DNA of 64,000 nucleotides from contig MTOU01000009.1 in NCBI GenBank assembly GCA_002011745.1, positions 71,447 through 135,446 on the forward strand, written 5' to 3'. The notes under the pieces are model-generated. The model was not told the origin of the DNA and searched no databases. It saw only the letters and a program-made list of their open reading frames with translations. The stretch is from Nitrospirae bacterium JdFR-85 (GTDB lineage Bacteria; Nitrospirota; Thermodesulfovibrionia; Thermodesulfovibrionales; JdFR-85). Both the position numbers and the translations under genes were made by a program. Below, in pieces: positions 1 to 64,000 of this stretch; position 1 is the first letter of the stretch, and each line of letters starts with the position of its first letter.

Positions 1-366
1 CATCAACTGAGGGGTAGGGTTGGCAGAGGCCCTTATCAATCATACTGTTTCCTTGTTGCCTATGGTAGACTCACAGAGGAGGCAAGAAAAAGGCTTGAAG
101 TTATGGTAAAATACAACGATGGATTTAGGATTGCCGAGGAGGACTTTAGGATAAGGGGTCCTGGAGAGTTATTCGGCACCCGTCAGTCGGGAATGCCTGA
201 CCTCAAAGTGGCAGACCTGCTAAGACACACAAAGATACTCTCTATGGCAAGACAGGAGGCATTCAGGATAGTGAATGAGGACGAACAGATAAAAAGATGG
301 CCGGTGCTGAAGAGGATGATTGAACGGTTCTGGAGAGGAAAGATAGAGATTTTTAGAACTTCATAA
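1..366 (+). CDS. recG: ATP-dependent DNA helicase RecG, C-terminal fragment (5' end outside the window)
   Basis: Frame 1 is open from base 1 (HQLRGRVGRG...) and runs into the listed 87-aa ORF. It carries the RecG-type C-terminal motif FGTRQSGMPDLKVADL. Confidence 0.85.
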   Translation, partial: HQLRGRVGRGPYQSYCFLVAYGRLTEEARKRLEVMVKYNDGFRIAEEDFRIRGPGELFGTRQSGMPDLKVADLLRHTKILSMARQEAFRIVNEDEQIKRWPVLKRMIERFWRGKIEIFRTS

Positions 367-378
367 AAAGGATATTTT

Positions 379-696
379 ATGAATCTGCTGACTATTAAAA
401 ACTGGTTTAAGGCTGGACTCAGAAGGCTTCAATGGTTCTTCTCTCTCCTTGGAGAGAGACTGAAGGTGGAGTTCGCTCTTATTAAGACACTGAACGAACT
501 GGACAAACTGAACCATAAAAAGAAGGATATCCTTGAGAGGATCGGAAAAAGGGTTGTAGAACTCTATGACTACACTGGAGACAACCTTTTCAATGATAGT
601 GAGTTGAAAGGCCTTTTGGAAGAACTTAAAAGGACAGAGGAGAAGATAGCCTCCTTAAAGGACCAGGCGGATGAGATCAGCAGGGTGGAGGATTGA
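379..696 (+). CDS. Hypothetical coiled-coil protein
   Basis: 105-aa ORF packed between recG and the prepilin peptidase gene, with a 4-nt overlap with the next gene. It is charged and heptad-like, and I recognise no family. Confidence 0.5.
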   Translation: MNLLTIKNWFKAGLRRLQWFFSLLGERLKVEFALIKTLNELDKLNHKKKDILERIGKRVVELYDYTGDNLFNDSELKGLLEELKRTEEKIASLKDQADEISRVED

Positions 697-1466
697 TGCC
701 ATATATTATTGCTTTTGTATTTGGTACTGTTGTAGGTTCCTTTCTGAATGTCTGCATCTACAGACTACCCCGAGGTTACTCAATAGTTCGACCATCTTCA
801 AGATGTCCTGCCTGCCAGAGCCCTATTAAGGCATATGATAATATACCCCTTATAAGTTTTATCCTACTCAGAGGAAGATGCAGACACTGCGGAGCCAGAA
901 TATCTCTGAGATATCCACTTGTCGAATTCCTGAATGGACTTCTCTATGCAGTGGTGCTATGGCGATACGGGCCTTCAGCAGCCGGATTCTTCTTTATGCT
1001 TTATATGTCTGCACTGATCGTGATAACCTTTGTTGATATAGATTTTCAGATTATCCCTGATATAATAACCATCCCTGGTAGCATCATAGGCCTTATAGCA
1101 GGTCTCTCCTTTCTTCCGGACAGCTTCAACAGAATCTCTGCGCTCGGCGCCACACAATCAATACTGGGACTCCTCTTAGGATTCGGACTCTATCTCTTTA
1201 TTGCCGTGCTGAGCAAGGGCGGTATGGGGGGAGGAGACATAAAGATGATGGCAATGGTTGGGGCAGTGACAGGATGGAAGGGGGTACTTCTGACCACATT
1301 CCTGGGCAGTCTTGTGGGTTCAATAGTGGGAATTGGTTTGATGATTATAAAGAAAAAAGGTAGAAAGACAAAGATCCCCTTTGGCCCTTTCCTCGCCCTC
1401 GGTTGTATGGTGAGTATTCTGTTTGGTGAAGAAGTACTCAAATTTTACCTTAACATAGGTCATTGA
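693..1466 (+). CDS. pilD: Type IV prepilin leader peptidase / N-methyltransferase (A24 family)
   Basis: N-terminal Cys pairs CPACQ...CRHCG, a polytopic membrane profile, and the Asp motifs GGGDIKMMAMVG and IPFGPFLALG. Confidence 0.85.
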   Translation: MMPYIIAFVFGTVVGSFLNVCIYRLPRGYSIVRPSSRCPACQSPIKAYDNIPLISFILLRGRCRHCGARISLRYPLVEFLNGLLYAVVLWRYGPSAAGFFFMLYMSALIVITFVDIDFQIIPDIITIPGSIIGLIAGLSFLPDSFNRISALGATQSILGLLLGFGLYLFIAVLSKGGMGGGDIKMMAMVGAVTGWKGVLLTTFLGSLVGSIVGIGLMIIKKKGRKTKIPFGPFLALGCMVSILFGEEVLKFYLNIGH

Positions 1467-1476
1467 GTTCAGTAGT

Positions 1477-2598
1477 ATGTTTGCAACGCTTGAAGAATTT
1501 ATAAAAGAGAGAATTCTGAGAGAAGGTCCCATCACATTTGAGAACTTTATGGATATGGCACTCTATTGGCCGGAGAAGGGCTATTATTATACTGAAAGGC
1601 TGCCTTTTGGGCCTGAGGGTGACTACTACACCTCAGGTCATCTGCACCCTATATTTGGGTGGACTATGGGAGTACAGGTCTCTGAGATGAAAGAACTAAT
1701 GGGACAGCCAGAGGAGTTTGTCTTGATAGAGATAGGCCCTGGGATGGGCTATCTGGCAGAGGGTCTACTTGAGTATCTCATAGAGAGGCTAAACTGGAAG
1801 GACTTCAGTTACATCATTGTTGAGGGCAACCCCCACATGGTGGAGAGACAGCGTCAGCTCCTGCATAAATATATAGACTTCATCCAATGGATAGATGACC
1901 TAAGGAAGCTGGACAGTGTAGTAGGGTGTATAATCTCAAACGAGGTGGTTGATGCTTTACCAGTGCATCTGATCCAGTTTGACAGGGGCTCCTTTAAAGA
2001 GGTATATGTCGCCCTCAGAGAGGGAAAATTTACTGAGACCCTTGGTCCTCTCAGCAGCAGAGAGCTTACAGAGTATATAAGAGATTATTCAATCCCACAC
2101 ATTCAGGGTTACAGGACAGAGGTGAACCTGAGGGCAAGGGAGTTTCTGGAGAACCTTTATAACATTCTTTCAGAGGGTTTCATAATCACTGTGGATTATG
2201 GATATTCGGCAAAGGAGTACTATTCTGAAGACAGATCAAGAGGCACACTCCTCTGTTACTCAAGACACCGTGTGAAAGAAGACCCTTATATAAACATTGG
2301 TCAACAGGATATCACTGCTCATGTAAACTTCACTGCCCTCAGGGACTGGGCAGAGGAGATAGGTTTAAAGAATATAGGTTACTGTCCACAGGGTACATTC
2401 CTCGTGTCTTTAGGAATTGAGAGGCTGATGGAGGAAGAATTGAGAAAATCTGAGGAGTTTCTCAGAGAAATTCTAAAGATAAAGGGACTCCTTTTCGGAA
2501 TGGGGGACTCCCATAAGGTGATGATCCAGTATAAAGGCAAAAGGGATATTAAGACCCTAAAAGGCTTTGAATTAAGAAACAGGCTCTCCAGTCTCTGA
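1477..2598 (+). CDS. SAM-dependent methyltransferase, MidA/NDUFAF7-like (DUF185)
   Basis: 373 aa. EIGPGMGYLA resembles a SAM-binding motif I, ISNEVVDALPVH is present, and length and layout resemble the DUF185 family. Confidence 0.65.
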   Translation: MFATLEEFIKERILREGPITFENFMDMALYWPEKGYYYTERLPFGPEGDYYTSGHLHPIFGWTMGVQVSEMKELMGQPEEFVLIEIGPGMGYLAEGLLEYLIERLNWKDFSYIIVEGNPHMVERQRQLLHKYIDFIQWIDDLRKLDSVVGCIISNEVVDALPVHLIQFDRGSFKEVYVALREGKFTETLGPLSSRELTEYIRDYSIPHIQGYRTEVNLRAREFLENLYNILSEGFIITVDYGYSAKEYYSEDRSRGTLLCYSRHRVKEDPYINIGQQDITAHVNFTALRDWAEEIGLKNIGYCPQGTFLVSLGIERLMEEELRKSEEFLREILKIKGLLFGMGDSHKVMIQYKGKRDIKTLKGFELRNRLSSL

Positions 2599-3486
2599 AG
2601 GTCCCTTTATTCTTACTGTGTAGTAATATACCACTGCAACAGCCATAATCCAGTAGGCTGCATATCCCTGCACAGCAGTAACGAACACCTGATACGGAAA
2701 ATAGACCACAAATCCATAGGGTATGAATCTGAAGGGTAGCCCGATGAGACCAAGCAGAAAGGCCACCACACAGTAAATTCCTGTGGCAATGATATACAAC
2801 CAGAATGCCTGAGGATGCTTAATGAGGAAGTCCTTAGCTTCTTTAAGGGCACTGAATCCCCTGTATGGACCTGTACAGACAGCAACAGTCCCATACACAG
2901 TAAGGGCCAGAAATAAAAAGAATCCTGCCACAGAGGCAACCACAGCAACAATGCAGAGCATTGAGGCAACCACGGCTGCCGCTATCTGTGAGATGTTTTT
3001 AATATACATTGTAAGTACAGAAAATGCCCCTGCAAGAATGCCACCTCCAATGAGAATACCTATGCCTACCAGTCCCACAAGGGCGGAGTATCCAAGCACA
3101 GGCCAGAACAGTCTGTTAGCCTCCTGAAAGAATCCCTTCAGGGAGAACCTCTGGTCAGGGTCTCTTACTGACCCGAAGATAACACCTAAAGCACCTGCAA
3201 GGATATAAAAGCCTGCTGTGAGTATTACAAGGAAATATATAAAAATCACCGTCAACACAGGTACGACCGCAATAGGTACAGATGAGAAAAGGTCTTCTAA
3301 TGAGCGTATATCCCTGAGCAACATCAGGTCAACGCCCTTCATCACAGAGACAAAAGCCAGTGGCAGAACCACCATCACTCCCAGAAGAATCATTGTCAGC
3401 ACAGAGAAAGCAAGGTTGACGAGTACCAGTTGCCAGTTTCGGTTTACTACTGAGAACCCCTCTTTTAATGCTCCGCTAATACTCAT
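2572..3486 (-). CDS. Polytopic membrane protein, function unknown
   Basis: 304-aa ORF with multiple long hydrophobic segments. Its start overlaps the stop of the upstream helicase gene by 11 nt, which suggests co-transcription. Confidence 0.6.
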   Translation of the reverse strand: MSISGALKEGFSVVNRNWQLVLVNLAFSVLTMILLGVMVVLPLAFVSVMKGVDLMLLRDIRSLEDLFSSVPIAVVPVLTVIFIYFLVILTAGFYILAGALGVIFGSVRDPDQRFSLKGFFQEANRLFWPVLGYSALVGLVGIGILIGGGILAGAFSVLTMYIKNISQIAAAVVASMLCIVAVVASVAGFFLFLALTVYGTVAVCTGPYRGFSALKEAKDFLIKHPQAFWLYIIATGIYCVVAFLLGLIGLPFRFIPYGFVVYFPYQVFVTAVQGYAAYWIMAVAVVYYYTVRIKGPSETGEPVS

Positions 3487-5428
3487 CCGAGACCTCTATC
3501 TTCTCATACAGATTTGTAGGCAGTTCTGTTATGAATCGGGAGGGCTTCAGTTGCTGGTAGCCATTGTCAGTCTTTGTATAAATAAGAAAGAGTTCATCCT
3601 TTGCCCTTGTACAGGCTACATAAAAGAGTCTCCTTTCTTCCTCTTCACCTTCTGTAAAGAGTGCCTTCTTTGACGGGAATCTCCCGTCATTAAGTCCAAT
3701 CAAGATAACCCTCTCCCATTCAAGACCCTTTGCCTGATGGACTGAGGAGAGGGTCACACCTGTTGAGCGGTCTTCACCTTCTGTATCCACTCTCTCGAGG
3801 CTCAAATCACTCAGCAGCAGTTCAAGTTTGCTGTGGGGAGGAATACTTTCTGGCATGTAGTGTTGTGTATACCGTATAAGCTGCAGGATATCCTCATAAC
3901 GGCTTTCTGCATTAGGATAGGTATTGAATAGATAATCCCTATAACCCCGCTCAAGAACATACTGTAGCACCTCCTCTGGTTTCTGCTGATACGGAAGTTT
4001 CAGGATTTCGTCAACGAGAGAGACGAAGACCCCAAAGGGCTCTCTTGCCCTCTTCTGAACCATGTGTCCAGAGCACCTCAGACTCTGGAAAGGGTCACTC
4101 TGCTCAGAGATGACCTCCCAGAGCCTGTTTGCAGTCACCTGTCCTACTCCTGGAATCATCTTTAGCAACCTCTTCCAGCTCAGCTCATCATAAGGATTAT
4201 TGAGTATTCTAAGATAGGAGAGAATGTCCTTGATATGTGCCTGCTCAAAAAATCTCAGCCCAGATCTGACCTCAAAGGGGATCCCCCTTCTCTGAAGCTC
4301 TATTTGTACTTCCATGGACTGATAATGAGACCTGTAAAGCACTGCAATCTCTGCTGCAGATACCCCCTCTGCCAGAAACCTCTCAATAAGGTTTGCCACT
4401 GTCTCTGCCTGTTGAAGTAGATCACGGACGGAAATGACCACTGGCCGTCTGCCAGGGGGCTTAACAGTGGTTAGTTCTTTATGAAATTGCATCCTGTTAT
4501 GGATAATACTCCCGTTTGAGAGAGCGAGTATATCTGGGGTGCTACGGTAGTTGGTTGTGAGTTTGAATATGGTGGCATCAGGATACCTTTCAGGAAAGTT
4601 GAGTATATTTCTCACATCAGCGCCCCTGAAGGAGTATATAGACTGGGCATCATCTCCAACAACCATAAGATTCCGGTGTACTGATGCCAACATATCAGTC
4701 ATTTTCACCTGTAGGAGATTTGTATCCTGGTACTCATCCACGAGTATATGCTCAAACCTTGTAGCATAAAACTCCCGTAACTCGTCATGCTCACTGAGTA
4801 GTCTGATTGTATTGATAAGAAGATCATCAAAGTCCATCAGATTCTGTCTCCTTTTCTTCACCTCATACAGTACAATCGCCTGCTTTATCTCTGATAAGGT
4901 GTCTGCAAACTGCGGATACCTTAATTCAATCAGTTCCTCTACATCCGCAGACAGGCTGTTTTTGATGCTGACAATCTCTGCAAGAACAGCTCCCCTTGGA
5001 TGAAGCCTCTCCTCTGCCGACACCTCACTGATACATGTCTCAAGAAGTTCTTTCTGGTCCTCCCTGTCAATTATTGAGAAACCCTCTCGGTAGCCCAAAA
5101 GCCCTGCGTGTCTTCTCAATATGAGATGTCCTATGTGGTGGAATGTACCTCCCCAGAGTCCCCTCAGGTCCTCTCCGAGAAGCACCTCAACCCTGTGAAG
5201 CATCTCCCTTGCAGCCCGGTTTGTGAATGTGAGAAGTAGAATATTCTGCTTCGGTACTCCCCTCTCTACAAGCCTTGCAACCCGATATGTGAGGGTCCTC
5301 GTCTTACCAGTGCCAGCACCTGCAAGCACAAGCATCGGGCCTCCAGGATACATCACCACCTGTAGTTGTTCTGGGTTCAGGTGTCTCTCATAATCGAGAA
5401 TCTCTCTGAAGATCCTCAGTGACGGCAT
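3476..5428 (-). CDS. UvrD/Rep/PcrA-family ATP-dependent DNA helicase
   Basis: Walker A GAGTGKTRT, motif II VDEYQDTN, C-terminal SVHQAKGLEW and YVACTRAKDEL. Confidence 0.9.
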   Translation of the reverse strand: MPSLRIFREILDYERHLNPEQLQVVMYPGGPMLVLAGAGTGKTRTLTYRVARLVERGVPKQNILLLTFTNRAAREMLHRVEVLLGEDLRGLWGGTFHHIGHLILRRHAGLLGYREGFSIIDREDQKELLETCISEVSAEERLHPRGAVLAEIVSIKNSLSADVEELIELRYPQFADTLSEIKQAIVLYEVKKRRQNLMDFDDLLINTIRLLSEHDELREFYATRFEHILVDEYQDTNLLQVKMTDMLASVHRNLMVVGDDAQSIYSFRGADVRNILNFPERYPDATIFKLTTNYRSTPDILALSNGSIIHNRMQFHKELTTVKPPGRRPVVISVRDLLQQAETVANLIERFLAEGVSAAEIAVLYRSHYQSMEVQIELQRRGIPFEVRSGLRFFEQAHIKDILSYLRILNNPYDELSWKRLLKMIPGVGQVTANRLWEVISEQSDPFQSLRCSGHMVQKRAREPFGVFVSLVDEILKLPYQQKPEEVLQYVLERGYRDYLFNTYPNAESRYEDILQLIRYTQHYMPESIPPHSKLELLLSDLSLERVDTEGEDRSTGVTLSSVHQAKGLEWERVILIGLNDGRFPSKKALFTEGEEEERRLFYVACTRAKDELFLIYTKTDNGYQQLKPSRFITELPTNLYEKIEVSDEY

Positions 5429-6096
5429 TACAGGTCTATCTCCTCAGGCAGCATGTGTCTTATGATCTTGCCCTCCACCATGTAGATAACCATCTCAGCA
5501 ATATTGGTGGCATGGTCTCCGATCCTCTCTAAGTATTTTGAGACATAGCTGATCTTCATGGCCCTTGAGACCGTACTTGGGTCCTGGGTCATGATGAACA
5601 TCAACTCCTGCAGTACCATCTCATTAAGGTCGTCCACCTCATCATCCCTCATTATCACATCCATTGCAAGGTGTTTGTCTTCCTCAACAAAGGCGTTTAT
5701 AGCATCCCTCACCATACCCTGGGCAACCTCTCGCATCCTCGGAATGTCTATGTAGGGCTTCAGCAGCGGCTCCTCGTTCAGTTCCAGTGCCCTTTCTGCT
5801 ATGTTGACCGCATTGTCTGCAATCCTTTCAAGGTCAGTGGTGATCTTCATGGCAGTGGTTATAAACCTGAGGTCTCTGCCCATAGGTTGTTTTAGTGCAA
5901 GAAGCCTTATGCATTCCTCGTCAATCCTTACATCATATGTATTTATAATCTGATCCTCGTTGATCACTCTATGGGCAAGTTTTGAGTCTCTTTCAGTAAG
6001 GCTTCTTACTGAATTTTTGATTGACTGCTCCACGAGCGAGGCCATCTTAAGAAGCATATTCTTCAAGTTGCGCATCTCTTCTTCTCTTACAGGCAT
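5428..6096 (-). CDS. phoU: Phosphate signalling complex protein PhoU
   Basis: 222 aa with a duplicated PhoU repeat (E/DxxxD motifs: DLERIADNAVNIAE and YLERIGDHATNIAE). It lies directly after pstB. Confidence 0.9.
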   Translation of the reverse strand: MPVREEEMRNLKNMLLKMASLVEQSIKNSVRSLTERDSKLAHRVINEDQIINTYDVRIDEECIRLLALKQPMGRDLRFITTAMKITTDLERIADNAVNIAERALELNEEPLLKPYIDIPRMREVAQGMVRDAINAFVEEDKHLAMDVIMRDDEVDDLNEMVLQELMFIMTQDPSTVSRAMKISYVSKYLERIGDHATNIAEMVIYMVEGKIIRHMLPEEIDL

Positions 6097-6875
6097 CAGC
6101 CAAACCTCCCTGTAATGTAATCTTCTGTGAGCTTCTTTGAGGGACTTGTAAAGATTTTATCAGTTCTGTCATATTCTATCAACTCACCGAGCATGAGGAA
6201 GCCTGTCCAGTCCGAGATCCTTGCTGCCTGTTGCATATTATGAGTAACTATAACAATTGTCACATCTTTTTTTAATTCTACTATCAGCTCTTCTATTTTT
6301 GCTGTGGATATAGGATCAAGGGCAGAGGTAGGCTCATCAAAAAGCAACACCTCTGGCTCTACAGCAAGTGCCCTGGCTATAACAAGGCGTTGTTGTTGTC
6401 CTCCAGACAGATCATAGGCACTTGTATGGAGTTTATCCTTCACTTCATCCCATAGCACTGCATGTCTCAATGCCTTCTCCACCCTTTCTGAAAGCTCTGT
6501 CCTCTTTTTTATTCCTCTCAATTTTAGCCCATAGGCTATGTTATCAAAAATACTCATTGGGAATGGGGTTGGCTTCTGGAAAACCATGCCTATCCTGCTT
6601 CTAAGGTCAATAGGGTCAACTTCCTTGGAGAGAATATTCTTTCCTTTAAATATTATCTCTCCTTCATATTTATTGTCTGGGTAAAGGTCATGCATACGAT
6701 TGAAGCATCTAAGAAGGGTTGTTTTCCCACACCCTGAAGGACCTATAAGGGCTGTCACGCTATTTTTATAAACCTTTAAATTTATATTCTTAAGTGCATG
6801 CACTCTTCCGGAATAATAAAAATTTAGGCCCTTCACCTCAACCTCTATCTCTCTCATCTTTTTCCATACCTCCAT
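6096..6875 (-). CDS. pstB: Phosphate ABC transporter ATP-binding protein PstB
   Basis: Walker [13 protein letters not shown] signature LSGGQQQRL, Walker [12 protein letters not shown], and its position in pstSCAB. Confidence 0.95.
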
Positions 6876-7699
6876 CTGATCAAGACTCTACCAAGTATTG
6901 TAATAAAAAGTATAAATAAGGTTATCACCAAAGAGGCAGCCCAAGCCTGCACATGCCATGACTCATATGGACCCATTGCATACTGAAATATGGTAACAGT
7001 CAGTGATGCCATAGGCTCATTCATATTGATGGAGAAGAAAGAATTATTGAAGGATGTAAACAGAAGGGGTGCAGTCTCTCCTGCAACACGGGCTATTGAA
7101 AGGAGCACTCCTGTGAGGATGCCTGTAGCTGCTCCTCTGTAGACCACCTGTATAATCACCTTATAATAAGGGGCACCGAGCGCAAAGGCAGCCTCCCTGA
7201 GTGTCCAAGGCACAAGGGATAGCATATCTTCAGTAGTCCTTAGTACCACGGGTATCATGATAATCGCCAGAGCCACTGCACCTGCCCATCCATTGAAGTG
7301 TCCCACTGGCTTGACCAACAGGGCATAAATGAATGTCCCTATCACAATTGAAGGGACACTCACCATAATATCAGATAGTATACTTATAACTCTCGCAAAC
7401 TTCCTGCCACGGGCATATTCAGCAAGGAAGGTTCCACCCAACACACCAAGTGGCACTCCCATGAGTGTGGCAAAAAAAGTTATTAAAAGCTGTCCCACAA
7501 AGGCATTTCTAAGACCACCTCCTTCTATGCCTGGAGGAGCCGGGTCCTGAAGAAAAAGCGATAGATTAAGCCCCTTTAATCCATGCACAAGTACATCTGC
7601 AAGGATGAATATTAGCCAAAAGAGGCCTATAAATGCTGCAATAGTACTTAATACAAGGGCAAAGAGATTTTCCATTTTCCTTCTACGATATATCCTCAT
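6854..7699 (-). CDS. pstA: Phosphate ABC transporter permease PstA
   Basis: 281-aa polytopic permease with an EAA-type loop ([14 protein letters not shown]), located between pstC and pstB. Confidence 0.9.
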
Positions 7700-8637
7700 C
7701 TGGAATACCTCCTCTCTGCTTTAAGGAGGAATAACTTTGATATGGCGAGTGTTACAAAACTCAGCAGAAAGAGTATAAGGGCAAGATAGTATAGAGAAGA
7801 AAGATAAATATCACTGTCTGCCTCTGTGAATTCATTTGCAAGGCTTACTGTTATTGTGGCTGCAGCATCAAGCAATGAGCCTGTTATCTGGTGTTTATTA
7901 CCAAGAACAAATGCTACAGCCATGGTCTCACCAAGGGCCCTTCCAAGAGACAGAACCACTCCACCAAACACCCCCAGCTTTGAATAAGGAAGAACCACAT
8001 CCTTTATTACCTCCCATTTGGTAGCCCCGACCGCATATGCAGACTCCTTCACTATGGATGGAGTAAGGTTAAAGGCGTCTCTGGCAATACTGGCAGTGAA
8101 GGGAATTATCATTATGCTGAGAATAACACTTGCTGTTAAAAGATCTATTCCCATTGGGGTGCCCTCAAAGAGTCTTCCTACAATAGGCATCCTCCCCACA
8201 GTAGACTGTAAGGCTGGCTCAATATAATTAGCCATTATAGGAGCCAGTGTAAAAAGCCCCCACATTCCATAAATGATACTTGGAATAGCAGCAAGGAGCT
8301 CAACTGCTGTGCCTATGGGACCTTTAAGAGGATTGGGGGCAATCTCTGTTATAAATATAGCGATGCCTACAGCAACCGGTACAGCAAAAAGGAGAGAAAG
8401 GACAGTAGTTACAAGGGTACCAAACAGGGTACTTGCAGCACCAAACACCTCTCTCACAGGGTCCCACTCTGTGGAGAGTATAAACTGTAATATACCGAAC
8501 TTTTTTATTGACAGTGAAGACTCTGATACAAGCACATAGAGGATACCCCCTATTAACACAATAACCGACAGTGAGGCAACAGCTGTTATGAGAGAAAATA
8601 GAAAATCTAAGGGGTCTCTCTTCAGAAATCCAGGCAA
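7696..8637 (-). CDS. pstC: Phosphate ABC transporter permease PstC
   Basis: 313-aa permease with an EAA-type loop (KESAYAVGATKWEV), directly after pstS. Confidence 0.9.
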   Translation of the reverse strand: MPGFLKRDPLDFLFSLITAVASLSVIVLIGGILYVLVSESSLSIKKFGILQFILSTEWDPVREVFGAASTLFGTLVTTVLSLLFAVPVAVGIAIFITEIAPNPLKGPIGTAVELLAAIPSIIYGMWGLFTLAPIMANYIEPALQSTVGRMPIVGRLFEGTPMGIDLLTASVILSIMIIPFTASIARDAFNLTPSIVKESAYAVGATKWEVIKDVVLPYSKLGVFGGVVLSLGRALGETMAVAFVLGNKHQITGSLLDAAATITVSLANEFTEADSDIYLSSLYYLALILFLLSFVTLAISKLFLLKAERRYSR

Positions 8638-8683
8638 CTATTCCTCCATCCTTAAACCTTAAGAGGCAGCACTGACCATTATA

Positions 8684-9694
8684 CTAATATATACCATATC
8701 TTCTCCAGTAACCCCTCACTTTCTCTTTCAAAGGTTCTGGCAGAGGCACATAGATCAATCTCTCTGCAATCTCATCTCCATTCTTGAATGCCCAGTCGAA
8801 AAATCTGACAGTTTTTATATTAGAGTCTCTCTTCTCCTTTGCAAGCAGTATAAATGTTGCCCCTGAAATAGGCCAGGCCTTCTTACCAGGTGCATTGGTT
8901 AACCATAGGTAGAAGTGCTTGTCTGGATCAAAACTTCCAGATGCTGCGGCATCCTGAAAGGTCTCAAATTTGGGCTCTACAAAGTTGCCAGCAGGATTTT
9001 TAAGCAATGTATATGTGAGTCTATTCTGCTTTGCATAGGCAAACTCAACATAACCAATAGAGTATTTTACTCTTTTTACGTAGTTGGCCACTCCTTCATT
9101 ACCCTTCGCCCCGATACCTACAGGCCATTTCACAGCCTTACCAGCGCCTACCTTCTCTTTCCAGGCAGCACAGGCATCGCTGAGGTAGGTGGTAAATATT
9201 GCTGTTGTACCTGAACCATCAGACCTGTGGATTACAGTGACTTTTTTGTTGGGGAGTTTAATAGAAGGATTGAGTTCCTTTATCTTCTTATCATCCCATG
9301 TGTTAATCTGTCCAAGAAATATCTTACATACTGCCTCAGCATCGAGCCTAAGCTCTGCAGGTTTCACCTTTGGGATATTAACGATCAAGACAACCCCACC
9401 AATCACTGTGGGAAACTGAAGAAGCTTCTCCTTCTGTAGCCTTTCAGGCTTAAGAGGAGCATCTGATGCACCGAAATCTACTGTCCTGTTTATAATCTGT
9501 CTAACCCCTCCTCCTGAACCAATAGACTGATAATTCAACCGCACACCTGTCTGTTTATAGTATTCATAAGCCCAGGCAGAGTAGACAGGATAGGGGAAGG
9601 TGGCTCCTGCACCATTGAGTGTTTCGGCTGCATAAACAAAACCCACAGAAAATAGAACTACTATCACAAAAACTAAACTCAAGATTCTCTTCAT
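8684..9694 (-). CDS. pstS: Phosphate-binding protein PstS
   Basis: Signal peptide followed by GAGATFPYPVY, SIGSGGG and SDGSGTT, which are motifs typical of PstS. Confidence 0.9.
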   Translation of the reverse strand: MKRILSLVFVIVVLFSVGFVYAAETLNGAGATFPYPVYSAWAYEYYKQTGVRLNYQSIGSGGGVRQIINRTVDFGASDAPLKPERLQKEKLLQFPTVIGGVVLIVNIPKVKPAELRLDAEAVCKIFLGQINTWDDKKIKELNPSIKLPNKKVTVIHRSDGSGTTAIFTTYLSDACAAWKEKVGAGKAVKWPVGIGAKGNEGVANYVKRVKYSIGYVEFAYAKQNRLTYTLLKNPAGNFVEPKFETFQDAAASGSFDPDKHFYLWLTNAPGKKAWPISGATFILLAKEKRDSNIKTVRFFDWAFKNGDEIAERLIYVPLPEPLKEKVRGYWRRYGIY

Positions 9695-9779
9695 CGCATC
9701 TTCCTCCTTAAGATTTAAGTAATTCTACAAACTTACTGTCTTCTCTTCCACCTCCTCTTCTTACTTTTTCTTAATATTT

Positions 9780-9813
9780 ATGATATCAGAGGAATGTTAC
9801 AGGATTGTTACAG
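9780..9813 (-). promoter_or_regulatory. Pho box plus -10 element upstream of pstS
   Basis: The minus strand reads CTGTAACAATCCTGTAAC (9813..9796). That is two identical 7-nt direct repeats with an 11-bp period, followed by exactly 10 nt and then TATCAT (9785..9780). This is the same architecture as the E. coli Pho box. Confidence 0.6.
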
Positions 9814-9818
9814 AAGGA

Positions 9819-11096
9819 TTAAACTTTTTTAACATCTCTAATCATAATTTTTACAACAGTACCTCTGCCTTCCTCACTCACAAACTCCATCTGCCAGCCG
9901 TGGGCTTTTATAAGATGTTTTACAATCGCCAGTCCAAGCCCTGTACCTCCAAGGGCTCTTGAGCGTGAAGGATCAACCCGGAAGAACCTCTCTCCAAGTC
10001 TCGGGATAGCCCTTGCAGGAATACCGATTCCTGTATCTATTACATTCAACAGTACCGTCTCTTCTCTCTGCTCTGCCTGTACCACAACTCCGCCTTTTTC
10101 AGTAAACTTAATTGCATTGTCAATAAGATTATGCAGTATCTGGCTCAGGCGGAGATAATCAGCCTTGACAGTCAGATCAGGAGGAAGTACTTCATATCTG
10201 AAATACAGACCCTTTCTCTTTGCAACATCTCTGAAGGTTTCACACACCTCTTCTATCAGTCTCCTTAACAATACATTCTGTTTCTGAAGTCTCATGGCAC
10301 CAGACTCAATCCGTGAAAGACTAATTAAATCTCTGATAAGCCTCTCCATCCTTTCTGTATGACCCAGTATTGTCTGAAGAAACTCCATTGCATCCTCTCT
10401 GTTGTCTAATGCCCCATCCAGCAATGTCTCAGTATAACCCTTAATAGTGGTTATAGGCGTTTTCAGCTCATGAGATACATTTGCAACAAACTCTCTACGC
10501 ATCTCGTCTGTCTTCTTGATCTCTGTTATATCTCTGAATATCACCACCATTGCGGGCACCAAGGGATTCCATCCCTCCTGCTGGACAGGACAGACTATAG
10601 TCTCATAGTATCTCTGCTGGTCATCCCTATATATTTCTGCCCTCTGTAGGTTTTTGGTTTTTGTCACCTTATCTATAGAGTTGAAGACCTCTGGGGCTCT
10701 GATTAACTCATTCAGCCTTCTACCGAGTATACTCTCTTTTTCGAGCCCTACAAAACTCTCAAAGGCAGGATTAATCACCTCTATCTTTTCATCATTACCT
10801 ACAAGGGCAATCGCATCTGGAAGGCTTCTTAGTATGGAGAAGAGCCTTTCTCTCTGAAGATTTGCCTCAAAAATCTTATTCTCATATACTTCAGCAAGGG
10901 CATTAAGAAGCCTTGCAATGTCTGCTACAGAATCCTTTCTTTCCAGATAAAGCCTCTTTCTCAGATCTCCCTTAAGGAATGCCCTGATCAACTCCTCAAT
11001 CTCTCTTAATCCCTGTACAAGGTATACAGACCTGTATACAACACACACAAGGGTAATAAGCAATATAATTATTAAAAAGAACTCAAACTTAGCCAT
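9819..11096 (-). CDS. phoR: Sensor histidine kinase, PhoR-like
   Basis: N-terminal TM segment, HAMP/PAS-like middle region, H-box SHELKTPIT, G-box GGTGLGLAIVKH. It lies between a phoB-like gene and pstS. Confidence 0.8.
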   Translation of the reverse strand: MAKFEFFLIIILLITLVCVVYRSVYLVQGLREIEELIRAFLKGDLRKRLYLERKDSVADIARLLNALAEVYENKIFEANLQRERLFSILRSLPDAIALVGNDEKIEVINPAFESFVGLEKESILGRRLNELIRAPEVFNSIDKVTKTKNLQRAEIYRDDQQRYYETIVCPVQQEGWNPLVPAMVVIFRDITEIKKTDEMRREFVANVSHELKTPITTIKGYTETLLDGALDNREDAMEFLQTILGHTERMERLIRDLISLSRIESGAMRLQKQNVLLRRLIEEVCETFRDVAKRKGLYFRYEVLPPDLTVKADYLRLSQILHNLIDNAIKFTEKGGVVVQAEQREETVLLNVIDTGIGIPARAIPRLGERFFRVDPSRSRALGGTGLGLAIVKHLIKAHGWQMEFVSEEGRGTVVKIMIRDVKKV

Positions 11097-11123
11097 AGAG
11101 CTTTACTCTGCTTTGTGGAAAGG

Positions 11124-11834
11124 TTATTCCTCCTCTGTAAAGTAATATCCTGCGCCTCTTTTAGTTAATATGTATCGGGGGGAAGAAGGATTGTCCTCTA
11201 TCTTCTCCCTGAGTCTTCTTATATGAACATCAACAGTTCTGGGCTCTACATATACCTCATCACCCCATACCTCATCAAGCAACCTCTCTCTGGTAAAGAC
11301 CCTTCCTGGATGGGTTGCAAGATGAAGAAGCAGCCTGAACTCTCTTACACTAACCTCTAAGGGAAGTCCCCTCTTATATACCTTGAATTTTGAAGTATAT
11401 ATTTCAAGGTCTCCTTTTCTTATAACCTCTTCAGGTTCTGATGAAGAATATCCCTTTTCTACCCTTCTGAGAATAGCCTTTACCCTTGCAACAAGCTCTC
11501 TTGGACTAAAAGGTTTTGTGATATAGTCATCTGCACCAAGTTCCAGCCCCAGTATTCTGTCCACCTCTTCACCCCTGGCAGTCAACATTATTATTGGGAT
11601 TACTGATATAGTTCTATCATTCTTAACTATTCTACATAGTTCAAATCCATCCATTTCTGGCAACATAAGATCAAGTATTATAAGGTCATAGTGTTTCGTT
11701 CTAAGCTTTTTCAAGGCATCGACCCCCGTGTTAGCACTTTCTGTGCTGAAGCCAGCTCTCCTTAAGTTATACTCCACAAGCCTTACAATATCTGGTTCAT
11801 CTTCAACTATGAGTATCTTTCTTGTTATACTCAT
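11124..11834 (-). CDS. phoB: OmpR/PhoB-family response regulator
   Basis: Receiver domain (ILIVEDEPDI, DLMLPEMDG, KPF) plus a winged-helix C-terminus (VDVHIRRLREKIE, RGAGYYF). Confidence 0.85.
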   Translation of the reverse strand: MSITRKILIVEDEPDIVRLVEYNLRRAGFSTESANTGVDALKKLRTKHYDLIILDLMLPEMDGFELCRIVKNDRTISVIPIIMLTARGEEVDRILGLELGADDYITKPFSPRELVARVKAILRRVEKGYSSSEPEEVIRKGDLEIYTSKFKVYKRGLPLEVSVREFRLLLHLATHPGRVFTRERLLDEVWGDEVYVEPRTVDVHIRRLREKIEDNPSSPRYILTKRGAGYYFTEEE

Positions 11835-12592
11835 TGCTGTTGTGAGATATCTGATATATGTACCAGTTCTGCCACTACATAACCCACTACTATTTCTGTC
11901 TTAAGAAGCACAGGAATATGTCTCTCATCATCAGTGAGATATATATACACATCTCCCTTTTTATTAAATATTCCCTCTGAATGAAGCTCTGGCTTCACAA
12001 CCACTGTATTAAACTTTCCTGCCTTTGTCTTAACAACCTTTCTGCCAACCACATTTACCTTAACCTTCCATACCTTTTTACTATCAAAGATCTCTATCCA
12101 TAGAGGACCTTCCTTTATCTCTTTGTGTCTTAAAGCCAGAAAACCTGCCAGAGGATCAAGCACACCTTCTGGCACTTCAAAGAGCCTCTCTTCTTTGTTA
12201 AGGTGATCAATATACTTGGCTTTTTTCTCTTCTGGGAAAAAGACCACCTCTTTATCACGTCTGTGTCTGCCTTCACGTATCTTTATTCTATAACGATCTG
12301 CAATAAGGATGCCTGTTTCAGCCCTTTTTACTACACTCTCAGCCCGATCTTCAACCTTATAGAATAGAGAGACCCATGGTGCTGACCGTGCCTCTGAGAT
12401 GATTCTGACCTTAGTGCCTTCATCTATAAAACTCAGCTCTGCAGTGCCTGCCTTAATCCCAAGCCACTTGAGGTCATATTTAAGAACCTCTGAAGCATCA
12501 GCAGCATGAATAGAAATAAAGACACTGAAAACAAAAATTATACAGAGACCCCATCTGTTTAGTAGAAACTTCTTTATTTCAACCCCATTCAT
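11831..12592 (-). CDS. DUF3108-like secreted protein
   Basis: 253 aa with a signal peptide and a beta-rich composition. It resembles DUF3108 proteins by layout only. A 4-nt overlap couples it to phoB. Confidence 0.5.
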   Translation of the reverse strand: MNGVEIKKFLLNRWGLCIIFVFSVFISIHAADASEVLKYDLKWLGIKAGTAELSFIDEGTKVRIISEARSAPWVSLFYKVEDRAESVVKRAETGILIADRYRIKIREGRHRRDKEVVFFPEEKKAKYIDHLNKEERLFEVPEGVLDPLAGFLALRHKEIKEGPLWIEIFDSKKVWKVKVNVVGRKVVKTKAGKFNTVVVKPELHSEGIFNKKGDVYIYLTDDERHIPVLLKTEIVVGYVVAELVHISDISQQQ

Positions 12593-12765
12593 TATAATCT
12601 CCTTATATTTTAAGGTTTCTATTTTATTCTACCTAATCTATAATAAATTTCACATAACTCCTTTATTAATTAGATGAACAGAATGTCCCAAAGTGAGTAG
12701 ACATAAAGTCTGTTTAGGATAGGATTGTTGTAATAACTGCACACAAAGAGGACAATAAAACCAGA

Positions 12766-13662
12766 TTAACTAAAACAATGTCTACCAAAGGGATTTATTA
12801 TGACATCAATTGCAGAAGGTAAAATTTGTATTTCAAACCTGTGAGCAAAAAGGACCTCTCCGTCGAGATGGTAGGGCATCTCGGTATTGCATTGCAGGGT
12901 TATAGAGGAAGCCACCCTGTAATACTTCACCCCTTTGCAATCAACATGGGTGCCTCGACGTACCTTTAACAAGAGCCTGAGTCTATGCAGCAGTGGCAGT
13001 TCATCTGCTGTACATATATCAAAGAGACCATCATCTGGCAGGGCCTTTGCCGTGAGCAGAAATCCGCCCCCAAATCTTCGTCCAATACCTATGGTCTTCA
13101 GAAAGCATCTCCGTCTTTCAGTTGAGCCATCCACAGTTGAGACTACCTCAGGTGCACGGTAGAGGAAGAGGTTCTTCAGGACGCTGAGCATGTAGGACCT
13201 ACGGCTTCTGCCTCTTGCCACCTCGGAGGCAATATGGGCATCAAAGCCAAATCCCATACCATTGATAAAATACCTGCCATTGCAGACACCAATGTCTATC
13301 CTACGCGTTTCTGCACGAGTAAGGACCTGCCAGTGCTGGTCAGTATAGTTTTCTGGAAATCCCAGAAGGTGAATAAAGTCGTTTCCACTGCCTGCTGGAA
13401 CCACTCCCAGAGTAACACCCTTATTCACTATCCCGTTAACAACCTCATTAATAGTACCGTCTCCTCCAACAGCCACCACAGGATTACAGCCTCCCTCTGC
13501 CAGCATGGCAGAAAGGAGCTCAGCATGCCGGGGCTTAGAGGTCTTCACAATCTCAGCCTTTATCCCTAACCTCTGAACCTGCCTGTAAACCTCAGGGGCA
13601 GTCTCTTCCCCTCGCCCTCCACCAGCAGCAGGATTAATAACAAACCCCCACTTTCTAACCAT
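12766..13662 (-). CDS. Diacylglycerol/lipid kinase family protein (YegS/BmrU-like)
   Basis: The DAGK catalytic-domain motif VAVGGDGTINEVVNG and the downstream GSGNDF. Confidence 0.8.
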   Translation of the reverse strand: MVRKWGFVINPAAGGGRGEETAPEVYRQVQRLGIKAEIVKTSKPRHAELLSAMLAEGGCNPVVAVGGDGTINEVVNGIVNKGVTLGVVPAGSGNDFIHLLGFPENYTDQHWQVLTRAETRRIDIGVCNGRYFINGMGFGFDAHIASEVARGRSRRSYMLSVLKNLFLYRAPEVVSTVDGSTERRRCFLKTIGIGRRFGGGFLLTAKALPDDGLFDICTADELPLLHRLRLLLKVRRGTHVDCKGVKYYRVASSITLQCNTEMPYHLDGEVLFAHRFEIQILPSAIDVIINPFGRHCFS

Positions 13663-13770
13663 AGTACAGTTTCTTGTACCTACAGATATGAATATCTAAA
13701 AACTGTACTGTATCGAGACTAAATTAACACAATAAAATTTTACCATATAACTTCATTTTGGTTTTGGACT

Positions 13771-14955
13771 CTACTCCAAAAGAAAGAATTCAACAATGGC
13801 TATTATCAAAATTCCAATACATAGTGGAAACATACGACGGTAAACACCGAGCATATCTGCCTTAAAATACTCCCTTGTGAGTATGAGGCATACATGCACA
13901 GGTGAAAGAAGCACTCCCACAAATCCTGATGCAAATGCAAATGTAAAGTATGATGCTACAGGACCTGTAAGAGACAGTATCAAAGGGAAGGTGCTTCCTA
14001 CAAACCCTACTGTTATGCCTGTGAGGACACCCGTCAAAAAGGGAAGGAAAAAGACCACAGGAAGAAGGGGTATCTGATTCTCTGTAAAGAATTGGCTCAA
14101 TCTTCCTACAGCACCAGAGACTTCAAGTGTCTCCTTGAAGAGCATTACCCCCACAATTAGCACAATAACATCCTTCGAGAGACCATGTCTTATAACCCTT
14201 AGAGTATCCTTAAGGGAGTATCTGTAGTAGAACAACATTAGGATAACCATCAATAGCAGAGCATAATGGAGCTCAATATGTGTTACCATTACCAGACAGA
14301 GAAGTAGTAATATGGGAAGAAAGTTAAAGAGTCCCTTTCTTGAATCTCTTTTTTTAGATATGAAACGCCCTTTTGCATTCCCTAAGAAGAGAAAACCCGA
14401 TAAAAACATCAACAAGGCATAGGGAAGATTAATAAAGATAAATGTTCTTAACTCAATTGAGGTTATTGCAGAGGCGAGAATGATTCCAGGATAAAGAGGC
14501 AGGACAAACTCCCAAGGATGTCTATACCAGTAATTGGCAAAGGCCTTCTCCTCAGGGCTCATCTGCAGTCCTTTAGTCGCCTCATCAACCATGGGCGCAG
14601 AGAAATAGGCACCCCCAACAGAAGGGAGCATCCCTATTAGAAGAGGCATTGAGACTATCACTGCCCTCTTGTTTTTAAGAAATCCTTTCATCGCATCCAT
14701 CATCCCTTCAAGTATCTTTCTCTGCCGAAGTATCAACTCAAAAGCCCTTATGGAGGTAAGGGCAATAAGAAGTTTGTAAGTTATCTCATTTGTGATTGTT
14801 CTTCTCAGAATATCAAATAATCCCTTGAGAGGTACTAAATAGAGAATACAGACTACCCCTGCAGAGGCCAGCAGGACATATCCCACATTCCATCGTCTGC
14901 GCAGAAGCAGAAGGATAATAGCAAGTGTTAAAAGGAGCTTAAAGAGGTCTGACAT
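13771..14955 (-). CDS. DUF401-like polytopic membrane protein
   Basis: 394 aa with roughly 10 or more hydrophobic helices. Family resemblance is judged from overall layout only. Confidence 0.55.
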   Translation of the reverse strand: MSDLFKLLLTLAIILLLLRRRWNVGYVLLASAGVVCILYLVPLKGLFDILRRTITNEITYKLLIALTSIRAFELILRQRKILEGMMDAMKGFLKNKRAVIVSMPLLIGMLPSVGGAYFSAPMVDEATKGLQMSPEEKAFANYWYRHPWEFVLPLYPGIILASAITSIELRTFIFINLPYALLMFLSGFLFLGNAKGRFISKKRDSRKGLFNFLPILLLLCLVMVTHIELHYALLLMVILMLFYYRYSLKDTLRVIRHGLSKDVIVLIVGVMLFKETLEVSGAVGRLSQFFTENQIPLLPVVFFLPFLTGVLTGITVGFVGSTFPLILSLTGPVASYFTFAFASGFVGVLLSPVHVCLILTREYFKADMLGVYRRMFPLCIGILIIAIVEFFLLE

Positions 14956-15026
14956 CTTTTACAATGCTCCTTACCGAAGGTCCGGCTTTCAAAAACTTCT
15001 CCTTGCATTGTGAGGTTCGGAGAATT

Positions 15027-16727
15027 TCATTCTGAGTTGTCCCTTGTCTGTCTAATGGCATGGAGTTTCAACTGTAGGGTTCTATTCCCCTCCCAATCAT
15101 TTATCTGGGGCGTATAGACCGCATCCACGAGAGAGCAATCCTCTAAGAGACCTATTCTGTCTCCCATATCAAAACCAATGGCATCAAGCACAAGGGCATT
15201 CTCCTTTAGAAACATTTTAAGATGATTCTTGCCCACAATCCTGGGGTTTACTGCCTCAATCCCTTTTGTACCAAGAAGAGGCTCTGGATTGCCATAACCA
15301 AAGGGTTCCATACGAGTCAGCTCATTCACCAGAGAAAGGGTTACCTCTCTGAGACGTACAGAGGCATCAATCTTCAACAGTGGCACAAGCTCCTCCTCTG
15401 GAACAGCCTCTGTAATTATCTGATTCATTCTACTCTCAAAAGCCTCAATATCCGAGACCTTCAGCCTCAGTCCTGCAGCCTGTTTATGACCACCAAAGGC
15501 GATCAAAAGATCCCTGCATCTTGAGAGTCCCCTGTAAAGATCAAAAGGAGGTATGCTTCTGGCAGAACCTTTCGCCATATCTCCTTCAATATTGAATACA
15601 AAAGCTGGACGATAAAACATATCCGTCAGCCTTGAAGCAACTATACCAACCACACCCTCATGCCATCCCTCTGAGGCCACTACAATACACCTATCAAACC
15701 CCTTCCGCTTCACCATCTCCACAGCCTCTTCCATCACCTCCTCTTCTACCCTCTGTCTTCTGGTGTTTATGGTGGATAGATATTCAGCTAACTCTATAGC
15801 CTCATTGTAGCTATCAGTAAGAAGAAGTCTTATCACTCTGTTTGCATTGTCCATTCTGCCTGAGGCATTAAGCCTTGGTATAAGGGTAAAAGAAAGCAAC
15901 CCAGCAGTTACCTGCTTAACTGAAGAAACCTCCTTAAGGGCCTTTATACCGGTCCTGGGAGACTCATTTATTAGTCTAAGCCCCTCCTTTGTAATAATCC
16001 TATTGTCACCTATGAGAGGAACAAGGTCTGCCACAGTGCCAAGACAGGCAAGATCAAGGAGTCTCTGTGAGTACTCTACTCCTGCTAAGGCAATAGCCAC
16101 TTTTATAGCCACTGTAGCTCCTGAAATATTGGGTTCTGGATTAGCAGTATTACGGAGCAAGGGATTCACTACTGCATCCGCCTCTGGCACAAGAGGCCCC
16201 ATCTCACTGTCTCTCATAGGTTCATGATGGTCTGTAATTACTACGGATATCCCTCTCTCTTTTGCCCTCTTAACAGTCTCATGGGACGTAATCCCACAGT
16301 CCACAGTAACAATAACTGATGCCCCAACCTCAGTGGCATATTCCACACCTGGAGGATTAAATCCATATCCGTGCTCAAACCTGTCTGGAATAAAATAGAC
16401 CACATCCCCTCCGAGATGACTTATGGCACTAACCATAATAGCAGTAGCAGTAAGGCCATCAGTATCATAATCACCATGAACAAGAATCCTTTTGCCTGCC
16501 TTTATTGCAGAGGAGATAACCTCACATGCCCTTTTCAGATTGGGGATCTCTTGGGGGTCTTCGAGTCTATTCAGGGTTGGATCAAGAAAGGCCCTCACAG
16601 CCTCAGGAGTCTTAATTCCCCTGTTAATCAATACCTGTGCAAATGCCTCTGAAACTGATGCAGTAGATGCTAAATATCTTAAATAGCTCTCATTTGTTCT
16701 TTGAACGAACCACCTTCTATGAGGCAC
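15027..16727 (-). CDS. recJ: Single-stranded-DNA-specific exonuclease RecJ
   Basis: DHH motifs HGDYDTDG, DCG and VITDHHEP, and the DHHA1 motif GGHKQAAG. Confidence 0.9.
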   Translation of the reverse strand: MPHRRWFVQRTNESYLRYLASTASVSEAFAQVLINRGIKTPEAVRAFLDPTLNRLEDPQEIPNLKRACEVISSAIKAGKRILVHGDYDTDGLTATAIMVSAISHLGGDVVYFIPDRFEHGYGFNPPGVEYATEVGASVIVTVDCGITSHETVKRAKERGISVVITDHHEPMRDSEMGPLVPEADAVVNPLLRNTANPEPNISGATVAIKVAIALAGVEYSQRLLDLACLGTVADLVPLIGDNRIITKEGLRLINESPRTGIKALKEVSSVKQVTAGLLSFTLIPRLNASGRMDNANRVIRLLLTDSYNEAIELAEYLSTINTRRQRVEEEVMEEAVEMVKRKGFDRCIVVASEGWHEGVVGIVASRLTDMFYRPAFVFNIEGDMAKGSARSIPPFDLYRGLSRCRDLLIAFGGHKQAAGLRLKVSDIEAFESRMNQIITEAVPEEELVPLLKIDASVRLREVTLSLVNELTRMEPFGYGNPEPLLGTKGIEAVNPRIVGKNHLKMFLKENALVLDAIGFDMGDRIGLLEDCSLVDAVYTPQINDWEGNRTLQLKLHAIRQTRDNSE

Positions 16728-16739
16728 TTAAAACTCCTG

Positions 16740-17651
16740 TTATTTCTTTGTAAGAGGGCCTTTGCCCTTGAAAAGTAACACAATCGGGCTTGCCACAAAT
16801 ACAGATGAGTAGGTCCCTACAATAATACCAAGCATCATTGCAAGGGCAAAGTCATGTATCACTTCTCCTCCAAAGAAAAAGAGAGCCCCTGCAGCAAGCA
16901 GTGTGGTAATTGAGGTGATCAATGTTCTTGAGAGAACCTCATTTATACTCCTGTTTATCACCTTCTCCAGTGTCTCTCTCCTCACAAATCTGAGATTCTC
17001 CCTTATACGGTCAAAAACAACAACTGTATCAGTAAGTGAGTAACCCGCAATAGTTAAGAGGGCACTCACAAGTATAAGGTTAATCTCTCTACCCATTATA
17101 TTAAATAGTCCAAGAACTGCAAGAACATCATGGAATGTGGCAGCAGTAGCCCCTATGCTGAAACGGAATTGAAACCTCCAGGCTATATATATCAAGATAC
17201 CAATTGTAGCTGCAATTATCGCCCACATTGCATCTCTACGAAGCTTTGCACCTACCTTAGGCCCTATCTCTGTGGTAGAGTCCACTGTGATGGGATTATC
17301 CTTCATACCCTCACGGAGGGTGTTAATGATCTTTTCTGAGAGTTTCCCTAAGGTCTCTTCCTTTTTCTTGATCCTTATCAGGACTTTGTTGACTGTAGGG
17401 AAATCCTGAAGATCAAAATCCTTTATCCCTCCCTTCTCCAGAACAGAGCGGACCTCCTGGAGTGTCACAGGTTTCTGGAATTTTAGAAGCACTGCAGTAC
17501 CACCGGCAAAATCAATCCCTAAGTTGGCTGTACCATTTGCCACCTGAACAATTGCGATAATACCCAGTATCACCAGTATGCCAGATATGACTAAGGCGAA
17601 TTTTCTAAACTTCATGAAATCGATCTGTGTTTTTCTTACTATCTCAATCAT
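16740..17651 (-). CDS. secF: Protein translocase subunit SecF
   Basis: 303 aa, typical SecF layout (IDFAGGT motif, 6 TM segments), follows secD with a 4-nt overlap. Confidence 0.9.
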
Positions 17652-19267
17652 ATGCTCAGCTTCTTAACCTCCCTTCTTGAAAGAATTATGTCGAAGGCGG
17701 TCTTCGTTCCCACTAAAGCGGTAAAGAGGTTTATGGCAACACCAAGGCTGAGGGTTACTGCAAAGCCTTTGATAGGACCTGTACCAAATTGGAATAACAC
17801 AGCGGCAGTGATCAGTGTGGTCACATGAGAATCCACTATGGTCACAAATGCCTTACTATAGCCTGATTCTACAGCTGCTCTTGGCGTCTTTCCAGCCCTT
17901 AGTTCCTCTCTCATTCTTTCAAACATCAGGACATTGGAGTCCACTGCCATCCCCACAGCAAGGATGATCCCTGCTATGCCTGGCATTGTGAGAGTTGCAT
18001 TGAGAAATGCCATTGCCCCAAGAAGTAGTATCACATTGAATACCATTGCAAGGTCTGCGATCACACCTGACAGTTTATAATAAAAAATCATAAATCCTAC
18101 AACGAGTATCACTGCTATGATACCTGCCCTTTTGCCTGCTTCAATAGAGTCTCTACCAAGAGAAGGACCCACCGTCACATTCTGAAGGAGTTTTACTGGT
18201 GCAGGAAGAGCACCTGCCCTCAGAACTATTGCAAGATCTTTTGCCTCCTCTAAGGTAAAAAGACCTGTAATCTGGGCATTACCACCAGCTATCCTCTCCC
18301 TTATCACAGGGGCGGAGTAGACATTGCCATCCAGGACAATGGCAAGCCTTTTCTGAACATATTTTGCTGTCACCTCTTCAAATATCTTTGCCCCTGCACT
18401 GTTAAAAGTAAGAGACACATATGGCTCATTGAACCTTTGATCTATAGCAACCCTTGCTTCAGAAAGAAGATCACCTGTAAGAAGAACCTCCTTTTTTAGT
18501 AAGAAAGGTCTTTTTCTCACCTCACCTGTCTCTGGGTCCACAATTCTCTGAAACAGGATAATGTCATCTTCAGGTATCTTGTCTTTGAATCTTTCAAGGA
18601 ATTCTTCCTCTTCACCAGGCTTTATATATGGCGGCAATTCTGCTGCTACAGGAGATTCATCATCAACCAATCTGAACTCAAGCTGGGCAGTCTTGCCTAT
18701 CAGCTCAACAGCCCTTTTTGGGTCTTTGTATCCTGGCAGTTGCACTACTATCTCATTTGTACCTTGGCGATGTATGATCGGTTCTGCTACCCCAAATTGA
18801 TCAACTCTGTTTCGGATTGTCTCCAAAGCCTGATCCACTGCATTGTTCTTTATCCGTCTTATCTCACTGTCAGAAAGTCTGAAAATAAGGGCATCAGCAC
18901 TTGAGACCTGCTCCAAGGTCGGGAATGCGTCAATTACAGCTTTCCGGATTTTATCCTCTACAGGAGTGATTTTTATATCAAGGCCCTCAACTTTTACAGT
19001 AGCTTGCAGTTTCCTCTTTTCTAAAATGTCCTTTATCCTCTGCGCAATCCTTTCAGTGGTAATCTCCACAGCCCTTTCACCTTCAACCTCAAAGACCAGA
19101 TGCACTCCTCCCTGTAGATCGAGACCAAGGGCTATGCCCCTGTTAGGCATATTCTCCTTCCACCACTGGGGCATATACTTAAAAAGAGGGGTATTGGGGA
19201 GGAAGAATATAAATGCAAGTATGAGAGTACCCACAATTAGAGCAATCTTCCACCTGAGCCTTTTCAT
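17648..19267 (-). CDS. secD: Protein translocase subunit SecD
   Basis: 539 aa with LGLDLQGG, a large periplasmic domain and a C-terminal 6-TM bundle. Confidence 0.9.
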
Positions 19268-19276
19268 TGTACCTCC

Positions 19277-19975
19277 TCAAGCCATTCTTGTATTATTTAT
19301 ATAGAGATTGAATTCTGCATTGAGTACTGCAGCAGCCTTACGACAGGCTATCATTCTTTGAAGAAATATTTCAAAATATTCGATAACAGGTGATATACGT
19401 GTATCTATGATAAGGGAAAGAACAATCTTTCTCTCATCAGACCTTACTGTTAGTTCAGACTCTGTGGCTGCATAATTTACTCTGTCATGGATATCTTCTG
19501 TAACCATACTCGGATTTCTCACCCTGCTCCTGTGCACATCAGATTTGTCAGCAATCACCACTGATGCAGCCACCTCATCGGGAATAGCTCCCTGGTTCTC
19601 CTCATGCACAACAATGGCAGTCATCACCTTGAGGCTCTCTTCTATACTGAATCCCACTTCCTGGAGAATCTCTTTTGCAAGCACAGCCCCCATCTTATGA
19701 TGCATCTCTCTCCCCAGCATGTTACCAATATCGTGTAGATAACCGGCTGCAGCTGCCAGGATGGCCGTCTCTTCTGGATATGCCAGATTTTTTAGAATCC
19801 TATATGCACTGTTTGAGACAATCCTTGAGTGCCTGAATCCATGTTCAGTATATCCCAGGCACTCAAGGTATTTATCAGATGCTTCAATAAATATTCTTGC
19901 CTTTTCGTTCTTGTATAGCTTTTCTATCCTGGAAGGAAGATTAATCTTCTTCTGCAGAGCTTCTGAGTGCTGCAA
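19277..19975 (-). CDS. HD-domain phosphohydrolase
   Basis: The H...HD signature (GFRHS ... YLHDIGN) and further His residues. It lies between yajC and secD and overlaps the yajC 3' end by 35 nt. Confidence 0.65.
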   Translation of the reverse strand: MQHSEALQKKINLPSRIEKLYKNEKARIFIEASDKYLECLGYTEHGFRHSRIVSNSAYRILKNLAYPEETAILAAAAGYLHDIGNMLGREMHHKMGAVLAKEILQEVGFSIEESLKVMTAIVVHEENQGAIPDEVAASVVIADKSDVHRSRVRNPSMVTEDIHDRVNYAATESELTVRSDERKIVLSLIIDTRISPVIEYFEIFLQRMIACRKAAAVLNAEFNLYINNTRMA

Positions 19976-20288
19976 TGTAGGCCTTCCCGAGTTTGATTTT
20001 TACATTCTCAGCAATCTTGAGTGTCACTGTCTTCTCCCCTACAGAATCTACCACACCATAAATACCACCTGTAGTTATAACCTTATCACCCTTCTTCAGA
20101 GACTCGATCATCTGCCGATGTTCTTTTGCTCGCTTCTGCTGAGGTCTAATAAGGAGAAAGTAAAATATGGCAAAGATTATGATCAGAGGTAAAAAGCTCA
20201 TGAAAAGCCCCTGAGCGCCTCCAGGTTGACCTCCCTGTGGCTGGGCTCCTAATGCCCATGCAATAGACTCAAACATAAACACCTCCAC
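19941..20288 (-). CDS. yajC: Preprotein translocase subunit YajC
   Basis: A single TM segment followed by IRPQQKRAKEH and GDKVITTGGIYG. Confidence 0.85.
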   Translation of the reverse strand: MEVFMFESIAWALGAQPQGGQPGGAQGLFMSFLPLIIIFAIFYFLLIRPQQKRAKEHRQMIESLKKGDKVITTGGIYGVVDSVGEKTVTLKIAENVKIKLGKAYIAALRSSAEED

Positions 20289-20374
20289 TCCATGATTAAA
20301 GGCTAAAAAGAGTAGCCTTAAGTTTTGTATTATAGTGTTTTATGCAGTCACTTTTCAATACCATAAAATTTTAC

Positions 20375-20403
20375 TTGACAGCAGTTTGTATTTATGATAT
20401 TCT
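20375..20403 (+). promoter_or_regulatory. Sigma70-type promoter candidate for the 20523 gene
   Basis: TTGACA (20375-20380), a 17-nt spacer, then TATTCT (20398-20403) preceded by TGa (extended -10). Confidence 0.45.
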
Positions 20404-20434
20404 TTATCTTATAGGTTTTGGAGGGAGAGAAGAA

Positions 20435-20512
20435 GTGGGTTGTGTATTCTTCGAAAGTTGTTATATTGAGTTTCTCTATCAACCAAATCTAAAACTAACT
20501 AAAATATCTTAG
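20435..20512 (+). CDS. Candidate 25-codon upstream ORF (GTG start) ending inside the SD of the downstream gene
   Basis: GGAGGG (20420-20425) lies 9 nt before GTG 20435. The translation is (M)GCVFFESCYIEFLYQPNLKLTKIS. The stop TAG 20510-20512 overlaps the AGGAGG SD of the 20523 gene. Confidence 0.2.
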   Translation: MGCVFFESCYIEFLYQPNLKLTKIS

Positions 20513-20522
20513 GAGGGGGCTA

Positions 20523-21614
20523 ATGATGAACAAAAAACCGTTTAGTTATTTGTATATGTCGGCTCTTGTCTTGGTGGTCCTCTTTACTGCTGCCTGTCCT
20601 TTGAAGGTTGTTAATGTAAGTGCTCCAGACATAAACTGCGTTTTTGATCCTTCATGTAGAATTACAGTAACTGACTCCTCAGCTCCTATCCCTATTCCAG
20701 CAGAAGGAACCAATTTTCTCCAAAGCAGGACATTTGTAGGTAAACCCGGCTCTCCAGCAAATGGACTATACGGCTATGAATATCGAATTGATTTGCGTAA
20801 TGCTGTAGGTATCACCTACATACCCTGCATTAGTTCAATGATAATAGAATTTGGTCCTGTAGTCAGTACCCTCGATTATGATGGAGATGGTTCCTCAGAT
20901 CAGGTATTTGTTATTACTTCTGGAGGGCTTGGAAGCATAGGACTTGCATCAGCAGACAAAATAGGTAATGAAATCACTTTTACCTTTAGTTCTCCTGTCT
21001 GTGCTGGCGGACGTCCAGGTGATGGACAAAGCACATACTTCTTTGGACTTGTTTCTACAAAACCACCAGGATTTGTTACAGCAAAGGTAAAAGAGACAAC
21101 TGGAACTGTGTACAACGTTCAGGCTCGTGCACCACAGAAGTGTGGTATCCCGCCTTATAACCCGTCTTATTGGAATGATGGTGGAACTATACAACATAAC
21201 AACAACTGTTATAATTATGCAAACAACAAGAGAACAGATACATATGCACAACCCGGCAGGGCTGCAGGTGCAATGTACAGTAACCTTACATGTACTGAAG
21301 TGTATAATGCAGCTATTGCTGATGGACTTGTACCTCTGCCAGCCTCTGGAAACTGTCCTGATGGGAAGGCAAAAATTGCCCTTTTTGTAGACCCTGGTGT
21401 GGATTATCACTGGTATCGTCTGGACAGGGGTGGAATGTGGTCTCATAAACCAGGTGCAACACAAGCAACCAACTTGGACAACTCTGGCAACCCTATCTCA
21501 AACCCCGAGACTGCAGACAGATGCGGTGACTGGTTGTGCTATACCGACTTTTGTGGCTATCTATGTTGCTGTTCTGATGAAATACAGGGACAGGGCCACG
21601 AGAACATCAATTAA
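20523..21614 (+). CDS. Secreted (possibly lipo-)protein with a Cys-rich C-terminal domain carrying a papain/transglutaminase-like Cys...His motif
   Basis: AGGAGG SD 6 nt upstream. Signal peptide ending LFTAAC. C-terminal IQHNNNCYNYA, then VDYHWYRLDRGGMWSHKPG about 65-70 residues later, then the Cys cluster CGDWLCYTDFCGYLCCC. Confidence 0.6.
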   Translation: MMNKKPFSYLYMSALVLVVLFTAACPLKVVNVSAPDINCVFDPSCRITVTDSSAPIPIPAEGTNFLQSRTFVGKPGSPANGLYGYEYRIDLRNAVGITYIPCISSMIIEFGPVVSTLDYDGDGSSDQVFVITSGGLGSIGLASADKIGNEITFTFSSPVCAGGRPGDGQSTYFFGLVSTKPPGFVTAKVKETTGTVYNVQARAPQKCGIPPYNPSYWNDGGTIQHNNNCYNYANNKRTDTYAQPGRAAGAMYSNLTCTEVYNAAIADGLVPLPASGNCPDGKAKIALFVDPGVDYHWYRLDRGGMWSHKPGATQATNLDNSGNPISNPETADRCGDWLCYTDFCGYLCCCSDEIQGQGHENIN

Positions 21615-21640
21615 GAAAATATTTGTAAGGAGGCGAAATT

Positions 21641-22129
21641 ATGCTAATACATTTAGAAATGAAAAAAATCTTTTATATATTATTTTTTATCATTACTTTG
21701 AGCATACTGTTATGTAACCTCAAAGAAGCTCCTGCAGATAATGAGAACAATAAAAAAGGATTAAAAGTAACAGTACTTCTTTTCTCAGGCCGACCAGATC
21801 CTACCTTTTTACTGGAGGATGAAGACACACTAAATCAACTAAAAGATCTTCTTTCCAAAGCAAAGACAAATGAAAAATTTGAACAAGCTACTGTTATTCC
21901 TTCAATTCTTGGCTATAAGGGGATAGTAGTTGATAACCTCTATAGTGTAGCAGGTTTTCCATCCCGTTTTGCAATCTATAAAGGAAATATTGAAATAAAA
22001 GATGGAGAGACAAAATTTCTAATAGATGAAGAGAACAAGATAGAAGGACTCCTTTTAGATAGGGCCATCAGAAAAGGTGTTATAGATAAAAGAATTTTAA
22101 AACGGATGGAAAGAAGAGAATATAAATAG
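21641..22129 (+). CDS. Small secreted protein, function unknown
   Basis: AAGGAGG lies 7 nt before the ATG. It has an N-terminal hydrophobic signal/anchor, sits 26 nt downstream of the Cys-rich protein gene, and I recognise no family. Confidence 0.55.
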   Translation: MLIHLEMKKIFYILFFIITLSILLCNLKEAPADNENNKKGLKVTVLLFSGRPDPTFLLEDEDTLNQLKDLLSKAKTNEKFEQATVIPSILGYKGIVVDNLYSVAGFPSRFAIYKGNIEIKDGETKFLIDEENKIEGLLLDRAIRKGVIDKRILKRMERREYK

Positions 22130-22158
22130 AGATCGTCCCTTCTACCTCCCTAAAACAT

Positions 22159-22206
22159 AGGGTCTTTCTAAAAGGTCCAGGGTTTCTAAACTTTTAGAAA
22201 GACCCT
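22159..22206. repeat. Perfect 16-bp inverted repeat (hairpin with a 16-nt loop), possibly a terminator or protein-binding palindrome
   Basis: AGGGTCTTTCTAAAAG (22159-22174) is the exact reverse complement of CTTTTAGAAAGACCCT (22191-22206). The loop holds a partial third copy (GGGTTTCTAAA). No clear U-tract follows. Confidence 0.6.
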
Positions 22207-22219
22207 CCTTCAAATAAAG

Positions 22220-22249
22220 TTGACCTGGGATTAAAAAAAATAATAAAAT
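22220..22249 (+). promoter_or_regulatory. Sigma70-type promoter candidate for greA
   Basis: TTGACC (22220-22225), an 18-nt spacer, then TAAAAT (22244-22249). Confidence 0.4.
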
Positions 22250-22281
22250 TTTAGAAAATTGCAGTGAGGGAGGCTACTTAT

Positions 22282-22752
22282 ATGGAGCGGATACCGATAA
22301 CAAGAGAAGGGCTTGAAAAGCTGAAGAAAGAACTCGACCATCTCCTTAAGGTGGAAAGGCCTAAAAACATTAAGGAGATAGAAGAGGCGAGGGCCCATGG
22401 AGACCTGAGTGAAAATGCAGAATATGAAGCAGCAAAAGACAGACAGGCATTCATTGAATCAAAGATCCGGGAACTACAGGATAAGATCTCAAGGGCTCAG
22501 GTGATTGATACCCCTAAAGAGGGGATTAATAAGGTAGTCTTTGGTACCACAGTGAGAGTATATGAACTCAATTCTGATACAGAAAAAACCTTCAAGCTTG
22601 TGGGACCTGATGAGGCTGATGTAAGCAATGGAATGATATCTGTAACCTCTCCTGTTGGTAGAGCTCTTATTGGTAAACAGGTAGGAGACACTGTGGTTAT
22701 CAAGGCACCTGGCAGGACCATTGAATACGAGGTATTAGAGATCCGGTTTTGA
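22282..22752 (+). CDS. greA: Transcription elongation factor GreA
   Basis: The start moves to ATG 22282, with GAGGGAGG 8 nt upstream. MERIPITREGLEKLKKEL and GDLSENAEYEAAKD are present. The result is 156 aa, the family-typical length. Confidence 0.9.
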   Translation: MERIPITREGLEKLKKELDHLLKVERPKNIKEIEEARAHGDLSENAEYEAAKDRQAFIESKIRELQDKISRAQVIDTPKEGINKVVFGTTVRVYELNSDTEKTFKLVGPDEADVSNGMISVTSPVGRALIGKQVGDTVVIKAPGRTIEYEVLEIRF

Positions 22753-23510
22753 GTAGACACTTCAGGGCAGAGGTCCTCGCAAGGGAAAGTCTTACTCCCA
22801 GACATGTACTCCTCAGACTGAGACCTCTTGAAAATTCTCTTACTCCAGTGCCTGGACAGTTCTATCTACTACGAGTGTCACAAACTCTTGACCCCCTTCT
22901 CAGAAGGCCCTTTAGTATCTTTTCTTTTGAGAAAGAAGAAATCAGTTTCTTATTTATCCGGAAGGGCAGAGGCACAGAAATACTATCAAATCTAAGACCT
23001 TCAGACCAGATAGAGGTATTCGGTCCCTTGGGCAGAGGCTATCCCTTGCCTGAACAGGAAGCAACAGCTCTGGTCGTGGCTGGTGGAATGGGAATTGCCT
23101 CTCTGTTTCCATTACTTAAAGCTATCAGAAAAGATACTGTACTTATCTATGGAGCAAAGACAAAGAGCGATATACTTCTTAAAGAGCAATTGAATTCATT
23201 AGAATATGTGAAGACAATTATATGCACAGAGGATGGTACCGAAGGTATAAAGGCTACAGTTTTAGAACCTCTGGATGACTTACTCCAGAGGCATACTGAT
23301 AAAAATATAACTGTATATGCCTGTGGACCCGATGGAATGATTAATGCTGTAAAGAGAATGATTGACCATTACTCCTTAAAGGGGTTTTTCTCTCTGGAGG
23401 AGAGGATGGCTTGTGGTCTCGGAGCATGCCTTGGATGCGTAAGAAAAACTCAAAAAGGGATGAAAAGGGTCTGTAGAGAGGGTCCTGTCTTCAGTGGTGA
23501 AGAACTATGA
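22749..23510 (+). CDS. pyrK: Dihydroorotate dehydrogenase electron-transfer subunit PyrK
   Basis: RPFSI FAD-binding motif and a C-terminal 2Fe-2S Cys cluster (CGLGACLGC...C). It is coupled to pyrD. Confidence 0.85.
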   Translation: MSRHFRAEVLARESLTPRHVLLRLRPLENSLTPVPGQFYLLRVSQTLDPLLRRPFSIFSFEKEEISFLFIRKGRGTEILSNLRPSDQIEVFGPLGRGYPLPEQEATALVVAGGMGIASLFPLLKAIRKDTVLIYGAKTKSDILLKEQLNSLEYVKTIICTEDGTEGIKATVLEPLDDLLQRHTDKNITVYACGPDGMINAVKRMIDHYSLKGFFSLEERMACGLGACLGCVRKTQKGMKRVCREGPVFSGEEL

Positions 23511-24415
23511 ATTTGAGTGTTCGTATATCCAGTATGAAAATGAAGAATCCTGTGATGACAGCCTCGGGCACTTTCGGATACGGAGAGGAGTATTCAGAAT
23601 TTGTTGATCTTAACAGTCTTGGTGCAGTGGTTGTTAAGGGGATATCTCTTAAACCGCGTGAGGGGAATCCTCCACCAAGAATATGGGAAACTCCCTGTGG
23701 TATGCTCAATTCAATAGGTCTGCAAAATGTGGGACTTGAAGAGTTTCTAAAATTCAAACTCCCTTTTCTAAGACAGTTTGACACAAATGTGGTAGTCAAT
23801 ATACTTGGAGAAACCTTAGAGGAGTATGTCCAGCTCTGCGAGGCTCTTGATAAAGTGGTAGAGGCGATTGAACTTAACCTGTCCTGCCCTAATGTAAAAA
23901 AAGGAGGAATACTTTTCTCAGAAGACCCTGAAATCTTCAAGAAAGTGATAGAGGAATCGAGAAAAAAGATAAAACATTCGGTAATGATAGTAAAACTATC
24001 ACCAATGTCTGATGTAAAGAAGTTTGCCAAGATCGCTGAACAGGAGGGTGTGGATGCGCTCTCTCTTATAAATACTATCCCGGCTATGGCAATAGATATC
24101 CATACCAGAAGGCCAAGGCTATCAAATCTTGTTGGAGGACTATCAGGTCCTGCTATAAGACCTGTAGGGGTGAAGATGGTATGGGATGTCTTCAGCACAG
24201 TGGGTATCCCTGTGATCGGGATGGGTGGCATAATCACAGGTGAGGACGCAATTGAGTATATCCTTGCAGGTGCAACCGCCATTGCAGTAGGCACTGCAAA
24301 TTTTGTATATCCTGATGCGACCATAAGGATACTTAATGGAATTGAAAAGTATATGAGACTTTACAATATAGAGGACATTAATTCTCTTGTGGGAGGACTC
24401 ATATGGGAAGGATAA
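23507..24415 (+). CDS. pyrD: Dihydroorotate dehydrogenase (class 1B) catalytic subunit PyrD
   Basis: NPVMTASGTFGYG, ELNLSCPNVKKGG, GGLSGPAIRP and GMGGI. Confidence 0.9.
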   Translation: MNLSVRISSMKMKNPVMTASGTFGYGEEYSEFVDLNSLGAVVVKGISLKPREGNPPPRIWETPCGMLNSIGLQNVGLEEFLKFKLPFLRQFDTNVVVNILGETLEEYVQLCEALDKVVEAIELNLSCPNVKKGGILFSEDPEIFKKVIEESRKKIKHSVMIVKLSPMSDVKKFAKIAEQEGVDALSLINTIPAMAIDIHTRRPRLSNLVGGLSGPAIRPVGVKMVWDVFSTVGIPVIGMGGIITGEDAIEYILAGATAIAVGTANFVYPDATIRILNGIEKYMRLYNIEDINSLVGGLIWEG

Positions 24416-25200
24416 TCACTCTAACCACAGATTTTGGCACAAAAGACCCCTTTGTAGGACAGATGAAGGGTGTAATAAAAAGTATAAACCCCAATGTGGA
24501 TGTTGTTGATATTACACATGAGATTACACCCCACAGCATAAAGGAAGCCGCAATTGTTATTGGTCTCAGTTATTCATATTTTCCTCCAAGAAGCATCCAT
24601 GTGGTGGTGGTTGACCCTGGTGTGGGTTCAGAACGGAAACCCATACTCGTGGTTACAGAAAATCACTATTTTATAGGACCTGACAATGGTGTCTTCTCCT
24701 TGATATATCAGAAAGAGGGAGCATTCCTACAGGTAATACATATAACAGCAGACCATTACTTCATTAGAAAAGATACATCCACCTTTCATGGTAGAGATAT
24801 CTTTTCACCTGTTGCAGCATGGCTATCAAGAGGGATACCTGTAAACAACTTTGGTGAAGAAACAGATGAATTTATGAGGATACCCATCCCAGCCCCCACA
24901 AGACCTACAAAATCAACAATCGAGGGAGAGATTATTTATATTGACAGGTTTGGCAATGCTATTACGAATATCACCTCTAATATGCTTTTACCTTATATTA
25001 AAGACAACAAAAAACTAAAAGTTATATTTAAGGGCAAAGAAGTTCCCCTCAAAACCTACTATGCTGAGGCAGAAGACAAGGAACTGTACTGCCTGCTGAA
25101 TAGCTTTGACCTCTTGGAACTGTATGTTTACAGAGGGAATGCTGCTAAGGAATTTAACATCAGAATAGGAGATATTATCGGAATAATAATCAGCCAATAA
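24403..25200 (+). CDS. SAM hydroxide adenosyltransferase / SAM hydrolase family (DUF62)
   Basis: The N-terminal motif ITLTTDFGTKDPFVGQMKGV, then VVDPGVGS and FHGRDIF. Confidence 0.8.
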   Translation: MGRIITLTTDFGTKDPFVGQMKGVIKSINPNVDVVDITHEITPHSIKEAAIVIGLSYSYFPPRSIHVVVVDPGVGSERKPILVVTENHYFIGPDNGVFSLIYQKEGAFLQVIHITADHYFIRKDTSTFHGRDIFSPVAAWLSRGIPVNNFGEETDEFMRIPIPAPTRPTKSTIEGEIIYIDRFGNAITNITSNMLLPYIKDNKKLKVIFKGKEVPLKTYYAEAEDKELYCLLNSFDLLELYVYRGNAAKEFNIRIGDIIGIIISQ

Positions 25201-26425
25201 TCTCTTTTTTAATAGGCCCGAGTGCAACAATAGCAAATCTCTTATGTCCAAATAACCTGTCTGCAAGTGTTCTGACTTCACCAATAGATACTCTCTCAAT
25301 AGACTGAATAATCTCCTGCGGAGAGTAATACCTTCCGTAATATATCTCCTGTCTCGCAATATTCGACATTCTGCCTGATGATGACTCAAGTGAAAGAAGT
25401 AGATTCCCTTTCAACTGTTTTTTAGCCCTCTCAAGTTCATCATCTTTAACAGTATCTCTGAAACTGAGCAACTGCTCTTTAATACACTCCAATGCTTCCC
25501 CAACCTTCTCTGGGGATGTTCCCACATATACTCCAAAAGTACCTGAATCATGATAGGATGTAGCAAAAGAGAAGACCGAATATGCCAGTGCCTTCTCTTC
25601 TCTGATCTTCTGAAATAGTCTTGAGCTCACCCCTGAACCTATTATTGTATTTAAAAGAAGCATGGCATATCTATAAGGACTACCCTGACCAATACCTTCA
25701 ACTCCTACACAGAGATGAACCTCTGCAAGGTCCTTCTCTACAGCCCTGAGTGTATAATTGAATCTCTGTCTCTGAAAATTAACTCCTGAGGCCCCCTCAT
25801 TAATACGGCTTAAGGGCTCTTCAAGGAGCTGTTTTAAATATTCTGCATCTACTCTTCCTGAGCAGGAGATCACGATTCTGTCGGGCTTATAATGTCTCTT
25901 TATATATCCTATTAATTCATCTCTCGTAAAGGAACTCACTGTCTCTGGCTTGCCAAGGATATTCTGGCCAAGCCCACTGCCTCCCCAGACGGTCTCACTA
26001 AACAAATCATGAATAAACTCATCAGGAGTATCCTCTGACATCTTGATCTCCTCCAAGATCACCCTCTTTTCTTTTTCTATCTCCTCTTCCGGAAGTACAG
26101 AATTCACAAATATATCACTTAATAATTCAACCCCCTTCTGGAGGTATTCATCAATCACTTTAACATAGTATGTTGTGGTCTCTTTGGATGTAAAGGCATT
26201 TAGGTCGCCTCCGAGAGAGTCAATCTCATAAGCTATCTCTTTCTGGGTACGGGTGGTGGTTCCTTTGAAAAACATATGCTCAAGGAAATGGGATATTCCA
26301 CTAAGATGAGAAGGCTCGTATCTGGAGCCTGTCTTTACCCATATACCAAGACAGACTGAACGGAGTGTGTCGATCTCTTCTACTACTACAGGTATATTAT
26401 TGGTTAAAAAAAGCTTCTTAAACAG
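25190..26425 (-). CDS. M16 (pitrilysin-family) zinc peptidase, extended 5' beyond the first ATG
   Basis: The listed ORF starts at the Met of HFLEHM, inside the HxxEH zinc motif. The same frame is open upstream (LFKKLFLTNNIPVVVEEIDTLRSVCLGIWVKTGSRYEPSHLSGISHFLEHM) as far as a TGA, with no ATG, GTG or TTG. The only plausible start is CTG at 26425..26423, preceded by AAGGTGAGG. Confidence 0.75.
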   Translation of the reverse strand: MFKKLFLTNNIPVVVEEIDTLRSVCLGIWVKTGSRYEPSHLSGISHFLEHMFFKGTTTRTQKEIAYEIDSLGGDLNAFTSKETTTYYVKVIDEYLQKGVELLSDIFVNSVLPEEEIEKEKRVILEEIKMSEDTPDEFIHDLFSETVWGGSGLGQNILGKPETVSSFTRDELIGYIKRHYKPDRIVISCSGRVDAEYLKQLLEEPLSRINEGASGVNFQRQRFNYTLRAVEKDLAEVHLCVGVEGIGQGSPYRYAMLLLNTIIGSGVSSRLFQKIREEKALAYSVFSFATSYHDSGTFGVYVGTSPEKVGEALECIKEQLLSFRDTVKDDELERAKKQLKGNLLLSLESSSGRMSNIARQEIYYGRYYSPQEIIQSIERVSIGEVRTLADRLFGHKRFAIVALGPIKKEIIG

Positions 26426-26426
26426 A

Positions 26427-28562
26427 CTACCTCACCTTTGTCCTGGGATGTTCTCTCAAGGCCTCTTTTCTGCTAAGGCGGGGCCTGCCCATCTCATCAA
26501 GGTCTATTACCTTCACAAGAACATCTTCTCCCACTTTTAAGACATCAGATACCTTATGTACCCTCCTGTCAGAAATCTGGGATATATGAAGGAGTCCTTC
26601 TACTCCAGGTTGAATCTCTACAAAGGCACCAAAATCTACTATCCTCTTCACCTTGCCAAGGTAGATCTGTCCTACCTCAATCTCTCTCGTGATCCCTTCA
26701 ATGATCTCTCTCGCCTTTTGTGCAGAAACCTCATCATGTGAAATTATGTTTATAATTCCTGAATCATCAATGTCTATCTTAACACCTGTCTGGTCAATTA
26801 TACTCCTTATTACCTTCCCACCCACCCCAATAACATCCCTAATCTTCTCCGGTTTTATCTGCATGGTAAAAATTCTCGGTGCAAAAGGGGAGAGCTCTTT
26901 TCTTGGAGTAGCAATGGTCTGTTTCATCTTCTCCAGTATAAAAAGCCTTGCCTGTCTTGCCTGCTCTAAAGCCTTCTGCATCACTTCTCTGGTGATACCA
27001 GCTATCTTTACATCCATCTGAAAGGCTGTTACACCCTTTGTGGTCCCTGTAACCTTAAAATCCATATCACCAAGGTGATCCTCCATCCCCAGAATATCAG
27101 TAAGCACCACTGTCTTGTCTCCTTCCTTTATCAACCCCATTGCCACGCCAGCCACATGAGTATCAATAGGAACTCCAGCATCCATCAGTGCAAGTGAGGC
27201 CCCACAAACTGTTGCCATGGATGAAGAACCATTGGATTCTAAAATATCTGAAACTACCCTTATGGTGTATGGAAACCTCTCCTTAGAAGGTATAACAGGA
27301 AGCAGAGCCCTTTCTGCCAGCGCACCATGACCTATCTCTCTTCTGCCAGGAGCCCCAAGCCGCTTAACTTCTCCTACACTGAAGGGAGGAAAATTATAAT
27401 GAAGCATAAAGGTCTTATAAGATTCTCCCTCTAAGGAATCAATCTTCTGCTCATCCTCGGATGTACCAAGAGTGGCTGCTACAAGTGCCTGAGTCTCACC
27501 CCTCACAAAGAGTGCTGAACCATGAACCCTGGGCAAAAAGCCTATTTTACAATGTATTGGTCTTACCTCATCAGGCCTTCTACCATCCACCCTTATACTT
27601 TCTTCAAGAATCATCCTCCTCATACTCTCTTTCTCAATCTCCTCAAAAACCTCTTTCACCTGTCTCTGCAGACTCTCATCCTCTGGGGCAATCGCTTCAA
27701 GTGTCTCTTTTAACAGATCATCGAGTGCCTTCTGTCTCTGAAGTTTACCTGAAACCATAAAGGCCTGCCTGAGTCTGTCCCCCAAAAACTCTTTCACCTT
27801 TTCCTTCAATTCCAGATCAATCTCTGGCTGTACAAAATTCCTCTTTTCCTTGCCACAACATTCTCTTAATTGACGCTGGATCTGATTGATTTTCTTTATC
27901 TCTTCATGGGCAAACTCTATTGCCTGTATAACAGTCTCCTCAGATACCTCCTTTGCTCCGCCCTCAACCATTACAACAGCATCATCAGTTCCAGCCACTA
28001 CAAAGTTCAGTTCTGTAGTCTCAGACTCTTCCACATCAGGCATGGCAACAAGTTTGCCATCTATAAGCCCTACCCTGATAGCAGATACAGGACCTTCAAA
28101 AGGAATATCAGAGAGCATCAATGCAGTGGACATGCCAATTATTCCGAGTATATCTGCTGCATTCTCGTCTCCATAGGAAAGAACAGAGATAATACCTTGA
28201 GTCTCATATCTGTACCCTTTTGGAAAGAGGGGCCTGATAGGCCTGTCAATAAGACGCGAAATAAGGATCTCCCGTTCAGAAGGTTTACCCTCTCTCTTTA
28301 TAAACCCACCTGGAATCTTCCCTGCAGAATATGCCTTTTCCTGGTAGTCTATGGTGAGAGGGAAAAAATCTATCTCTTCTCTCTCTTGTTCTTCTGAAAC
28401 GGCAGTGGCAAGTACAATAGTATCTCCATATCTTACAACTGCTGAACCATCTGCCTGCTTTGCCAGTTCTCCTGTCTCAATTATGAGTCTCTTTCCTCTT
28501 ACCTCGGTCTCTACAAAGTGATATTGCACACCCGTGGACCGATCACTTTCTAAGCTATCCAT
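26427..28562 (-). CDS. pnp: Polyribonucleotide nucleotidyltransferase (PNPase)
   Basis: 711 aa with two RNase PH domains (GRREIGHGALAERAL) plus KH and S1 domains. It lies downstream of rpsO. Confidence 0.95.
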   Translation of the reverse strand: MDSLESDRSTGVQYHFVETEVRGKRLIIETGELAKQADGSAVVRYGDTIVLATAVSEEQEREEIDFFPLTIDYQEKAYSAGKIPGGFIKREGKPSEREILISRLIDRPIRPLFPKGYRYETQGIISVLSYGDENAADILGIIGMSTALMLSDIPFEGPVSAIRVGLIDGKLVAMPDVEESETTELNFVVAGTDDAVVMVEGGAKEVSEETVIQAIEFAHEEIKKINQIQRQLRECCGKEKRNFVQPEIDLELKEKVKEFLGDRLRQAFMVSGKLQRQKALDDLLKETLEAIAPEDESLQRQVKEVFEEIEKESMRRMILEESIRVDGRRPDEVRPIHCKIGFLPRVHGSALFVRGETQALVAATLGTSEDEQKIDSLEGESYKTFMLHYNFPPFSVGEVKRLGAPGRREIGHGALAERALLPVIPSKERFPYTIRVVSDILESNGSSSMATVCGASLALMDAGVPIDTHVAGVAMGLIKEGDKTVVLTDILGMEDHLGDMDFKVTGTTKGVTAFQMDVKIAGITREVMQKALEQARQARLFILEKMKQTIATPRKELSPFAPRIFTMQIKPEKIRDVIGVGGKVIRSIIDQTGVKIDIDDSGIINIISHDEVSAQKAREIIEGITREIEVGQIYLGKVKRIVDFGAFVEIQPGVEGLLHISQISDRRVHKVSDVLKVGEDVLVKVIDLDEMGRPRLSRKEALREHPRTKVR

Positions 28563-28584
28563 ACTAACACCTCTTCTTTCTTAA

Positions 28585-28854
28585 TTACTTTCTTAGTCCC
28601 AGCCGCTCAATAAGCCTTTCATATCTCTGAAAATCTGTCCTTTTGAGATAATTTAAAAGCTTCTTCCTCTGTGCGACCATCTTCAATAGCCCCCTCCTTG
28701 AATGATGGTCTTTTTTATGCACCTTGAAATGTTCAGTGAGCTGATTGATCCTTTCAGTAAGAATAGCCACCTGAACCTCAGGTGAACCAGTATCATTTTC
28801 ATGAGTTTTGAATTCATTGATAATCTGCTGTTTCCTCTCCTTTGAAAGTGCCAC
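28585..28854 (-). CDS. rpsO: 30S ribosomal protein S15
   Basis: The start moves to the second GTG (28854), with AAAGGAG 8 nt upstream. This gives the canonical 89 aa beginning (M)[14 protein letters not shown]. Confidence 0.9.
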
Positions 28855-29000
28855 CTTTCCCACTCCTTTCTTTAGATTTTTACCCAGATTTTAGATAAAG
28901 CATCTGGGCATCCAGAGAACACTTATTATATTATTTTTAAGATAAAAAATCATAACATAGTCATCTAATTTCTGTAAACAGGATTATTATGGGTTGTTTT

Positions 29001-29009
29001 TGATATAAT
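29001..29009 (+). promoter_or_regulatory. Extended -10 promoter candidate (TGaTATAAT)
   Basis: TGATATAAT at 29001-29009 with a weak -35. The implied transcription start (TSS) near 29016 lies downstream of the ORF-track TTG at 29012, which favours the ATG at 29039. Confidence 0.35.
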
Positions 29010-29038
29010 GTTTGGATATTAAACTTACGGGGCAGAGA

Positions 29039-29992
29039 ATGAAGATTCTTGTAACAGGTGGGGCAGGATTCATAGGCTCCCATGTGGTTGATGGTTATAT
29101 TAAAGAAGGACATGATGTCGTTGTGGTTGACAACCTCTGTACCGGAAAACTGTCCAACCTCAATCCCAAAGCAAGGTTTTATCTGATGGATATCCGGTCC
29201 GAAGACTTAAGAAAGGTCTTTGAGATTGAAAAACCGGATATTGTGAATCATCATGCAGCACAGATATCTGTACCAGATTCTGTCAGGAACCCCTCTCTTG
29301 ATGCTGATATAAATATTATGGGATTGCTGAATATCCTGGACAACTCTGTAAGATTTCATGTAAAGAAATTCATCTTCATCTCCACAGGTGGTGCTGTATA
29401 CGGTGAAACAGAAGATATCCCCACCCCTGAAAGTACCTTGCCTCAACCAATGTCACCTTATGCTATAACAAAGCTCTGTTCAGAACACTATATCCGCTTT
29501 TATAATCACCATTATGGACTTGACTACACAATTCTTAGATACGCTAATATTTATGGCGCAAGACAGATACCACATGCAGAAGCAGGTGTAGTATCAATAT
29601 TTATCAATACTCTGAAAGAGGGAAAGGTACCAGTAATATACCACTATCCTGAGGAGCCAGATGGTATGACCAGAGACTACTGTTATGTTTCGGATGTGGT
29701 GAAGGCAAACCAACTGGTACTTACGCGTGGGTCTTCTGAGATAATAAACATAGGCACCTCTGTAGAGACCACTACCGGAGAGCTTTACAGAATGATACTG
29801 AATATAATGAGAGAACATGGTTATGCAAAGGAGGCTATATTTGATACCCCGGAAAAAGGGCCTGCGAGGCCTGGAGATCTCCGCAGAAGCGCACTTTCCA
29901 TAGAGAAAGCAAAATCCTTGCTCGGCTGGACACCAGAGTATGATCTCTACAGAGGACTCAGAGAGACCGTAAAGGCAGAACTACAAGGATGA
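29039..29992 (+). CDS. NAD-dependent epimerase/dehydratase (UDP-sugar 4-epimerase-like SDR)
   Basis: MKILVTGGAGFIGSH Rossmann motif and the catalytic YxxxK (SPYAITK). Confidence 0.85.
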   Translation: MKILVTGGAGFIGSHVVDGYIKEGHDVVVVDNLCTGKLSNLNPKARFYLMDIRSEDLRKVFEIEKPDIVNHHAAQISVPDSVRNPSLDADINIMGLLNILDNSVRFHVKKFIFISTGGAVYGETEDIPTPESTLPQPMSPYAITKLCSEHYIRFYNHHYGLDYTILRYANIYGARQIPHAEAGVVSIFINTLKEGKVPVIYHYPEEPDGMTRDYCYVSDVVKANQLVLTRGSSEIINIGTSVETTTGELYRMILNIMREHGYAKEAIFDTPEKGPARPGDLRRSALSIEKAKSLLGWTPEYDLYRGLRETVKAELQG

Positions 29993-30624
29993 TAGACCTT
30001 CATACACATAGTATCTTCAGTGATGGAGAGCTGATTCCTGCCGAGTTAGTAAGAAGGGCCTATATAAAAGGCTACAGGGCCATTGCCATCACTGATCATA
30101 TGGATACTTCCAACATGGAGCTAATAATACCAAAAGTGGTATCAATAGCTGAGGAACTCAATAGATTCCAAAGAATCAAAGTTATTCCTGGTGCTGAATT
30201 GACCCATCTGCCTCCGGAGTTGATACCTGAGAAGATCGCTGAAGCAAGAAGACTTGGGGCAGAACTGGTGCTGGTTCATGGAGAGACTCTTGTAGAGCCT
30301 GTTGAGAAAGGCACAAACAGAGCAGCAATAGAGGCAGGTGCAGATATACTGGCCCATCCAGGACTTATCACAGAAGAAGATGTAAGGTTAGCTGCTGAAA
30401 AGGGAGTTGCTCTGGAGATAACTTCCAGAAAGGGACACTGTCTTGCCAATGGCCATGTGGCAAGACTTGCTATAAAGTTTGGTGCTCCATTAGTGATAAA
30501 CACAGATGCTCACAGTCCTTCAGACCTCATAGACAGAGAATTTGCTCTCAAGGTGTTACTTGCAGCAGGACTTGACGGAAAACAGGCAGAAACAGTCTTT
30601 TTGACTGCAGAAAAGTTCATATAA
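29989..30624 (+). CDS. PHP-domain phosphoesterase (histidinol-phosphatase-like)
   Basis: DLHTHSIFSDG N-terminal motif, AITDH and NTDAH metal-binding motifs. Confidence 0.75.
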   Translation: MIDLHTHSIFSDGELIPAELVRRAYIKGYRAIAITDHMDTSNMELIIPKVVSIAEELNRFQRIKVIPGAELTHLPPELIPEKIAEARRLGAELVLVHGETLVEPVEKGTNRAAIEAGADILAHPGLITEEDVRLAAEKGVALEITSRKGHCLANGHVARLAIKFGAPLVINTDAHSPSDLIDREFALKVLLAAGLDGKQAETVFLTAEKFI

Positions 30625-30649
30625 AAGTCACAGAGCAGGAGGAGGAATT

Positions 30650-31384
30650 ATGCCCAAACCAATAAAGAAGAAGGTGAGAAAGAAGACACTACCAGAAGAA
30701 GAGGTCTTAAATTTATATGAAATATGTATGGACTACTATGAAAGAAACAGGCGATTTGTTCATATTACGGCTATATCTATTTTAGTGGTGATATTACTAA
30801 TCATAGGAGGCATTTTTTATTATAAGAACTCCAAAAAACAGGCTCTTCTACTTGAGTACGAAGGCTATAAACTCTACCACTCCTTGTATCAAACAGAAAG
30901 CATTCCTGAGGAGAAGAGGTTTAAAGAGGCACTTCAGAAATTTGAAGCAGCCTATAAAAAGTCTCCCTCTGCAAGGCTACTTCTGTATATTGCGAACACT
31001 CAGTATAGTCTAAAACAGTATGATGATACAATGAGAACCCTTCAGAAATTTATAAAAAAATACTCTGACAACAAGGAATTGCTTCCTCTTGCATATTATA
31101 AAATGGCCCTTGTACAGATGAAAAACGGAAAAAATACTGAGGCTATTGAGACCCTCAAGAAGATATATCAGACCAGAGAGGCCTATCTTAAGGATCTGGC
31201 ACTTTATGAGATAGGAAGACTTCTTGAAGTTGAAGGGAAAACTGAGGAAGCAAAGGAATACTATACAAAGCTTGTGAAAGAATTCCCTGAATCTCCCTAT
31301 TCAAAGGTCGCGGAGGCAAAGGTAAAACTCAAAGAGGAAAAAAGAGAAACAAAGAAAGAAACTACTCAGGAGGAAGGTAAATAA
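30650..31384 (+). CDS. Membrane-anchored TPR-repeat protein (YfgM-like layout)
   Basis: N-terminal basic region plus one TM segment, followed by TPR-like repeats and a Lys/Glu-rich tail. Confidence 0.6.
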   Translation: MPKPIKKKVRKKTLPEEEVLNLYEICMDYYERNRRFVHITAISILVVILLIIGGIFYYKNSKKQALLLEYEGYKLYHSLYQTESIPEEKRFKEALQKFEAAYKKSPSARLLLYIANTQYSLKQYDDTMRTLQKFIKKYSDNKELLPLAYYKMALVQMKNGKNTEAIETLKKIYQTREAYLKDLALYEIGRLLEVEGKTEEAKEYYTKLVKEFPESPYSKVAEAKVKLKEEKRETKKETTQEEGK

Positions 31385-32516
31385 TCTTTCCTGGCCTTAG
31401 TCTCTTTGGGTTAACTCCTTTATTGAGTAAAAGGACGGATTTTACAGATACCCCATGTCTTTTAGCTATCTCGTAAATGGTATCTCCCTTCTTTATCACA
31501 TAAGGAACCCTGGGCATCCTTTCAGATGCAGATGCAGAGTTGAAACACTTTAGGAATTCTTCTTTTGTGCCCTCAGGTATCCTGAGCTCATAGGCTCTAA
31601 CATCAGGAGGCGTACACCATCTCTTTAACTCAGGATTCAGCTCTCTAATTACGCTTTTGGAGACACTACTGCATTTGGCAATAAAGGATACAGAGGCTGG
31701 CTTTGTTATTATCACCTTTTCATATTTTAAAGGAGGGTGGATATCCACATCATCCAATCCATATTTCTCAGGATTCGATGCTATTAGTCCGGCTGCAATG
31801 AAACGGGCCACATAATTTCTCGTCTCTCTTTTAAGATATCTTGTCTTTACAAGCTTCCAGTAATCGTCAGTCTTAACCCTTCTGACAGCCTTGTATATTT
31901 TCCCCTCTCCTGCATTATACGCAGCCAGTGCAAGAGGCCATGAACCAAACCTCTTGTACAGTGCCCTCAGATATTTGGCTGCAGCCCTTGTGGATTTTTC
32001 GGGGTCTCTCCTCTCATCAACCCAGTAGTTAATCTTCAATCCATACCTTTTTGCAGTGGCACTGATAAATTGCCAGGGACCTACTGCCCTTCGGTGAGAT
32101 TTTGCAGAGATGTCAAATCCACTCTCAATAAGGGGCAGATATACGAGTTCCTCAGGCAACCCTTCTTCTCTCAGTATCTCTTTAATTGTATCTATATATT
32201 TCCCTGAACGTTGAAGCCATCTTATAAAACTCTTCCGCTTCTTAGTGGTAAAGACCTTTATATGATAATCCACATATCTCTGGGCCACAGAACTACTCTC
32301 ATAAGATGCGAGAATTAGGTGGTTCTTTTTGAATTCTTCAAAAGTAGAAAGGGGAAGGTGCTGAGAGGTATTAACACTATTACAGTATTCAAGAGGTTCA
32401 TAATAATAGAAAGGAGTATCTCTCTCGTTGGTAAAGAGATAATGCTCAATCTCAATTAATGAACCTTCCACAGCAGAGTTCAATACCAGTACCAGAAACA
32501 GTATCAATACCCACAT
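31362..32516 (-). CDS. Lytic transglycosylase with a C-terminal LysM domain (MltD-like)
   Basis: Signal peptide, SLT catalytic region LIESGFD...AVGPWQF and AYNAGEG, and the LysM segment YVIKKGDTIYEIAKRHGVSV. Confidence 0.8.
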   Translation of the reverse strand: MWVLILFLVLVLNSAVEGSLIEIEHYLFTNERDTPFYYYEPLEYCNSVNTSQHLPLSTFEEFKKNHLILASYESSSVAQRYVDYHIKVFTTKKRKSFIRWLQRSGKYIDTIKEILREEGLPEELVYLPLIESGFDISAKSHRRAVGPWQFISATAKRYGLKINYWVDERRDPEKSTRAAAKYLRALYKRFGSWPLALAAYNAGEGKIYKAVRRVKTDDYWKLVKTRYLKRETRNYVARFIAAGLIASNPEKYGLDDVDIHPPLKYEKVIITKPASVSFIAKCSSVSKSVIRELNPELKRWCTPPDVRAYELRIPEGTKEEFLKCFNSASASERMPRVPYVIKKGDTIYEIAKRHGVSVKSVLLLNKGVNPKRLRPGKIIYLPPE

Positions 32517-32896
32517 GGTTAAATATATTAAGGATTTCTTTACTCTTTGTCAAACAGTCTCAAAAGCTTGAAAGGGTAATATGGAATATTTTAATCTTAA
32601 TAAGGAGAATTTAAAAACAAGAAAGGGAATCTGGTCTGGGCCTCCGAAAGGGAGAGAATAGGCTAAAAAAAGAACTCAGTAGTAGTGATAAACTGTATCT
32701 ATCCTTACTTTACCCTTCCATAGAAACTCCTCTACCAATAAAGGAACAACATTTAGATAAAATAAAAAAACTCTCCCTGAAACATGGTCTGTTCCCTCTG
32801 GTCTACAAGAGATTAAAGACCTGTTCAGACACTTCATATCTCAAAAGATTCCTTTCAGAAAACAAGAGCTTATACCTTAGGAGTGTAGTTTATTGT

Positions 32897-33793
32897 ATGA
32901 AAACAGAAAAAATAGAGCAGGAGCTTCTTGAACTCTTAAGAAACAACTCGGTTGATGCAGTAATAATCAAAGGCTCGAGCCTCGCAAAAAGGATTTACTC
33001 AGAGTATAGGGTCTCCTCAGATATAGATATACTCATAAGAGAAGAGGACATCTTTCCTGTGGACAAACTCCTTTGCAACAGGGGCTATATTCCAGACCCT
33101 ATACCCCTTAGGTACTATATTTACCGGTTTTCTCACACCATATACTACCATCCTGAAACAAAGATACCTATTGAGATACACTGGAATTTTGGCATACCTT
33201 ACTTCTTCAAACTATCCTCCCAACAGATATGGAGTAAAGTCTCTATAGACGATGATGGTCTCCTCTGGCTATCCCCTGAAGTTCAACTTGTGATGCTCCT
33301 TATTCATCATCATACCCATTGCTTCAGGGAGTTAAGAATACTTTTGGATATACTTTGGTCTCTGCATAAGTTCAGGGATATTATTGACTGGCATGCCTTT
33401 GCCAGTAGACTGAGAGAATATGGGCTTCTGAAAACAACTTTAATAACCCTTTGTCAGATATCTGAATTGTGGAAATCACAGACAGAAGAACTCAGGCCTC
33501 TTCTTATACTTAAGGAGGAGATACCAAAATACAGAAAAACCAGCGGACTTCTATTAAAGTATTTCATGATAACACCAGCGAATAACTTCAAGAACAATAT
33601 ATACAGAGACAAGATAATGAGTAGATTGGCACTTGATGGCCATATGAGAGCTTTTTCTTCATTCTTTAAAACTCTGTTTCCACCTCCCAAGGTGATAAAG
33701 GCACTCTATAATATAAAAAACAGCCTCCTTATCCCCTTTTATTATCCTGTTTTTATCTCTTGGAGGCTCAAAGACTGGATAAGGTTCTTTTAA
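32897..33793 (+). CDS. Uncharacterised nucleotidyltransferase (NTP_transf_5-like). The true 5' end probably lies upstream of the listed ATG.
   Basis: IIKGSSLAKRIYSEYRVSSDIDILI is a pol-beta-type NTase motif. The same frame is open back to 32615 and encodes family-like N-terminal sequence (LKHGLFPLVYKRL), but it has no canonical start. Confidence 0.65.
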   Translation: MKTEKIEQELLELLRNNSVDAVIIKGSSLAKRIYSEYRVSSDIDILIREEDIFPVDKLLCNRGYIPDPIPLRYYIYRFSHTIYYHPETKIPIEIHWNFGIPYFFKLSSQQIWSKVSIDDDGLLWLSPEVQLVMLLIHHHTHCFRELRILLDILWSLHKFRDIIDWHAFASRLREYGLLKTTLITLCQISELWKSQTEELRPLLILKEEIPKYRKTSGLLLKYFMITPANNFKNNIYRDKIMSRLALDGHMRAFSSFFKTLFPPPKVIKALYNIKNSLLIPFYYPVFISWRLKDWIRFF

Positions 33794-35526
33794 TGACCGG
33801 GGCAAACAGTCTTCAGGAGATAGGGTTTCTATTAAGACTGATAAAACCCTTATGGAAGAAAGGGATATTAGTACTCTGTCTCACAGTATGTACCACTCTG
33901 CTGAGTGCTTTAATGCCTTTGAGTATAAAGGTAATGATCGATTTTATTATTATGAAGGGTTCTACAGAGTCCATCGAATACTTCCTTAATACTTTAGGCT
34001 TGTCCTCTCTGGCACCTGTTGTATTAGGTATATTCACCTCTGTGGAGTATCTTATAGGAGGTATACTCGTTATAGCAGCCCTGGCTGGTATAATGATAAT
34101 TGCACAACAATACTTAGTCGCATCCTTTCAACACAGAGCAGTGTTTCAGATACAGAGACAGTTATTTGAACATGTCCTAAGGTTTCCACTTTCTTTTTTC
34201 AGAAACACAGACACTGGTTACATGATGGCGAGGATTTCAGAGGATATTCAGATTATCCAGTCATTCTTCTCTGAAATCATCCCTTATATGGCAGGAAGAA
34301 TAGTAAACATAGGAGCTGTACTCATAATTCTCGGATTTCTAAATCTGAAGCTGACAGTTCTAATCCTTTTATTAGTGCCTTTGTATCTAATCCTGAGTAG
34401 CCTTCTGTCCACCAGACTCAGAAATGTAAGCTACGAGGAGAGGGAGAGGTATGCCACTGTATTGAAGGGCTTTAAAGAAGTCTTATCAGGCGTAGAGACT
34501 GTAAAGGCATATACAGCAGAGTCATCAGAAGTAGCAAAAGTGGCAGATGATATAAATAGGGCCCTTACCACAAGGAAGAGACGCATTATTTTTACTACCC
34601 TCTCTGTTAACTCAATGAGAATATTTCAACTGATTCTCGGTCTTGCCATTATGTTTATAGGATTCTATGAAATAAAAGACAACAGAATGACAGTGGGGGA
34701 TTATGCAGCTTTTGTATATTATATCTTTTATATCTCTGGTTCTGTTTCACAACTTGCGGTCTTCCACATGATGCTTCAACCTATCATGGCATCTGCTTCA
34801 CGAATAAGAGAACTCTTTGAACTCTTTCCAGAAGACACAGATGGAATCATTTTGAAAGATCCAAAAGGAGAGATAATCTTCAAGAATGTCACATTCTCCT
34901 ATGTTCCTGATAAAGAGGTGTTAAGAGATATAGACTTCAGAATAAATCCTTCAGAAACAGTGGTTATATCAGGGCCTACAGGTTCTGGTAAGACCACTCT
35001 TGTAAACCTGTTATTAAAGTTTTATACTCCAGACAAGGGAGATATCCTTATTGATGGATACAGTATTGAAAGGCTTCATACTACATGGTTGAGAGAACAA
35101 ATAGGAATTCTCTCTCAAGATGTGTTTCTCTTTAATGATACAGTGAAAAATAATATAAAATATGGAAGGATGGAGGCTACAGAAGAGGAGATTATAGAGG
35201 CAGCCCAAATGGCAGGCATTCATGAGGAAGTCCTGGCCATGCCCGAAGGCTACAACACCATAGTGGGAGACAGGGGAGTAAGACTCTCTATGGGACAACG
35301 TCAGAGGATAGCACTTGCAAGGGTATTCCTAAGAAACCCGAGGATCCTGATTCTTGATGAACCTACTGCATCAGTGGACCAGAAGACAGAAGAGACTCTT
35401 AAAGAGGCTTTCAAGAAACTTTTAAAATCCAGGACAGCCATAATTATCACCCATCGACCTTCTCTTATGGAAATGGCAAACAGAATATTTGAATTAAAGG
35501 ATGGAAGACTGAAAGAGGTGAAATAA
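33793..35526 (+). CDS. ABC exporter, fused permease/ATPase (MsbA/bacteriocin-exporter type, no C39 peptidase domain)
   Basis: The start ATG overlaps the upstream stop (TAATG). It has a 6-TM N-terminal domain, Walker A GPTGSGKTT, signature LSMGQRQR and Walker B ILILDEPT. Confidence 0.85.
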   Translation: MTGANSLQEIGFLLRLIKPLWKKGILVLCLTVCTTLLSALMPLSIKVMIDFIIMKGSTESIEYFLNTLGLSSLAPVVLGIFTSVEYLIGGILVIAALAGIMIIAQQYLVASFQHRAVFQIQRQLFEHVLRFPLSFFRNTDTGYMMARISEDIQIIQSFFSEIIPYMAGRIVNIGAVLIILGFLNLKLTVLILLLVPLYLILSSLLSTRLRNVSYEERERYATVLKGFKEVLSGVETVKAYTAESSEVAKVADDINRALTTRKRRIIFTTLSVNSMRIFQLILGLAIMFIGFYEIKDNRMTVGDYAAFVYYIFYISGSVSQLAVFHMMLQPIMASASRIRELFELFPEDTDGIILKDPKGEIIFKNVTFSYVPDKEVLRDIDFRINPSETVVISGPTGSGKTTLVNLLLKFYTPDKGDILIDGYSIERLHTTWLREQIGILSQDVFLFNDTVKNNIKYGRMEATEEEIIEAAQMAGIHEEVLAMPEGYNTIVGDRGVRLSMGQRQRIALARVFLRNPRILILDEPTASVDQKTEETLKEAFKKLLKSRTAIIITHRPSLMEMANRIFELKDGRLKEVK

Positions 35527-35532
35527 AAACTC

Positions 35533-36414
35533 ATGCAAAGGGAATACTTCTCAATAGCCAATATCACCATTGTATTGATATATCCTGAAGCTCCTTATAA
35601 CTTGTCCCTTAGTCCTGCCATGGAGGAGTTTAGAATCAAAAAGGCAGAGACCCCTGATATCTCTTTTACTGTTGATACAGACTCTGCCTACCCTTCTCTG
35701 AATACCTACAAAAGGATTTTCACTACCCACCCTTCAGGACCTTGGAGTATCTATAGTCGACCTGAAGGAGGTTATGTGATAGTATTTCAGAATCTACAAA
35801 AGGAAAAAAATCCGCATAAGGTAGTTATTGTAGATGAGAATTTCTGTAAATTTCATATCTACAATAAGATTACCCCTGATAACCAACTTGTCCCCTTAGA
35901 ACACCCCTTTGATGAGCTTGCTCTGTCAGGATACCTTAATCTTAACAGAATCGGAATCATATTACACTCTGCCTCTGTCTGTATCAATGGCAGGGGCTAT
36001 CTCTTCTCAGGAACCTCAGGCTCGGGTAAATCCACTATCTCAGAACTCTTCCTGAGAGATAAGGATTCTTTAGTATTAACTGACGAGAGAGTTATTATCA
36101 GGGAGCATAGAGGGAAACTCTGGGCATTTGGTACGCCCTGGCATGGTACAGCCAAGGTACATAAAAATAGCGGAGCCCCTATAGAAGGAATATTTTTTAT
36201 AAAACATGGAGGTGAAAATAAGGCGACTTACCTTTCAAAAACCGATGCAATCAACCGATTAATGGTAAGGTGCTTCCCTACTTTCTGGAATCGTTCTGGA
36301 ATGGAGTTTGTGCTGGACTTCTGTATAAGGATTGCCTCTGAGATAGCATGCTATGAACTTGAATTCCTTCCTGAGTTCTCAGTTGTTAGGTATATAAAGG
36401 ACTCCTTTGTTTAA
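35533..36414 (+). CDS. HPr-kinase-C-like P-loop protein (putative peptide kinase)
   Basis: Walker A GTSGSGKST within a ...HSASVCINGRGYLFSGTSGSGKST... context, which resembles the HprK C-terminal domain and the HprK-related kinases of RiPP clusters. It starts 7 nt after the ABC gene. Confidence 0.6.
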   Translation: MQREYFSIANITIVLIYPEAPYNLSLSPAMEEFRIKKAETPDISFTVDTDSAYPSLNTYKRIFTTHPSGPWSIYSRPEGGYVIVFQNLQKEKNPHKVVIVDENFCKFHIYNKITPDNQLVPLEHPFDELALSGYLNLNRIGIILHSASVCINGRGYLFSGTSGSGKSTISELFLRDKDSLVLTDERVIIREHRGKLWAFGTPWHGTAKVHKNSGAPIEGIFFIKHGGENKATYLSKTDAINRLMVRCFPTFWNRSGMEFVLDFCIRIASEIACYELEFLPEFSVVRYIKDSFV

Positions 36415-36417
36415 GGT

Positions 36418-37512
36418 TTAAAAGTTATTATTAAGAAAAGGAAATGTCTCTGCCCTTGTATGAGCAACCCTGCAGAGATACTCCACCTTCTTATCCATCC
36501 TTCCATACTCAAGAAGGCTCCAACCCACACATTGTCCACACAGATTAAGCAGTGGACACTCATCACACTCTAAGGAAAAATCCTTTTTAGTGAAAATAAG
36601 CTCTTTTATATCTGTCTCCCATATATTCTTAAGAGGTTTCTCTCTGAGAGACACATCCATGTTACACAACATAGAGCATGGCATTACTTTCCCATCAGGT
36701 GCTATATGAAGGGAAAACTTTCCTGCACCACATCCTATCAGTCTGTCAGAGCCAGAAACTACTTTTCCTACTAACTTCTCACAGAACTCTTCATATTCCT
36801 GTAGTCTTTCTGGAAAATCCAAATCAAGCCTTACCACATCTTTTATAGAAATACGATACTTCTCTGGAGAAGAGTACTTTCTGTCATCTATCCGTTTATG
36901 AAGAAGTGGATCAAACCTGAAATGACAGCCCAGCTCCTTTGAGAGTCTATGAAGCATCTTGATCTCATGTTGATTTATAGTTAGGACCATAGCCTTGGTC
37001 TTAACCTTGATACCAGCCTTGAGTAGTCTGTTCAGCCCCTCCCAGTAGTTCCTATAACTGCCTTTCACCCGTGTAACCCTCTCATAGGTCTCCTCTGTAG
37101 CACCATACATGGTCACTTCAACAACAAATGGAGGATATGCTTTGAAAAGCTCCACAATCTCATCATCCACAAGTGTGGCATTTGTAAAGACTGTAATAAG
37201 AAAGCCGTGCCTTTTTGCAGAGAGATATATCTCTTTAAAATCTTTTCTGAGAAGAGGCTCCCCTCCTGTAAGAAGTAACCAGAGGGTGCCCATATGTTGA
37301 AGTTCATCAAACAGCCTCTCTATTTCTTCCATGTTCAATTCTTTCTGTTCTGCCTCTTTATCGGAGGCTGGCAGGTTACAGTAGCAGTGGACACATCTGT
37401 TGTTGCACCTGTAGGTTAGTTCAAGGGTAACATTTACTGGAATCCTTTTGTCTTGAGAAAAGGCCTTCTGGTGTAGTCTGAAACTAAACTCCTGATAATC
37501 AATAGTTTTCAT
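36418..37512 (-). CDS. Radical SAM / SPASM-domain peptide maturase
   Basis: CNNRCVHC (Cx3Cx2C) near the N-terminus. C-terminal SPASM-like Cys pattern CGAG...DGKVMPC ... CDECPLLNLCGQC ... C. The start is set at ATG 37512 (GAGG 6 nt upstream), overlapping the PqqD stop by 14 nt. Confidence 0.85.
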   Translation of the reverse strand: MKTIDYQEFSFRLHQKAFSQDKRIPVNVTLELTYRCNNRCVHCYCNLPASDKEAEQKELNMEEIERLFDELQHMGTLWLLLTGGEPLLRKDFKEIYLSAKRHGFLITVFTNATLVDDEIVELFKAYPPFVVEVTMYGATEETYERVTRVKGSYRNYWEGLNRLLKAGIKVKTKAMVLTINQHEIKMLHRLSKELGCHFRFDPLLHKRIDDRKYSSPEKYRISIKDVVRLDLDFPERLQEYEEFCEKLVGKVVSGSDRLIGCGAGKFSLHIAPDGKVMPCSMLCNMDVSLREKPLKNIWETDIKELIFTKKDFSLECDECPLLNLCGQCVGWSLLEYGRMDKKVEYLCRVAHTRAETFPFLNNNF

Positions 37513-37816
37513 CCCTAACCTCAATAAGACCAGCTTCCCAGAGTTCCTGCAAAAATTCGATCACCTCTTCTTCAATCTGTTCAGGTGGGTCCTCATACTC
37601 ATTTTGAAGCTCTTCAATTATACTCTCCACTGATCTATTTCCATCTATCCGTTCCCAAATTTCTGCACCAGTATGATTGAGATTGAATATATGCTCTACA
37701 TCCATTGAAGAGCTATACATAGGGACAAGAATATATTCATCTTCAATTTTTCTAAAAATGACTCCTTCCCTTCGGAGGGGAATACTACGGAGGTCTATGA
37801 ACCTACTGTCCGACAC
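37499..37816 (-). CDS. PqqD-family protein (putative RiPP recognition element, RRE)
   Basis: 105 aa, with ...ILVPM...IFNLNHTGAEIWERIDGNRSVESIIEEL...EEVIEFLQEL..GLI typical of PqqD. It has a GTG start that overlaps the precursor ORF 3' end by 22 nt. Confidence 0.7.
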   Translation of the reverse strand: MSDSRFIDLRSIPLRREGVIFRKIEDEYILVPMYSSSMDVEHIFNLNHTGAEIWERIDGNRSVESIIEELQNEYEDPPEQIEEEVIEFLQELWEAGLIEVRDENY

Positions 37817-37959
37817 TCAAAAAACCAGAAACATCGATTGCCAAACCAGGCCCGAATAATTCCACCAATAGCCTTACAATTCTGTAACACCGCCTCTTCA
37901 GGCACAAGTCTAACCTTTTCACATCTGGGTTTCTCCCATTTTTTTGTCTTGTTGGCCAT
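37795..37959 (-). CDS. Candidate RiPP precursor peptide, 54 aa
   Basis: The internal ATG at 37959 is preceded by AAGAGGTGG. The peptide is MANKTKKWEKPRCEKVRLVPEEAVLQNCKAIGGIIRAWFGNRCFWFFECRTVGS. It is the first gene of the precursor-PqqD-rSAM operon. Confidence 0.55.
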   Translation of the reverse strand: MANKTKKWEKPRCEKVRLVPEEAVLQNCKAIGGIIRAWFGNRCFWFFECRTVGS

Positions 37960-37990
37960 AGCCACCTCTTTTGGGCAAAGATTATTTATA

Positions 37991-38019
37991 ATAATAAAAA
38001 AATCCAGCAATTATTTCAA
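37991..38019 (-). promoter_or_regulatory. Sigma70-type promoter candidate for the precursor-PqqD-rSAM operon
   Basis: The minus strand reads TTGAAA (38019..38014), a 17-nt spacer, then TATTAT (37996..37991), about 30 nt upstream of the precursor ATG. Confidence 0.45.
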
Positions 38020-38026
38020 TACCAAA

Positions 38027-38482
38027 ATGGATCTGGTGCTAAACAGTAGAGACTTTCTGGAAGTAGCAGAATCCATCCTTAAGAAAGGAAAAGGATTCTC
38101 TTTCAAGGCTATTGGTCATAGTATGGCTCCATTTATTAAAGATGGAGACATTGTGACAGTAAGACCCATCACAAGACCACTAAAAGTGGGTGATGTAGTG
38201 CTTCTGAAGACTAATGAAGGCAAACCACTACTGCATAGAGTAAAAAAAATAGACAAAGAATGGATTATTACAAAAGGGGATGCATCCTATACAGATGACC
38301 CTCCTTTACCAAAAGAGAATATACTCGCCTTAGCTGTAAATAATAAAGGAAAGGGTTATAACTTCCATTTTAGATACCCCTTTGGATACATAATAACCCT
38401 TATACCCTACTGGATTAGACAAAACAGATTATTAACAAAGGTGTGTAAACCGATTCTTTTCTTGCTGAGACTTATAATCTGA
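38027..38482 (+). CDS. SipW/archaeal-type signal peptidase I homologue (S26B-like)
   Basis: The start is set at ATG 38027, because the longer listed ORF would overlap the precursor gene in antisense. Motifs GHSMAPFIKDGDIV (Ser), LLHRV (His) and ITKGDASYTDD are present. There is no N-terminal TM segment, but there is a hydrophobic C-terminal tail. Confidence 0.65.
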   Translation: MDLVLNSRDFLEVAESILKKGKGFSFKAIGHSMAPFIKDGDIVTVRPITRPLKVGDVVLLKTNEGKPLLHRVKKIDKEWIITKGDASYTDDPPLPKENILALAVNNKGKGYNFHFRYPFGYIITLIPYWIRQNRLLTKVCKPILFLLRLII

Positions 38483-38534
38483 ATCATGCAAAGTTCTTGA
38501 CATTTTTACGACTAAGAAATTATCTTTATACTCT

Positions 38535-41306
38535 ATGGCAAAAGACTTTAAGGATACCCTTAATCTTCCACAGACTGCTTTCCCAATGAAGGCTAATCTC
38601 ACGAAGAGAGAACCAGAAATTATAAGGTTCTGGCAGGAAAGAAGTGTGTATAGAAAGCTCCAGGAAAAGAATAAAAATGGAAAAACAATGATACTGCATG
38701 ATGGACCTCCCTATGCAAATGGGCATATTCATATGGGCCATGTGCTGAACAAAGTTCTGAAGGATATCATTGTTAAGTACTGGAGTATGAAAGGTTATTA
38801 TGCACCCTTTGTACCTGGATGGGACTGCCATGGATTGCCCATAGAACTGCAGGTAGATAAAAAACTGGGAACAAAGAAGAATGAGACTCCTTTACTTAAA
38901 AAACGACAACTCTGTAGAGAATATGCAGATAAATTCGTAAATATTCAGCGAGATGAATTTATCCGGCTGGGCATCTTTGGAGACTGGCAGAGACCCTATC
39001 TTACGATGGATTATGAGTATGAGGCATCAATAGCAGAGGAGTTTCTGAATTTTCTTCGTAAAGGATATGTCTACCGTGGTAGAAAACCTGTCCACTGGTG
39101 CCCTTCATGTGTGACCGCCCTTGCTGAGGCAGAGGTGGAGTACGCTGAAAAGGTATCCCCATCGATATATGTTAAATTCAGACTAAAGAACTCTTTTGAT
39201 AAAGATAGGGAAACATATTTTATAATCTGGACAACCACACCATGGACACTTCCTGCCAATCTTGCCCTTGCAGTAAATCCTGAGGTCTTATACTCACTCA
39301 TAGACACAGGAGATGCCCTTTATATTGTGGCCAGTGCTTTGGTCGAAGCAGTGGCTGAGAAGACAGGCCTCAAGGGAGATGTTCTTAGAGAACTCAGAGG
39401 CATAGAACTTGAAGGATTAAAGGCTGAACATCCCTTTATAAATAGAGACTCTGTAGTAATCACAGGAGACTTTGTGAGCACTATTGAGGGAACAGGAGTG
39501 GTACATATAGCCCCTGGACATGGTGAAGAAGACTATCTGGCAGGACTGAAGAATGGATTGGAGATTTATGCACCAGTAGATGATTATGGAAGATTCACGA
39601 TTGAGGATTATGGACTTTATGGTTTAAATGTTTTTAAAGCTAATGAAAAGATCATAGAGGTACTACAGGATAAGGGGGCTCTCCTGAACAGCAGCCAGAT
39701 CACCCATTCATACCCACACTGCTGGCGGTGCAAGAAACCTGTTATCTTTAGAGCTACTGAGCAATGGTTTATTTCTATTGAACATGACAATTTAAGGCAC
39801 AGGTGTCTCAAGGAGATTGAACGGGTGAGATGGATACCTCACTGGGGCAAAGAGAGAATAAAAGGAATGATGTCTAACAGACCTGACTGGTGTATCTCAA
39901 GACAGAGGGCATGGGGAGTCCCTATAACTGTGATAATCTGTAGTAATTGTGGAGAAATTGTTCAAGATGAGAGTTTTTTTAAGGAAGTCATAGAAAAGTT
40001 CAGAAACAAAGGAGCAGATATCTGGTTTGAGCTCGAACCTAAGGACTTCCTGCCTCAGCATTACAGATGTAGATGTGGTTCCAGTGAATTCAAAAAAGAG
40101 ACGGATATCCTGGATGTCTGGTTCGACTCAGGAGTGAGTCATGCAGCAGTACTTGAAAGGGATGAAAGACTTCATTGGCCCTCATATATGTACCTTGAGG
40201 GTAGCGATCAACACAGGGGATGGTTTCAGAGTTCACTCATTGCCTCTGTGGGCACAAGAGACAGAGCACCTTACGATGTAGTGCTTACCCATGGCTTTGT
40301 AGTTGATGGAGAAGGCAAAAAGATGTCAAAGTCTCTTGGGAATGTCATTTCTCCTGAAGAGATCATTAAGGACCATGGTGCAGAAATTTTGAGGCTATGG
40401 GTCTCGGCAGAGGACTACAGGAATGATGTGAGGCTCTCCAAAGAAATCATAAACAGGCTTGTGGAGGCATATCGTAAGATCAGAAACACCTGTAGATTTC
40501 TACTTGGTAATCTCTACGACTTTGACCATGGAGATTATAGGCCCGAGCTTCTTGAAATAGACAGATGGGCAATGCACAGACTCCATAGCCTGATTAAACG
40601 GGTTTCAGAGGCTTACGAGAGATACGATTTCCACGAGGTATTTCATCGAATCTATAATTTCTGTGTGGTTGATCTGAGTGCCTTCTATCTCGATATTCTG
40701 AAAGACAGATTATATACCTTTGCCCCAGACTCACCTGAGAGAAGGGCCTCCCAATGGACCATATATCAGATTCTCAACAACCTGGTAAGACTAATGGCAC
40801 CTGTACTGTCCTTTACAGCGGAGGAGATCTGGCAACATCTGCCCAAACCTAATAAGACAGAGAGTGTTTTTCTTACAGACTTCCCTGTGGTAGATGAGCA
40901 GTTTATTGATAAAGATCTCGAGAAGAGGTGGAATTATCTAATAGAGATCAGAAATGTGGTAAACAGGGCATTAGAGATAAAGAGGACAGAAAAGTATATA
41001 GGAAACTCTCTGGAGGCAAAGGTAAAGATATATGCTTCAGGAGAATATCTAAATCTTCTAAATGAATATAAAGATTTTCTACCATCACTCTTTATAGTGT
41101 CTCAGGTAGAAGTGTATACAGACGCTGAGGCTCCTGCTGGAACAACCACAGATGATGAAATCCCGGTTTCAGTGATTGTAGAGAGGGCAGAAGGGCAGAA
41201 GTGTGCCCGATGTTGGAACTGGTCACCTACAGTAGGACAGTACTCTGATGAGCCTGAAGTCTGTAGCAGATGCTACAGGGTATTAAAGGTCCTGAATGAA
41301 AACTAA
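38535..41306 (+). CDS. ileS: Isoleucine--tRNA ligase
   Basis: 923 aa with the HIGH motif (GHIHMGH), KMSKS (KKMSKSLGN) and a C-terminal zinc-binding CxxC...CxxC. Confidence 0.95.
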   Translation: MAKDFKDTLNLPQTAFPMKANLTKREPEIIRFWQERSVYRKLQEKNKNGKTMILHDGPPYANGHIHMGHVLNKVLKDIIVKYWSMKGYYAPFVPGWDCHGLPIELQVDKKLGTKKNETPLLKKRQLCREYADKFVNIQRDEFIRLGIFGDWQRPYLTMDYEYEASIAEEFLNFLRKGYVYRGRKPVHWCPSCVTALAEAEVEYAEKVSPSIYVKFRLKNSFDKDRETYFIIWTTTPWTLPANLALAVNPEVLYSLIDTGDALYIVASALVEAVAEKTGLKGDVLRELRGIELEGLKAEHPFINRDSVVITGDFVSTIEGTGVVHIAPGHGEEDYLAGLKNGLEIYAPVDDYGRFTIEDYGLYGLNVFKANEKIIEVLQDKGALLNSSQITHSYPHCWRCKKPVIFRATEQWFISIEHDNLRHRCLKEIERVRWIPHWGKERIKGMMSNRPDWCISRQRAWGVPITVIICSNCGEIVQDESFFKEVIEKFRNKGADIWFELEPKDFLPQHYRCRCGSSEFKKETDILDVWFDSGVSHAAVLERDERLHWPSYMYLEGSDQHRGWFQSSLIASVGTRDRAPYDVVLTHGFVVDGEGKKMSKSLGNVISPEEIIKDHGAEILRLWVSAEDYRNDVRLSKEIINRLVEAYRKIRNTCRFLLGNLYDFDHGDYRPELLEIDRWAMHRLHSLIKRVSEAYERYDFHEVFHRIYNFCVVDLSAFYLDILKDRLYTFAPDSPERRASQWTIYQILNNLVRLMAPVLSFTAEEIWQHLPKPNKTESVFLTDFPVVDEQFIDKDLEKRWNYLIEIRNVVNRALEIKRTEKYIGNSLEAKVKIYASGEYLNLLNEYKDFLPSLFIVSQVEVYTDAEAPAGTTTDDEIPVSVIVERAEGQKCARCWNWSPTVGQYSDEPEVCSRCYRVLKVLNEN

Positions 41307-41751
41307 GATTTCTATTTCCTTTCTGATAGGCCTTCTGATTCTCTCAGACCAACTAACAAAATTCCTTGTTATTAAATTTTTAGATCCCTATCAACCCTTA
41401 AAAATTCTCCCCTTTTTTCAACTTGTAAATGTCAAAAATAAAGGGGCTGCATTCGGATTATTTCAGTCACTTGGCAATACCACATTTATATTTATAAGCA
41501 TTATGGCTATCCTATTCATTCTTGTTATACTCTTTAAAACAAAAGAAGATAGAATATCTCTATCCTTGATCCTGGCTGGAGCAATAGGAAACCTTATTGA
41601 CAGGCTAAGATATGGATATGTAGTGGATTTTATTGACCTTCATATTGGAAGATATCACTGGCCTGCCTTCAATATAGCTGACTCTGCTCTAAGTATAGGA
41701 ATCTTTCTTCTATTTCTAAAAATTATTTTCCCTTCCAAGGAAAAAACTTAA
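41296..41751 (+). CDS. lspA: Lipoprotein signal peptidase (signal peptidase II)
   Basis: NKGAAFG, VVDFID and FNIADSA motifs with 4 TM segments. It overlaps the ileS 3' end. Confidence 0.9.
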   Translation: MKTKISISFLIGLLILSDQLTKFLVIKFLDPYQPLKILPFFQLVNVKNKGAAFGLFQSLGNTTFIFISIMAILFILVILFKTKEDRISLSLILAGAIGNLIDRLRYGYVVDFIDLHIGRYHWPAFNIADSALSIGIFLLFLKIIFPSKEKT

Positions 41752-41996
41752 AATTTCTTTATCTGCTTAATTTGTTAACCTTACCTTGTCTCGTAAGACT
41801 TCACTAACCTATCTACTGTTGCAGTATTTATCCTCAATAACAACCCCTTTAGCCTTTCAGTGAAAAAATCTTTGAGGATATTCTTTGTAGAATTAGTGGC
41901 TATCAAAGCTTTGTCCTTCCTTCTGAAAACTACCTTCTCTACGTTCTCAAGTAAATACTCTATGCAATGACAGTTTATTTGAGGAATGCGGTAAAA

Positions 41997-42026
41997 TTGA
42001 CAGAAAACGGTTGTTAATATTAGAAT
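41997..42026 (+). promoter_or_regulatory. Sigma70-type promoter candidate for the tRNA-Gln/tRNA-Glu pair
   Basis: TTGACA (41997-42002), an 18-nt spacer, then TAGAAT (42021-42026). tRNA-Gln begins 12 nt downstream. Confidence 0.5.
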
Positions 42027-42037
42027 ATTAATGTTAT

Positions 42038-42111
42038 TGGGGAGTCGTCTAATGGCAGGACGGCAGACTCTGGATCTGCTTGTAGAGGTTCGAATCCTCT
42101 CTCCCCAGCCA
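42038..42111 (+). tRNA. tRNA-Gln (anticodon CUG), CCA encoded
   Basis: The cloverleaf folds by hand. Acceptor TGGGGAG/CTCCCCA, anticodon stem GCAGA/TCTGC with loop CTCTGGA, T-arm AGAGG-TTCGAAT-CCTCT, then G-CCA. Confidence 0.9.
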
Positions 42112-42120
42112 TTCTGTTGC

Positions 42121-42196
42121 GGTCCCATCGTCTAGTGGCCCAGGACACCGGCCTCTCACGTCGGAAACAGGGGTTCGAGTCCCCTTGGGACCGCCA
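42121..42196 (+). tRNA. tRNA-Glu (anticodon CUC), CCA encoded
   Basis: Acceptor GGTCCCA/TGGGACC, anticodon stem CCGGC/GTCGG with loop CTCTCAC, T-arm AGGGG-TTCGAGT-CCCCT, then G-CCA. Confidence 0.9.
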
Positions 42197-42212
42197 AAGC
42201 CTTTACCATGTA

Positions 42213-42809
42213 TTAAACTTCACCTTTTATTCTGTTTACTGAAAAATGTTTTATGATAACAGGAAATAACATATACAAATACATAAATAATTCAAAATTC
42301 TCTTCCCTTACCTCAATATCCCGAAGAATCTGTTTAGTTACATTCCAGACAAGACTCTGTGGTAAATTATTCAGATCAGATATGATCTCAGGATATTGGA
42401 TAAAAAGCTTTTGATATTCATTAAGATAATTATGAAATAAACTCCTATCCATTTGGTTGCTTTCCTTAGCCATAGCCTTGAATATCTCGAATATTCTATT
42501 AGTAATACTTTCAATATACAATGTACGGACCTTTTCACCAAAACGATCAAAAAGAACTCTATCATGAATATGTATAAAAAGAGGAATTAGAGTTAAAAAT
42601 ATCTGTAATTCTTTTGCGGGATCAAGTGATACTTCTTTCTTCAGCTCTTTTATCCACTGCTCAGTAGCAACAAAAATCTCCCCCACCATCTGCTCAACCT
42701 CTTCTCTAAATTTATTCTGATCAGAAATCATTTTCTTAAGATTATCAGAATCATAGTTTTTTCGTTTCCCTTTTGCCAATCTAAAAATACTTAAAAACCA
42801 TCTCATCAT
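42213..42809 (-). CDS. Hypothetical protein (alpha-helical, AT-rich gene)
   Basis: 198-aa ORF with no recognisable motif, lying immediately next to the tRNA pair. Confidence 0.45.
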   Translation of the reverse strand: MMRWFLSIFRLAKGKRKNYDSDNLKKMISDQNKFREEVEQMVGEIFVATEQWIKELKKEVSLDPAKELQIFLTLIPLFIHIHDRVLFDRFGEKVRTLYIESITNRIFEIFKAMAKESNQMDRSLFHNYLNEYQKLFIQYPEIISDLNNLPQSLVWNVTKQILRDIEVREENFELFMYLYMLFPVIIKHFSVNRIKGEV

Positions 42810-42851
42810 TTACACCATTAGAAACCTACAGTTACGAAGTACAAATTTTTA

Positions 42852-43256
42852 TTATTTACTATCCGAACTGGGTTTGACAAATGGTTTGATGTCCAGAACA
42901 GGTGTTCCATCTAACATATCAATACCCTTTACATGAATCACATTTCCCTTGATATCTGTAACCTTTAAAACTGACAACCCTATTGGATTGGGACGTATTG
43001 GTGAGCAGGTACTAAAGACACCTGTCTCCTTATTTGTATGCGGAGGCTTCTGTATAAGATATTCTTTTCTGAATTCTGGACTCTTATGAAAATGAAATAT
43101 TACCACAATATCCTGACCTACATTTATATCCCTTAATCCCTTCTGATACCTCTCATCTATTATAATTGAACCTTCCACATCTGAGACTGTCCAGTGACGT
43201 GGTATCTCTTTGGCATCTGTCTTGATGAAACCTATGGGCTGATAGTAGATCTGCAT
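42852..43256 (-). CDS. TsaA/TrmO-family (UPF0066) tRNA methyltransferase-like protein
   Basis: 134 aa with PIGFIKT...PRHW, RPNPIGLSV and LDGTPVLDIKPF, which are family-typical. Confidence 0.75.
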   Translation of the reverse strand: MQIYYQPIGFIKTDAKEIPRHWTVSDVEGSIIIDERYQKGLRDINVGQDIVVIFHFHKSPEFRKEYLIQKPPHTNKETGVFSTCSPIRPNPIGLSVLKVTDIKGNVIHVKGIDMLDGTPVLDIKPFVKPSSDSK

Positions 43257-43293
43257 CTTGGGGTATTATAAAATAATTGGGGGTGGAATTTAA

Positions 43294-43323
43294 TTGATTT
43301 TTATACCTACTTTGTGTCATAAT
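43294..43323 (+). promoter_or_regulatory. Promoter candidate upstream of the rpsU leader
   Basis: TTGATT (43294-43299), an 18-nt spacer, then CATAAT (43318-43323) preceded by TGt (extended -10). Confidence 0.35.
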
Positions 43324-43361
43324 TAAAATCACAAAAGCCAGAAGTTTTTGTTGGAACCAAT

Positions 43362-43399
43362 AAGCCGCAAAAACTTTTGAGTTTGCGGCTTTATTTTTT
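43362..43399 (+). terminator. Intrinsic terminator (10-bp stem plus U-tract) located upstream of rpsU
   Basis: AAGCCGCAAA (43362-43371) pairs perfectly with TTTGCGGCTT (43382-43391) and is followed by TATTTTTT. There is no plus-strand gene upstream of it. Confidence 0.6.
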
Positions 43400-43427
43400 A
43401 ATAAAATGTTGAAAGGAACAAAGATAA

Positions 43428-43634
43428 TTGGAGATTCAGGTAAATGGTAGAAATATTGACAAGGCCCTAAAGCTTCTTAAACGTGAAGTAGAGAGGGAGG
43501 GGCTTTTTAAGGAATTAAAAAATAGAAGATTCTATGAAAAGCCCTCGGTGAAGAAGAGAAGGAAACAGAGGGAAGCAAAAAAGAGAAGAATTAAGGCTGC
43601 CCGAATAAAAAGGAATAACAGACATAGCAGATAG
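43428..43634 (+). CDS. rpsU: 30S ribosomal protein S21
   Basis: 68 aa, TTG start, with IDKALKLLKREVEREGLFKELKNRRFYEKPS and a basic tail. Confidence 0.9.
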   Translation: MEIQVNGRNIDKALKLLKREVEREGLFKELKNRRFYEKPSVKKRRKQREAKKRRIKAARIKRNNRHSR

Positions 43635-43702
43635 TTTTACTGCCTGAATGTCTTAGGTTTCCTTCCTCAAATCTAAATCAAAATAAAACAGTAAGGAGTA
43701 AA

Positions 43703-45280
<1,578 letters not shown>

Positions 45281-45305
45281 GACTTATTGAAATCCTCTGT
45301 CTCAG

Positions 45306-45354
45306 ATCCGAAATAGAGATTCAACAAATCTGACTGAAGTCTATTTCGGATTTT
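45306..45354 (+). terminator. Intrinsic terminator candidate after the DEAD-box helicase gene
   Basis: ATCCGAAATAGA (45306-45317) is the exact reverse complement of TCTATTTCGGAT (45340-45351), followed by TTTT. The 22-nt loop is unusually large. Confidence 0.45.
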
Positions 45355-45387
45355 AAGTCTGTCTATCCTGATTGACCCCAATCTCAC

Positions 45388-45864
45388 ATGCCTGATAAAC
45401 TAATGCTGATGCCGAAAAGGATTATAACCGGTGTAGTTGTCCTGTTGTGCATAGCAGTGGCATATCTGCTCTGGCCCTCTGATGCAAAGAGAATCAAGAA
45501 GATTATACACCATACCAGAGAAGCTGCTCTGAGAAAAGACCTACAGGAGACGATGAAACCTGTCTCATTCAATTACAAAGACAGATACGGATTTTCTTAT
45601 CTCTATCTGAAGAGATATCTTAAAAGACTTTTCCAGGATGTAGAACACTTTGAGATAGAGGTCTCCCGTATTAAGGTTAAGGTAAAAGACAAAGAGGCAG
45701 AAGCACACTTTCTTGCAAGGGTCAAGGCTCTGGAGACAGGACAGAGTTACTACATTATCGGAGATGAGGATGTTGCAGAATCAGTGATACTCAGGTTCCA
45801 GAGAGAACACCTGAAGTGGAAGGTGATTGAAACATATCTGCCCATGAGAGAAGGACTCCTGTAG
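45388..45864 (+). CDS. Hypothetical membrane-anchored protein
   Basis: 158 aa with an N-terminal TM segment (VVVLLCIAVAYLLW) and no recognised motif. Confidence 0.5.
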   Translation: MPDKLMLMPKRIITGVVVLLCIAVAYLLWPSDAKRIKKIIHHTREAALRKDLQETMKPVSFNYKDRYGFSYLYLKRYLKRLFQDVEHFEIEVSRIKVKVKDKEAEAHFLARVKALETGQSYYIIGDEDVAESVILRFQREHLKWKVIETYLPMREGLL

Positions 45865-45898
45865 AGGATTCCAAGAATTTAATGATATAATAAGCCAG

Positions 45899-47530
45899 AT
45901 GAGATTAAGAATAACCATTATAATCTCTCTCCTCTTCTTTGTACTCTCTGCTGTATATATTGAGGGCAGAAAAGTCTCAACTACCAAGGATACCCACAAA
46001 CCAGCCCCTGGGGATGCCCTTGTGGTCGGCTCCATAGGAGAGCCAAGCATCCTCATTCCCATGCTTGCAGGAGACAGCGCCTCACACGATGTAGCAGGTC
46101 TTATATTCAATGGTCTTGTGAAATACGCTCCTGACCTGAGTATTGTTGGTGACCTTGCAGAATCCTGGGATATCTCAGAGGATGGGCTTACCATAACCTT
46201 CCATCTCAGGAAAGGGGTCTACTGGACAGATGGGGTGGAGTTTACAGCCGATGATGTAATGTTTGGATATAAAACCATCATAGATGAGAATACCCCTACC
46301 CCCTACAAAGAGGATTTCCTTCAGGTAAAGAAGGCAGAAGTAGTTGACAGATACACCTTCAGAGTTACCTATAAAGAGCCTTTTGCACCAGCCCTTGCAT
46401 CATGGGGAAATCTACCCATCCTGCCAAAGCATCTGCTTGAAGGAAAGGATATAACAAAGACAGACTTTGGAAGACATCCTATTGGAATGGGGCCCTTTGT
46501 ATTCCAGAAGTGGGAGCCTGGTCAGAGAATCGTCCTCAAAGCTAATGAGAACTATTTTGAAGGACGTCCTTATCTTGACTACTACATCTACCGTATCATA
46601 CCCGACCAGGCAACAATGTTTATGGAACTGCAGGCTGGTGGGGTGGATATGATGGGGCTGACACCAATCCAGTACAAGCGCCAGACCAATACCAGATTCT
46701 TTAAAGAGAACTTCCAGAAATTCCGTTATCCCACATTCGTTTACACCTATCTGGGCTTCAATCTTAAACATCCCTTCTTCAAGGATAAAAGAGTGAGAAA
46801 GGCAATATCCTATGCAATTGACAAGCAGGAAATCGTGGATGTGGTCCTCTTTGGTCTCGGAACCGTTGCCACAGGCCCCTATGTCCCCAATACATGGCCC
46901 TATAATCCAAATGTGGAGAGATATGATTACAATCCCGCAAAGGCAAGACAACTGCTGAAAGAGGCTGGGTGGGTTGATTCTGATGGTGACGGGGTGCTTG
47001 ACAAAGAGGGCACACCCTTTGAGTTTACCATTCTGACCAATATGGGTAATTCCCTCCGCGAGAGGACGGCCACCATAATACAGTGGCGGTTAAAACAGAT
47101 AGGAATAAAGGTACATATAAGGCTTATTGAGTGGGCCACCTTTATAAATGAGTTCATAGACAAGAGACGATTTGAGGCAGTGATACTGGGATGGTCGATC
47201 GGGCTTGACCCTGACCAGTATGATATTTGGCATTCAAGTAAGACAGGAGAAAAGGAGTTCAACTTTGTATCTTACAACAATCCAGAGGTGGACAGACTCC
47301 TTGAGATTGGCAGGAGAACCTTTGATATAGAAAAGAGAAAAAAGGCATATTATAGGATTCAGGAGATCCTTGCAGATGATGCTCCCTATGTGTTCCTATA
47401 TGTGCCTGACGCCCTCCCCATAGTCCACAGTCGTTTCAAAGGTATTAAACCATCCCCAATAGGAATTACATACAATATTCATAAATGGTATGTACCAAAG
47501 AATCTCCAGAGGCATCACCTTATACCTTAG
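45899..47530 (+). CDS. ABC transporter substrate-binding protein, family 5 (peptide/nickel type)
   Basis: 543 aa with a signal anchor. Family-5 hallmarks include the ...W.DG..FTADDV.F... region and overall length and layout. Confidence 0.8.
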   Translation: MRLRITIIISLLFFVLSAVYIEGRKVSTTKDTHKPAPGDALVVGSIGEPSILIPMLAGDSASHDVAGLIFNGLVKYAPDLSIVGDLAESWDISEDGLTITFHLRKGVYWTDGVEFTADDVMFGYKTIIDENTPTPYKEDFLQVKKAEVVDRYTFRVTYKEPFAPALASWGNLPILPKHLLEGKDITKTDFGRHPIGMGPFVFQKWEPGQRIVLKANENYFEGRPYLDYYIYRIIPDQATMFMELQAGGVDMMGLTPIQYKRQTNTRFFKENFQKFRYPTFVYTYLGFNLKHPFFKDKRVRKAISYAIDKQEIVDVVLFGLGTVATGPYVPNTWPYNPNVERYDYNPAKARQLLKEAGWVDSDGDGVLDKEGTPFEFTILTNMGNSLRERTATIIQWRLKQIGIKVHIRLIEWATFINEFIDKRRFEAVILGWSIGLDPDQYDIWHSSKTGEKEFNFVSYNNPEVDRLLEIGRRTFDIEKRKKAYYRIQEILADDAPYVFLYVPDALPIVHSRFKGIKPSPIGITYNIHKWYVPKNLQRHHLIP

Positions 47531-47643
47531 ACCTCTATCATAAGAAGCATAAGCTTTCCCAAATCCTGCGATTGTGACTTCGGCCATATTTCTACTTAGA
47601 GGACAGATCAATCGCAAAATTTAGAGAAGATCAAAAAATATAA

Positions 47644-47763
47644 ACTCTAAATGCAAAAATTTTGGGGAAACCTGCTGATTGCTTTACAGAGAGACAGGCA
47701 AGGGAGGCCATAGATGCGGCAGAGGAGATTATCCGGTTCTGTGAAAGGATTCCATCTGGATAG
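47644..47763 (+). pseudogene. Possible remnant of a HEPN-domain gene (C-terminal ~39 codons, no start)
   Basis: The frame reads ...FTERQAREAIDAAEEIIRFCERIPSG*, resembling the C-terminal helix of HEPN proteins. It is bounded upstream by TAA at 47641 and has no ATG. Confidence 0.2.
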
Positions 47764-47853
47764 AGAAGAGGTCTTAGAAGACTTCACTTCAAATTCTTCT
47801 CCTCAAAGATAGAAATAGCCATTGATATGATTGTGGTTTCTGATGAACTCATC

Positions 47854-48075
47854 TCACAGCCTCATATCATGGTCAACAATGGGTCTGAAGGGCTTGGGAG
47901 CATGATTTATAAATTCATTGTACTGTGTAAGAAACTGGATATAGGCATCTACATCAACCCTACCATCATCCTTTATAAAGGGGTTATGTCTCTTATGTCT
48001 CAGGGCTTCTAAGTCTGAACCAAGTCTTTCTCCAACAGACTGAATCTCTTTTTCCACCTTTTTAGAAAATCTCAT
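47854..48075 (-). CDS. Hypothetical 73-aa protein, translationally coupled to the upstream nucleotidyltransferase gene
   Basis: ATGA start/stop overlap with the 48072..48608 gene. I recognise no family. Confidence 0.4.
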   Translation of the reverse strand: MRFSKKVEKEIQSVGERLGSDLEALRHKRHNPFIKDDGRVDVDAYIQFLTQYNEFINHAPKPFRPIVDHDMRL

Positions 48076-48608
48076 CTCTTCTCTAAAAGATCTCTGTAAA
48101 TTTCTTCCATGTCTAAGATTTTAACATATCCTTCAATAAGAGACCAGTCCATCCGGTCTTTATATGTCTGTACCAGAAACAGGATATCATCCATCTCTGT
48201 TGCCTTTCTTTCAGGACTGTTTTTTATGCTTTGTAACTTCAGACCAATAAGGTCCTCTGGACAGAGTACCCTGAGAGACAGTTTCTCAAATACTGTTTTT
48301 TCTTCAGCTCGCTGGAGCATAGATAGAGTTGCCTCTCTAAAGGCATGAAGAAAGTCAACTTCTCCAAAAACTCTTAAAGGAGACACATACTGGGATACAT
48401 TCTCAGTCCTGTATTTACACTCATAATCCAGCTCATTCATTATTCTGTCCACCTTATTCATGTCATCCTTATGTACCAAAAAATCGATATCTACTGTGGT
48501 TCTTCCCATCCCCCACAAACCCATTGCGAACCCTCCTATCAGGGCATAACGGATGTTATGTTTTTGGAACTTTTCAATAAGTGCAAAAAGAACCGCTTTG
48601 AAATCCAT
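48072..48608 (-). CDS. Small pol-beta-superfamily nucleotidyltransferase
   Basis: The GG-x12-DxD pattern (IGGFAMGLWGMGRTTVDIDFLV) is typical of minimal nucleotidyltransferases. 178 aa. Confidence 0.6.
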   Translation of the reverse strand: MDFKAVLFALIEKFQKHNIRYALIGGFAMGLWGMGRTTVDIDFLVHKDDMNKVDRIMNELDYECKYRTENVSQYVSPLRVFGEVDFLHAFREATLSMLQRAEEKTVFEKLSLRVLCPEDLIGLKLQSIKNSPERKATEMDDILFLVQTYKDRMDWSLIEGYVKILDMEEIYRDLLEKR

Positions 48609-48885
48609 CTCTTAATTTAATGGGACAAATAAATTTCAGCCTCTTACTGAGGCACTGTGAAGTTCCCCAACCAAAGGTTGGGGGCTTCCAATGTTAGGAA
48701 AATGAAAAATTTTTTAAAAATTTTGCCTTTATACCCAATTGAAAGTCAGGACTTTCGGCAAAAGGTACTATAAAAACATTATGGCCAATAGAACTTCGAA
48801 AAATAAAGGTCTAAGGAAATAGCAAAGCTTTCCAGACTCTGATCATAGAGTTTCGCTTGGAGACAAAATCTTTTCTATGTTCTCA

Positions 48886-48915
48886 ATGACATTTTGGCTC
48901 AGACTACTGTATAAT
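48886..48915 (+). promoter_or_regulatory. Sigma70-type promoter candidate for ilvC
   Basis: ATGACA (48886-48891), an 18-nt spacer, then TATAAT (48910-48915). An AAGGAGG SD lies before the ATG at 48949. Confidence 0.45.
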
Positions 48916-48918
48916 TAA

Positions 48919-49965
<1,047 letters not shown>

Positions 49966-49979
49966 GAAGGAGGGATACT

Positions 49980-50213
49980 ATGGCAAGGGTGTATATGTTT
50001 GTAAATGTTTTACCTGGGAAGGACAAAGATGTTAGAGACACCTTAAGAGGCATCAATGGAGTAGTTAATGCCGATGTCATTACAGGACAGTTTGATATTG
50101 CAGCAGTGCTCGAATCAGACAACCTTAATGATATATTCTCCAGAATTCTCAAAAAGATCAGAAAGATAAAAGGTATCACCAGGACAGAGACCTTCATAGC
50201 TGTGGAAGACTAA
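49980..50213 (+). CDS. Stand-alone Lrp/AsnC-type ligand-binding (RAM) domain protein
   Basis: 77 aa with a beta-alpha-beta-beta-alpha-beta style sequence (VNVLPGKD...ADVITGQFDIAAVLE...). It has no HTH domain. Confidence 0.6.
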   Translation: MARVYMFVNVLPGKDKDVRDTLRGINGVVNADVITGQFDIAAVLESDNLNDIFSRILKKIRKIKGITRTETFIAVED

Positions 50214-50219
50214 CTTCTA

Positions 50220-50633
50220 ATGGAAAGAAAGTATGACCCTGAGTGGTCAGATTTGCTGATAAGGATACTGCGTGACCTGAAAGAGATAAATAGACTTGTC
50301 CCAATCATTGTTGAAGGCAAAAGAGACAGGCATGCACTAAGAAGGCTTGGTTTTTCAGGAGAGATAATCCTGCTTCATACAGGCAAGGGCCTGTATGAGT
50401 TTAGTGAAGAGATTCTCAGAAGATATGATAGAGTTGTGATTCTCCTTGACTGGGATCAGAGGGGTTCACAACTCTATCAGAAATTAACTTCCCTTCTGAA
50501 GGGACATTATGAAGAGTTTGCAATTTTCAGGGATACACTGATCTCCCTCTGTTCATCTGAAATACAGACAGTTGAGGAGATACCCCGCATTCTAAATAAA
50601 ATACTTAGAGACTCTCTTGGACCTTTCTTATAG
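50220..50633 (+). CDS. Small Toprim-domain protein (RNase M5 / small primase-like)
   Basis: VEGKRDRHALRRLG (Toprim Glu) and ILLDWDQRG (DxD). Confidence 0.6.
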   Translation: MERKYDPEWSDLLIRILRDLKEINRLVPIIVEGKRDRHALRRLGFSGEIILLHTGKGLYEFSEEILRRYDRVVILLDWDQRGSQLYQKLTSLLKGHYEEFAIFRDTLISLCSSEIQTVEEIPRILNKILRDSLGPFL

Positions 50634-50697
50634 AGCTTATTAGAAGTTCTACGGAGGGTACACTGTTGAGTCTACCTGACTCATCCCTGTATATCCT

Positions 50698-50925
50698 TCA
50701 AGAAGAACCAGAAGTATCTTCTTCTTTTACAATATCTACTCCATTAATCAAAACCGTGGGAGAACCCTTGATACCAAAACTAATTGCCTCTTCGGCTGTT
50801 ATTCTTCGGAATTGGACTTCTGCGTTTACACCTGTCTCTTTCAAGGCATTATAGATATTCTTCTTCAGTTGTTCCTCAGAGACACATCCCTCAATAATAA
50901 AACACTCAATAAGCATTTCCATCAA
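50698..50925 (-). CDS. Small thioredoxin-fold protein (Thioredoxin_3-like) lacking a CxxC pair
   Basis: 75 aa. The layout ...EGCVSEE...GVNAEVQFRRI...GIKGSPTVLINGVDI resembles small redox-active disulfide proteins, but the second active-site Cys is absent. Confidence 0.4.
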   Translation of the reverse strand: MMEMLIECFIIEGCVSEEQLKKNIYNALKETGVNAEVQFRRITAEEAISFGIKGSPTVLINGVDIVKEEDTSGSS

Positions 50926-51089
50926 ATATATAGGGAATTATTAATCGGTCTCTTTTTTATTTCTGGAAGTGTAAGGGGAACACGTCCCTTTTGGAGGGGA
51001 TGCTCATGTAGGAATACCAAGCCTCGGCAGGATCACTTTCTGCAGAATGACCCAGACCACAATAAGTATAACTATTGTTAATATATCTG

Positions 51090-51485
51090 TCATTTAGAAG
51101 CCTTAGCAGTGGTCTCTTTCCGTCTTTCTTCATAATCAATGAACTCTATCACAGCCATCTCAGCCTGATCCTTCAGTCTCCTACGGGTCCTTATCACCCT
51201 TGTGTAACCGCCATTGCGATCTGCAAATCTTGGGGCTATCTCACTGAAGAGTTTCGCCACTGCTTTTCTATTCGGAAGTATTGAAAGGGCAAGCCTCTTT
51301 GCATGAAGGTCTCCTCTCTTACCGAGGGTGACCATCTTATCAGCCAATGACCTCAACTCCTTTGCCTTGGCCACTGTGGTCTCTATCCTTTCATGAATCA
51401 GAAGGCTTTCCAGTAGATTTCTGAAAAGTGCCTTCCTTTGGTTTGTGGTTCTTCCAAACCTCTTCCTCTTTTTTCTATGACGCAT
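51090..51485 (-). CDS. rplQ: 50S ribosomal protein L17
   Basis: [24 protein letters not shown]. It follows rpoA. Confidence 0.95.
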
Positions 51486-52509
51486 CCCTAACCAGACCTC
51501 CCTCTTTTTTATACCTCTCTAACAATTCAGGATCGATCTTCATACCGAGAGAAAGCCCCATCTCTCTCAGTATCTCTTTGATCTCATTGAGTGATTTTTT
51601 ACCAAAGTTCTTGGTCTTCAGCATCTCATGCTCTGTCTTCTGTACAAGGTCTGCAATAGTCCTTATATTAGCGTTCTTCAGACAGTTATAAGACCTTACA
51701 GACAACTCCAGCTCATCCACCGGTCTAAGTAGATTTTTTATCATTGCCTCATCAGGAATCCCTTCTTTACCTGTATCGGTCTTCTCTGACTCACACCTGT
51801 CCACCTCAGACTCATCAAAGATAAACATATCAAAATGATCAATCAAGATACTTGCAGCCTTTGTAACAGCAACCTCAGGAGTAATACTCCCATCGGTCCA
51901 GACCTCAAGGATCAACCTGTCATAATCAGTAGCCCTACCCACTCTTGATCTCTCAACCCAGAAATTCACCTTCTTTATAGGGGTATAAATTGCATCAATT
52001 GATATCATATCAACCGGCTGGTCCTTTAATTTGTTCATCTCAGCAGGCACATACCCTCTGCCTTTACTTACATACAACTCAGCCTGAAATTCTGCATCCT
52101 TATCCACTGTTGCTATGGGCAACTCAGGAGTAAGAACTTCAAGATTAGCCTCACAATGTATATCAGCGCCTGTTACCTCCTTTGGACCTTTTACATTTAT
52201 CTTAGCCGTCTTTCTACCATCACCGTACATCTTGAATCTAATCTTTTTAAGGTTCAGGATAAGATCAACCATGTCCTCTTTTATGCCTTTAATAGTAGAG
52301 AACTCATGAAGCACCCCGGGAATTCTCACATGTGTTATTGCAGCTCCCTCTATTGAAGATAGCAAAACCCTTCTCAGGGCATTCCCCACTGTAGTGCCAA
52401 AACCCCTTTCAAGAGGTTCGGCTATCAATTTTCCATATGTTTCACTTAATGTCTCTGTATCAAAAGCTATCTTTTGGGGCATCTGAAAGCCTTTTCTCGC
52501 TAGACTCAT
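51475..52509 (-). CDS. rpoA: DNA-directed RNA polymerase subunit alpha
   Basis: 344 aa with N-terminal [11 protein letters not shown] and a C-terminal alpha-CTD ([15 protein letters not shown]). Confidence 0.95.
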
Positions 52510-52542
52510 ATATCCTCCTCAGATTATTTGGAGTCCTGATGA

Positions 52543-53169
52543 TTATTTTGAATACAACTCTACAATCAGATGCTCTTCTACCTCAATTGGTATCTCATGT
52601 CTCTCGGGCACCTTAAGCAACCTACCTCTGAAGTTGCCAGCATCAAGCTCAAGCCATTCAGGCACTCCTCTATGTTCAACCTTTGAAAGGTTTTCCTCAA
52701 TGAAAGGGATCTTTCTACTGTCTGGTCTAACTTCTATAACATCGCCTGGTTTAACCCTATAGGAGGGTATGTCCACCACCCTGCCATTCACCATTATATG
52801 TCCATGATTTACAAGCTGGCGTGCCTGTCTTCTATTGACGCCAAACCCGAGTCTGTAGACAATGTTATCAAGCCTCTGTTCAAGAAACTGGAGCAGTAGT
52901 TCTCCTGTAACCCCTTTCTTCCTCTGCGCTTCCTCAAAATACCTTTTAAACTGCCTCTCCAGCACCCCATATATCCTCTTAACCTTCTGTTTCTCTCTTA
53001 ACTGCAGACCATAATCACTTATCTTTGTCCTCTTTGTTCCATGTTCACCAGGGGGGTACTTACGTCTCTCAAAGGCACACTTATCAGTATAACAACGGTC
53101 TCCCTTTAGAAAGAGCTTTAAACCTTCTCTCCTGCAGAGTCTGCATAGTGGTCCTGTGTATCTCGCCAT
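52543..53169 (-). CDS. rpsD: 30S ribosomal protein S4
   Basis: [16 protein letters not shown]... with Cys-rich N-terminus and an S4 domain. Confidence 0.95.
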
Positions 53170-53555
53170 TAGACTCTCCTCCTTTTAGGTGGCCTACAGC
53201 CATTATGTGGCACAGGGGTCACATCTTTAATTATATTTATATCAAGCCCTGCAGCCTGTATTGCCCTTATAGTTGACTCCCTTCCTGCACCAGGCCCTTT
53301 TATATATACATCTATCTGTTTCATCCCCATCTCCATAGCCCTCTTTGCTGCGGTCTCTGCTGCAAGCTGAGCTGCATAAGGTGTGCCCTTCCTGGAACCC
53401 TTAAAACCCAAACTACCAGCACTCACCCATGTGAGCACATTCCCATTCCTGTCTGTAATCGTCACTATAGTGTTATTAAAAGTGGTCTGTATATGGGCAA
53501 TACCATATGGCACATTCTTTTTCTCCTTCTTCGGCCCCTTCCTTCTTCTTGCCAT
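53169..53555 (-). CDS. rpsK: 30S ribosomal protein S11
   Basis: [18 protein letters not shown] and [12 protein letters not shown]. Confidence 0.95.
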
Positions 53556-53572
53556 TAGCCATTACCTCCTTT

Positions 53573-53953
53573 CTACTTCTTACCCGCCTTCTTCTTTCCA
53601 GCAACCGTCTTTCTTGGTCCTTTCCTTGTCCTTGCATTACTTCTGGTACGCTGCCCTCTCACAGGAAGCCCCATTCTATGCCTCAGTCCTCTATAACAGC
53701 CAATATCAATCAATCTCTTTATATTCATTGATATCTCTTTTCTTAACTCACCTTCAACCTTGTAATCCCTTTCAATCACACTCCTTATCTTCACTATCTC
53801 CTCGTCTTTTAAGTCCTTCACCCTTGTATTAGGATCTACTCCTGTCTCTTCAAGGATCTTCTTTGAGAGAGACCTACCTATCCCAAATATCCTTGTAAGG
53901 CCTATCTCCACTCGCTCATTCTTTGGTAAGTCAACTCCGGCTATTCTTGCCAT
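53573..53953 (-). CDS. rpsM: 30S ribosomal protein S13
   Basis: [10 protein letters not shown]...GIGRS...[21 protein letters not shown]. Confidence 0.95.
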
Positions 53954-53962
53954 ACCTCCTCC

Positions 53963-54076
53963 TTAACCCTGACGCTGCTTATGCTTCGGATTCTCACAGA
54001 TTACCCTTACTACACCTTTTCTCTTTATAACCTTACACTTCGCACAAATCGGCTTCACTGAGGATCTTACCTTCAT
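53963..54076 (-). CDS. rpmJ: 50S ribosomal protein L36 (absent from the ORF track)
   Basis: Hand translation of the minus strand gives [37 protein letters not shown] (37 aa). It lies between infA and rpsM as expected. Confidence 0.9.
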
Positions 54077-54090
54077 TGTATACCTCCAGA

Positions 54091-54309
54091 TTACTTATAC
54101 CTATAAGTTATCCTTCCCTTCGTGAGATCATAGGGTGACATCTCTACCAGAACCCTATCACCTGGAAGAATCCTTATAAAGTGCATCCTCATCTTTCCTG
54201 ATACATAAGCGATTATCTCCTGCCCACTGTCAAGCTTCACTCTAAACATCGCATTGGGCAGTGCCTCAGTAATCGTACCTTCAACTTCTATGACATCTTC
54301 TTTAGACAT
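54091..54309 (-). CDS. infA: Translation initiation factor IF-1
   Basis: 72 aa with [25 protein letters not shown]. Confidence 0.95.
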
Positions 54310-54334
54310 AGAACTTTAAATTATAATCCTTTTT

Positions 54335-55084
54335 TCACCAATTAGTCAATATTTCTGGTCCACTCTTTTTAATCAAAATCGTATGTTCAAAATGGGCAGA
54401 CAGCTTGCCATCTTTTGTCTTTGCTGTCCAACCGTCCTCCATGATAGAGACATCATGGGTACCCTCATTAACCATGGGTTCTATCGCAAGGGTCATCCCT
54501 TCCCTTAGTTTTACTCCTCTGCCAGGAAGACCAAAGTTTGGCACCTGAGGTTCTTCATGCAGCCTTCTGCCCACCCCGTGGCCAACAAACTTTCTCACTA
54601 CTGAGTAACCCTTTGACTCTACATAACTCTGGATCGCATGTGAGATATCTCCCACCCTATTTGAAGGTACAGCCCTGGCAATTCCTTCAAAAAGTGCCTC
54701 TCTTGTAACACTCAAGAGTCTTTCAGCAGCCTCAGAAATCTCGCCCACAGGCAGGGTTATTGCAGCATCACTTATATATCCTTTATAAATCACGCCGAGG
54801 TCTATACTGACTATATCACCCTCTTTCAAGACCACCTCTTCTGAGGGTATCCCATGGACCACCTCATCATTAACCGATGTACATATGCTGGCAGGAAACC
54901 CTTTATATCCCTTAAATGCAGGTTTCCCCCCTCTCATTCTTATTACATCTTCTGCAATCTCTTCAAGAGCCTTCGTAGTAATACCTGGAGCAACTGCCTT
55001 TTTAATAGCCTGAAGCGCCTCAGACACAATCTCCGAGGCAATAATCATCCTTTTTATCTCATCTTTCTTCTTTATACTTATCAA
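54335..55084 (-). CDS. map: Type I methionine aminopeptidase
   Basis: VVHGIPS, DLGV..GY.SD, HGVG and FEHT metal-ligand motifs. Confidence 0.95.
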   Translation of the reverse strand: MISIKKKDEIKRMIIASEIVSEALQAIKKAVAPGITTKALEEIAEDVIRMRGGKPAFKGYKGFPASICTSVNDEVVHGIPSEEVVLKEGDIVSIDLGVIYKGYISDAAITLPVGEISEAAERLLSVTREALFEGIARAVPSNRVGDISHAIQSYVESKGYSVVRKFVGHGVGRRLHEEPQVPNFGLPGRGVKLREGMTLAIEPMVNEGTHDVSIMEDGWTAKTKDGKLSAHFEHTILIKKSGPEILTNW

Positions 55085-55106
55085 CTATTCCCCTACCAAG
55101 CCCCCT

Positions 55107-56414
55107 TTAACCTCTACGGCCTCTTACCCTCCCCCTTCTCAGGAAGCCTTCATAAGAGCGTGTCAAAAGATGTGATTCTATCTGTGATACTGTATCAAGG
55201 GCGACTCCAACCACTATAAGCAGAGATGTCCCTCCAAAATAAAAAGGGACATTAAACTCTTTAATCAAAAATGTAGGCAACACACATACAATGGATAAAT
55301 AAATGGCACCTACAAAGGTGAGTCTTGAGAGCACCCTGTACAGGTATTCAGCCGTCTTCTGACCAGGTCTTATGCCAGGAATATATCCTCCATACTTCTT
55401 TAAGTTGTCTGCCACATCCACAGGATTAAATATAATTGCTGTATAGAAATAACTGAAAAAGATTATTAATCCCACATAGAGAATTGTGTATAAGGGAGAA
55501 CCAAAAGAGAGCTGTCTTGCCACACCCTGTACCCAAGGTATAGAGATAAACCCTGCTACTGTTGCTGGGAACATGATAATAGAAGATGCAAATATTGGAG
55601 GTATAACACCAGAGGTGTTTATCTTAAGGGGCAGATGGGTGGACTGGCCACCATAGATTCTTCTGCCCACAACCCTCTTTGCATACTGTACTGGTATCTT
55701 TCTCTGTCCCTTCTCAACGTAAATAATGCCACCAACAACAAGAATCATAAGGGCTACAAGCACAATAAGAAAGATAATTGAGAGTTCTCCTGCTTTTATC
55801 AGCCTTACAGTACTTATTACTGCATTGGGAAGCCTTGCCACGATACCCGCAAAGATTATAAGGGATATTCCATTACCAATGCCTCTTTCTGTTATCTGCT
55901 CACCAAGCCACATAATAAAGGCAGTCCCTGCAGTCAGGGTTATCATCGTCATAAATCTAAAACCCCATCCCGGGTTCTGTATAAATGCACCCTGTGCCAT
56001 GCTCTCCAGTCCAACGGCAATACCAAAAGACTGCACTGCACTGATGAGCACAGTCCCATATCTCGTATATCTGACGATCTTCTTTCTCCCTTCCTCACCT
56101 TCTTTTGCCAGTCTTCCCAGCGCAGGAATAACCACTGTCAGCAACTGCAGTATTATTGAGGCACTTATGTAGGGCATAATGCCTAAAGCGAATATGGTAA
56201 CCCTTGAAAGAGCACCCCCAGAGAATATATCAAAGAATCCCATAAGTGCCCCACCACGTTCTGTCAGAAACTTACTCAGCTCTTCGCCGTTTATACCAGG
56301 GGTGGGGATATGACATCCTATCCTGTAGACAGCAAGCAGGGCGAGGGTATAAAAAATCCTGTTTTTCAGTTCCTCAATCTTAAAGATATTCTGAAATGAT
56401 GAAAGGGCTCCCAA
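55107..56414 (-). CDS. secY: Protein translocase subunit SecY
   Basis: 435 aa, 10 TM segments, TTG start 2 nt after the rplO stop, with AGAGGTGAT upstream. Confidence 0.95.
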   Translation of the reverse strand: MGALSSFQNIFKIEELKNRIFYTLALLAVYRIGCHIPTPGINGEELSKFLTERGGALMGFFDIFSGGALSRVTIFALGIMPYISASIILQLLTVVIPALGRLAKEGEEGRKKIVRYTRYGTVLISAVQSFGIAVGLESMAQGAFIQNPGWGFRFMTMITLTAGTAFIMWLGEQITERGIGNGISLIIFAGIVARLPNAVISTVRLIKAGELSIIFLIVLVALMILVVGGIIYVEKGQRKIPVQYAKRVVGRRIYGGQSTHLPLKINTSGVIPPIFASSIIMFPATVAGFISIPWVQGVARQLSFGSPLYTILYVGLIIFFSYFYTAIIFNPVDVADNLKKYGGYIPGIRPGQKTAEYLYRVLSRLTFVGAIYLSIVCVLPTFLIKEFNVPFYFGGTSLLIVVGVALDTVSQIESHLLTRSYEGFLRRGRVRGRRG

Positions 56415-56415
56415 C

Positions 56416-56871
56416 TTAAATCACCTCTGCTTTTCCACCTGCCTCGGTGATCTTCTGCAGGGCGGACTTACTAAAGGCATGTGCCTTTATGGTTACAGCC
56501 CTGTTCAGTTGTCCATCACCCAATATTTTAACCCCATCCTTAGCTATCTTACTTATCAATCTCCTCTGAAGAAGCAACTCTGGAGTAATGGTATCCTCAT
56601 CTTCTATGGTAGCAATCTTTTTCAGATTTACAATAGTGTACTCCTTCGCAAAGAGCTTATTGTTGAATCCCCTCTTCGGAATCCTTCTATGCAGAGGCAT
56701 CTGTCCTCCTTCAAATCCTGGAGGCAGATTCACACTTGACCTCGCCTTCTGACCCTTATGTCCTCTGCAGGAGGTCTTTCCATGACCAGAACCTGGACCT
56801 CGGCCTACCCTCTTTTTCCTCTTTTTGCTGCCTGCTGCAGGCTTCAGCTCTTCTATTCTCACCTTATCCAC
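56416..56871 (-). CDS. rplO: 50S ribosomal protein L15
   Basis: [22 protein letters not shown]. Confidence 0.95.
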
Positions 56872-57055
56872 CTCCTTGCTCCTCTACCTTCTGCACCTCT
56901 ACCATATGTGATACCTTCTGGAGCATACCTCTTACTGAGGGCTCATCAGGCTTCAGAACAGTATGCCCAATCTTACGAAGCCCAAGGGCCCTCAGGACCC
57001 TCTTTATCTTTTCAGGCTTCCCTATATAACTCCTCTTCAGTGTTATCTTTAGCAT
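56864..57055 (-). CDS. rpmD: 50S ribosomal protein L30
   Basis: [26 protein letters not shown]. Confidence 0.9.
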
Positions 57056-57075
57056 AAGTTCTTTGTCTCCTTAAA

Positions 57076-57585
57076 CTACTCAGTTTTTTCAGGAGCAGCC
57101 GGTTGCTTACCTCTCAGCTTTATAACAACCTCTGGATCCTTCAGTTTCATTAAACCATCTATTGTTGCTTTTGCCTCATTGAAAGGGTTATGACTCCTCA
57201 AAGACTTTGCCACAATATTCTTTACTCCAGCCACCTCAAGCACTGGTCTTACAGCACCTCCTGCTATAACACCTGTACCCTTTGGAGCAGGCTTCAGGAG
57301 AACCCTGCCAGCACAGAACTCACCTATTATCTCATGTGGAATAGTTCCATCCTTCAGGGGAAACTTTATAAGAGACTTTTTGGCATGTTCAATCGCCTTC
57401 CTTATGGCATCCACAACCTCTGCCGCCTTACCTTTGCCAACACCAACTATGCCTTCTCCGTTTCCGACTGTAACCAGTGCTGTAAAGGAGAACCTTCTGC
57501 CTCCTTTTACAACCTTTGATACCCTATTAATAAATATCACCTTCTCCTGTAGTTGAAGTTCCGATGGATCAATCCTCTGCACCAT
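57076..57585 (-). CDS. rpsE: 30S ribosomal protein S5
   Basis: [27 protein letters not shown]. Confidence 0.95.
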
Positions 57586-57603
57586 ACCTCCTACTAAGTA
57601 TTA

Positions 57604-57966
57604 TTAAAATTCAAGGCCTGCCTCTCTTGCAGCATCTGCAAGGGCCTTAACCCTTCCATGGTATTTAAAGCCTCCCCTGTCAAACACCACCTTTCTTATC
57701 CCCTTCTGTATAGCCCTCTTGGCTATCAACTCTCCCACAAGCTTTGCTGCCTCCACATTACCACCATGAGAGTACTTTCCTCTAAGTTCTTTATCAAGGG
57801 TTGATGCTGCTACAAGTGTATGCCCTTTTATATCATCAATTATCTGGGCATACATATGATTAAGGGAACCATAAACCGAAAGTCTCGGTCTTTCGGGTGT
57901 CCCAAAAACCTTCTTCCTGACCCTTCTGTGTCTCCTCTCTCTCGCCTCTCTCTTTGTTCTCTTCAA
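57604..57966 (-). CDS. rplR: 50S ribosomal protein L18
   Basis: [20 protein letters not shown]...[26 protein letters not shown]. Confidence 0.95.
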
Positions 57967-57987
57967 CTCTATCCAACCTCCAGAAAA

Positions 57988-58533
57988 TTACTTTGCTGTC
58001 TTACCAGGTTTAAGTTTCAGTTGCTCACCCGCATATCTTATACCCTTGCCCTTGTAAGCATCTGGTGGCCTCAATGCTCTCAGGTTTGCAGCCACCTGTC
58101 CTACTAACTGCTTATCAATCCCATATATGGTCAACTTTATAGGCCTTGCCTTATGGTCAACCTCTGCTTTTATACCCTCAGGCAACTCATACTCCACAGG
58201 ATGGGAATAACCGAGATTAAAGATCAATTTATTACCTTTAAGGTCAACTCTATATCCTACACCCACTATCTCAAGCTCCTTCTTGAACCCCTCACTCACT
58301 CCCTTTACCATATTTGCTATAAGACTACGGGTCAGTCCATGCAATGCCTTCTTCTGCCTTGTATCATCCGGTCTATGTACAGTTATCTTACCATCACTCA
58401 TCTGTACACTCATGGATGGAGGAAAATCCCAGCGAAGTTCTCCCTTTGGACCTTTAACCATAATGGTATTGCCCTGGATCTTAACCTCCACACCCTTTGG
58501 TATATCTATCGGTTTCTCTCCCACTCTCGACAT
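57988..58533 (-). CDS. rplF: 50S ribosomal protein L6
   Basis: The start moves to ATG 58533 (AAGAGGTGA SD, which contains the ORF-track GTG). This gives MSRVGEKPIDIPKGV, the canonical L6 N-terminus. Confidence 0.95.
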   Translation of the reverse strand: MSRVGEKPIDIPKGVEVKIQGNTIMVKGPKGELRWDFPPSMSVQMSDGKITVHRPDDTRQKKALHGLTRSLIANMVKGVSEGFKKELEIVGVGYRVDLKGNKLIFNLGYSHPVEYELPEGIKAEVDHKARPIKLTIYGIDKQLVGQVAANLRALRPPDAYKGKGIRYAGEQLKLKPGKTAK

Positions 58534-58552
58534 CTCTATCACCTCTTAACAC

Positions 58553-58945
58553 TTACCATATATAACATAAAAGTTCTCCACCAACCTTCTGCTGCCTACA
58601 CACCCTATCACTCAATATCCCCTTTGGAGTAGAAAGGATGGCAATCCCTACTCCTCCCATTACCCTGGGGATGTTTCTGTACCCCACATATACCCTTCTG
58701 CCGGGCTTGCTCACCTTCTGGAGCCCTGAGATCACCGATTCTCCATCAACATACTTGAGTGATATTCTCAGAATACCCTGTCTTCTATCCTTAATAATCT
58801 TGTATGCTCTTATAAAACCTTCTTCTTTAAGAATCTTTGCTATCTCTAACTTCATCTTTGAAGCAGGGATATCAACCTTTTCTGCCTTAACCATTATTGC
58901 ATTCCTGATTCTGGTCAACATATCTGCAATTGGATCTGTAAGCAT
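58553..58945 (-). CDS. rpsH: 30S ribosomal protein S8
   Basis: [16 protein letters not shown]. Confidence 0.95.
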
Positions 58946-58956
58946 ACTCCTCTCTC

Positions 58957-59142
58957 CTACCAGCTTGATTTTCTCACACCAGGGATCATTCCCTGATGGG
59001 CCAATGTTCTGAAACAGATTCTACACATCTGAAACTTCCTCATATATGCCCTCGGCCTTCCACAGATACGACATCTGTTATAGGCCCTCACCTTGAACTT
59101 TGGTGGACGCTTATGTTTCTCTATCAAACACTTCTTAGCCAT
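58957..59142 (-). CDS. rpsN: 30S ribosomal protein S14, short zinc-binding type (type Z)
   Basis: 61 aa with the CxxC...CxxC pattern (CRICGRP...CRICFR). Confidence 0.95.
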
Positions 59143-59157
59143 AGCCTCTCCCTAAAT

Positions 59158-59715
59158 TTAGTTCCTAAAAGGCATACCAAGATACTTAAGCAATGCCTTA
59201 CCTTCCTCATCTGTCTCTGCTGTGGTACAGATGGTTATATCAAAACCGTGAACCATCTCAACCTTGTCATAATCGATCTCAGGGAATATATACTGCTCCT
59301 TTATCCCCATTGAATAGTTTCCCCTGCCATCAAAACTCTTAGAAGACAGTCCCCTGAAGTCCCTTATCCTTGGTATCGCTATGCTTATCAGTTTATCAAG
59401 AAAGTCATACATTCTATCTCCTCTGAGGGTCACCTTACAGCCTATGGGCATACCCTTTCTCAGCTTAAACCCTGCAATGGATTTTTTGGCCTTTGTAATC
59501 ACAGCCTTCTGGCCAGCTATGAGACTCAGCTCCTGAACTGCTGCATCAAGGAGCTTAATATTACTGATCGCCTCTCCCATTGCACAGTTCAGCACTATCT
59601 TCTCAAGCCTTGGTACCTGCATGATATTTTTATATGAAAACTCCTTCATTAACTGGGGCACCACTTCCTTAAAATACTTTTCTTTCAGCCTCGGAACGTA
59701 TTTCTTCTCACCCAT
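59158..59715 (-). CDS. rplE: 50S ribosomal protein L5
   Basis: 185 aa, with family-typical sequence throughout and the expected position between rplX and rpsN. Confidence 0.95.
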
Positions 59716-60035
59716 TACTGATCCACTACCTCCTTACACTTCTTACATACTCTGACCTTTCTACCATCATCCAGTATCCTGTTTCCAATTCTTGTGGGTT
59801 TGTCACATCTGGGACATACCAACATCACATTGGATATATGTATTGGACCTTCCATCTCTATAATTCCACCCTGTCCATACTTTGGTGAAGGCCTTGCATG
59901 TTTCTTTATAATATTTACTCTCTCAACCACAACCCTGTTCTTCTTGGGTATCACCTGAAGTACACGCCCCTGTTTGCCCTTGTCCTTGCCCGCAAGGACA
60001 ATCACCCTGTCGTTCTTCTTTATCCTCAGACCCAC
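59715..60035 (-). CDS. rplX: 50S ribosomal protein L24 (with a C-terminal CxxC...CxxC)
   Basis: The start moves to GTG 60035, with GGAGGTG 5 nt upstream and overlapping the rplN TAG (TAGTG). This gives (M)[22 protein letters not shown]. The listed 146-aa ORF is an artefactual 5' extension through rplN. Confidence 0.9.
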
Positions 60036-60403
60036 TACAGCACCTCCGGAGCCAGTGAAATTATCTTTGTAAATTCTTTCCACCTCAGTTCCCTCGCCAC
60101 AGGACCAAACACCCTTGTGCCTATAGGCTCTCCCTGAGCATTTATCAAAACACATGCATTCTGGTCAAACCTTATGTATGTTCCATCTGGTCTGCGGGTC
60201 TCTTTCTTTGTTCTCACAACAACTGCTCTCACCTTCGTGCCCTTTTTCACTGTACCGTCAGGGGTGGCCTCCTTCACACTGGCAACTATTATGTCACCAA
60301 CCCCTGCATACCGGCGATTCGAACCACCAAGGACCCTTATACACATCACCTTCTTTGCTCCTGAATTATCAGCCACATCAAGCATTGTATGTACCTGTAT
60401 CAT
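60035..60403 (-). CDS. rplN: 50S ribosomal protein L14
   Basis: [28 protein letters not shown]. Confidence 0.95.
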
Positions 60404-60426
60404 CTTCTATCACTCCCCAATTCTGT

Positions 60427-60744
60427 CTATTCAGTCTTCTCCGTTTCTGTAGATGTATCTATATCTATGGGAATATCATCCTTCACCTCAATACGAGGAG
60501 CTCCTTTTCTGCCTATCTTCTCAAGGACCACCCATCTTTTGGTCTTACTTAAGGGTCTTGATTCAATAATCTTTACAATATCCCCTACCTTACAACTGTT
60601 GTCCTCATCGTGGGCCTTGAGCTTTGTGGTCCTCTTTATATATTTTTTATATCTCGGATGCATCACTATCCTGGTTACTGCCACTGTAACAGTCTTGTCC
60701 ATCTTATCACTTATTACCTCTCCTACAAATACCTTTTTGGGCAT
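60427..60744 (-). CDS. rpsQ: 30S ribosomal protein S17 (with an acidic C-terminal extension)
   Basis: [16 protein letters not shown]...HPRYKKY...KAHDE...[14 protein letters not shown], plus about 20 extra acidic residues. Confidence 0.9.
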
Positions 60745-60746
60745 AT

Positions 60747-60965
60747 CTACCTCTCTGTCTCCTTATTGTTACGCTTCTGACGCTCCTTCTCTGTTATTAT
60801 GGTGAGAATCCTTGCAATATCCCTTTTTACCTGCTTTATCCTGTTGGGATTCTGGATCTCACCTGTAGCCTTCTGGAACCTCAGGTTAAAAAGCTCCTTA
60901 CGGAGCTCCTTCTCCTTCTCCTTCAACTCCTCTATGGTCATCTCTCTCAGTTCAGAAGGCTTCAA
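60747..60965 (-). CDS. rpmC: 50S ribosomal protein L29
   Basis: [27 protein letters not shown]. Confidence 0.9.
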
Positions 60966-61381
60966 ATCACTGCCTCCTCTCTCTTCACTATCTTTGTCGC
61001 CACAGGCAGCTTATTGGCAGCAAGCCTCAGAGCCTCTCTTGCCACATCCTCTGGCACACCTGCCATCTCATACAGAATCCTGCCCGGCTTTACTACAGCC
61101 ACCCAGAACTCAGGGTTACCCTTACCCTTACCCATCCTGGTCTCTGCAGGCTTTCTGGTAACTGGTTTATCCGGAAATATCCTTATCCAGACCTTTGCTC
61201 CCTTCTTCACCTTACGGGTTATTGCAACCCTTGCAGCCTCAATCTGTCTGCTGGTAATCCATCCAGGCTCCAGTGCCTTCAGACCATACTCACCAAAGGC
61301 GACTTCTGAGCCCCTGTAGGCCTTACCCTTCATCCTGCCCTTCTGCTGTTTACGATATTTAACTTTTTTTGGCATTAACAT
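60962..61381 (-). CDS. rplP: 50S ribosomal protein L16
   Basis: [19 protein letters not shown]... Confidence 0.95.
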
Positions 61382-61399
61382 GGTCTTATACCCCTTTTA

Positions 61400-62062
61400 T
61401 TAAATACTTACAGTCGGCTCTGATGTGTCAAGCACATCACCCTTGTATATCCACACCTTCACACCTATCACTCCATATGTGGTTTTTGCCTCAGCAAAAC
61501 CATAATCAATGTCTGCCCTGAATGTGTGAAGAGGAACCCTTCCTTCCCTGTACCACTCTCTCCTTGCAATCTCTGCTCCCGCAAGCCTTCCTGCACACTG
61601 GACTTTAATCCCCTGTGCACCAAACCTCATTGCCGATGCAACCGCCTTCTTCATCGCCCTTCTGTAAGCAACTCTCTTCTCTAACTGGAGGGCTATATTC
61701 TCTGCCACAAGCTGGGCATCAAGCTCTGGTTTCCTTATCTCCTTTATGTCAACAGACACCTGTTTGCCTGTCATCTGCTCAAGCTCCTTTCTCAGTTTCT
61801 CCACCTCAGCACCCTTTTTGCCTATGATTATCCCAGGCCTTGCTGTATGAATTATCACCCTTATCTTCTGACCTTCCTTCTCCCCAAGTCTCTCTATCTC
61901 TATTCTTGATATTCCTGCATGATAGAGTCTGTCTTTTATATACTTTCTGATCTGGAGGTCTTCATGAAGTTGCTCTGCATAACCCTTCTCCCTGTACCAC
62001 CTTGACTCCCATGTCCTTATGATACCTATCCTCTGACCTATAGGATGGGTCTTATGTCCCAC
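61400..62062 (-). CDS. rpsC: 30S ribosomal protein S3
   Basis: [14 protein letters not shown]...W.S.W; KH and S3-C domains. Confidence 0.95.
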
Positions 62063-62400
62063 TACTCTTCCTCCTCCTTGAGTACTATAGTTATATGACA
62101 GGTCTTTTTCTTCTTTATGTCAGCCCTACCCATCGCCCTTGGAAATACCCTCTTCATCATTGGACCCTCATCCACATATGCCTGCACAATCCTCATCTCC
62201 TCTGGAACAGCCACATCTTTCTGCTCTGCATTCGCCATTGCAGACCTGAGAAGCTTTTCAACAAACCTGGCTGCCCTGTAAGGCATAAACTTAAGGGCAA
62301 TCATTGCCTCACCAGCCTTCTTACCTCTGATGAGATCAATAACCCTTCTCGCCTTTCTCGGCGTCACTCTTGCATATCTAAGTACTGCCCGTGCCTCCAT
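62062..62400 (-). CDS. rplV: 50S ribosomal protein L22
   Basis: [18 protein letters not shown]. Confidence 0.95.
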
Positions 62401-62401
62401 C

Positions 62402-62689
62402 TTATTTGCCCTTCACCTTGGTTGTCTTCTCACTGCCTGCATGTCCTCTGTATGTCCGTGTAGGGGCAAACTCTCCAAGCTTATGCCCCACCATATTCTC
62501 TGTCACATACACTGGAATGAATTTATTACCATTGTGCACTGCAAAGGTAAAGCCAACAAATTCAGGAATTATGGTTGACCTCCTCGACCAGGTCTTTATT
62601 ATCTTCTTCTCTCCTGTCTCCATCATCTTCCTAACCTTCTTCAGGAGTTTCGGGTCAACATATGGTCCTTTTTTCAATGACCTCGGCAC
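62402..62689 (-). CDS. rpsS: 30S ribosomal protein S19
   Basis: [12 protein letters not shown]...[12 protein letters not shown]. Confidence 0.95.
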
Positions 62690-62699
62690 TTAAGACCTC

Positions 62700-63518
62700 C
62701 TACTTTCTCCGCTTAATAATGTATTTATCCGTCTTTTTGTTCCTTCTTGTCTTCACTCCCTCAGGCTTACCCCAAGGTGTACAGGCTGGCCTTCCACCAG
62801 AACTTCTACCTTCACCGCCTCCAAGGGGATGGTCCACGGGATTCATTGCCACACCCCTTACAATTGGTCTTCTTCCAAGCCAGCGTCTTCTACCAGCCTT
62901 ACCATAATTTATATTCTCATGATCAATATTACTCACCTGTCCTATCGTTGCCATACAATTAACCAGAACAAGCCTCACCTCGCCTGAAGGCAGCTTTATA
63001 TGGGCATATCTTTCATCCTTTGCCATCAACTGTGCCTGTGTACCTGCACTCCTTACAAGTTTACCCCCTTCTCCAGGACGGAGCTCAATATTATGGATAA
63101 AAGTACCAAGAGGTATATTCTTAAGAGGCAAGGCATTACCAACCTTTATCTCTGCATCAGGCCCAGACATAAGGATCTCGCCCACCTTCAACCCATCAGG
63201 AGCAAGAATATACCGTCTCTCGCCATCAGCGTACTTGAGCAGGGCTATCCTTGCACTCCTGTTGGGGTCATACTCAATGGTCTCCACTACAGCAGGCACA
63301 CCAATCTTATCCCTTTTAAAGTCTATTATCCTATATAGCCTCTTGTTGCCACCTCCCCGCTGCCATACAGTTATCCTTCCCTGGTTGTTTCTTCCACCTG
63401 TCTTCTTCAGAGGCACACATAGAGGCTTATAAGGTTTATCTGTGGTGATTTCGCTGAAATCAGACACAGACATAAACCTTCTTCCCGGTGATGTGGGCTT
63501 ATATATCCTTATACCCAT
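62700..63518 (-). CDS. rplB: 50S ribosomal protein L2
   Basis: 272 aa with GRNN.GRIT and [15 protein letters not shown]. Confidence 0.95.
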
Positions 63519-63519
63519 A

Positions 63520-63810
63520 TTATGCTCCCTCTATAAAGTCGAGTTTTTCACCCTTCTTAAGGGTAACAATCGCCTTCTTCCATGACCTTGTCCTGCCCTC
63601 AAACCTTCCAAGTCTCTTCTTTTTGGGTTTCACATTTATTGTAGCAACCTTCTCCACCTTAACATTAAAGAGCTTCTCAAAGGCATGCTTGATCTCTATC
63701 TTATTGGCATCCTTTGCCACCTCTACCACGATCTTATTCTCTTTCTCCTTTAACTGCATCGCCTTTTCCGTAAACACAGGCCTGATAATCACTTCCTGAG
63801 GGTCTCTCAT
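63520..63810 (-). CDS. rplW: 50S ribosomal protein L23
   Basis: 96 aa, [10 protein letters not shown]..., between rplD and rplB. Confidence 0.9.
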
Positions 63811-64000
63811 CCCCAGACCTCCTGTATCTTCTGAAGGGCATCCTTGGTCAGAACAACCCTCTCATGAACCAACACTTGGTAAGTATTAAGGTCCATAGCC
63901 CTCATAACCGTCACACCAGGAATATTCCTTGCAGAAAGATAGACATTCTCATTCTTGTCTGCTGTGACTATCAAGACCGAGTTTCCATTAAGCCCCAGAC
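63807..64000 (-). CDS. rplD: 50S ribosomal protein L4, C-terminal fragment (5' end outside the window)
   Basis: Hand translation of the minus strand gives ...[56 protein letters not shown]. The stop overlaps the rplW start (ATGA). Confidence 0.85.

Follow-up and report, generated by a model that had tools for sequence, protein, structure and literature searches.

What class of peptide does the cassette next to ileS produce? In the window, the whole stretch of 64,000 nucleotides analysed here, seven adjacent ORFs (32897-38482) are located between an SLT/LysM transglycosylase gene and ileS, based on the ORF list and domain searches. The first-pass annotation read them as a coherent RiPP-type peptide-modification cassette unlike any characterised RiPP class. 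Co-occurrence in 85 loci supports the cassette, while the implied novelty of the combination is outdated, as five of the seven genes correspond to the LPP toolkit (PMC13381572). The locus is probably a RiPP BGC in which an LPP/paeninodin-type toolkit is joined with a radical SAM (rSAM)/SPASM maturase.

Organization of the locus

The ORF coordinates place the genes where they were originally described. The features are as follows.

31362-32516: SLT/LysM transglycosylase gene, one flank of the cassette
32615-32896, plus strand: upstream in-frame extension of the nucleotidyltransferase (NTase), with homology to the first ~95 aa of full-length NTP_transf_5 proteins
32897-33793, plus strand: NTP_transf_5 NTase (PsmN/LppN-type), accessory tailoring enzyme (PF14907, 106 bits)
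33793-35526, plus strand: MsbA-like ABC exporter, fused TMD-NBD, no C39 peptidase domain (TIGR02203, ABC_membrane, ABC_tran)
35533-36414, plus strand: ScmC-like/HprK-like P-loop kinase, predicted precursor Ser kinase (weak ScmC/HprK_rel matches, Walker A, fold)
36418-37512, minus strand: rSAM/SPASM peptide maturase (Radical_SAM 98 bits, SPASM 27.5 bits)
37499-37816, minus strand: discrete PqqD-type RiPP recognition element (RRE) (PF05402, 75 bits)
37795-37959, minus strand: 54-aa precursor peptide (conserved peptide family)
37991-38019, minus strand: promoter-like site TTGAAA-17-TATTAT (consensus match only)
38027-38482, plus strand: SipW/archaeal-type signal-peptidase-I-like (S24/S26) protein, predicted RRE-dependent leader peptidase (Peptidase_S24, TIGR02228)
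38535-41306: ileS, the other flank

The overlaps reported earlier, 22 nt between the peptide and PqqD ORFs and 14 nt between PqqD and rSAM, are correct. A strong SD, AGAGGTGG, is located 5 nt 5' of the peptide ATG. The promoter-like site is 32 nt 5' of this ATG, within the 67-nt divergent intergenic region; the count of such sites in the region does not exceed the shuffled expectation. There is an alternative TTG start at 37524 for the rSAM gene. The ABC ATG overlaps the NTase stop (TAATG) in the L003 gene call, with an alternative TTG at 33760.

The NTase frame is open and homologous for ~94 further codons upstream of its ATG. Including it lengthens the Pfam match, which covers model positions 61-247 at 106 bits without it and 3-247 at 123 bits with it, and the homology in alignment A4 reaches almost to the stop at 32612-32614. 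No ATG, GTG or TTG is seen in 32615-32896. It is possible that the full-length NTase uses a non-canonical start, CTG at 32636; otherwise the start has been lost.

The GC content is 0.392 in the cluster versus 0.423 in the window, ~1.6 sd under same-size windows, 3.8% of which are equally low. The AT-richness that was suspected is thus marginal, and the GC3 shows nothing distinctive. The hint of foreign DNA is weak.

The precursor peptide family

The precursor is MANKTKKWEKPRCEKVRLVPEEAVLQNCKAIGGIIRAWFGNRCFWFFECRTVGS. Its leader would span approximately residues 1-25/27, and the core begins at C28. The core cysteines are residues 28, 43 and 49, and the C-terminal residue is Ser54. No second ORF of this precursor family is present elsewhere in the 64,000-nt window.

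At least 66 distinct family peptides share a leader motif, have three Cys in the core and end in Ser. The motif is [Y/W]xKPx4VxLx2EEAVLx2CK, followed by a variable core. Y/W at -20 and P at -17 are each seen in 66/68 peptides, and L at -3 in 62/68. The Cys count is exactly three in 62 of the 66 precursors, and 42/66 have five residues past the last Cys. The C-terminus is Ser in 62/66 and Thr in 3/66 (Ser/Thr in 65/66), 'GS' is present in 47/66, and the C-terminal C-x3-G-S is nearly invariant in the family. Tandem precursors with differing cores are found at some loci (L005, L049 and L064). Judged from sequence, the small ORF encodes a real precursor that is conserved. A small ORF upstream of PqqD had been expected in homologous loci; the ORF is conserved, but its usual place is downstream of rSAM.

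Conservation of the gene set

Co-occurrence was counted among 85 non-redundant homologous loci, all metagenome- or MAG-derived, using for each gene the contigs long enough to show it. The rSAM gene is next to the PqqD gene in 64/72 loci and to the kinase gene in 48/51, and a conserved small peptide gene lies beside it in 61/73. The peptidase gene is present at 33/39 loci. The expected co-occurrence in other genomes is strong. The NTase is found in 9/28 family loci with enough flank and the ABC exporter in 6/24. These two are accessory members, missing from most family loci, while the window locus and its closest relatives have a dedicated exporter.

Because the gene set recurs in dozens of loci with rSAM identity of 38-74%, it is far beyond a chance neighbourhood. 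The same set is recovered with distant kinases as the starting point, and there is a natural kinase-peptidase fusion (P0387), a Rosetta stone. The hosts are Nitrospirota, Desulfobacterota-type MAGs, Schekmanbacteria and archaeal MAGs, a wide bacterial and archaeal spread. The cassettes are frequently sited in exopolysaccharide/capsule loci, which hints at a cell-surface or biofilm-related role. Several others lie among housekeeping genes.

The predicted modification enzymes

The earlier domain calls for the NTase, ABC exporter, rSAM/SPASM, PqqD and peptidase proteins were all recovered; the kinase gives weak ScmC/HprK_rel matches with an intact Walker A.

In the rSAM family alignment, C40, C44 and C47 (CX3CX2C) and eight C-terminal Cys (C248, C265, C283, C320, C323, C329, C332 and C351) are invariant. 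The C-terminal pattern, CX12GX4C ... CX2CX5CX2C ... C, is the full SPASM set, in agreement with the first reading. That reading also named a best score against a non-peptide family as an argument against a peptide maturase. The highest NCBIfam bit scores are indeed to the non-peptide AhbD/AhbC, with AhbD at the top (115 bits; cutoff 500), but these matches cover the N-terminal rSAM core alone, and the full-length and structure matches are to peptide maturases. The best full-length NCBIfam match is MftC (104.8 bits, residues 22-330; cutoff 265); the peptide maturases StsB, AlbA and PapB are further full-length matches. MftC performs decarboxylation and C-C coupling, not thioether formation. The best solved-structure matches are SkfB (2e-20, 76 bits), PqqE (2e-14), CteB (2e-11, 46 bits) and SuiB. 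The cross-link type is not readable from the sequence itself; with unconserved acceptor positions and SkfB and CteB as the closest enzymes of solved structure, we infer sactionine-type Cys-S-to-C-alpha thioethers as the likeliest chemistry.

The kinase-like protein scores weakly on the NCBIfam profiles ScmC (26.7 bits), HprK_rel_B (24.6) and HprK_rel_A (20.5), and its precomputed Pfam assignment is PF27840 ScmC. The Walker A GxSGxGK(S/T) with K166, together with D184, is invariant in the family alignment, and the Walker A and a TDE(R) motif align with GKS...ADDRV of HPrK/P. The kinase-family profile matches HPrK/P, and the fold of the AF2 model (pLDDT 93.9) matches PEPCK and HPrK/P. PadeK, ThcoK and PsmK phosphorylate the C-terminal Ser of linear precursors (PMC9266682, PMC6993621), while the phospho-acceptor in LPP is core Ser3 (PMC13381572). 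Here the equivalent position, 20 residues after the Y versus 19 in LPP, is an invariant Cys. The kinase target could therefore differ from the proposed Ser54.

The NTase residues G26, D42 and D44, the Pol-beta G...DxD motif, are invariant. PsmN decorates the phosphate with hexose (PMC9266682, PMC6993621), and LppN had no activity in the published LPP system (PMC13381572). The exporter matches TIGR02203 MsbA (363 bits), ABC_membrane (160) and ABC_tran (115).

The peptidase scores 48.7 bits on TIGR02228 (cutoff 51.85) and 38 bits on Peptidase_S24. G30-x-S32-M-x-P35, H70-R71 and G84-D85 do not vary among 41 homologues, which upholds the SipW-type assignment with its Ser, His and Asp. No N-terminal TM segment is found in this protein. 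S32/H70/D85 are parallel to S29/H68/D93 of LppS (PMC13381572).

Relationship with known systems and alternative readings

The LPP family was defined experimentally with the Paenibacillus alginolyticus lpp cluster (Popov et al., Nat Commun 2026; PMC13381572). Its conserved core is a SipW-like peptidase, a stand-alone RRE, a kinase that is HprK-like, NTP_transf_5 and an MsbA-like exporter, with no cyclase; SpI leader cleavage is RRE-dependent, the context is a capsule locus, and LPPs are described as Bacillota-restricted (PMC13381572). The earlier statement that the kinase/NTP_transf_5 pair had been characterised only for lasso peptides is superseded, as the pair belongs to this core. The models in the LPP supplement annotation (NTP_transf_5, PqqD, TIGR02228, TIGR02203 and TIGR04249/04352/04355; PMC13381572) are those matched by the window proteins. 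The five-gene toolkit, the [Y/W]xxP leader, the lack of a lasso cyclase and frequent polysaccharide-locus siting are common to both. Could this be an ordinary LPP cluster, with the rSAM gene an unrelated or optional neighbour? The common genes and leader motif would fit, but such a reading is very unlikely: the two overlaps couple rSAM translationally to PqqD and the peptide, and in practically all loci, also those reached from distant kinases, rSAM occurs together with the kinase, RRE and peptidase. The precursors here are also shorter (about 50-60 aa), with three conserved Cys, an invariant Cys instead of Ser at core position 3, and the conserved Ser at the C-terminus. They lack the LPP logo HQxIxFETxxS and whatever the LPP leader logo has beyond [Y/W]xxP. 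Neither NTase nor exporter is a required member, the taxa are non-Bacillota, and no radical SAM entry is present in the text and supplements of the LPP paper (PMC13381572).

Paeninodin and pseudomycoidin clusters have an HprK-like kinase acting on a linear precursor with a strictly conserved C-terminal Ser (PMC9266682, PMC6993621), NTP_transf-type phosphate decoration, a discrete RRE, a WxxP leader and an ABC exporter; the corresponding kinase and NTase roles here are predicted. A degenerate or split lasso cluster with its cyclase elsewhere would explain this pair, the lasso-like WxxP leader and the PqqD score of 50.7 bits on the Bacillota lasso B1 model (lasso_PqqD_Bac). It is extremely unlikely, since no asparagine-synthetase-like macrolactam cyclase or transglutaminase-like B2 Cys protease is found within +/-8-10 kb of the family cassette in Pfam-annotated contexts, as first noted for this locus. 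The single weak Transglut_core3 match, in L011, belongs to a neighbouring second cassette, and the cores have no conserved ring-forming Asp/Glu at positions 7-9. Here a SipW-like Ser peptidase is predicted for leader removal, and the class-defining modification would be that of rSAM/SPASM.

SynChlorMet (Scm) is a bioinformatically defined cassette (NCBIfam TIGR04248-TIGR04251). None of the curated NCBIfam systems (SynChlorMet, GeoRSP, HPr-rel-A, mycofactocin, PQQ, sacti/ranthipeptide maturases) matched at cutoff. Membership in the first three was tested directly and is highly improbable, slightly more so than an ordinary LPP cluster. The architecture is alike, with PqqD, rSAM/SPASM, an ScmC-like protein (PF27840), a SipW-like peptidase and an ABC exporter, but the scores are far below the cutoffs: ScmC 26.7/125, ScmD 42/100, ScmE 91.9/400, ScmF 69.2/400, GeoRSP rSAM 67/400 and HprK_rel_A/B 20-25/200. 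Scm has two rSAM/SPASM proteins (ScmE and ScmF), and the window has one. L093 has a true Scm cassette, for which all the cutoffs are passed (106, 546, 534 and 202 bits), and directly beside it a family cassette that fails them. As both occur side by side in one genome, Scm and this family are paralogous and distinct. Upstream of its ScmD, that Scm cassette has a candidate precursor whose leader carries YxSP and whose core is rich in Gly and Cys.

The sactipeptide and ranthipeptide maturases (SkfB, CteB, AlbA, StsB and PapB) likewise have an rSAM core with a SPASM/twitch domain and act on Cys-containing cores, with RRE guidance as predicted here. In this family the RRE stands alone as its own protein instead of being fused at the N-terminus, and the window rSAM is far under the cutoff of every named maturase model. 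To our knowledge, these classes have no kinase, NTase or SipW-like peptidase.

Mycofactocin (MftA/B/C) suggests another reading, in which rSAM processes only the C-terminal C-x3-G-S and the peptidase frees a small fragment, phosphorylated or glycosylated, for intracellular use as a mycofactocin- or PQQ-like cofactor or small molecule. A short peptide with a nearly invariant C-terminus, five residues after the last Cys in many precursors, a discrete RRE as with MftB and PqqD, and MftC as the best full-length match are consistent with it. So are the absence of an exporter from about three quarters of the loci, the cassettes among housekeeping genes (L094, L095) and the wide spread over bacteria and archaea. 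This reading is nevertheless unlikely. The MftC score is far under its cutoff, there is no MftD, MftE or MftF, redox enzymes or dehydrogenases do not turn up repeatedly as partners, and both the kinase and the peptidase are LPP-type. Hypervariable cores on a fixed three-Cys frame, with two different precursors at some loci, are typical of RiPPs and not of cofactors. The window and its closest relatives have a dedicated exporter, and in LPP this toolkit makes a peptide product of 45 aa (PMC13381572).

Proposed pathway

For the preferred reading, an LPP/paeninodin-type toolkit with an rSAM/SPASM maturase, the most likely product is a cross-linked (probably thioether), C-terminally phosphorylated peptide. 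The precursor would be translated from the peptide-PqqD-rSAM operon, whose tight coupling is visible in the overlaps. The PqqD RRE would bind the W/Y-x-K-P...V-x-L segment of the leader, given the conserved [Y/W]xxP and the precedents of LppB and lasso B1. The rSAM/SPASM enzyme may then cross-link the core via some or all of C28, C43 and C49. The fold and intact catalytic motifs of the ScmC/HprK-like kinase, together with residue conservation and the precedents of PadeK, PsmK and LppK, suggest that it would (poly)phosphorylate the nearly invariant Ser54. In loci that have it, the NTP_transf_5 enzyme might decorate the phosphate further, like PsmN. With the RRE presenting the substrate, the SipW-like Ser/His/Asp peptidase is predicted from LppS to cut off the leader between L25 and C28, and the ABC transporter would export the product.

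New here are the obligatory rSAM/SPASM enzyme, a precursor that has three Cys and ends in Ser, and an occurrence beyond Bacillota. The pairing of the LPP toolkit's kinase, signal peptidase, adapter and exporter with what would be a cross-linking radical SAM enzyme has yet to be characterised.

Organization of the Gene Cluster

The cluster is bordered by an SLT/LysM lytic transglycosylase gene on one side and by ileS on the other.

Genes of the cluster (window coordinates)
32897-33793, +, NTP_transf_5 nucleotidyltransferase (NTase; Pfam/NCBIfam)
33793 (ATG) to 35526, +, ABC exporter; the start overlaps the NTase stop
35533-36414, +, P-loop (ScmC/HprK-like kinase) protein
36418-37512, -, rSAM/SPASM protein; 14-nt overlap with PqqD
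37499-37816, -, PqqD; 22-nt overlap with the peptide ORF
37795-37959, -, 54-aa peptide ORF with a strong Shine-Dalgarno sequence
38027-38482, +, S24-family peptidase, divergent from the peptide gene and 67 nt apart from it

The gene content is as described in the first-pass annotation, and the domains are upheld by Pfam and NCBIfam. The peptide, PqqD and rSAM genes form a minus-strand operon of overlapping genes, which converges on the plus-strand NTase, ABC and P-loop genes. The AT-richness reported earlier for the cluster is only marginal (GC 0.392 versus 0.423, ~1.6 sd) and GC3 is ordinary; with these values, horizontal transfer is unsupported by composition. Promoter and terminator scans of the cluster region gave counts not above shuffled expectation, and an Rfam search found no RNA element within the cluster. 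Within the scanned region, AT content peaks at 41000-43500, where GC is 0.34-0.36, below that of the cluster. It surrounds tRNA-Gln(CTG) and tRNA-Glu(CTC), located at 42038-42196 (+) with 10 nt between them.

Co-Occurrence and Distribution of the Gene Set

In addition to annotated contexts, 80 metagenomic loci were collected, and iterated HMMs were then built from the window's own proteins. The counts are based on 85 non-redundant loci, and the denominators are the contigs with enough flanking DNA for the given gene. The rSAM gene is found in every family locus, and in the window it is translationally coupled to PqqD. Beside it are seen PqqD in 64/72 loci, the ScmC/HprK-like protein in 48/51, the S24 peptidase in 33/39 and a small peptide in 61/73. 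NTP_transf_5 (9/28) and the window-type ABC exporter (6/24) are found in fewer loci. The commonest order is PqqD, rSAM, peptide, kinase and peptidase, with or without NTase and ABC. The rearranged layout of the window is common to its nearest relatives, L096 and L097, with 69% and 63% rSAM identity, respectively. Searches from distant kinases (35-48% identity) led again to PqqD, rSAM and S24, with or without NTase and ABC.

The rSAM family is large and unnamed, with 2,181 clusters at E <= 1e-20. It is represented in Nitrospirota, deltaproteobacterial MAGs and Syntrophaceae, and in MAGs labelled Woesearchaeota and Euryarchaeota. Against 1.84 billion cluster representatives, a ScmC-like profile for the kinase-like family retrieves 1,456 at E <= 1e-30. 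None of the searched databases gives any family protein a name. When genome contigs were searched with the rSAM protein by itself, the matches listed held nothing beyond an Alteromonas rSAM of no relevance.

Several loci depart from the common arrangement. In four loci (L068, L079, L063 and L087), the order is ABC, rSAM (~40 aa longer) and S24, with neither a separate PqqD gene nor a detectable nearby precursor; here the rSAM protein may carry a fused RRE, or the peptide may be encoded elsewhere. In L096 (3381-5483), a Nitrospirae MAG locus and the closest named relative, the kinase-like gene is broken into 97-aa and 111-aa pieces and the ABC gene is shortened to 400 aa, which suggests either a decaying cassette or assembly errors. 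On a groundwater deltaproteobacterial contig (L007/L008/L009, 5900-13150), the cassette is interspersed with toxin-antitoxin pairs (PIN, ParE, two MNT/HepT and DUF2442), which stretch it to ~9 kb.

Exopolysaccharide genes (Poly_export, Wzz/GNVR tyrosine-kinase type, Wzy_C, glycosyltransferases, Bac_transf and BBP2_2) flank the cassette in 5 of ~10 independent contexts: L005 13065-17077, L007 from 17071, L010 167-5150, L011 3841-7143 and L093 from 20972. An exclusive tie of the cassette to polysaccharide loci is ruled out, as such genes do not flank it in the window, L094, L095, L097 or L098.

The Precursor Peptide Family

Precursors were recovered from the fetched loci by regex and then by HMM. 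This yielded 68 distinct peptides, 66 of them complete. Counted back from the invariant Cys of "CK", the leader has Y (59) or W (7) at -20, K at -18 (57), P at -17 (66/68), V/I at -12, L at -10 (62) and E-E-A-V-L at -7 to -3, with L at -3 in 62/68. In 47/68, position -1 holds a small residue (G/A). Together these positions give the family logo [Y/W]xKPx4VxLx2EEAVLx2CK.

Core sequences vary and contain many Gly, Ser and Thr residues. Exactly three Cys are present in 62/66 complete peptides, with spacings of mostly 12-14 residues (C1-C2) and 4-7 residues (C2-C3), and five residues follow the last Cys in 42/66. The C-terminal residue is Ser in 62/66 and Thr in 3/66, and 47/66 end with "GS". The sole peptide without a terminal Ser/Thr is that of L047, a single case; the 1.8 kb of downstream sequence available for this locus contains no kinase gene. 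Several loci encode two precursors with differing cores. The window peptide fits this frame with C28, C43, C49 and Ser54, but its leader is of the W type and its core unusually rich in aromatic residues. A large-database search with the 54-aa peptide matched only itself, as significance is out of reach for such short queries. In L098, L068, L079 and L087, the surroundings of the cassette yielded no precursor.

Nitrospirota-type leaders of the family, including that of the window (37936-37947), contain WxKP, whereas co-resident Scm-type and second-cassette peptides contain YxSP or YSKP (L093; L011 9218-9424). This split echoes the Trp-versus-Tyr RRE discrimination reported for co-resident paeninodin and LPP systems (PMC13381572).

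Predicted Maturation Enzymes and Exporter

The CX3CX2C motif of the rSAM protein (C40/44/47) is invariant across the family, as is the full SPASM Cys set, which comprises CX12GX4C ... CX2CX5CX2C ... C and an additional Cys. Among solved structures, the nearest belong to the peptide modifiers SkfB, PqqE, CteB and SuiB. The top NCBIfam scores are nominally to AhbD and AhbC; they cover the N-terminal rSAM core only and are far under cutoff. Full-length alignments are obtained with MftC, StsB, AlbA and PapB. A CX3CX2C plus SPASM/twitch rSAM enzyme and a Cys-containing core are shared by the window system with sactipeptides and ranthipeptides.

Window proteins on NCBIfam models (score/cutoff)
rSAM, named maturases: AlbA 78.9/850; SkfB 64.6/300; StsB 93.2/625; PapB 72.9/340; MftC 104.8/265; PqqE 84.4/381
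GeoRSP (TIGR04302/04303): rSAM 67.1/400; geo_PqqD 31.7/100
HPr-rel-A (TIGR04352/04353/04355): HprK_rel_B 24.6/200; HprK_rel_A 20.5/200; PqqD_rel_X 22.3/35
SynChlorMet: ScmC 26.7/125; ScmD 42/100; ScmE 91.9/400; ScmF 69.2/400
PqqD: PqqD 51.9/46; lasso_PqqD_Bac 50.7 bits/80

The rSAM protein reaches no named maturase cutoff, while the PqqD protein passes the PqqD model. No pqqA/B/C or mftD/E/F-type neighbours are present around the cluster. This NCBIfam comparison, proposed with the original description, finds no curated system that fits the cluster.

In the kinase-like protein, GxSGxGK(S/T) and a later TDE(R)V are invariant and align with GKS...ADDRV of HPrK/P. Its AlphaFold model (pLDDT 93.9) matches PEPCK over the whole length and HPrK/P over the catalytic domain, and the protein has weak matches to TIGR04249, TIGR04355 and TIGR04352. 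The peptidase has GxS32MxP, H70-R and G-D85, invariant in 41 homologues, and no N-terminal TM segment. These residues give it the Ser-His-Asp arrangement of SipW/Sec11. It scores 48.7 bits on TIGR02228, just below the cutoff of 51.85, and 38 bits on Peptidase_S24. Two natural fusions involve the ScmC-like kinase: the database protein P0387 (463 aa) joins it to an S24/S26 peptidase domain, and P0253 (652 aa) to a SAM-methyltransferase.

The NTase keeps the motif G26...D42xD44 and scores 106-123 bits on PF14907. Its profile matched nothing significant among PDB sequences, and the reported resemblance between PsmN, the pseudomycoidin NTase, and ANT(2'') was not reproduced by sequence. The NTase frame is open for 94 codons 5' of the annotated ATG (32615-32896, +). 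These codons show homology to the N-terminal part of full-length NTP_transf_5 proteins, and with them the Pfam match begins at model position 3 instead of 61. ATG, GTG and TTG are all absent from the stretch, which leaves as possible starts just CTG (32636; a weak SD lies 7 nt upstream of it) and ATA codons. Either a rare start codon is used, or the start has been lost and the product is a truncated protein of 298 aa. The ABC exporter is MsbA-like (TIGR02203, 363 bits) and has no C39 peptidase domain.

Comparison with SynChlorMet and Lasso Peptides

SynChlorMet (TIGR04248-TIGR04251) has two rSAM/SPASM proteins, whereas the window has one. On L093, a Nitrospirota-type MAG contig, a bona fide Scm cassette (12306-16584) directly adjoins a family cassette (9127-12180). 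The Scm cassette contains ScmD, ScmE, ScmF and ScmC, all above NCBIfam cutoffs, with a SipW-like peptidase and an ABC transporter, whereas for the family cassette proteins these models give just 30-80 bits. As a decisive control, these side-by-side cassettes with contrasting scores show that the family is distinct from SynChlorMet and is its sister. The SynChlorMet model description is not known to name a precursor. A 72-aa ORF just upstream of ScmD in L093 (MTPDEKKKKKPRYESPVVLRFDIPEGVGAQCSPGSG...CHSGTGGRD) is a candidate precursor of the Scm cassette. A literature search returned nothing relevant on SynChlorMet, ScmC, PF14907, or HprK/HPr kinase with radical SAM/SPASM.

Paeninodin and pseudomycoidin are phosphorylated lasso peptides. 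Their linear precursors end in a strictly conserved Ser, which is the target of an HprK-like kinase, and the resulting phosphate receives a hexose from PsmN (PMC9266682, PMC6993621). A lasso-like leader motif, W8-E-K-P11, is present in the window peptide (Y/W in 66/68 and P in 66/68 of the family), and RRE binding is predicted. As first described, the cluster lacks a lasso cyclase and B2: the Asn-synthetase-like cyclase and the transglutaminase-like protease are missing both there and within +/-8-10 kb of family cassettes in Pfam-annotated contexts.

Comparison with Linear Polyphosphorylated Peptides

The closest characterised system is that of linear polyphosphorylated peptides (LPP), whose core consists of a SipW-like signal peptidase I, a stand-alone RRE, an HprK-like kinase, NTP_transf_5 and an MsbA-like exporter (PMC13381572). 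The kinase LppK polyphosphorylates a Ser, and the leader is removed by LppS, an RRE-dependent peptidase whose catalytic residues are S29/H68/D93. Phosphorylation has to come before this cleavage in LPP. The leader motif starts with YxxPxV (full logo YxxPxVLxHQxIxFETxxS), and the phospho-acceptor Ser is at core position 3. The clusters lie within capsular-polysaccharide loci, and LPPs are described as Bacillota-restricted. The supplement labels the genes with NTP_transf_5, PqqD, TIGR02228, TIGR02203 and TIGR04249/04352/04355, and neither the text nor the supplements consulted here mention radical SAM enzymes (PMC13381572).

The window proteins match the same models that name the LPP genes. A SipW-like Ser/His/Asp peptidase accompanies a discrete RRE in both (S32/H70/D85 in the window, S29/H68/D93 in LppS). 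The window also has an HprK-like kinase, judged by weak hits to the models that label LPP kinases, invariant motifs and an HPrK/P- and PEPCK-like fold. NTP_transf_5 and the MsbA-like exporter are present in the window too, although they are optional in the family and core in LPP. Exopolysaccharide flanks, reported for LPP clusters as well, are seen in part of the family loci. On the other hand, only [Y/W]xxP of the LPP leader logo is common to the family, an invariant Cys occupies the position equivalent to LPP Ser3, and the family has its conserved Ser at the C-terminus. Besides, the window family has a further class-defining enzyme, rSAM/SPASM, whereas the LPP product is linear.

The cluster had been called a RiPP of unclassified type. 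That it is a genuine RiPP cluster is upheld, and no named system matches it. However, with five of its seven genes corresponding to the published LPP set, it can no longer be called unclassifiable.

Proposed Biosynthetic Pathway

The window encodes an LPP-type toolkit joined to an rSAM/SPASM maturase and a precursor with three Cys and a C-terminal Ser. From the observed gene content, coupling, conservation and catalytic motifs, we infer the following chemical steps. The RRE would bind the [W/Y]xKP leader, and the rSAM enzyme would cross-link the core via the conserved Cys. A thioether is the most likely linkage, given the lack of conserved acceptor residues and the fact that sactisynthases are the nearest enzymes. 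The kinase would (poly)phosphorylate Ser54, and the NTase could optionally decorate the phosphate. The SipW-like peptidase would remove the leader between L25 and C28 in an RRE-dependent manner, and the ABC transporter would export the product. The calculated monoisotopic mass of the precursor is 6329.24 Da (6198.20 Da lacking Met1), and that of the core would be 3123.52 Da for a cut before C28 or 3365.62 Da for one after L25. The acceptor Ser of LPP is 19 residues after the leader Tyr (PMC13381572), whereas in the family the invariant Cys falls 20 positions after Tyr/Trp, and therefore the kinase target in the window system is presumptive.

The conserved C-terminus could instead be the source of a small molecule, as in a mycofactocin-like pathway. 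This is the main rival to a modified, exported peptide, and it is improbable: the cores are variable, precursors occur in tandem, and exporters are present.

Implications

The cluster is of interest because the family is large, sharply defined and uncharacterised, because it extends the LPP toolkit outside Bacillota, and because it would add an rSAM cross-linking step. RiPPs modified by rSAM enzymes are not known to have an HprK-like kinase of their own or a leader protease resembling a signal peptidase, and a scaffold both cross-linked and phosphorylated would be new to RiPP chemistry. The LPP toolkit would then be a mobile module beyond Bacillota, partnered with a lasso cyclase, with none, or with rSAM. 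The precursor signature [Y/W]xKP...EEAVLxxCK...C...C...GS would be easily mined for a family of >1,000 divergent members.

Tentatively, the cluster may be regarded as the first example of a RiPP class that is large and still uncharacterised, with an rSAM/SPASM cross-linked three-Cys core, an HprK-like kinase acting on the C-terminal Ser and a SipW-like leader protease, in anaerobic sediment and groundwater bacteria (Nitrospirota, Desulfobacterota-like and Schekmanbacteria) and archaeal MAGs. If so, the phosphorylation toolkit of LPP and paeninodin would be an ancient, modular one that is not peculiar to Bacillota, and its products, which are often encoded in exopolysaccharide loci, would act at the cell surface or in biofilms. 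The recurrent link to polysaccharide export, common to LPPs, may help in approaching the role of such phosphorylated peptides.
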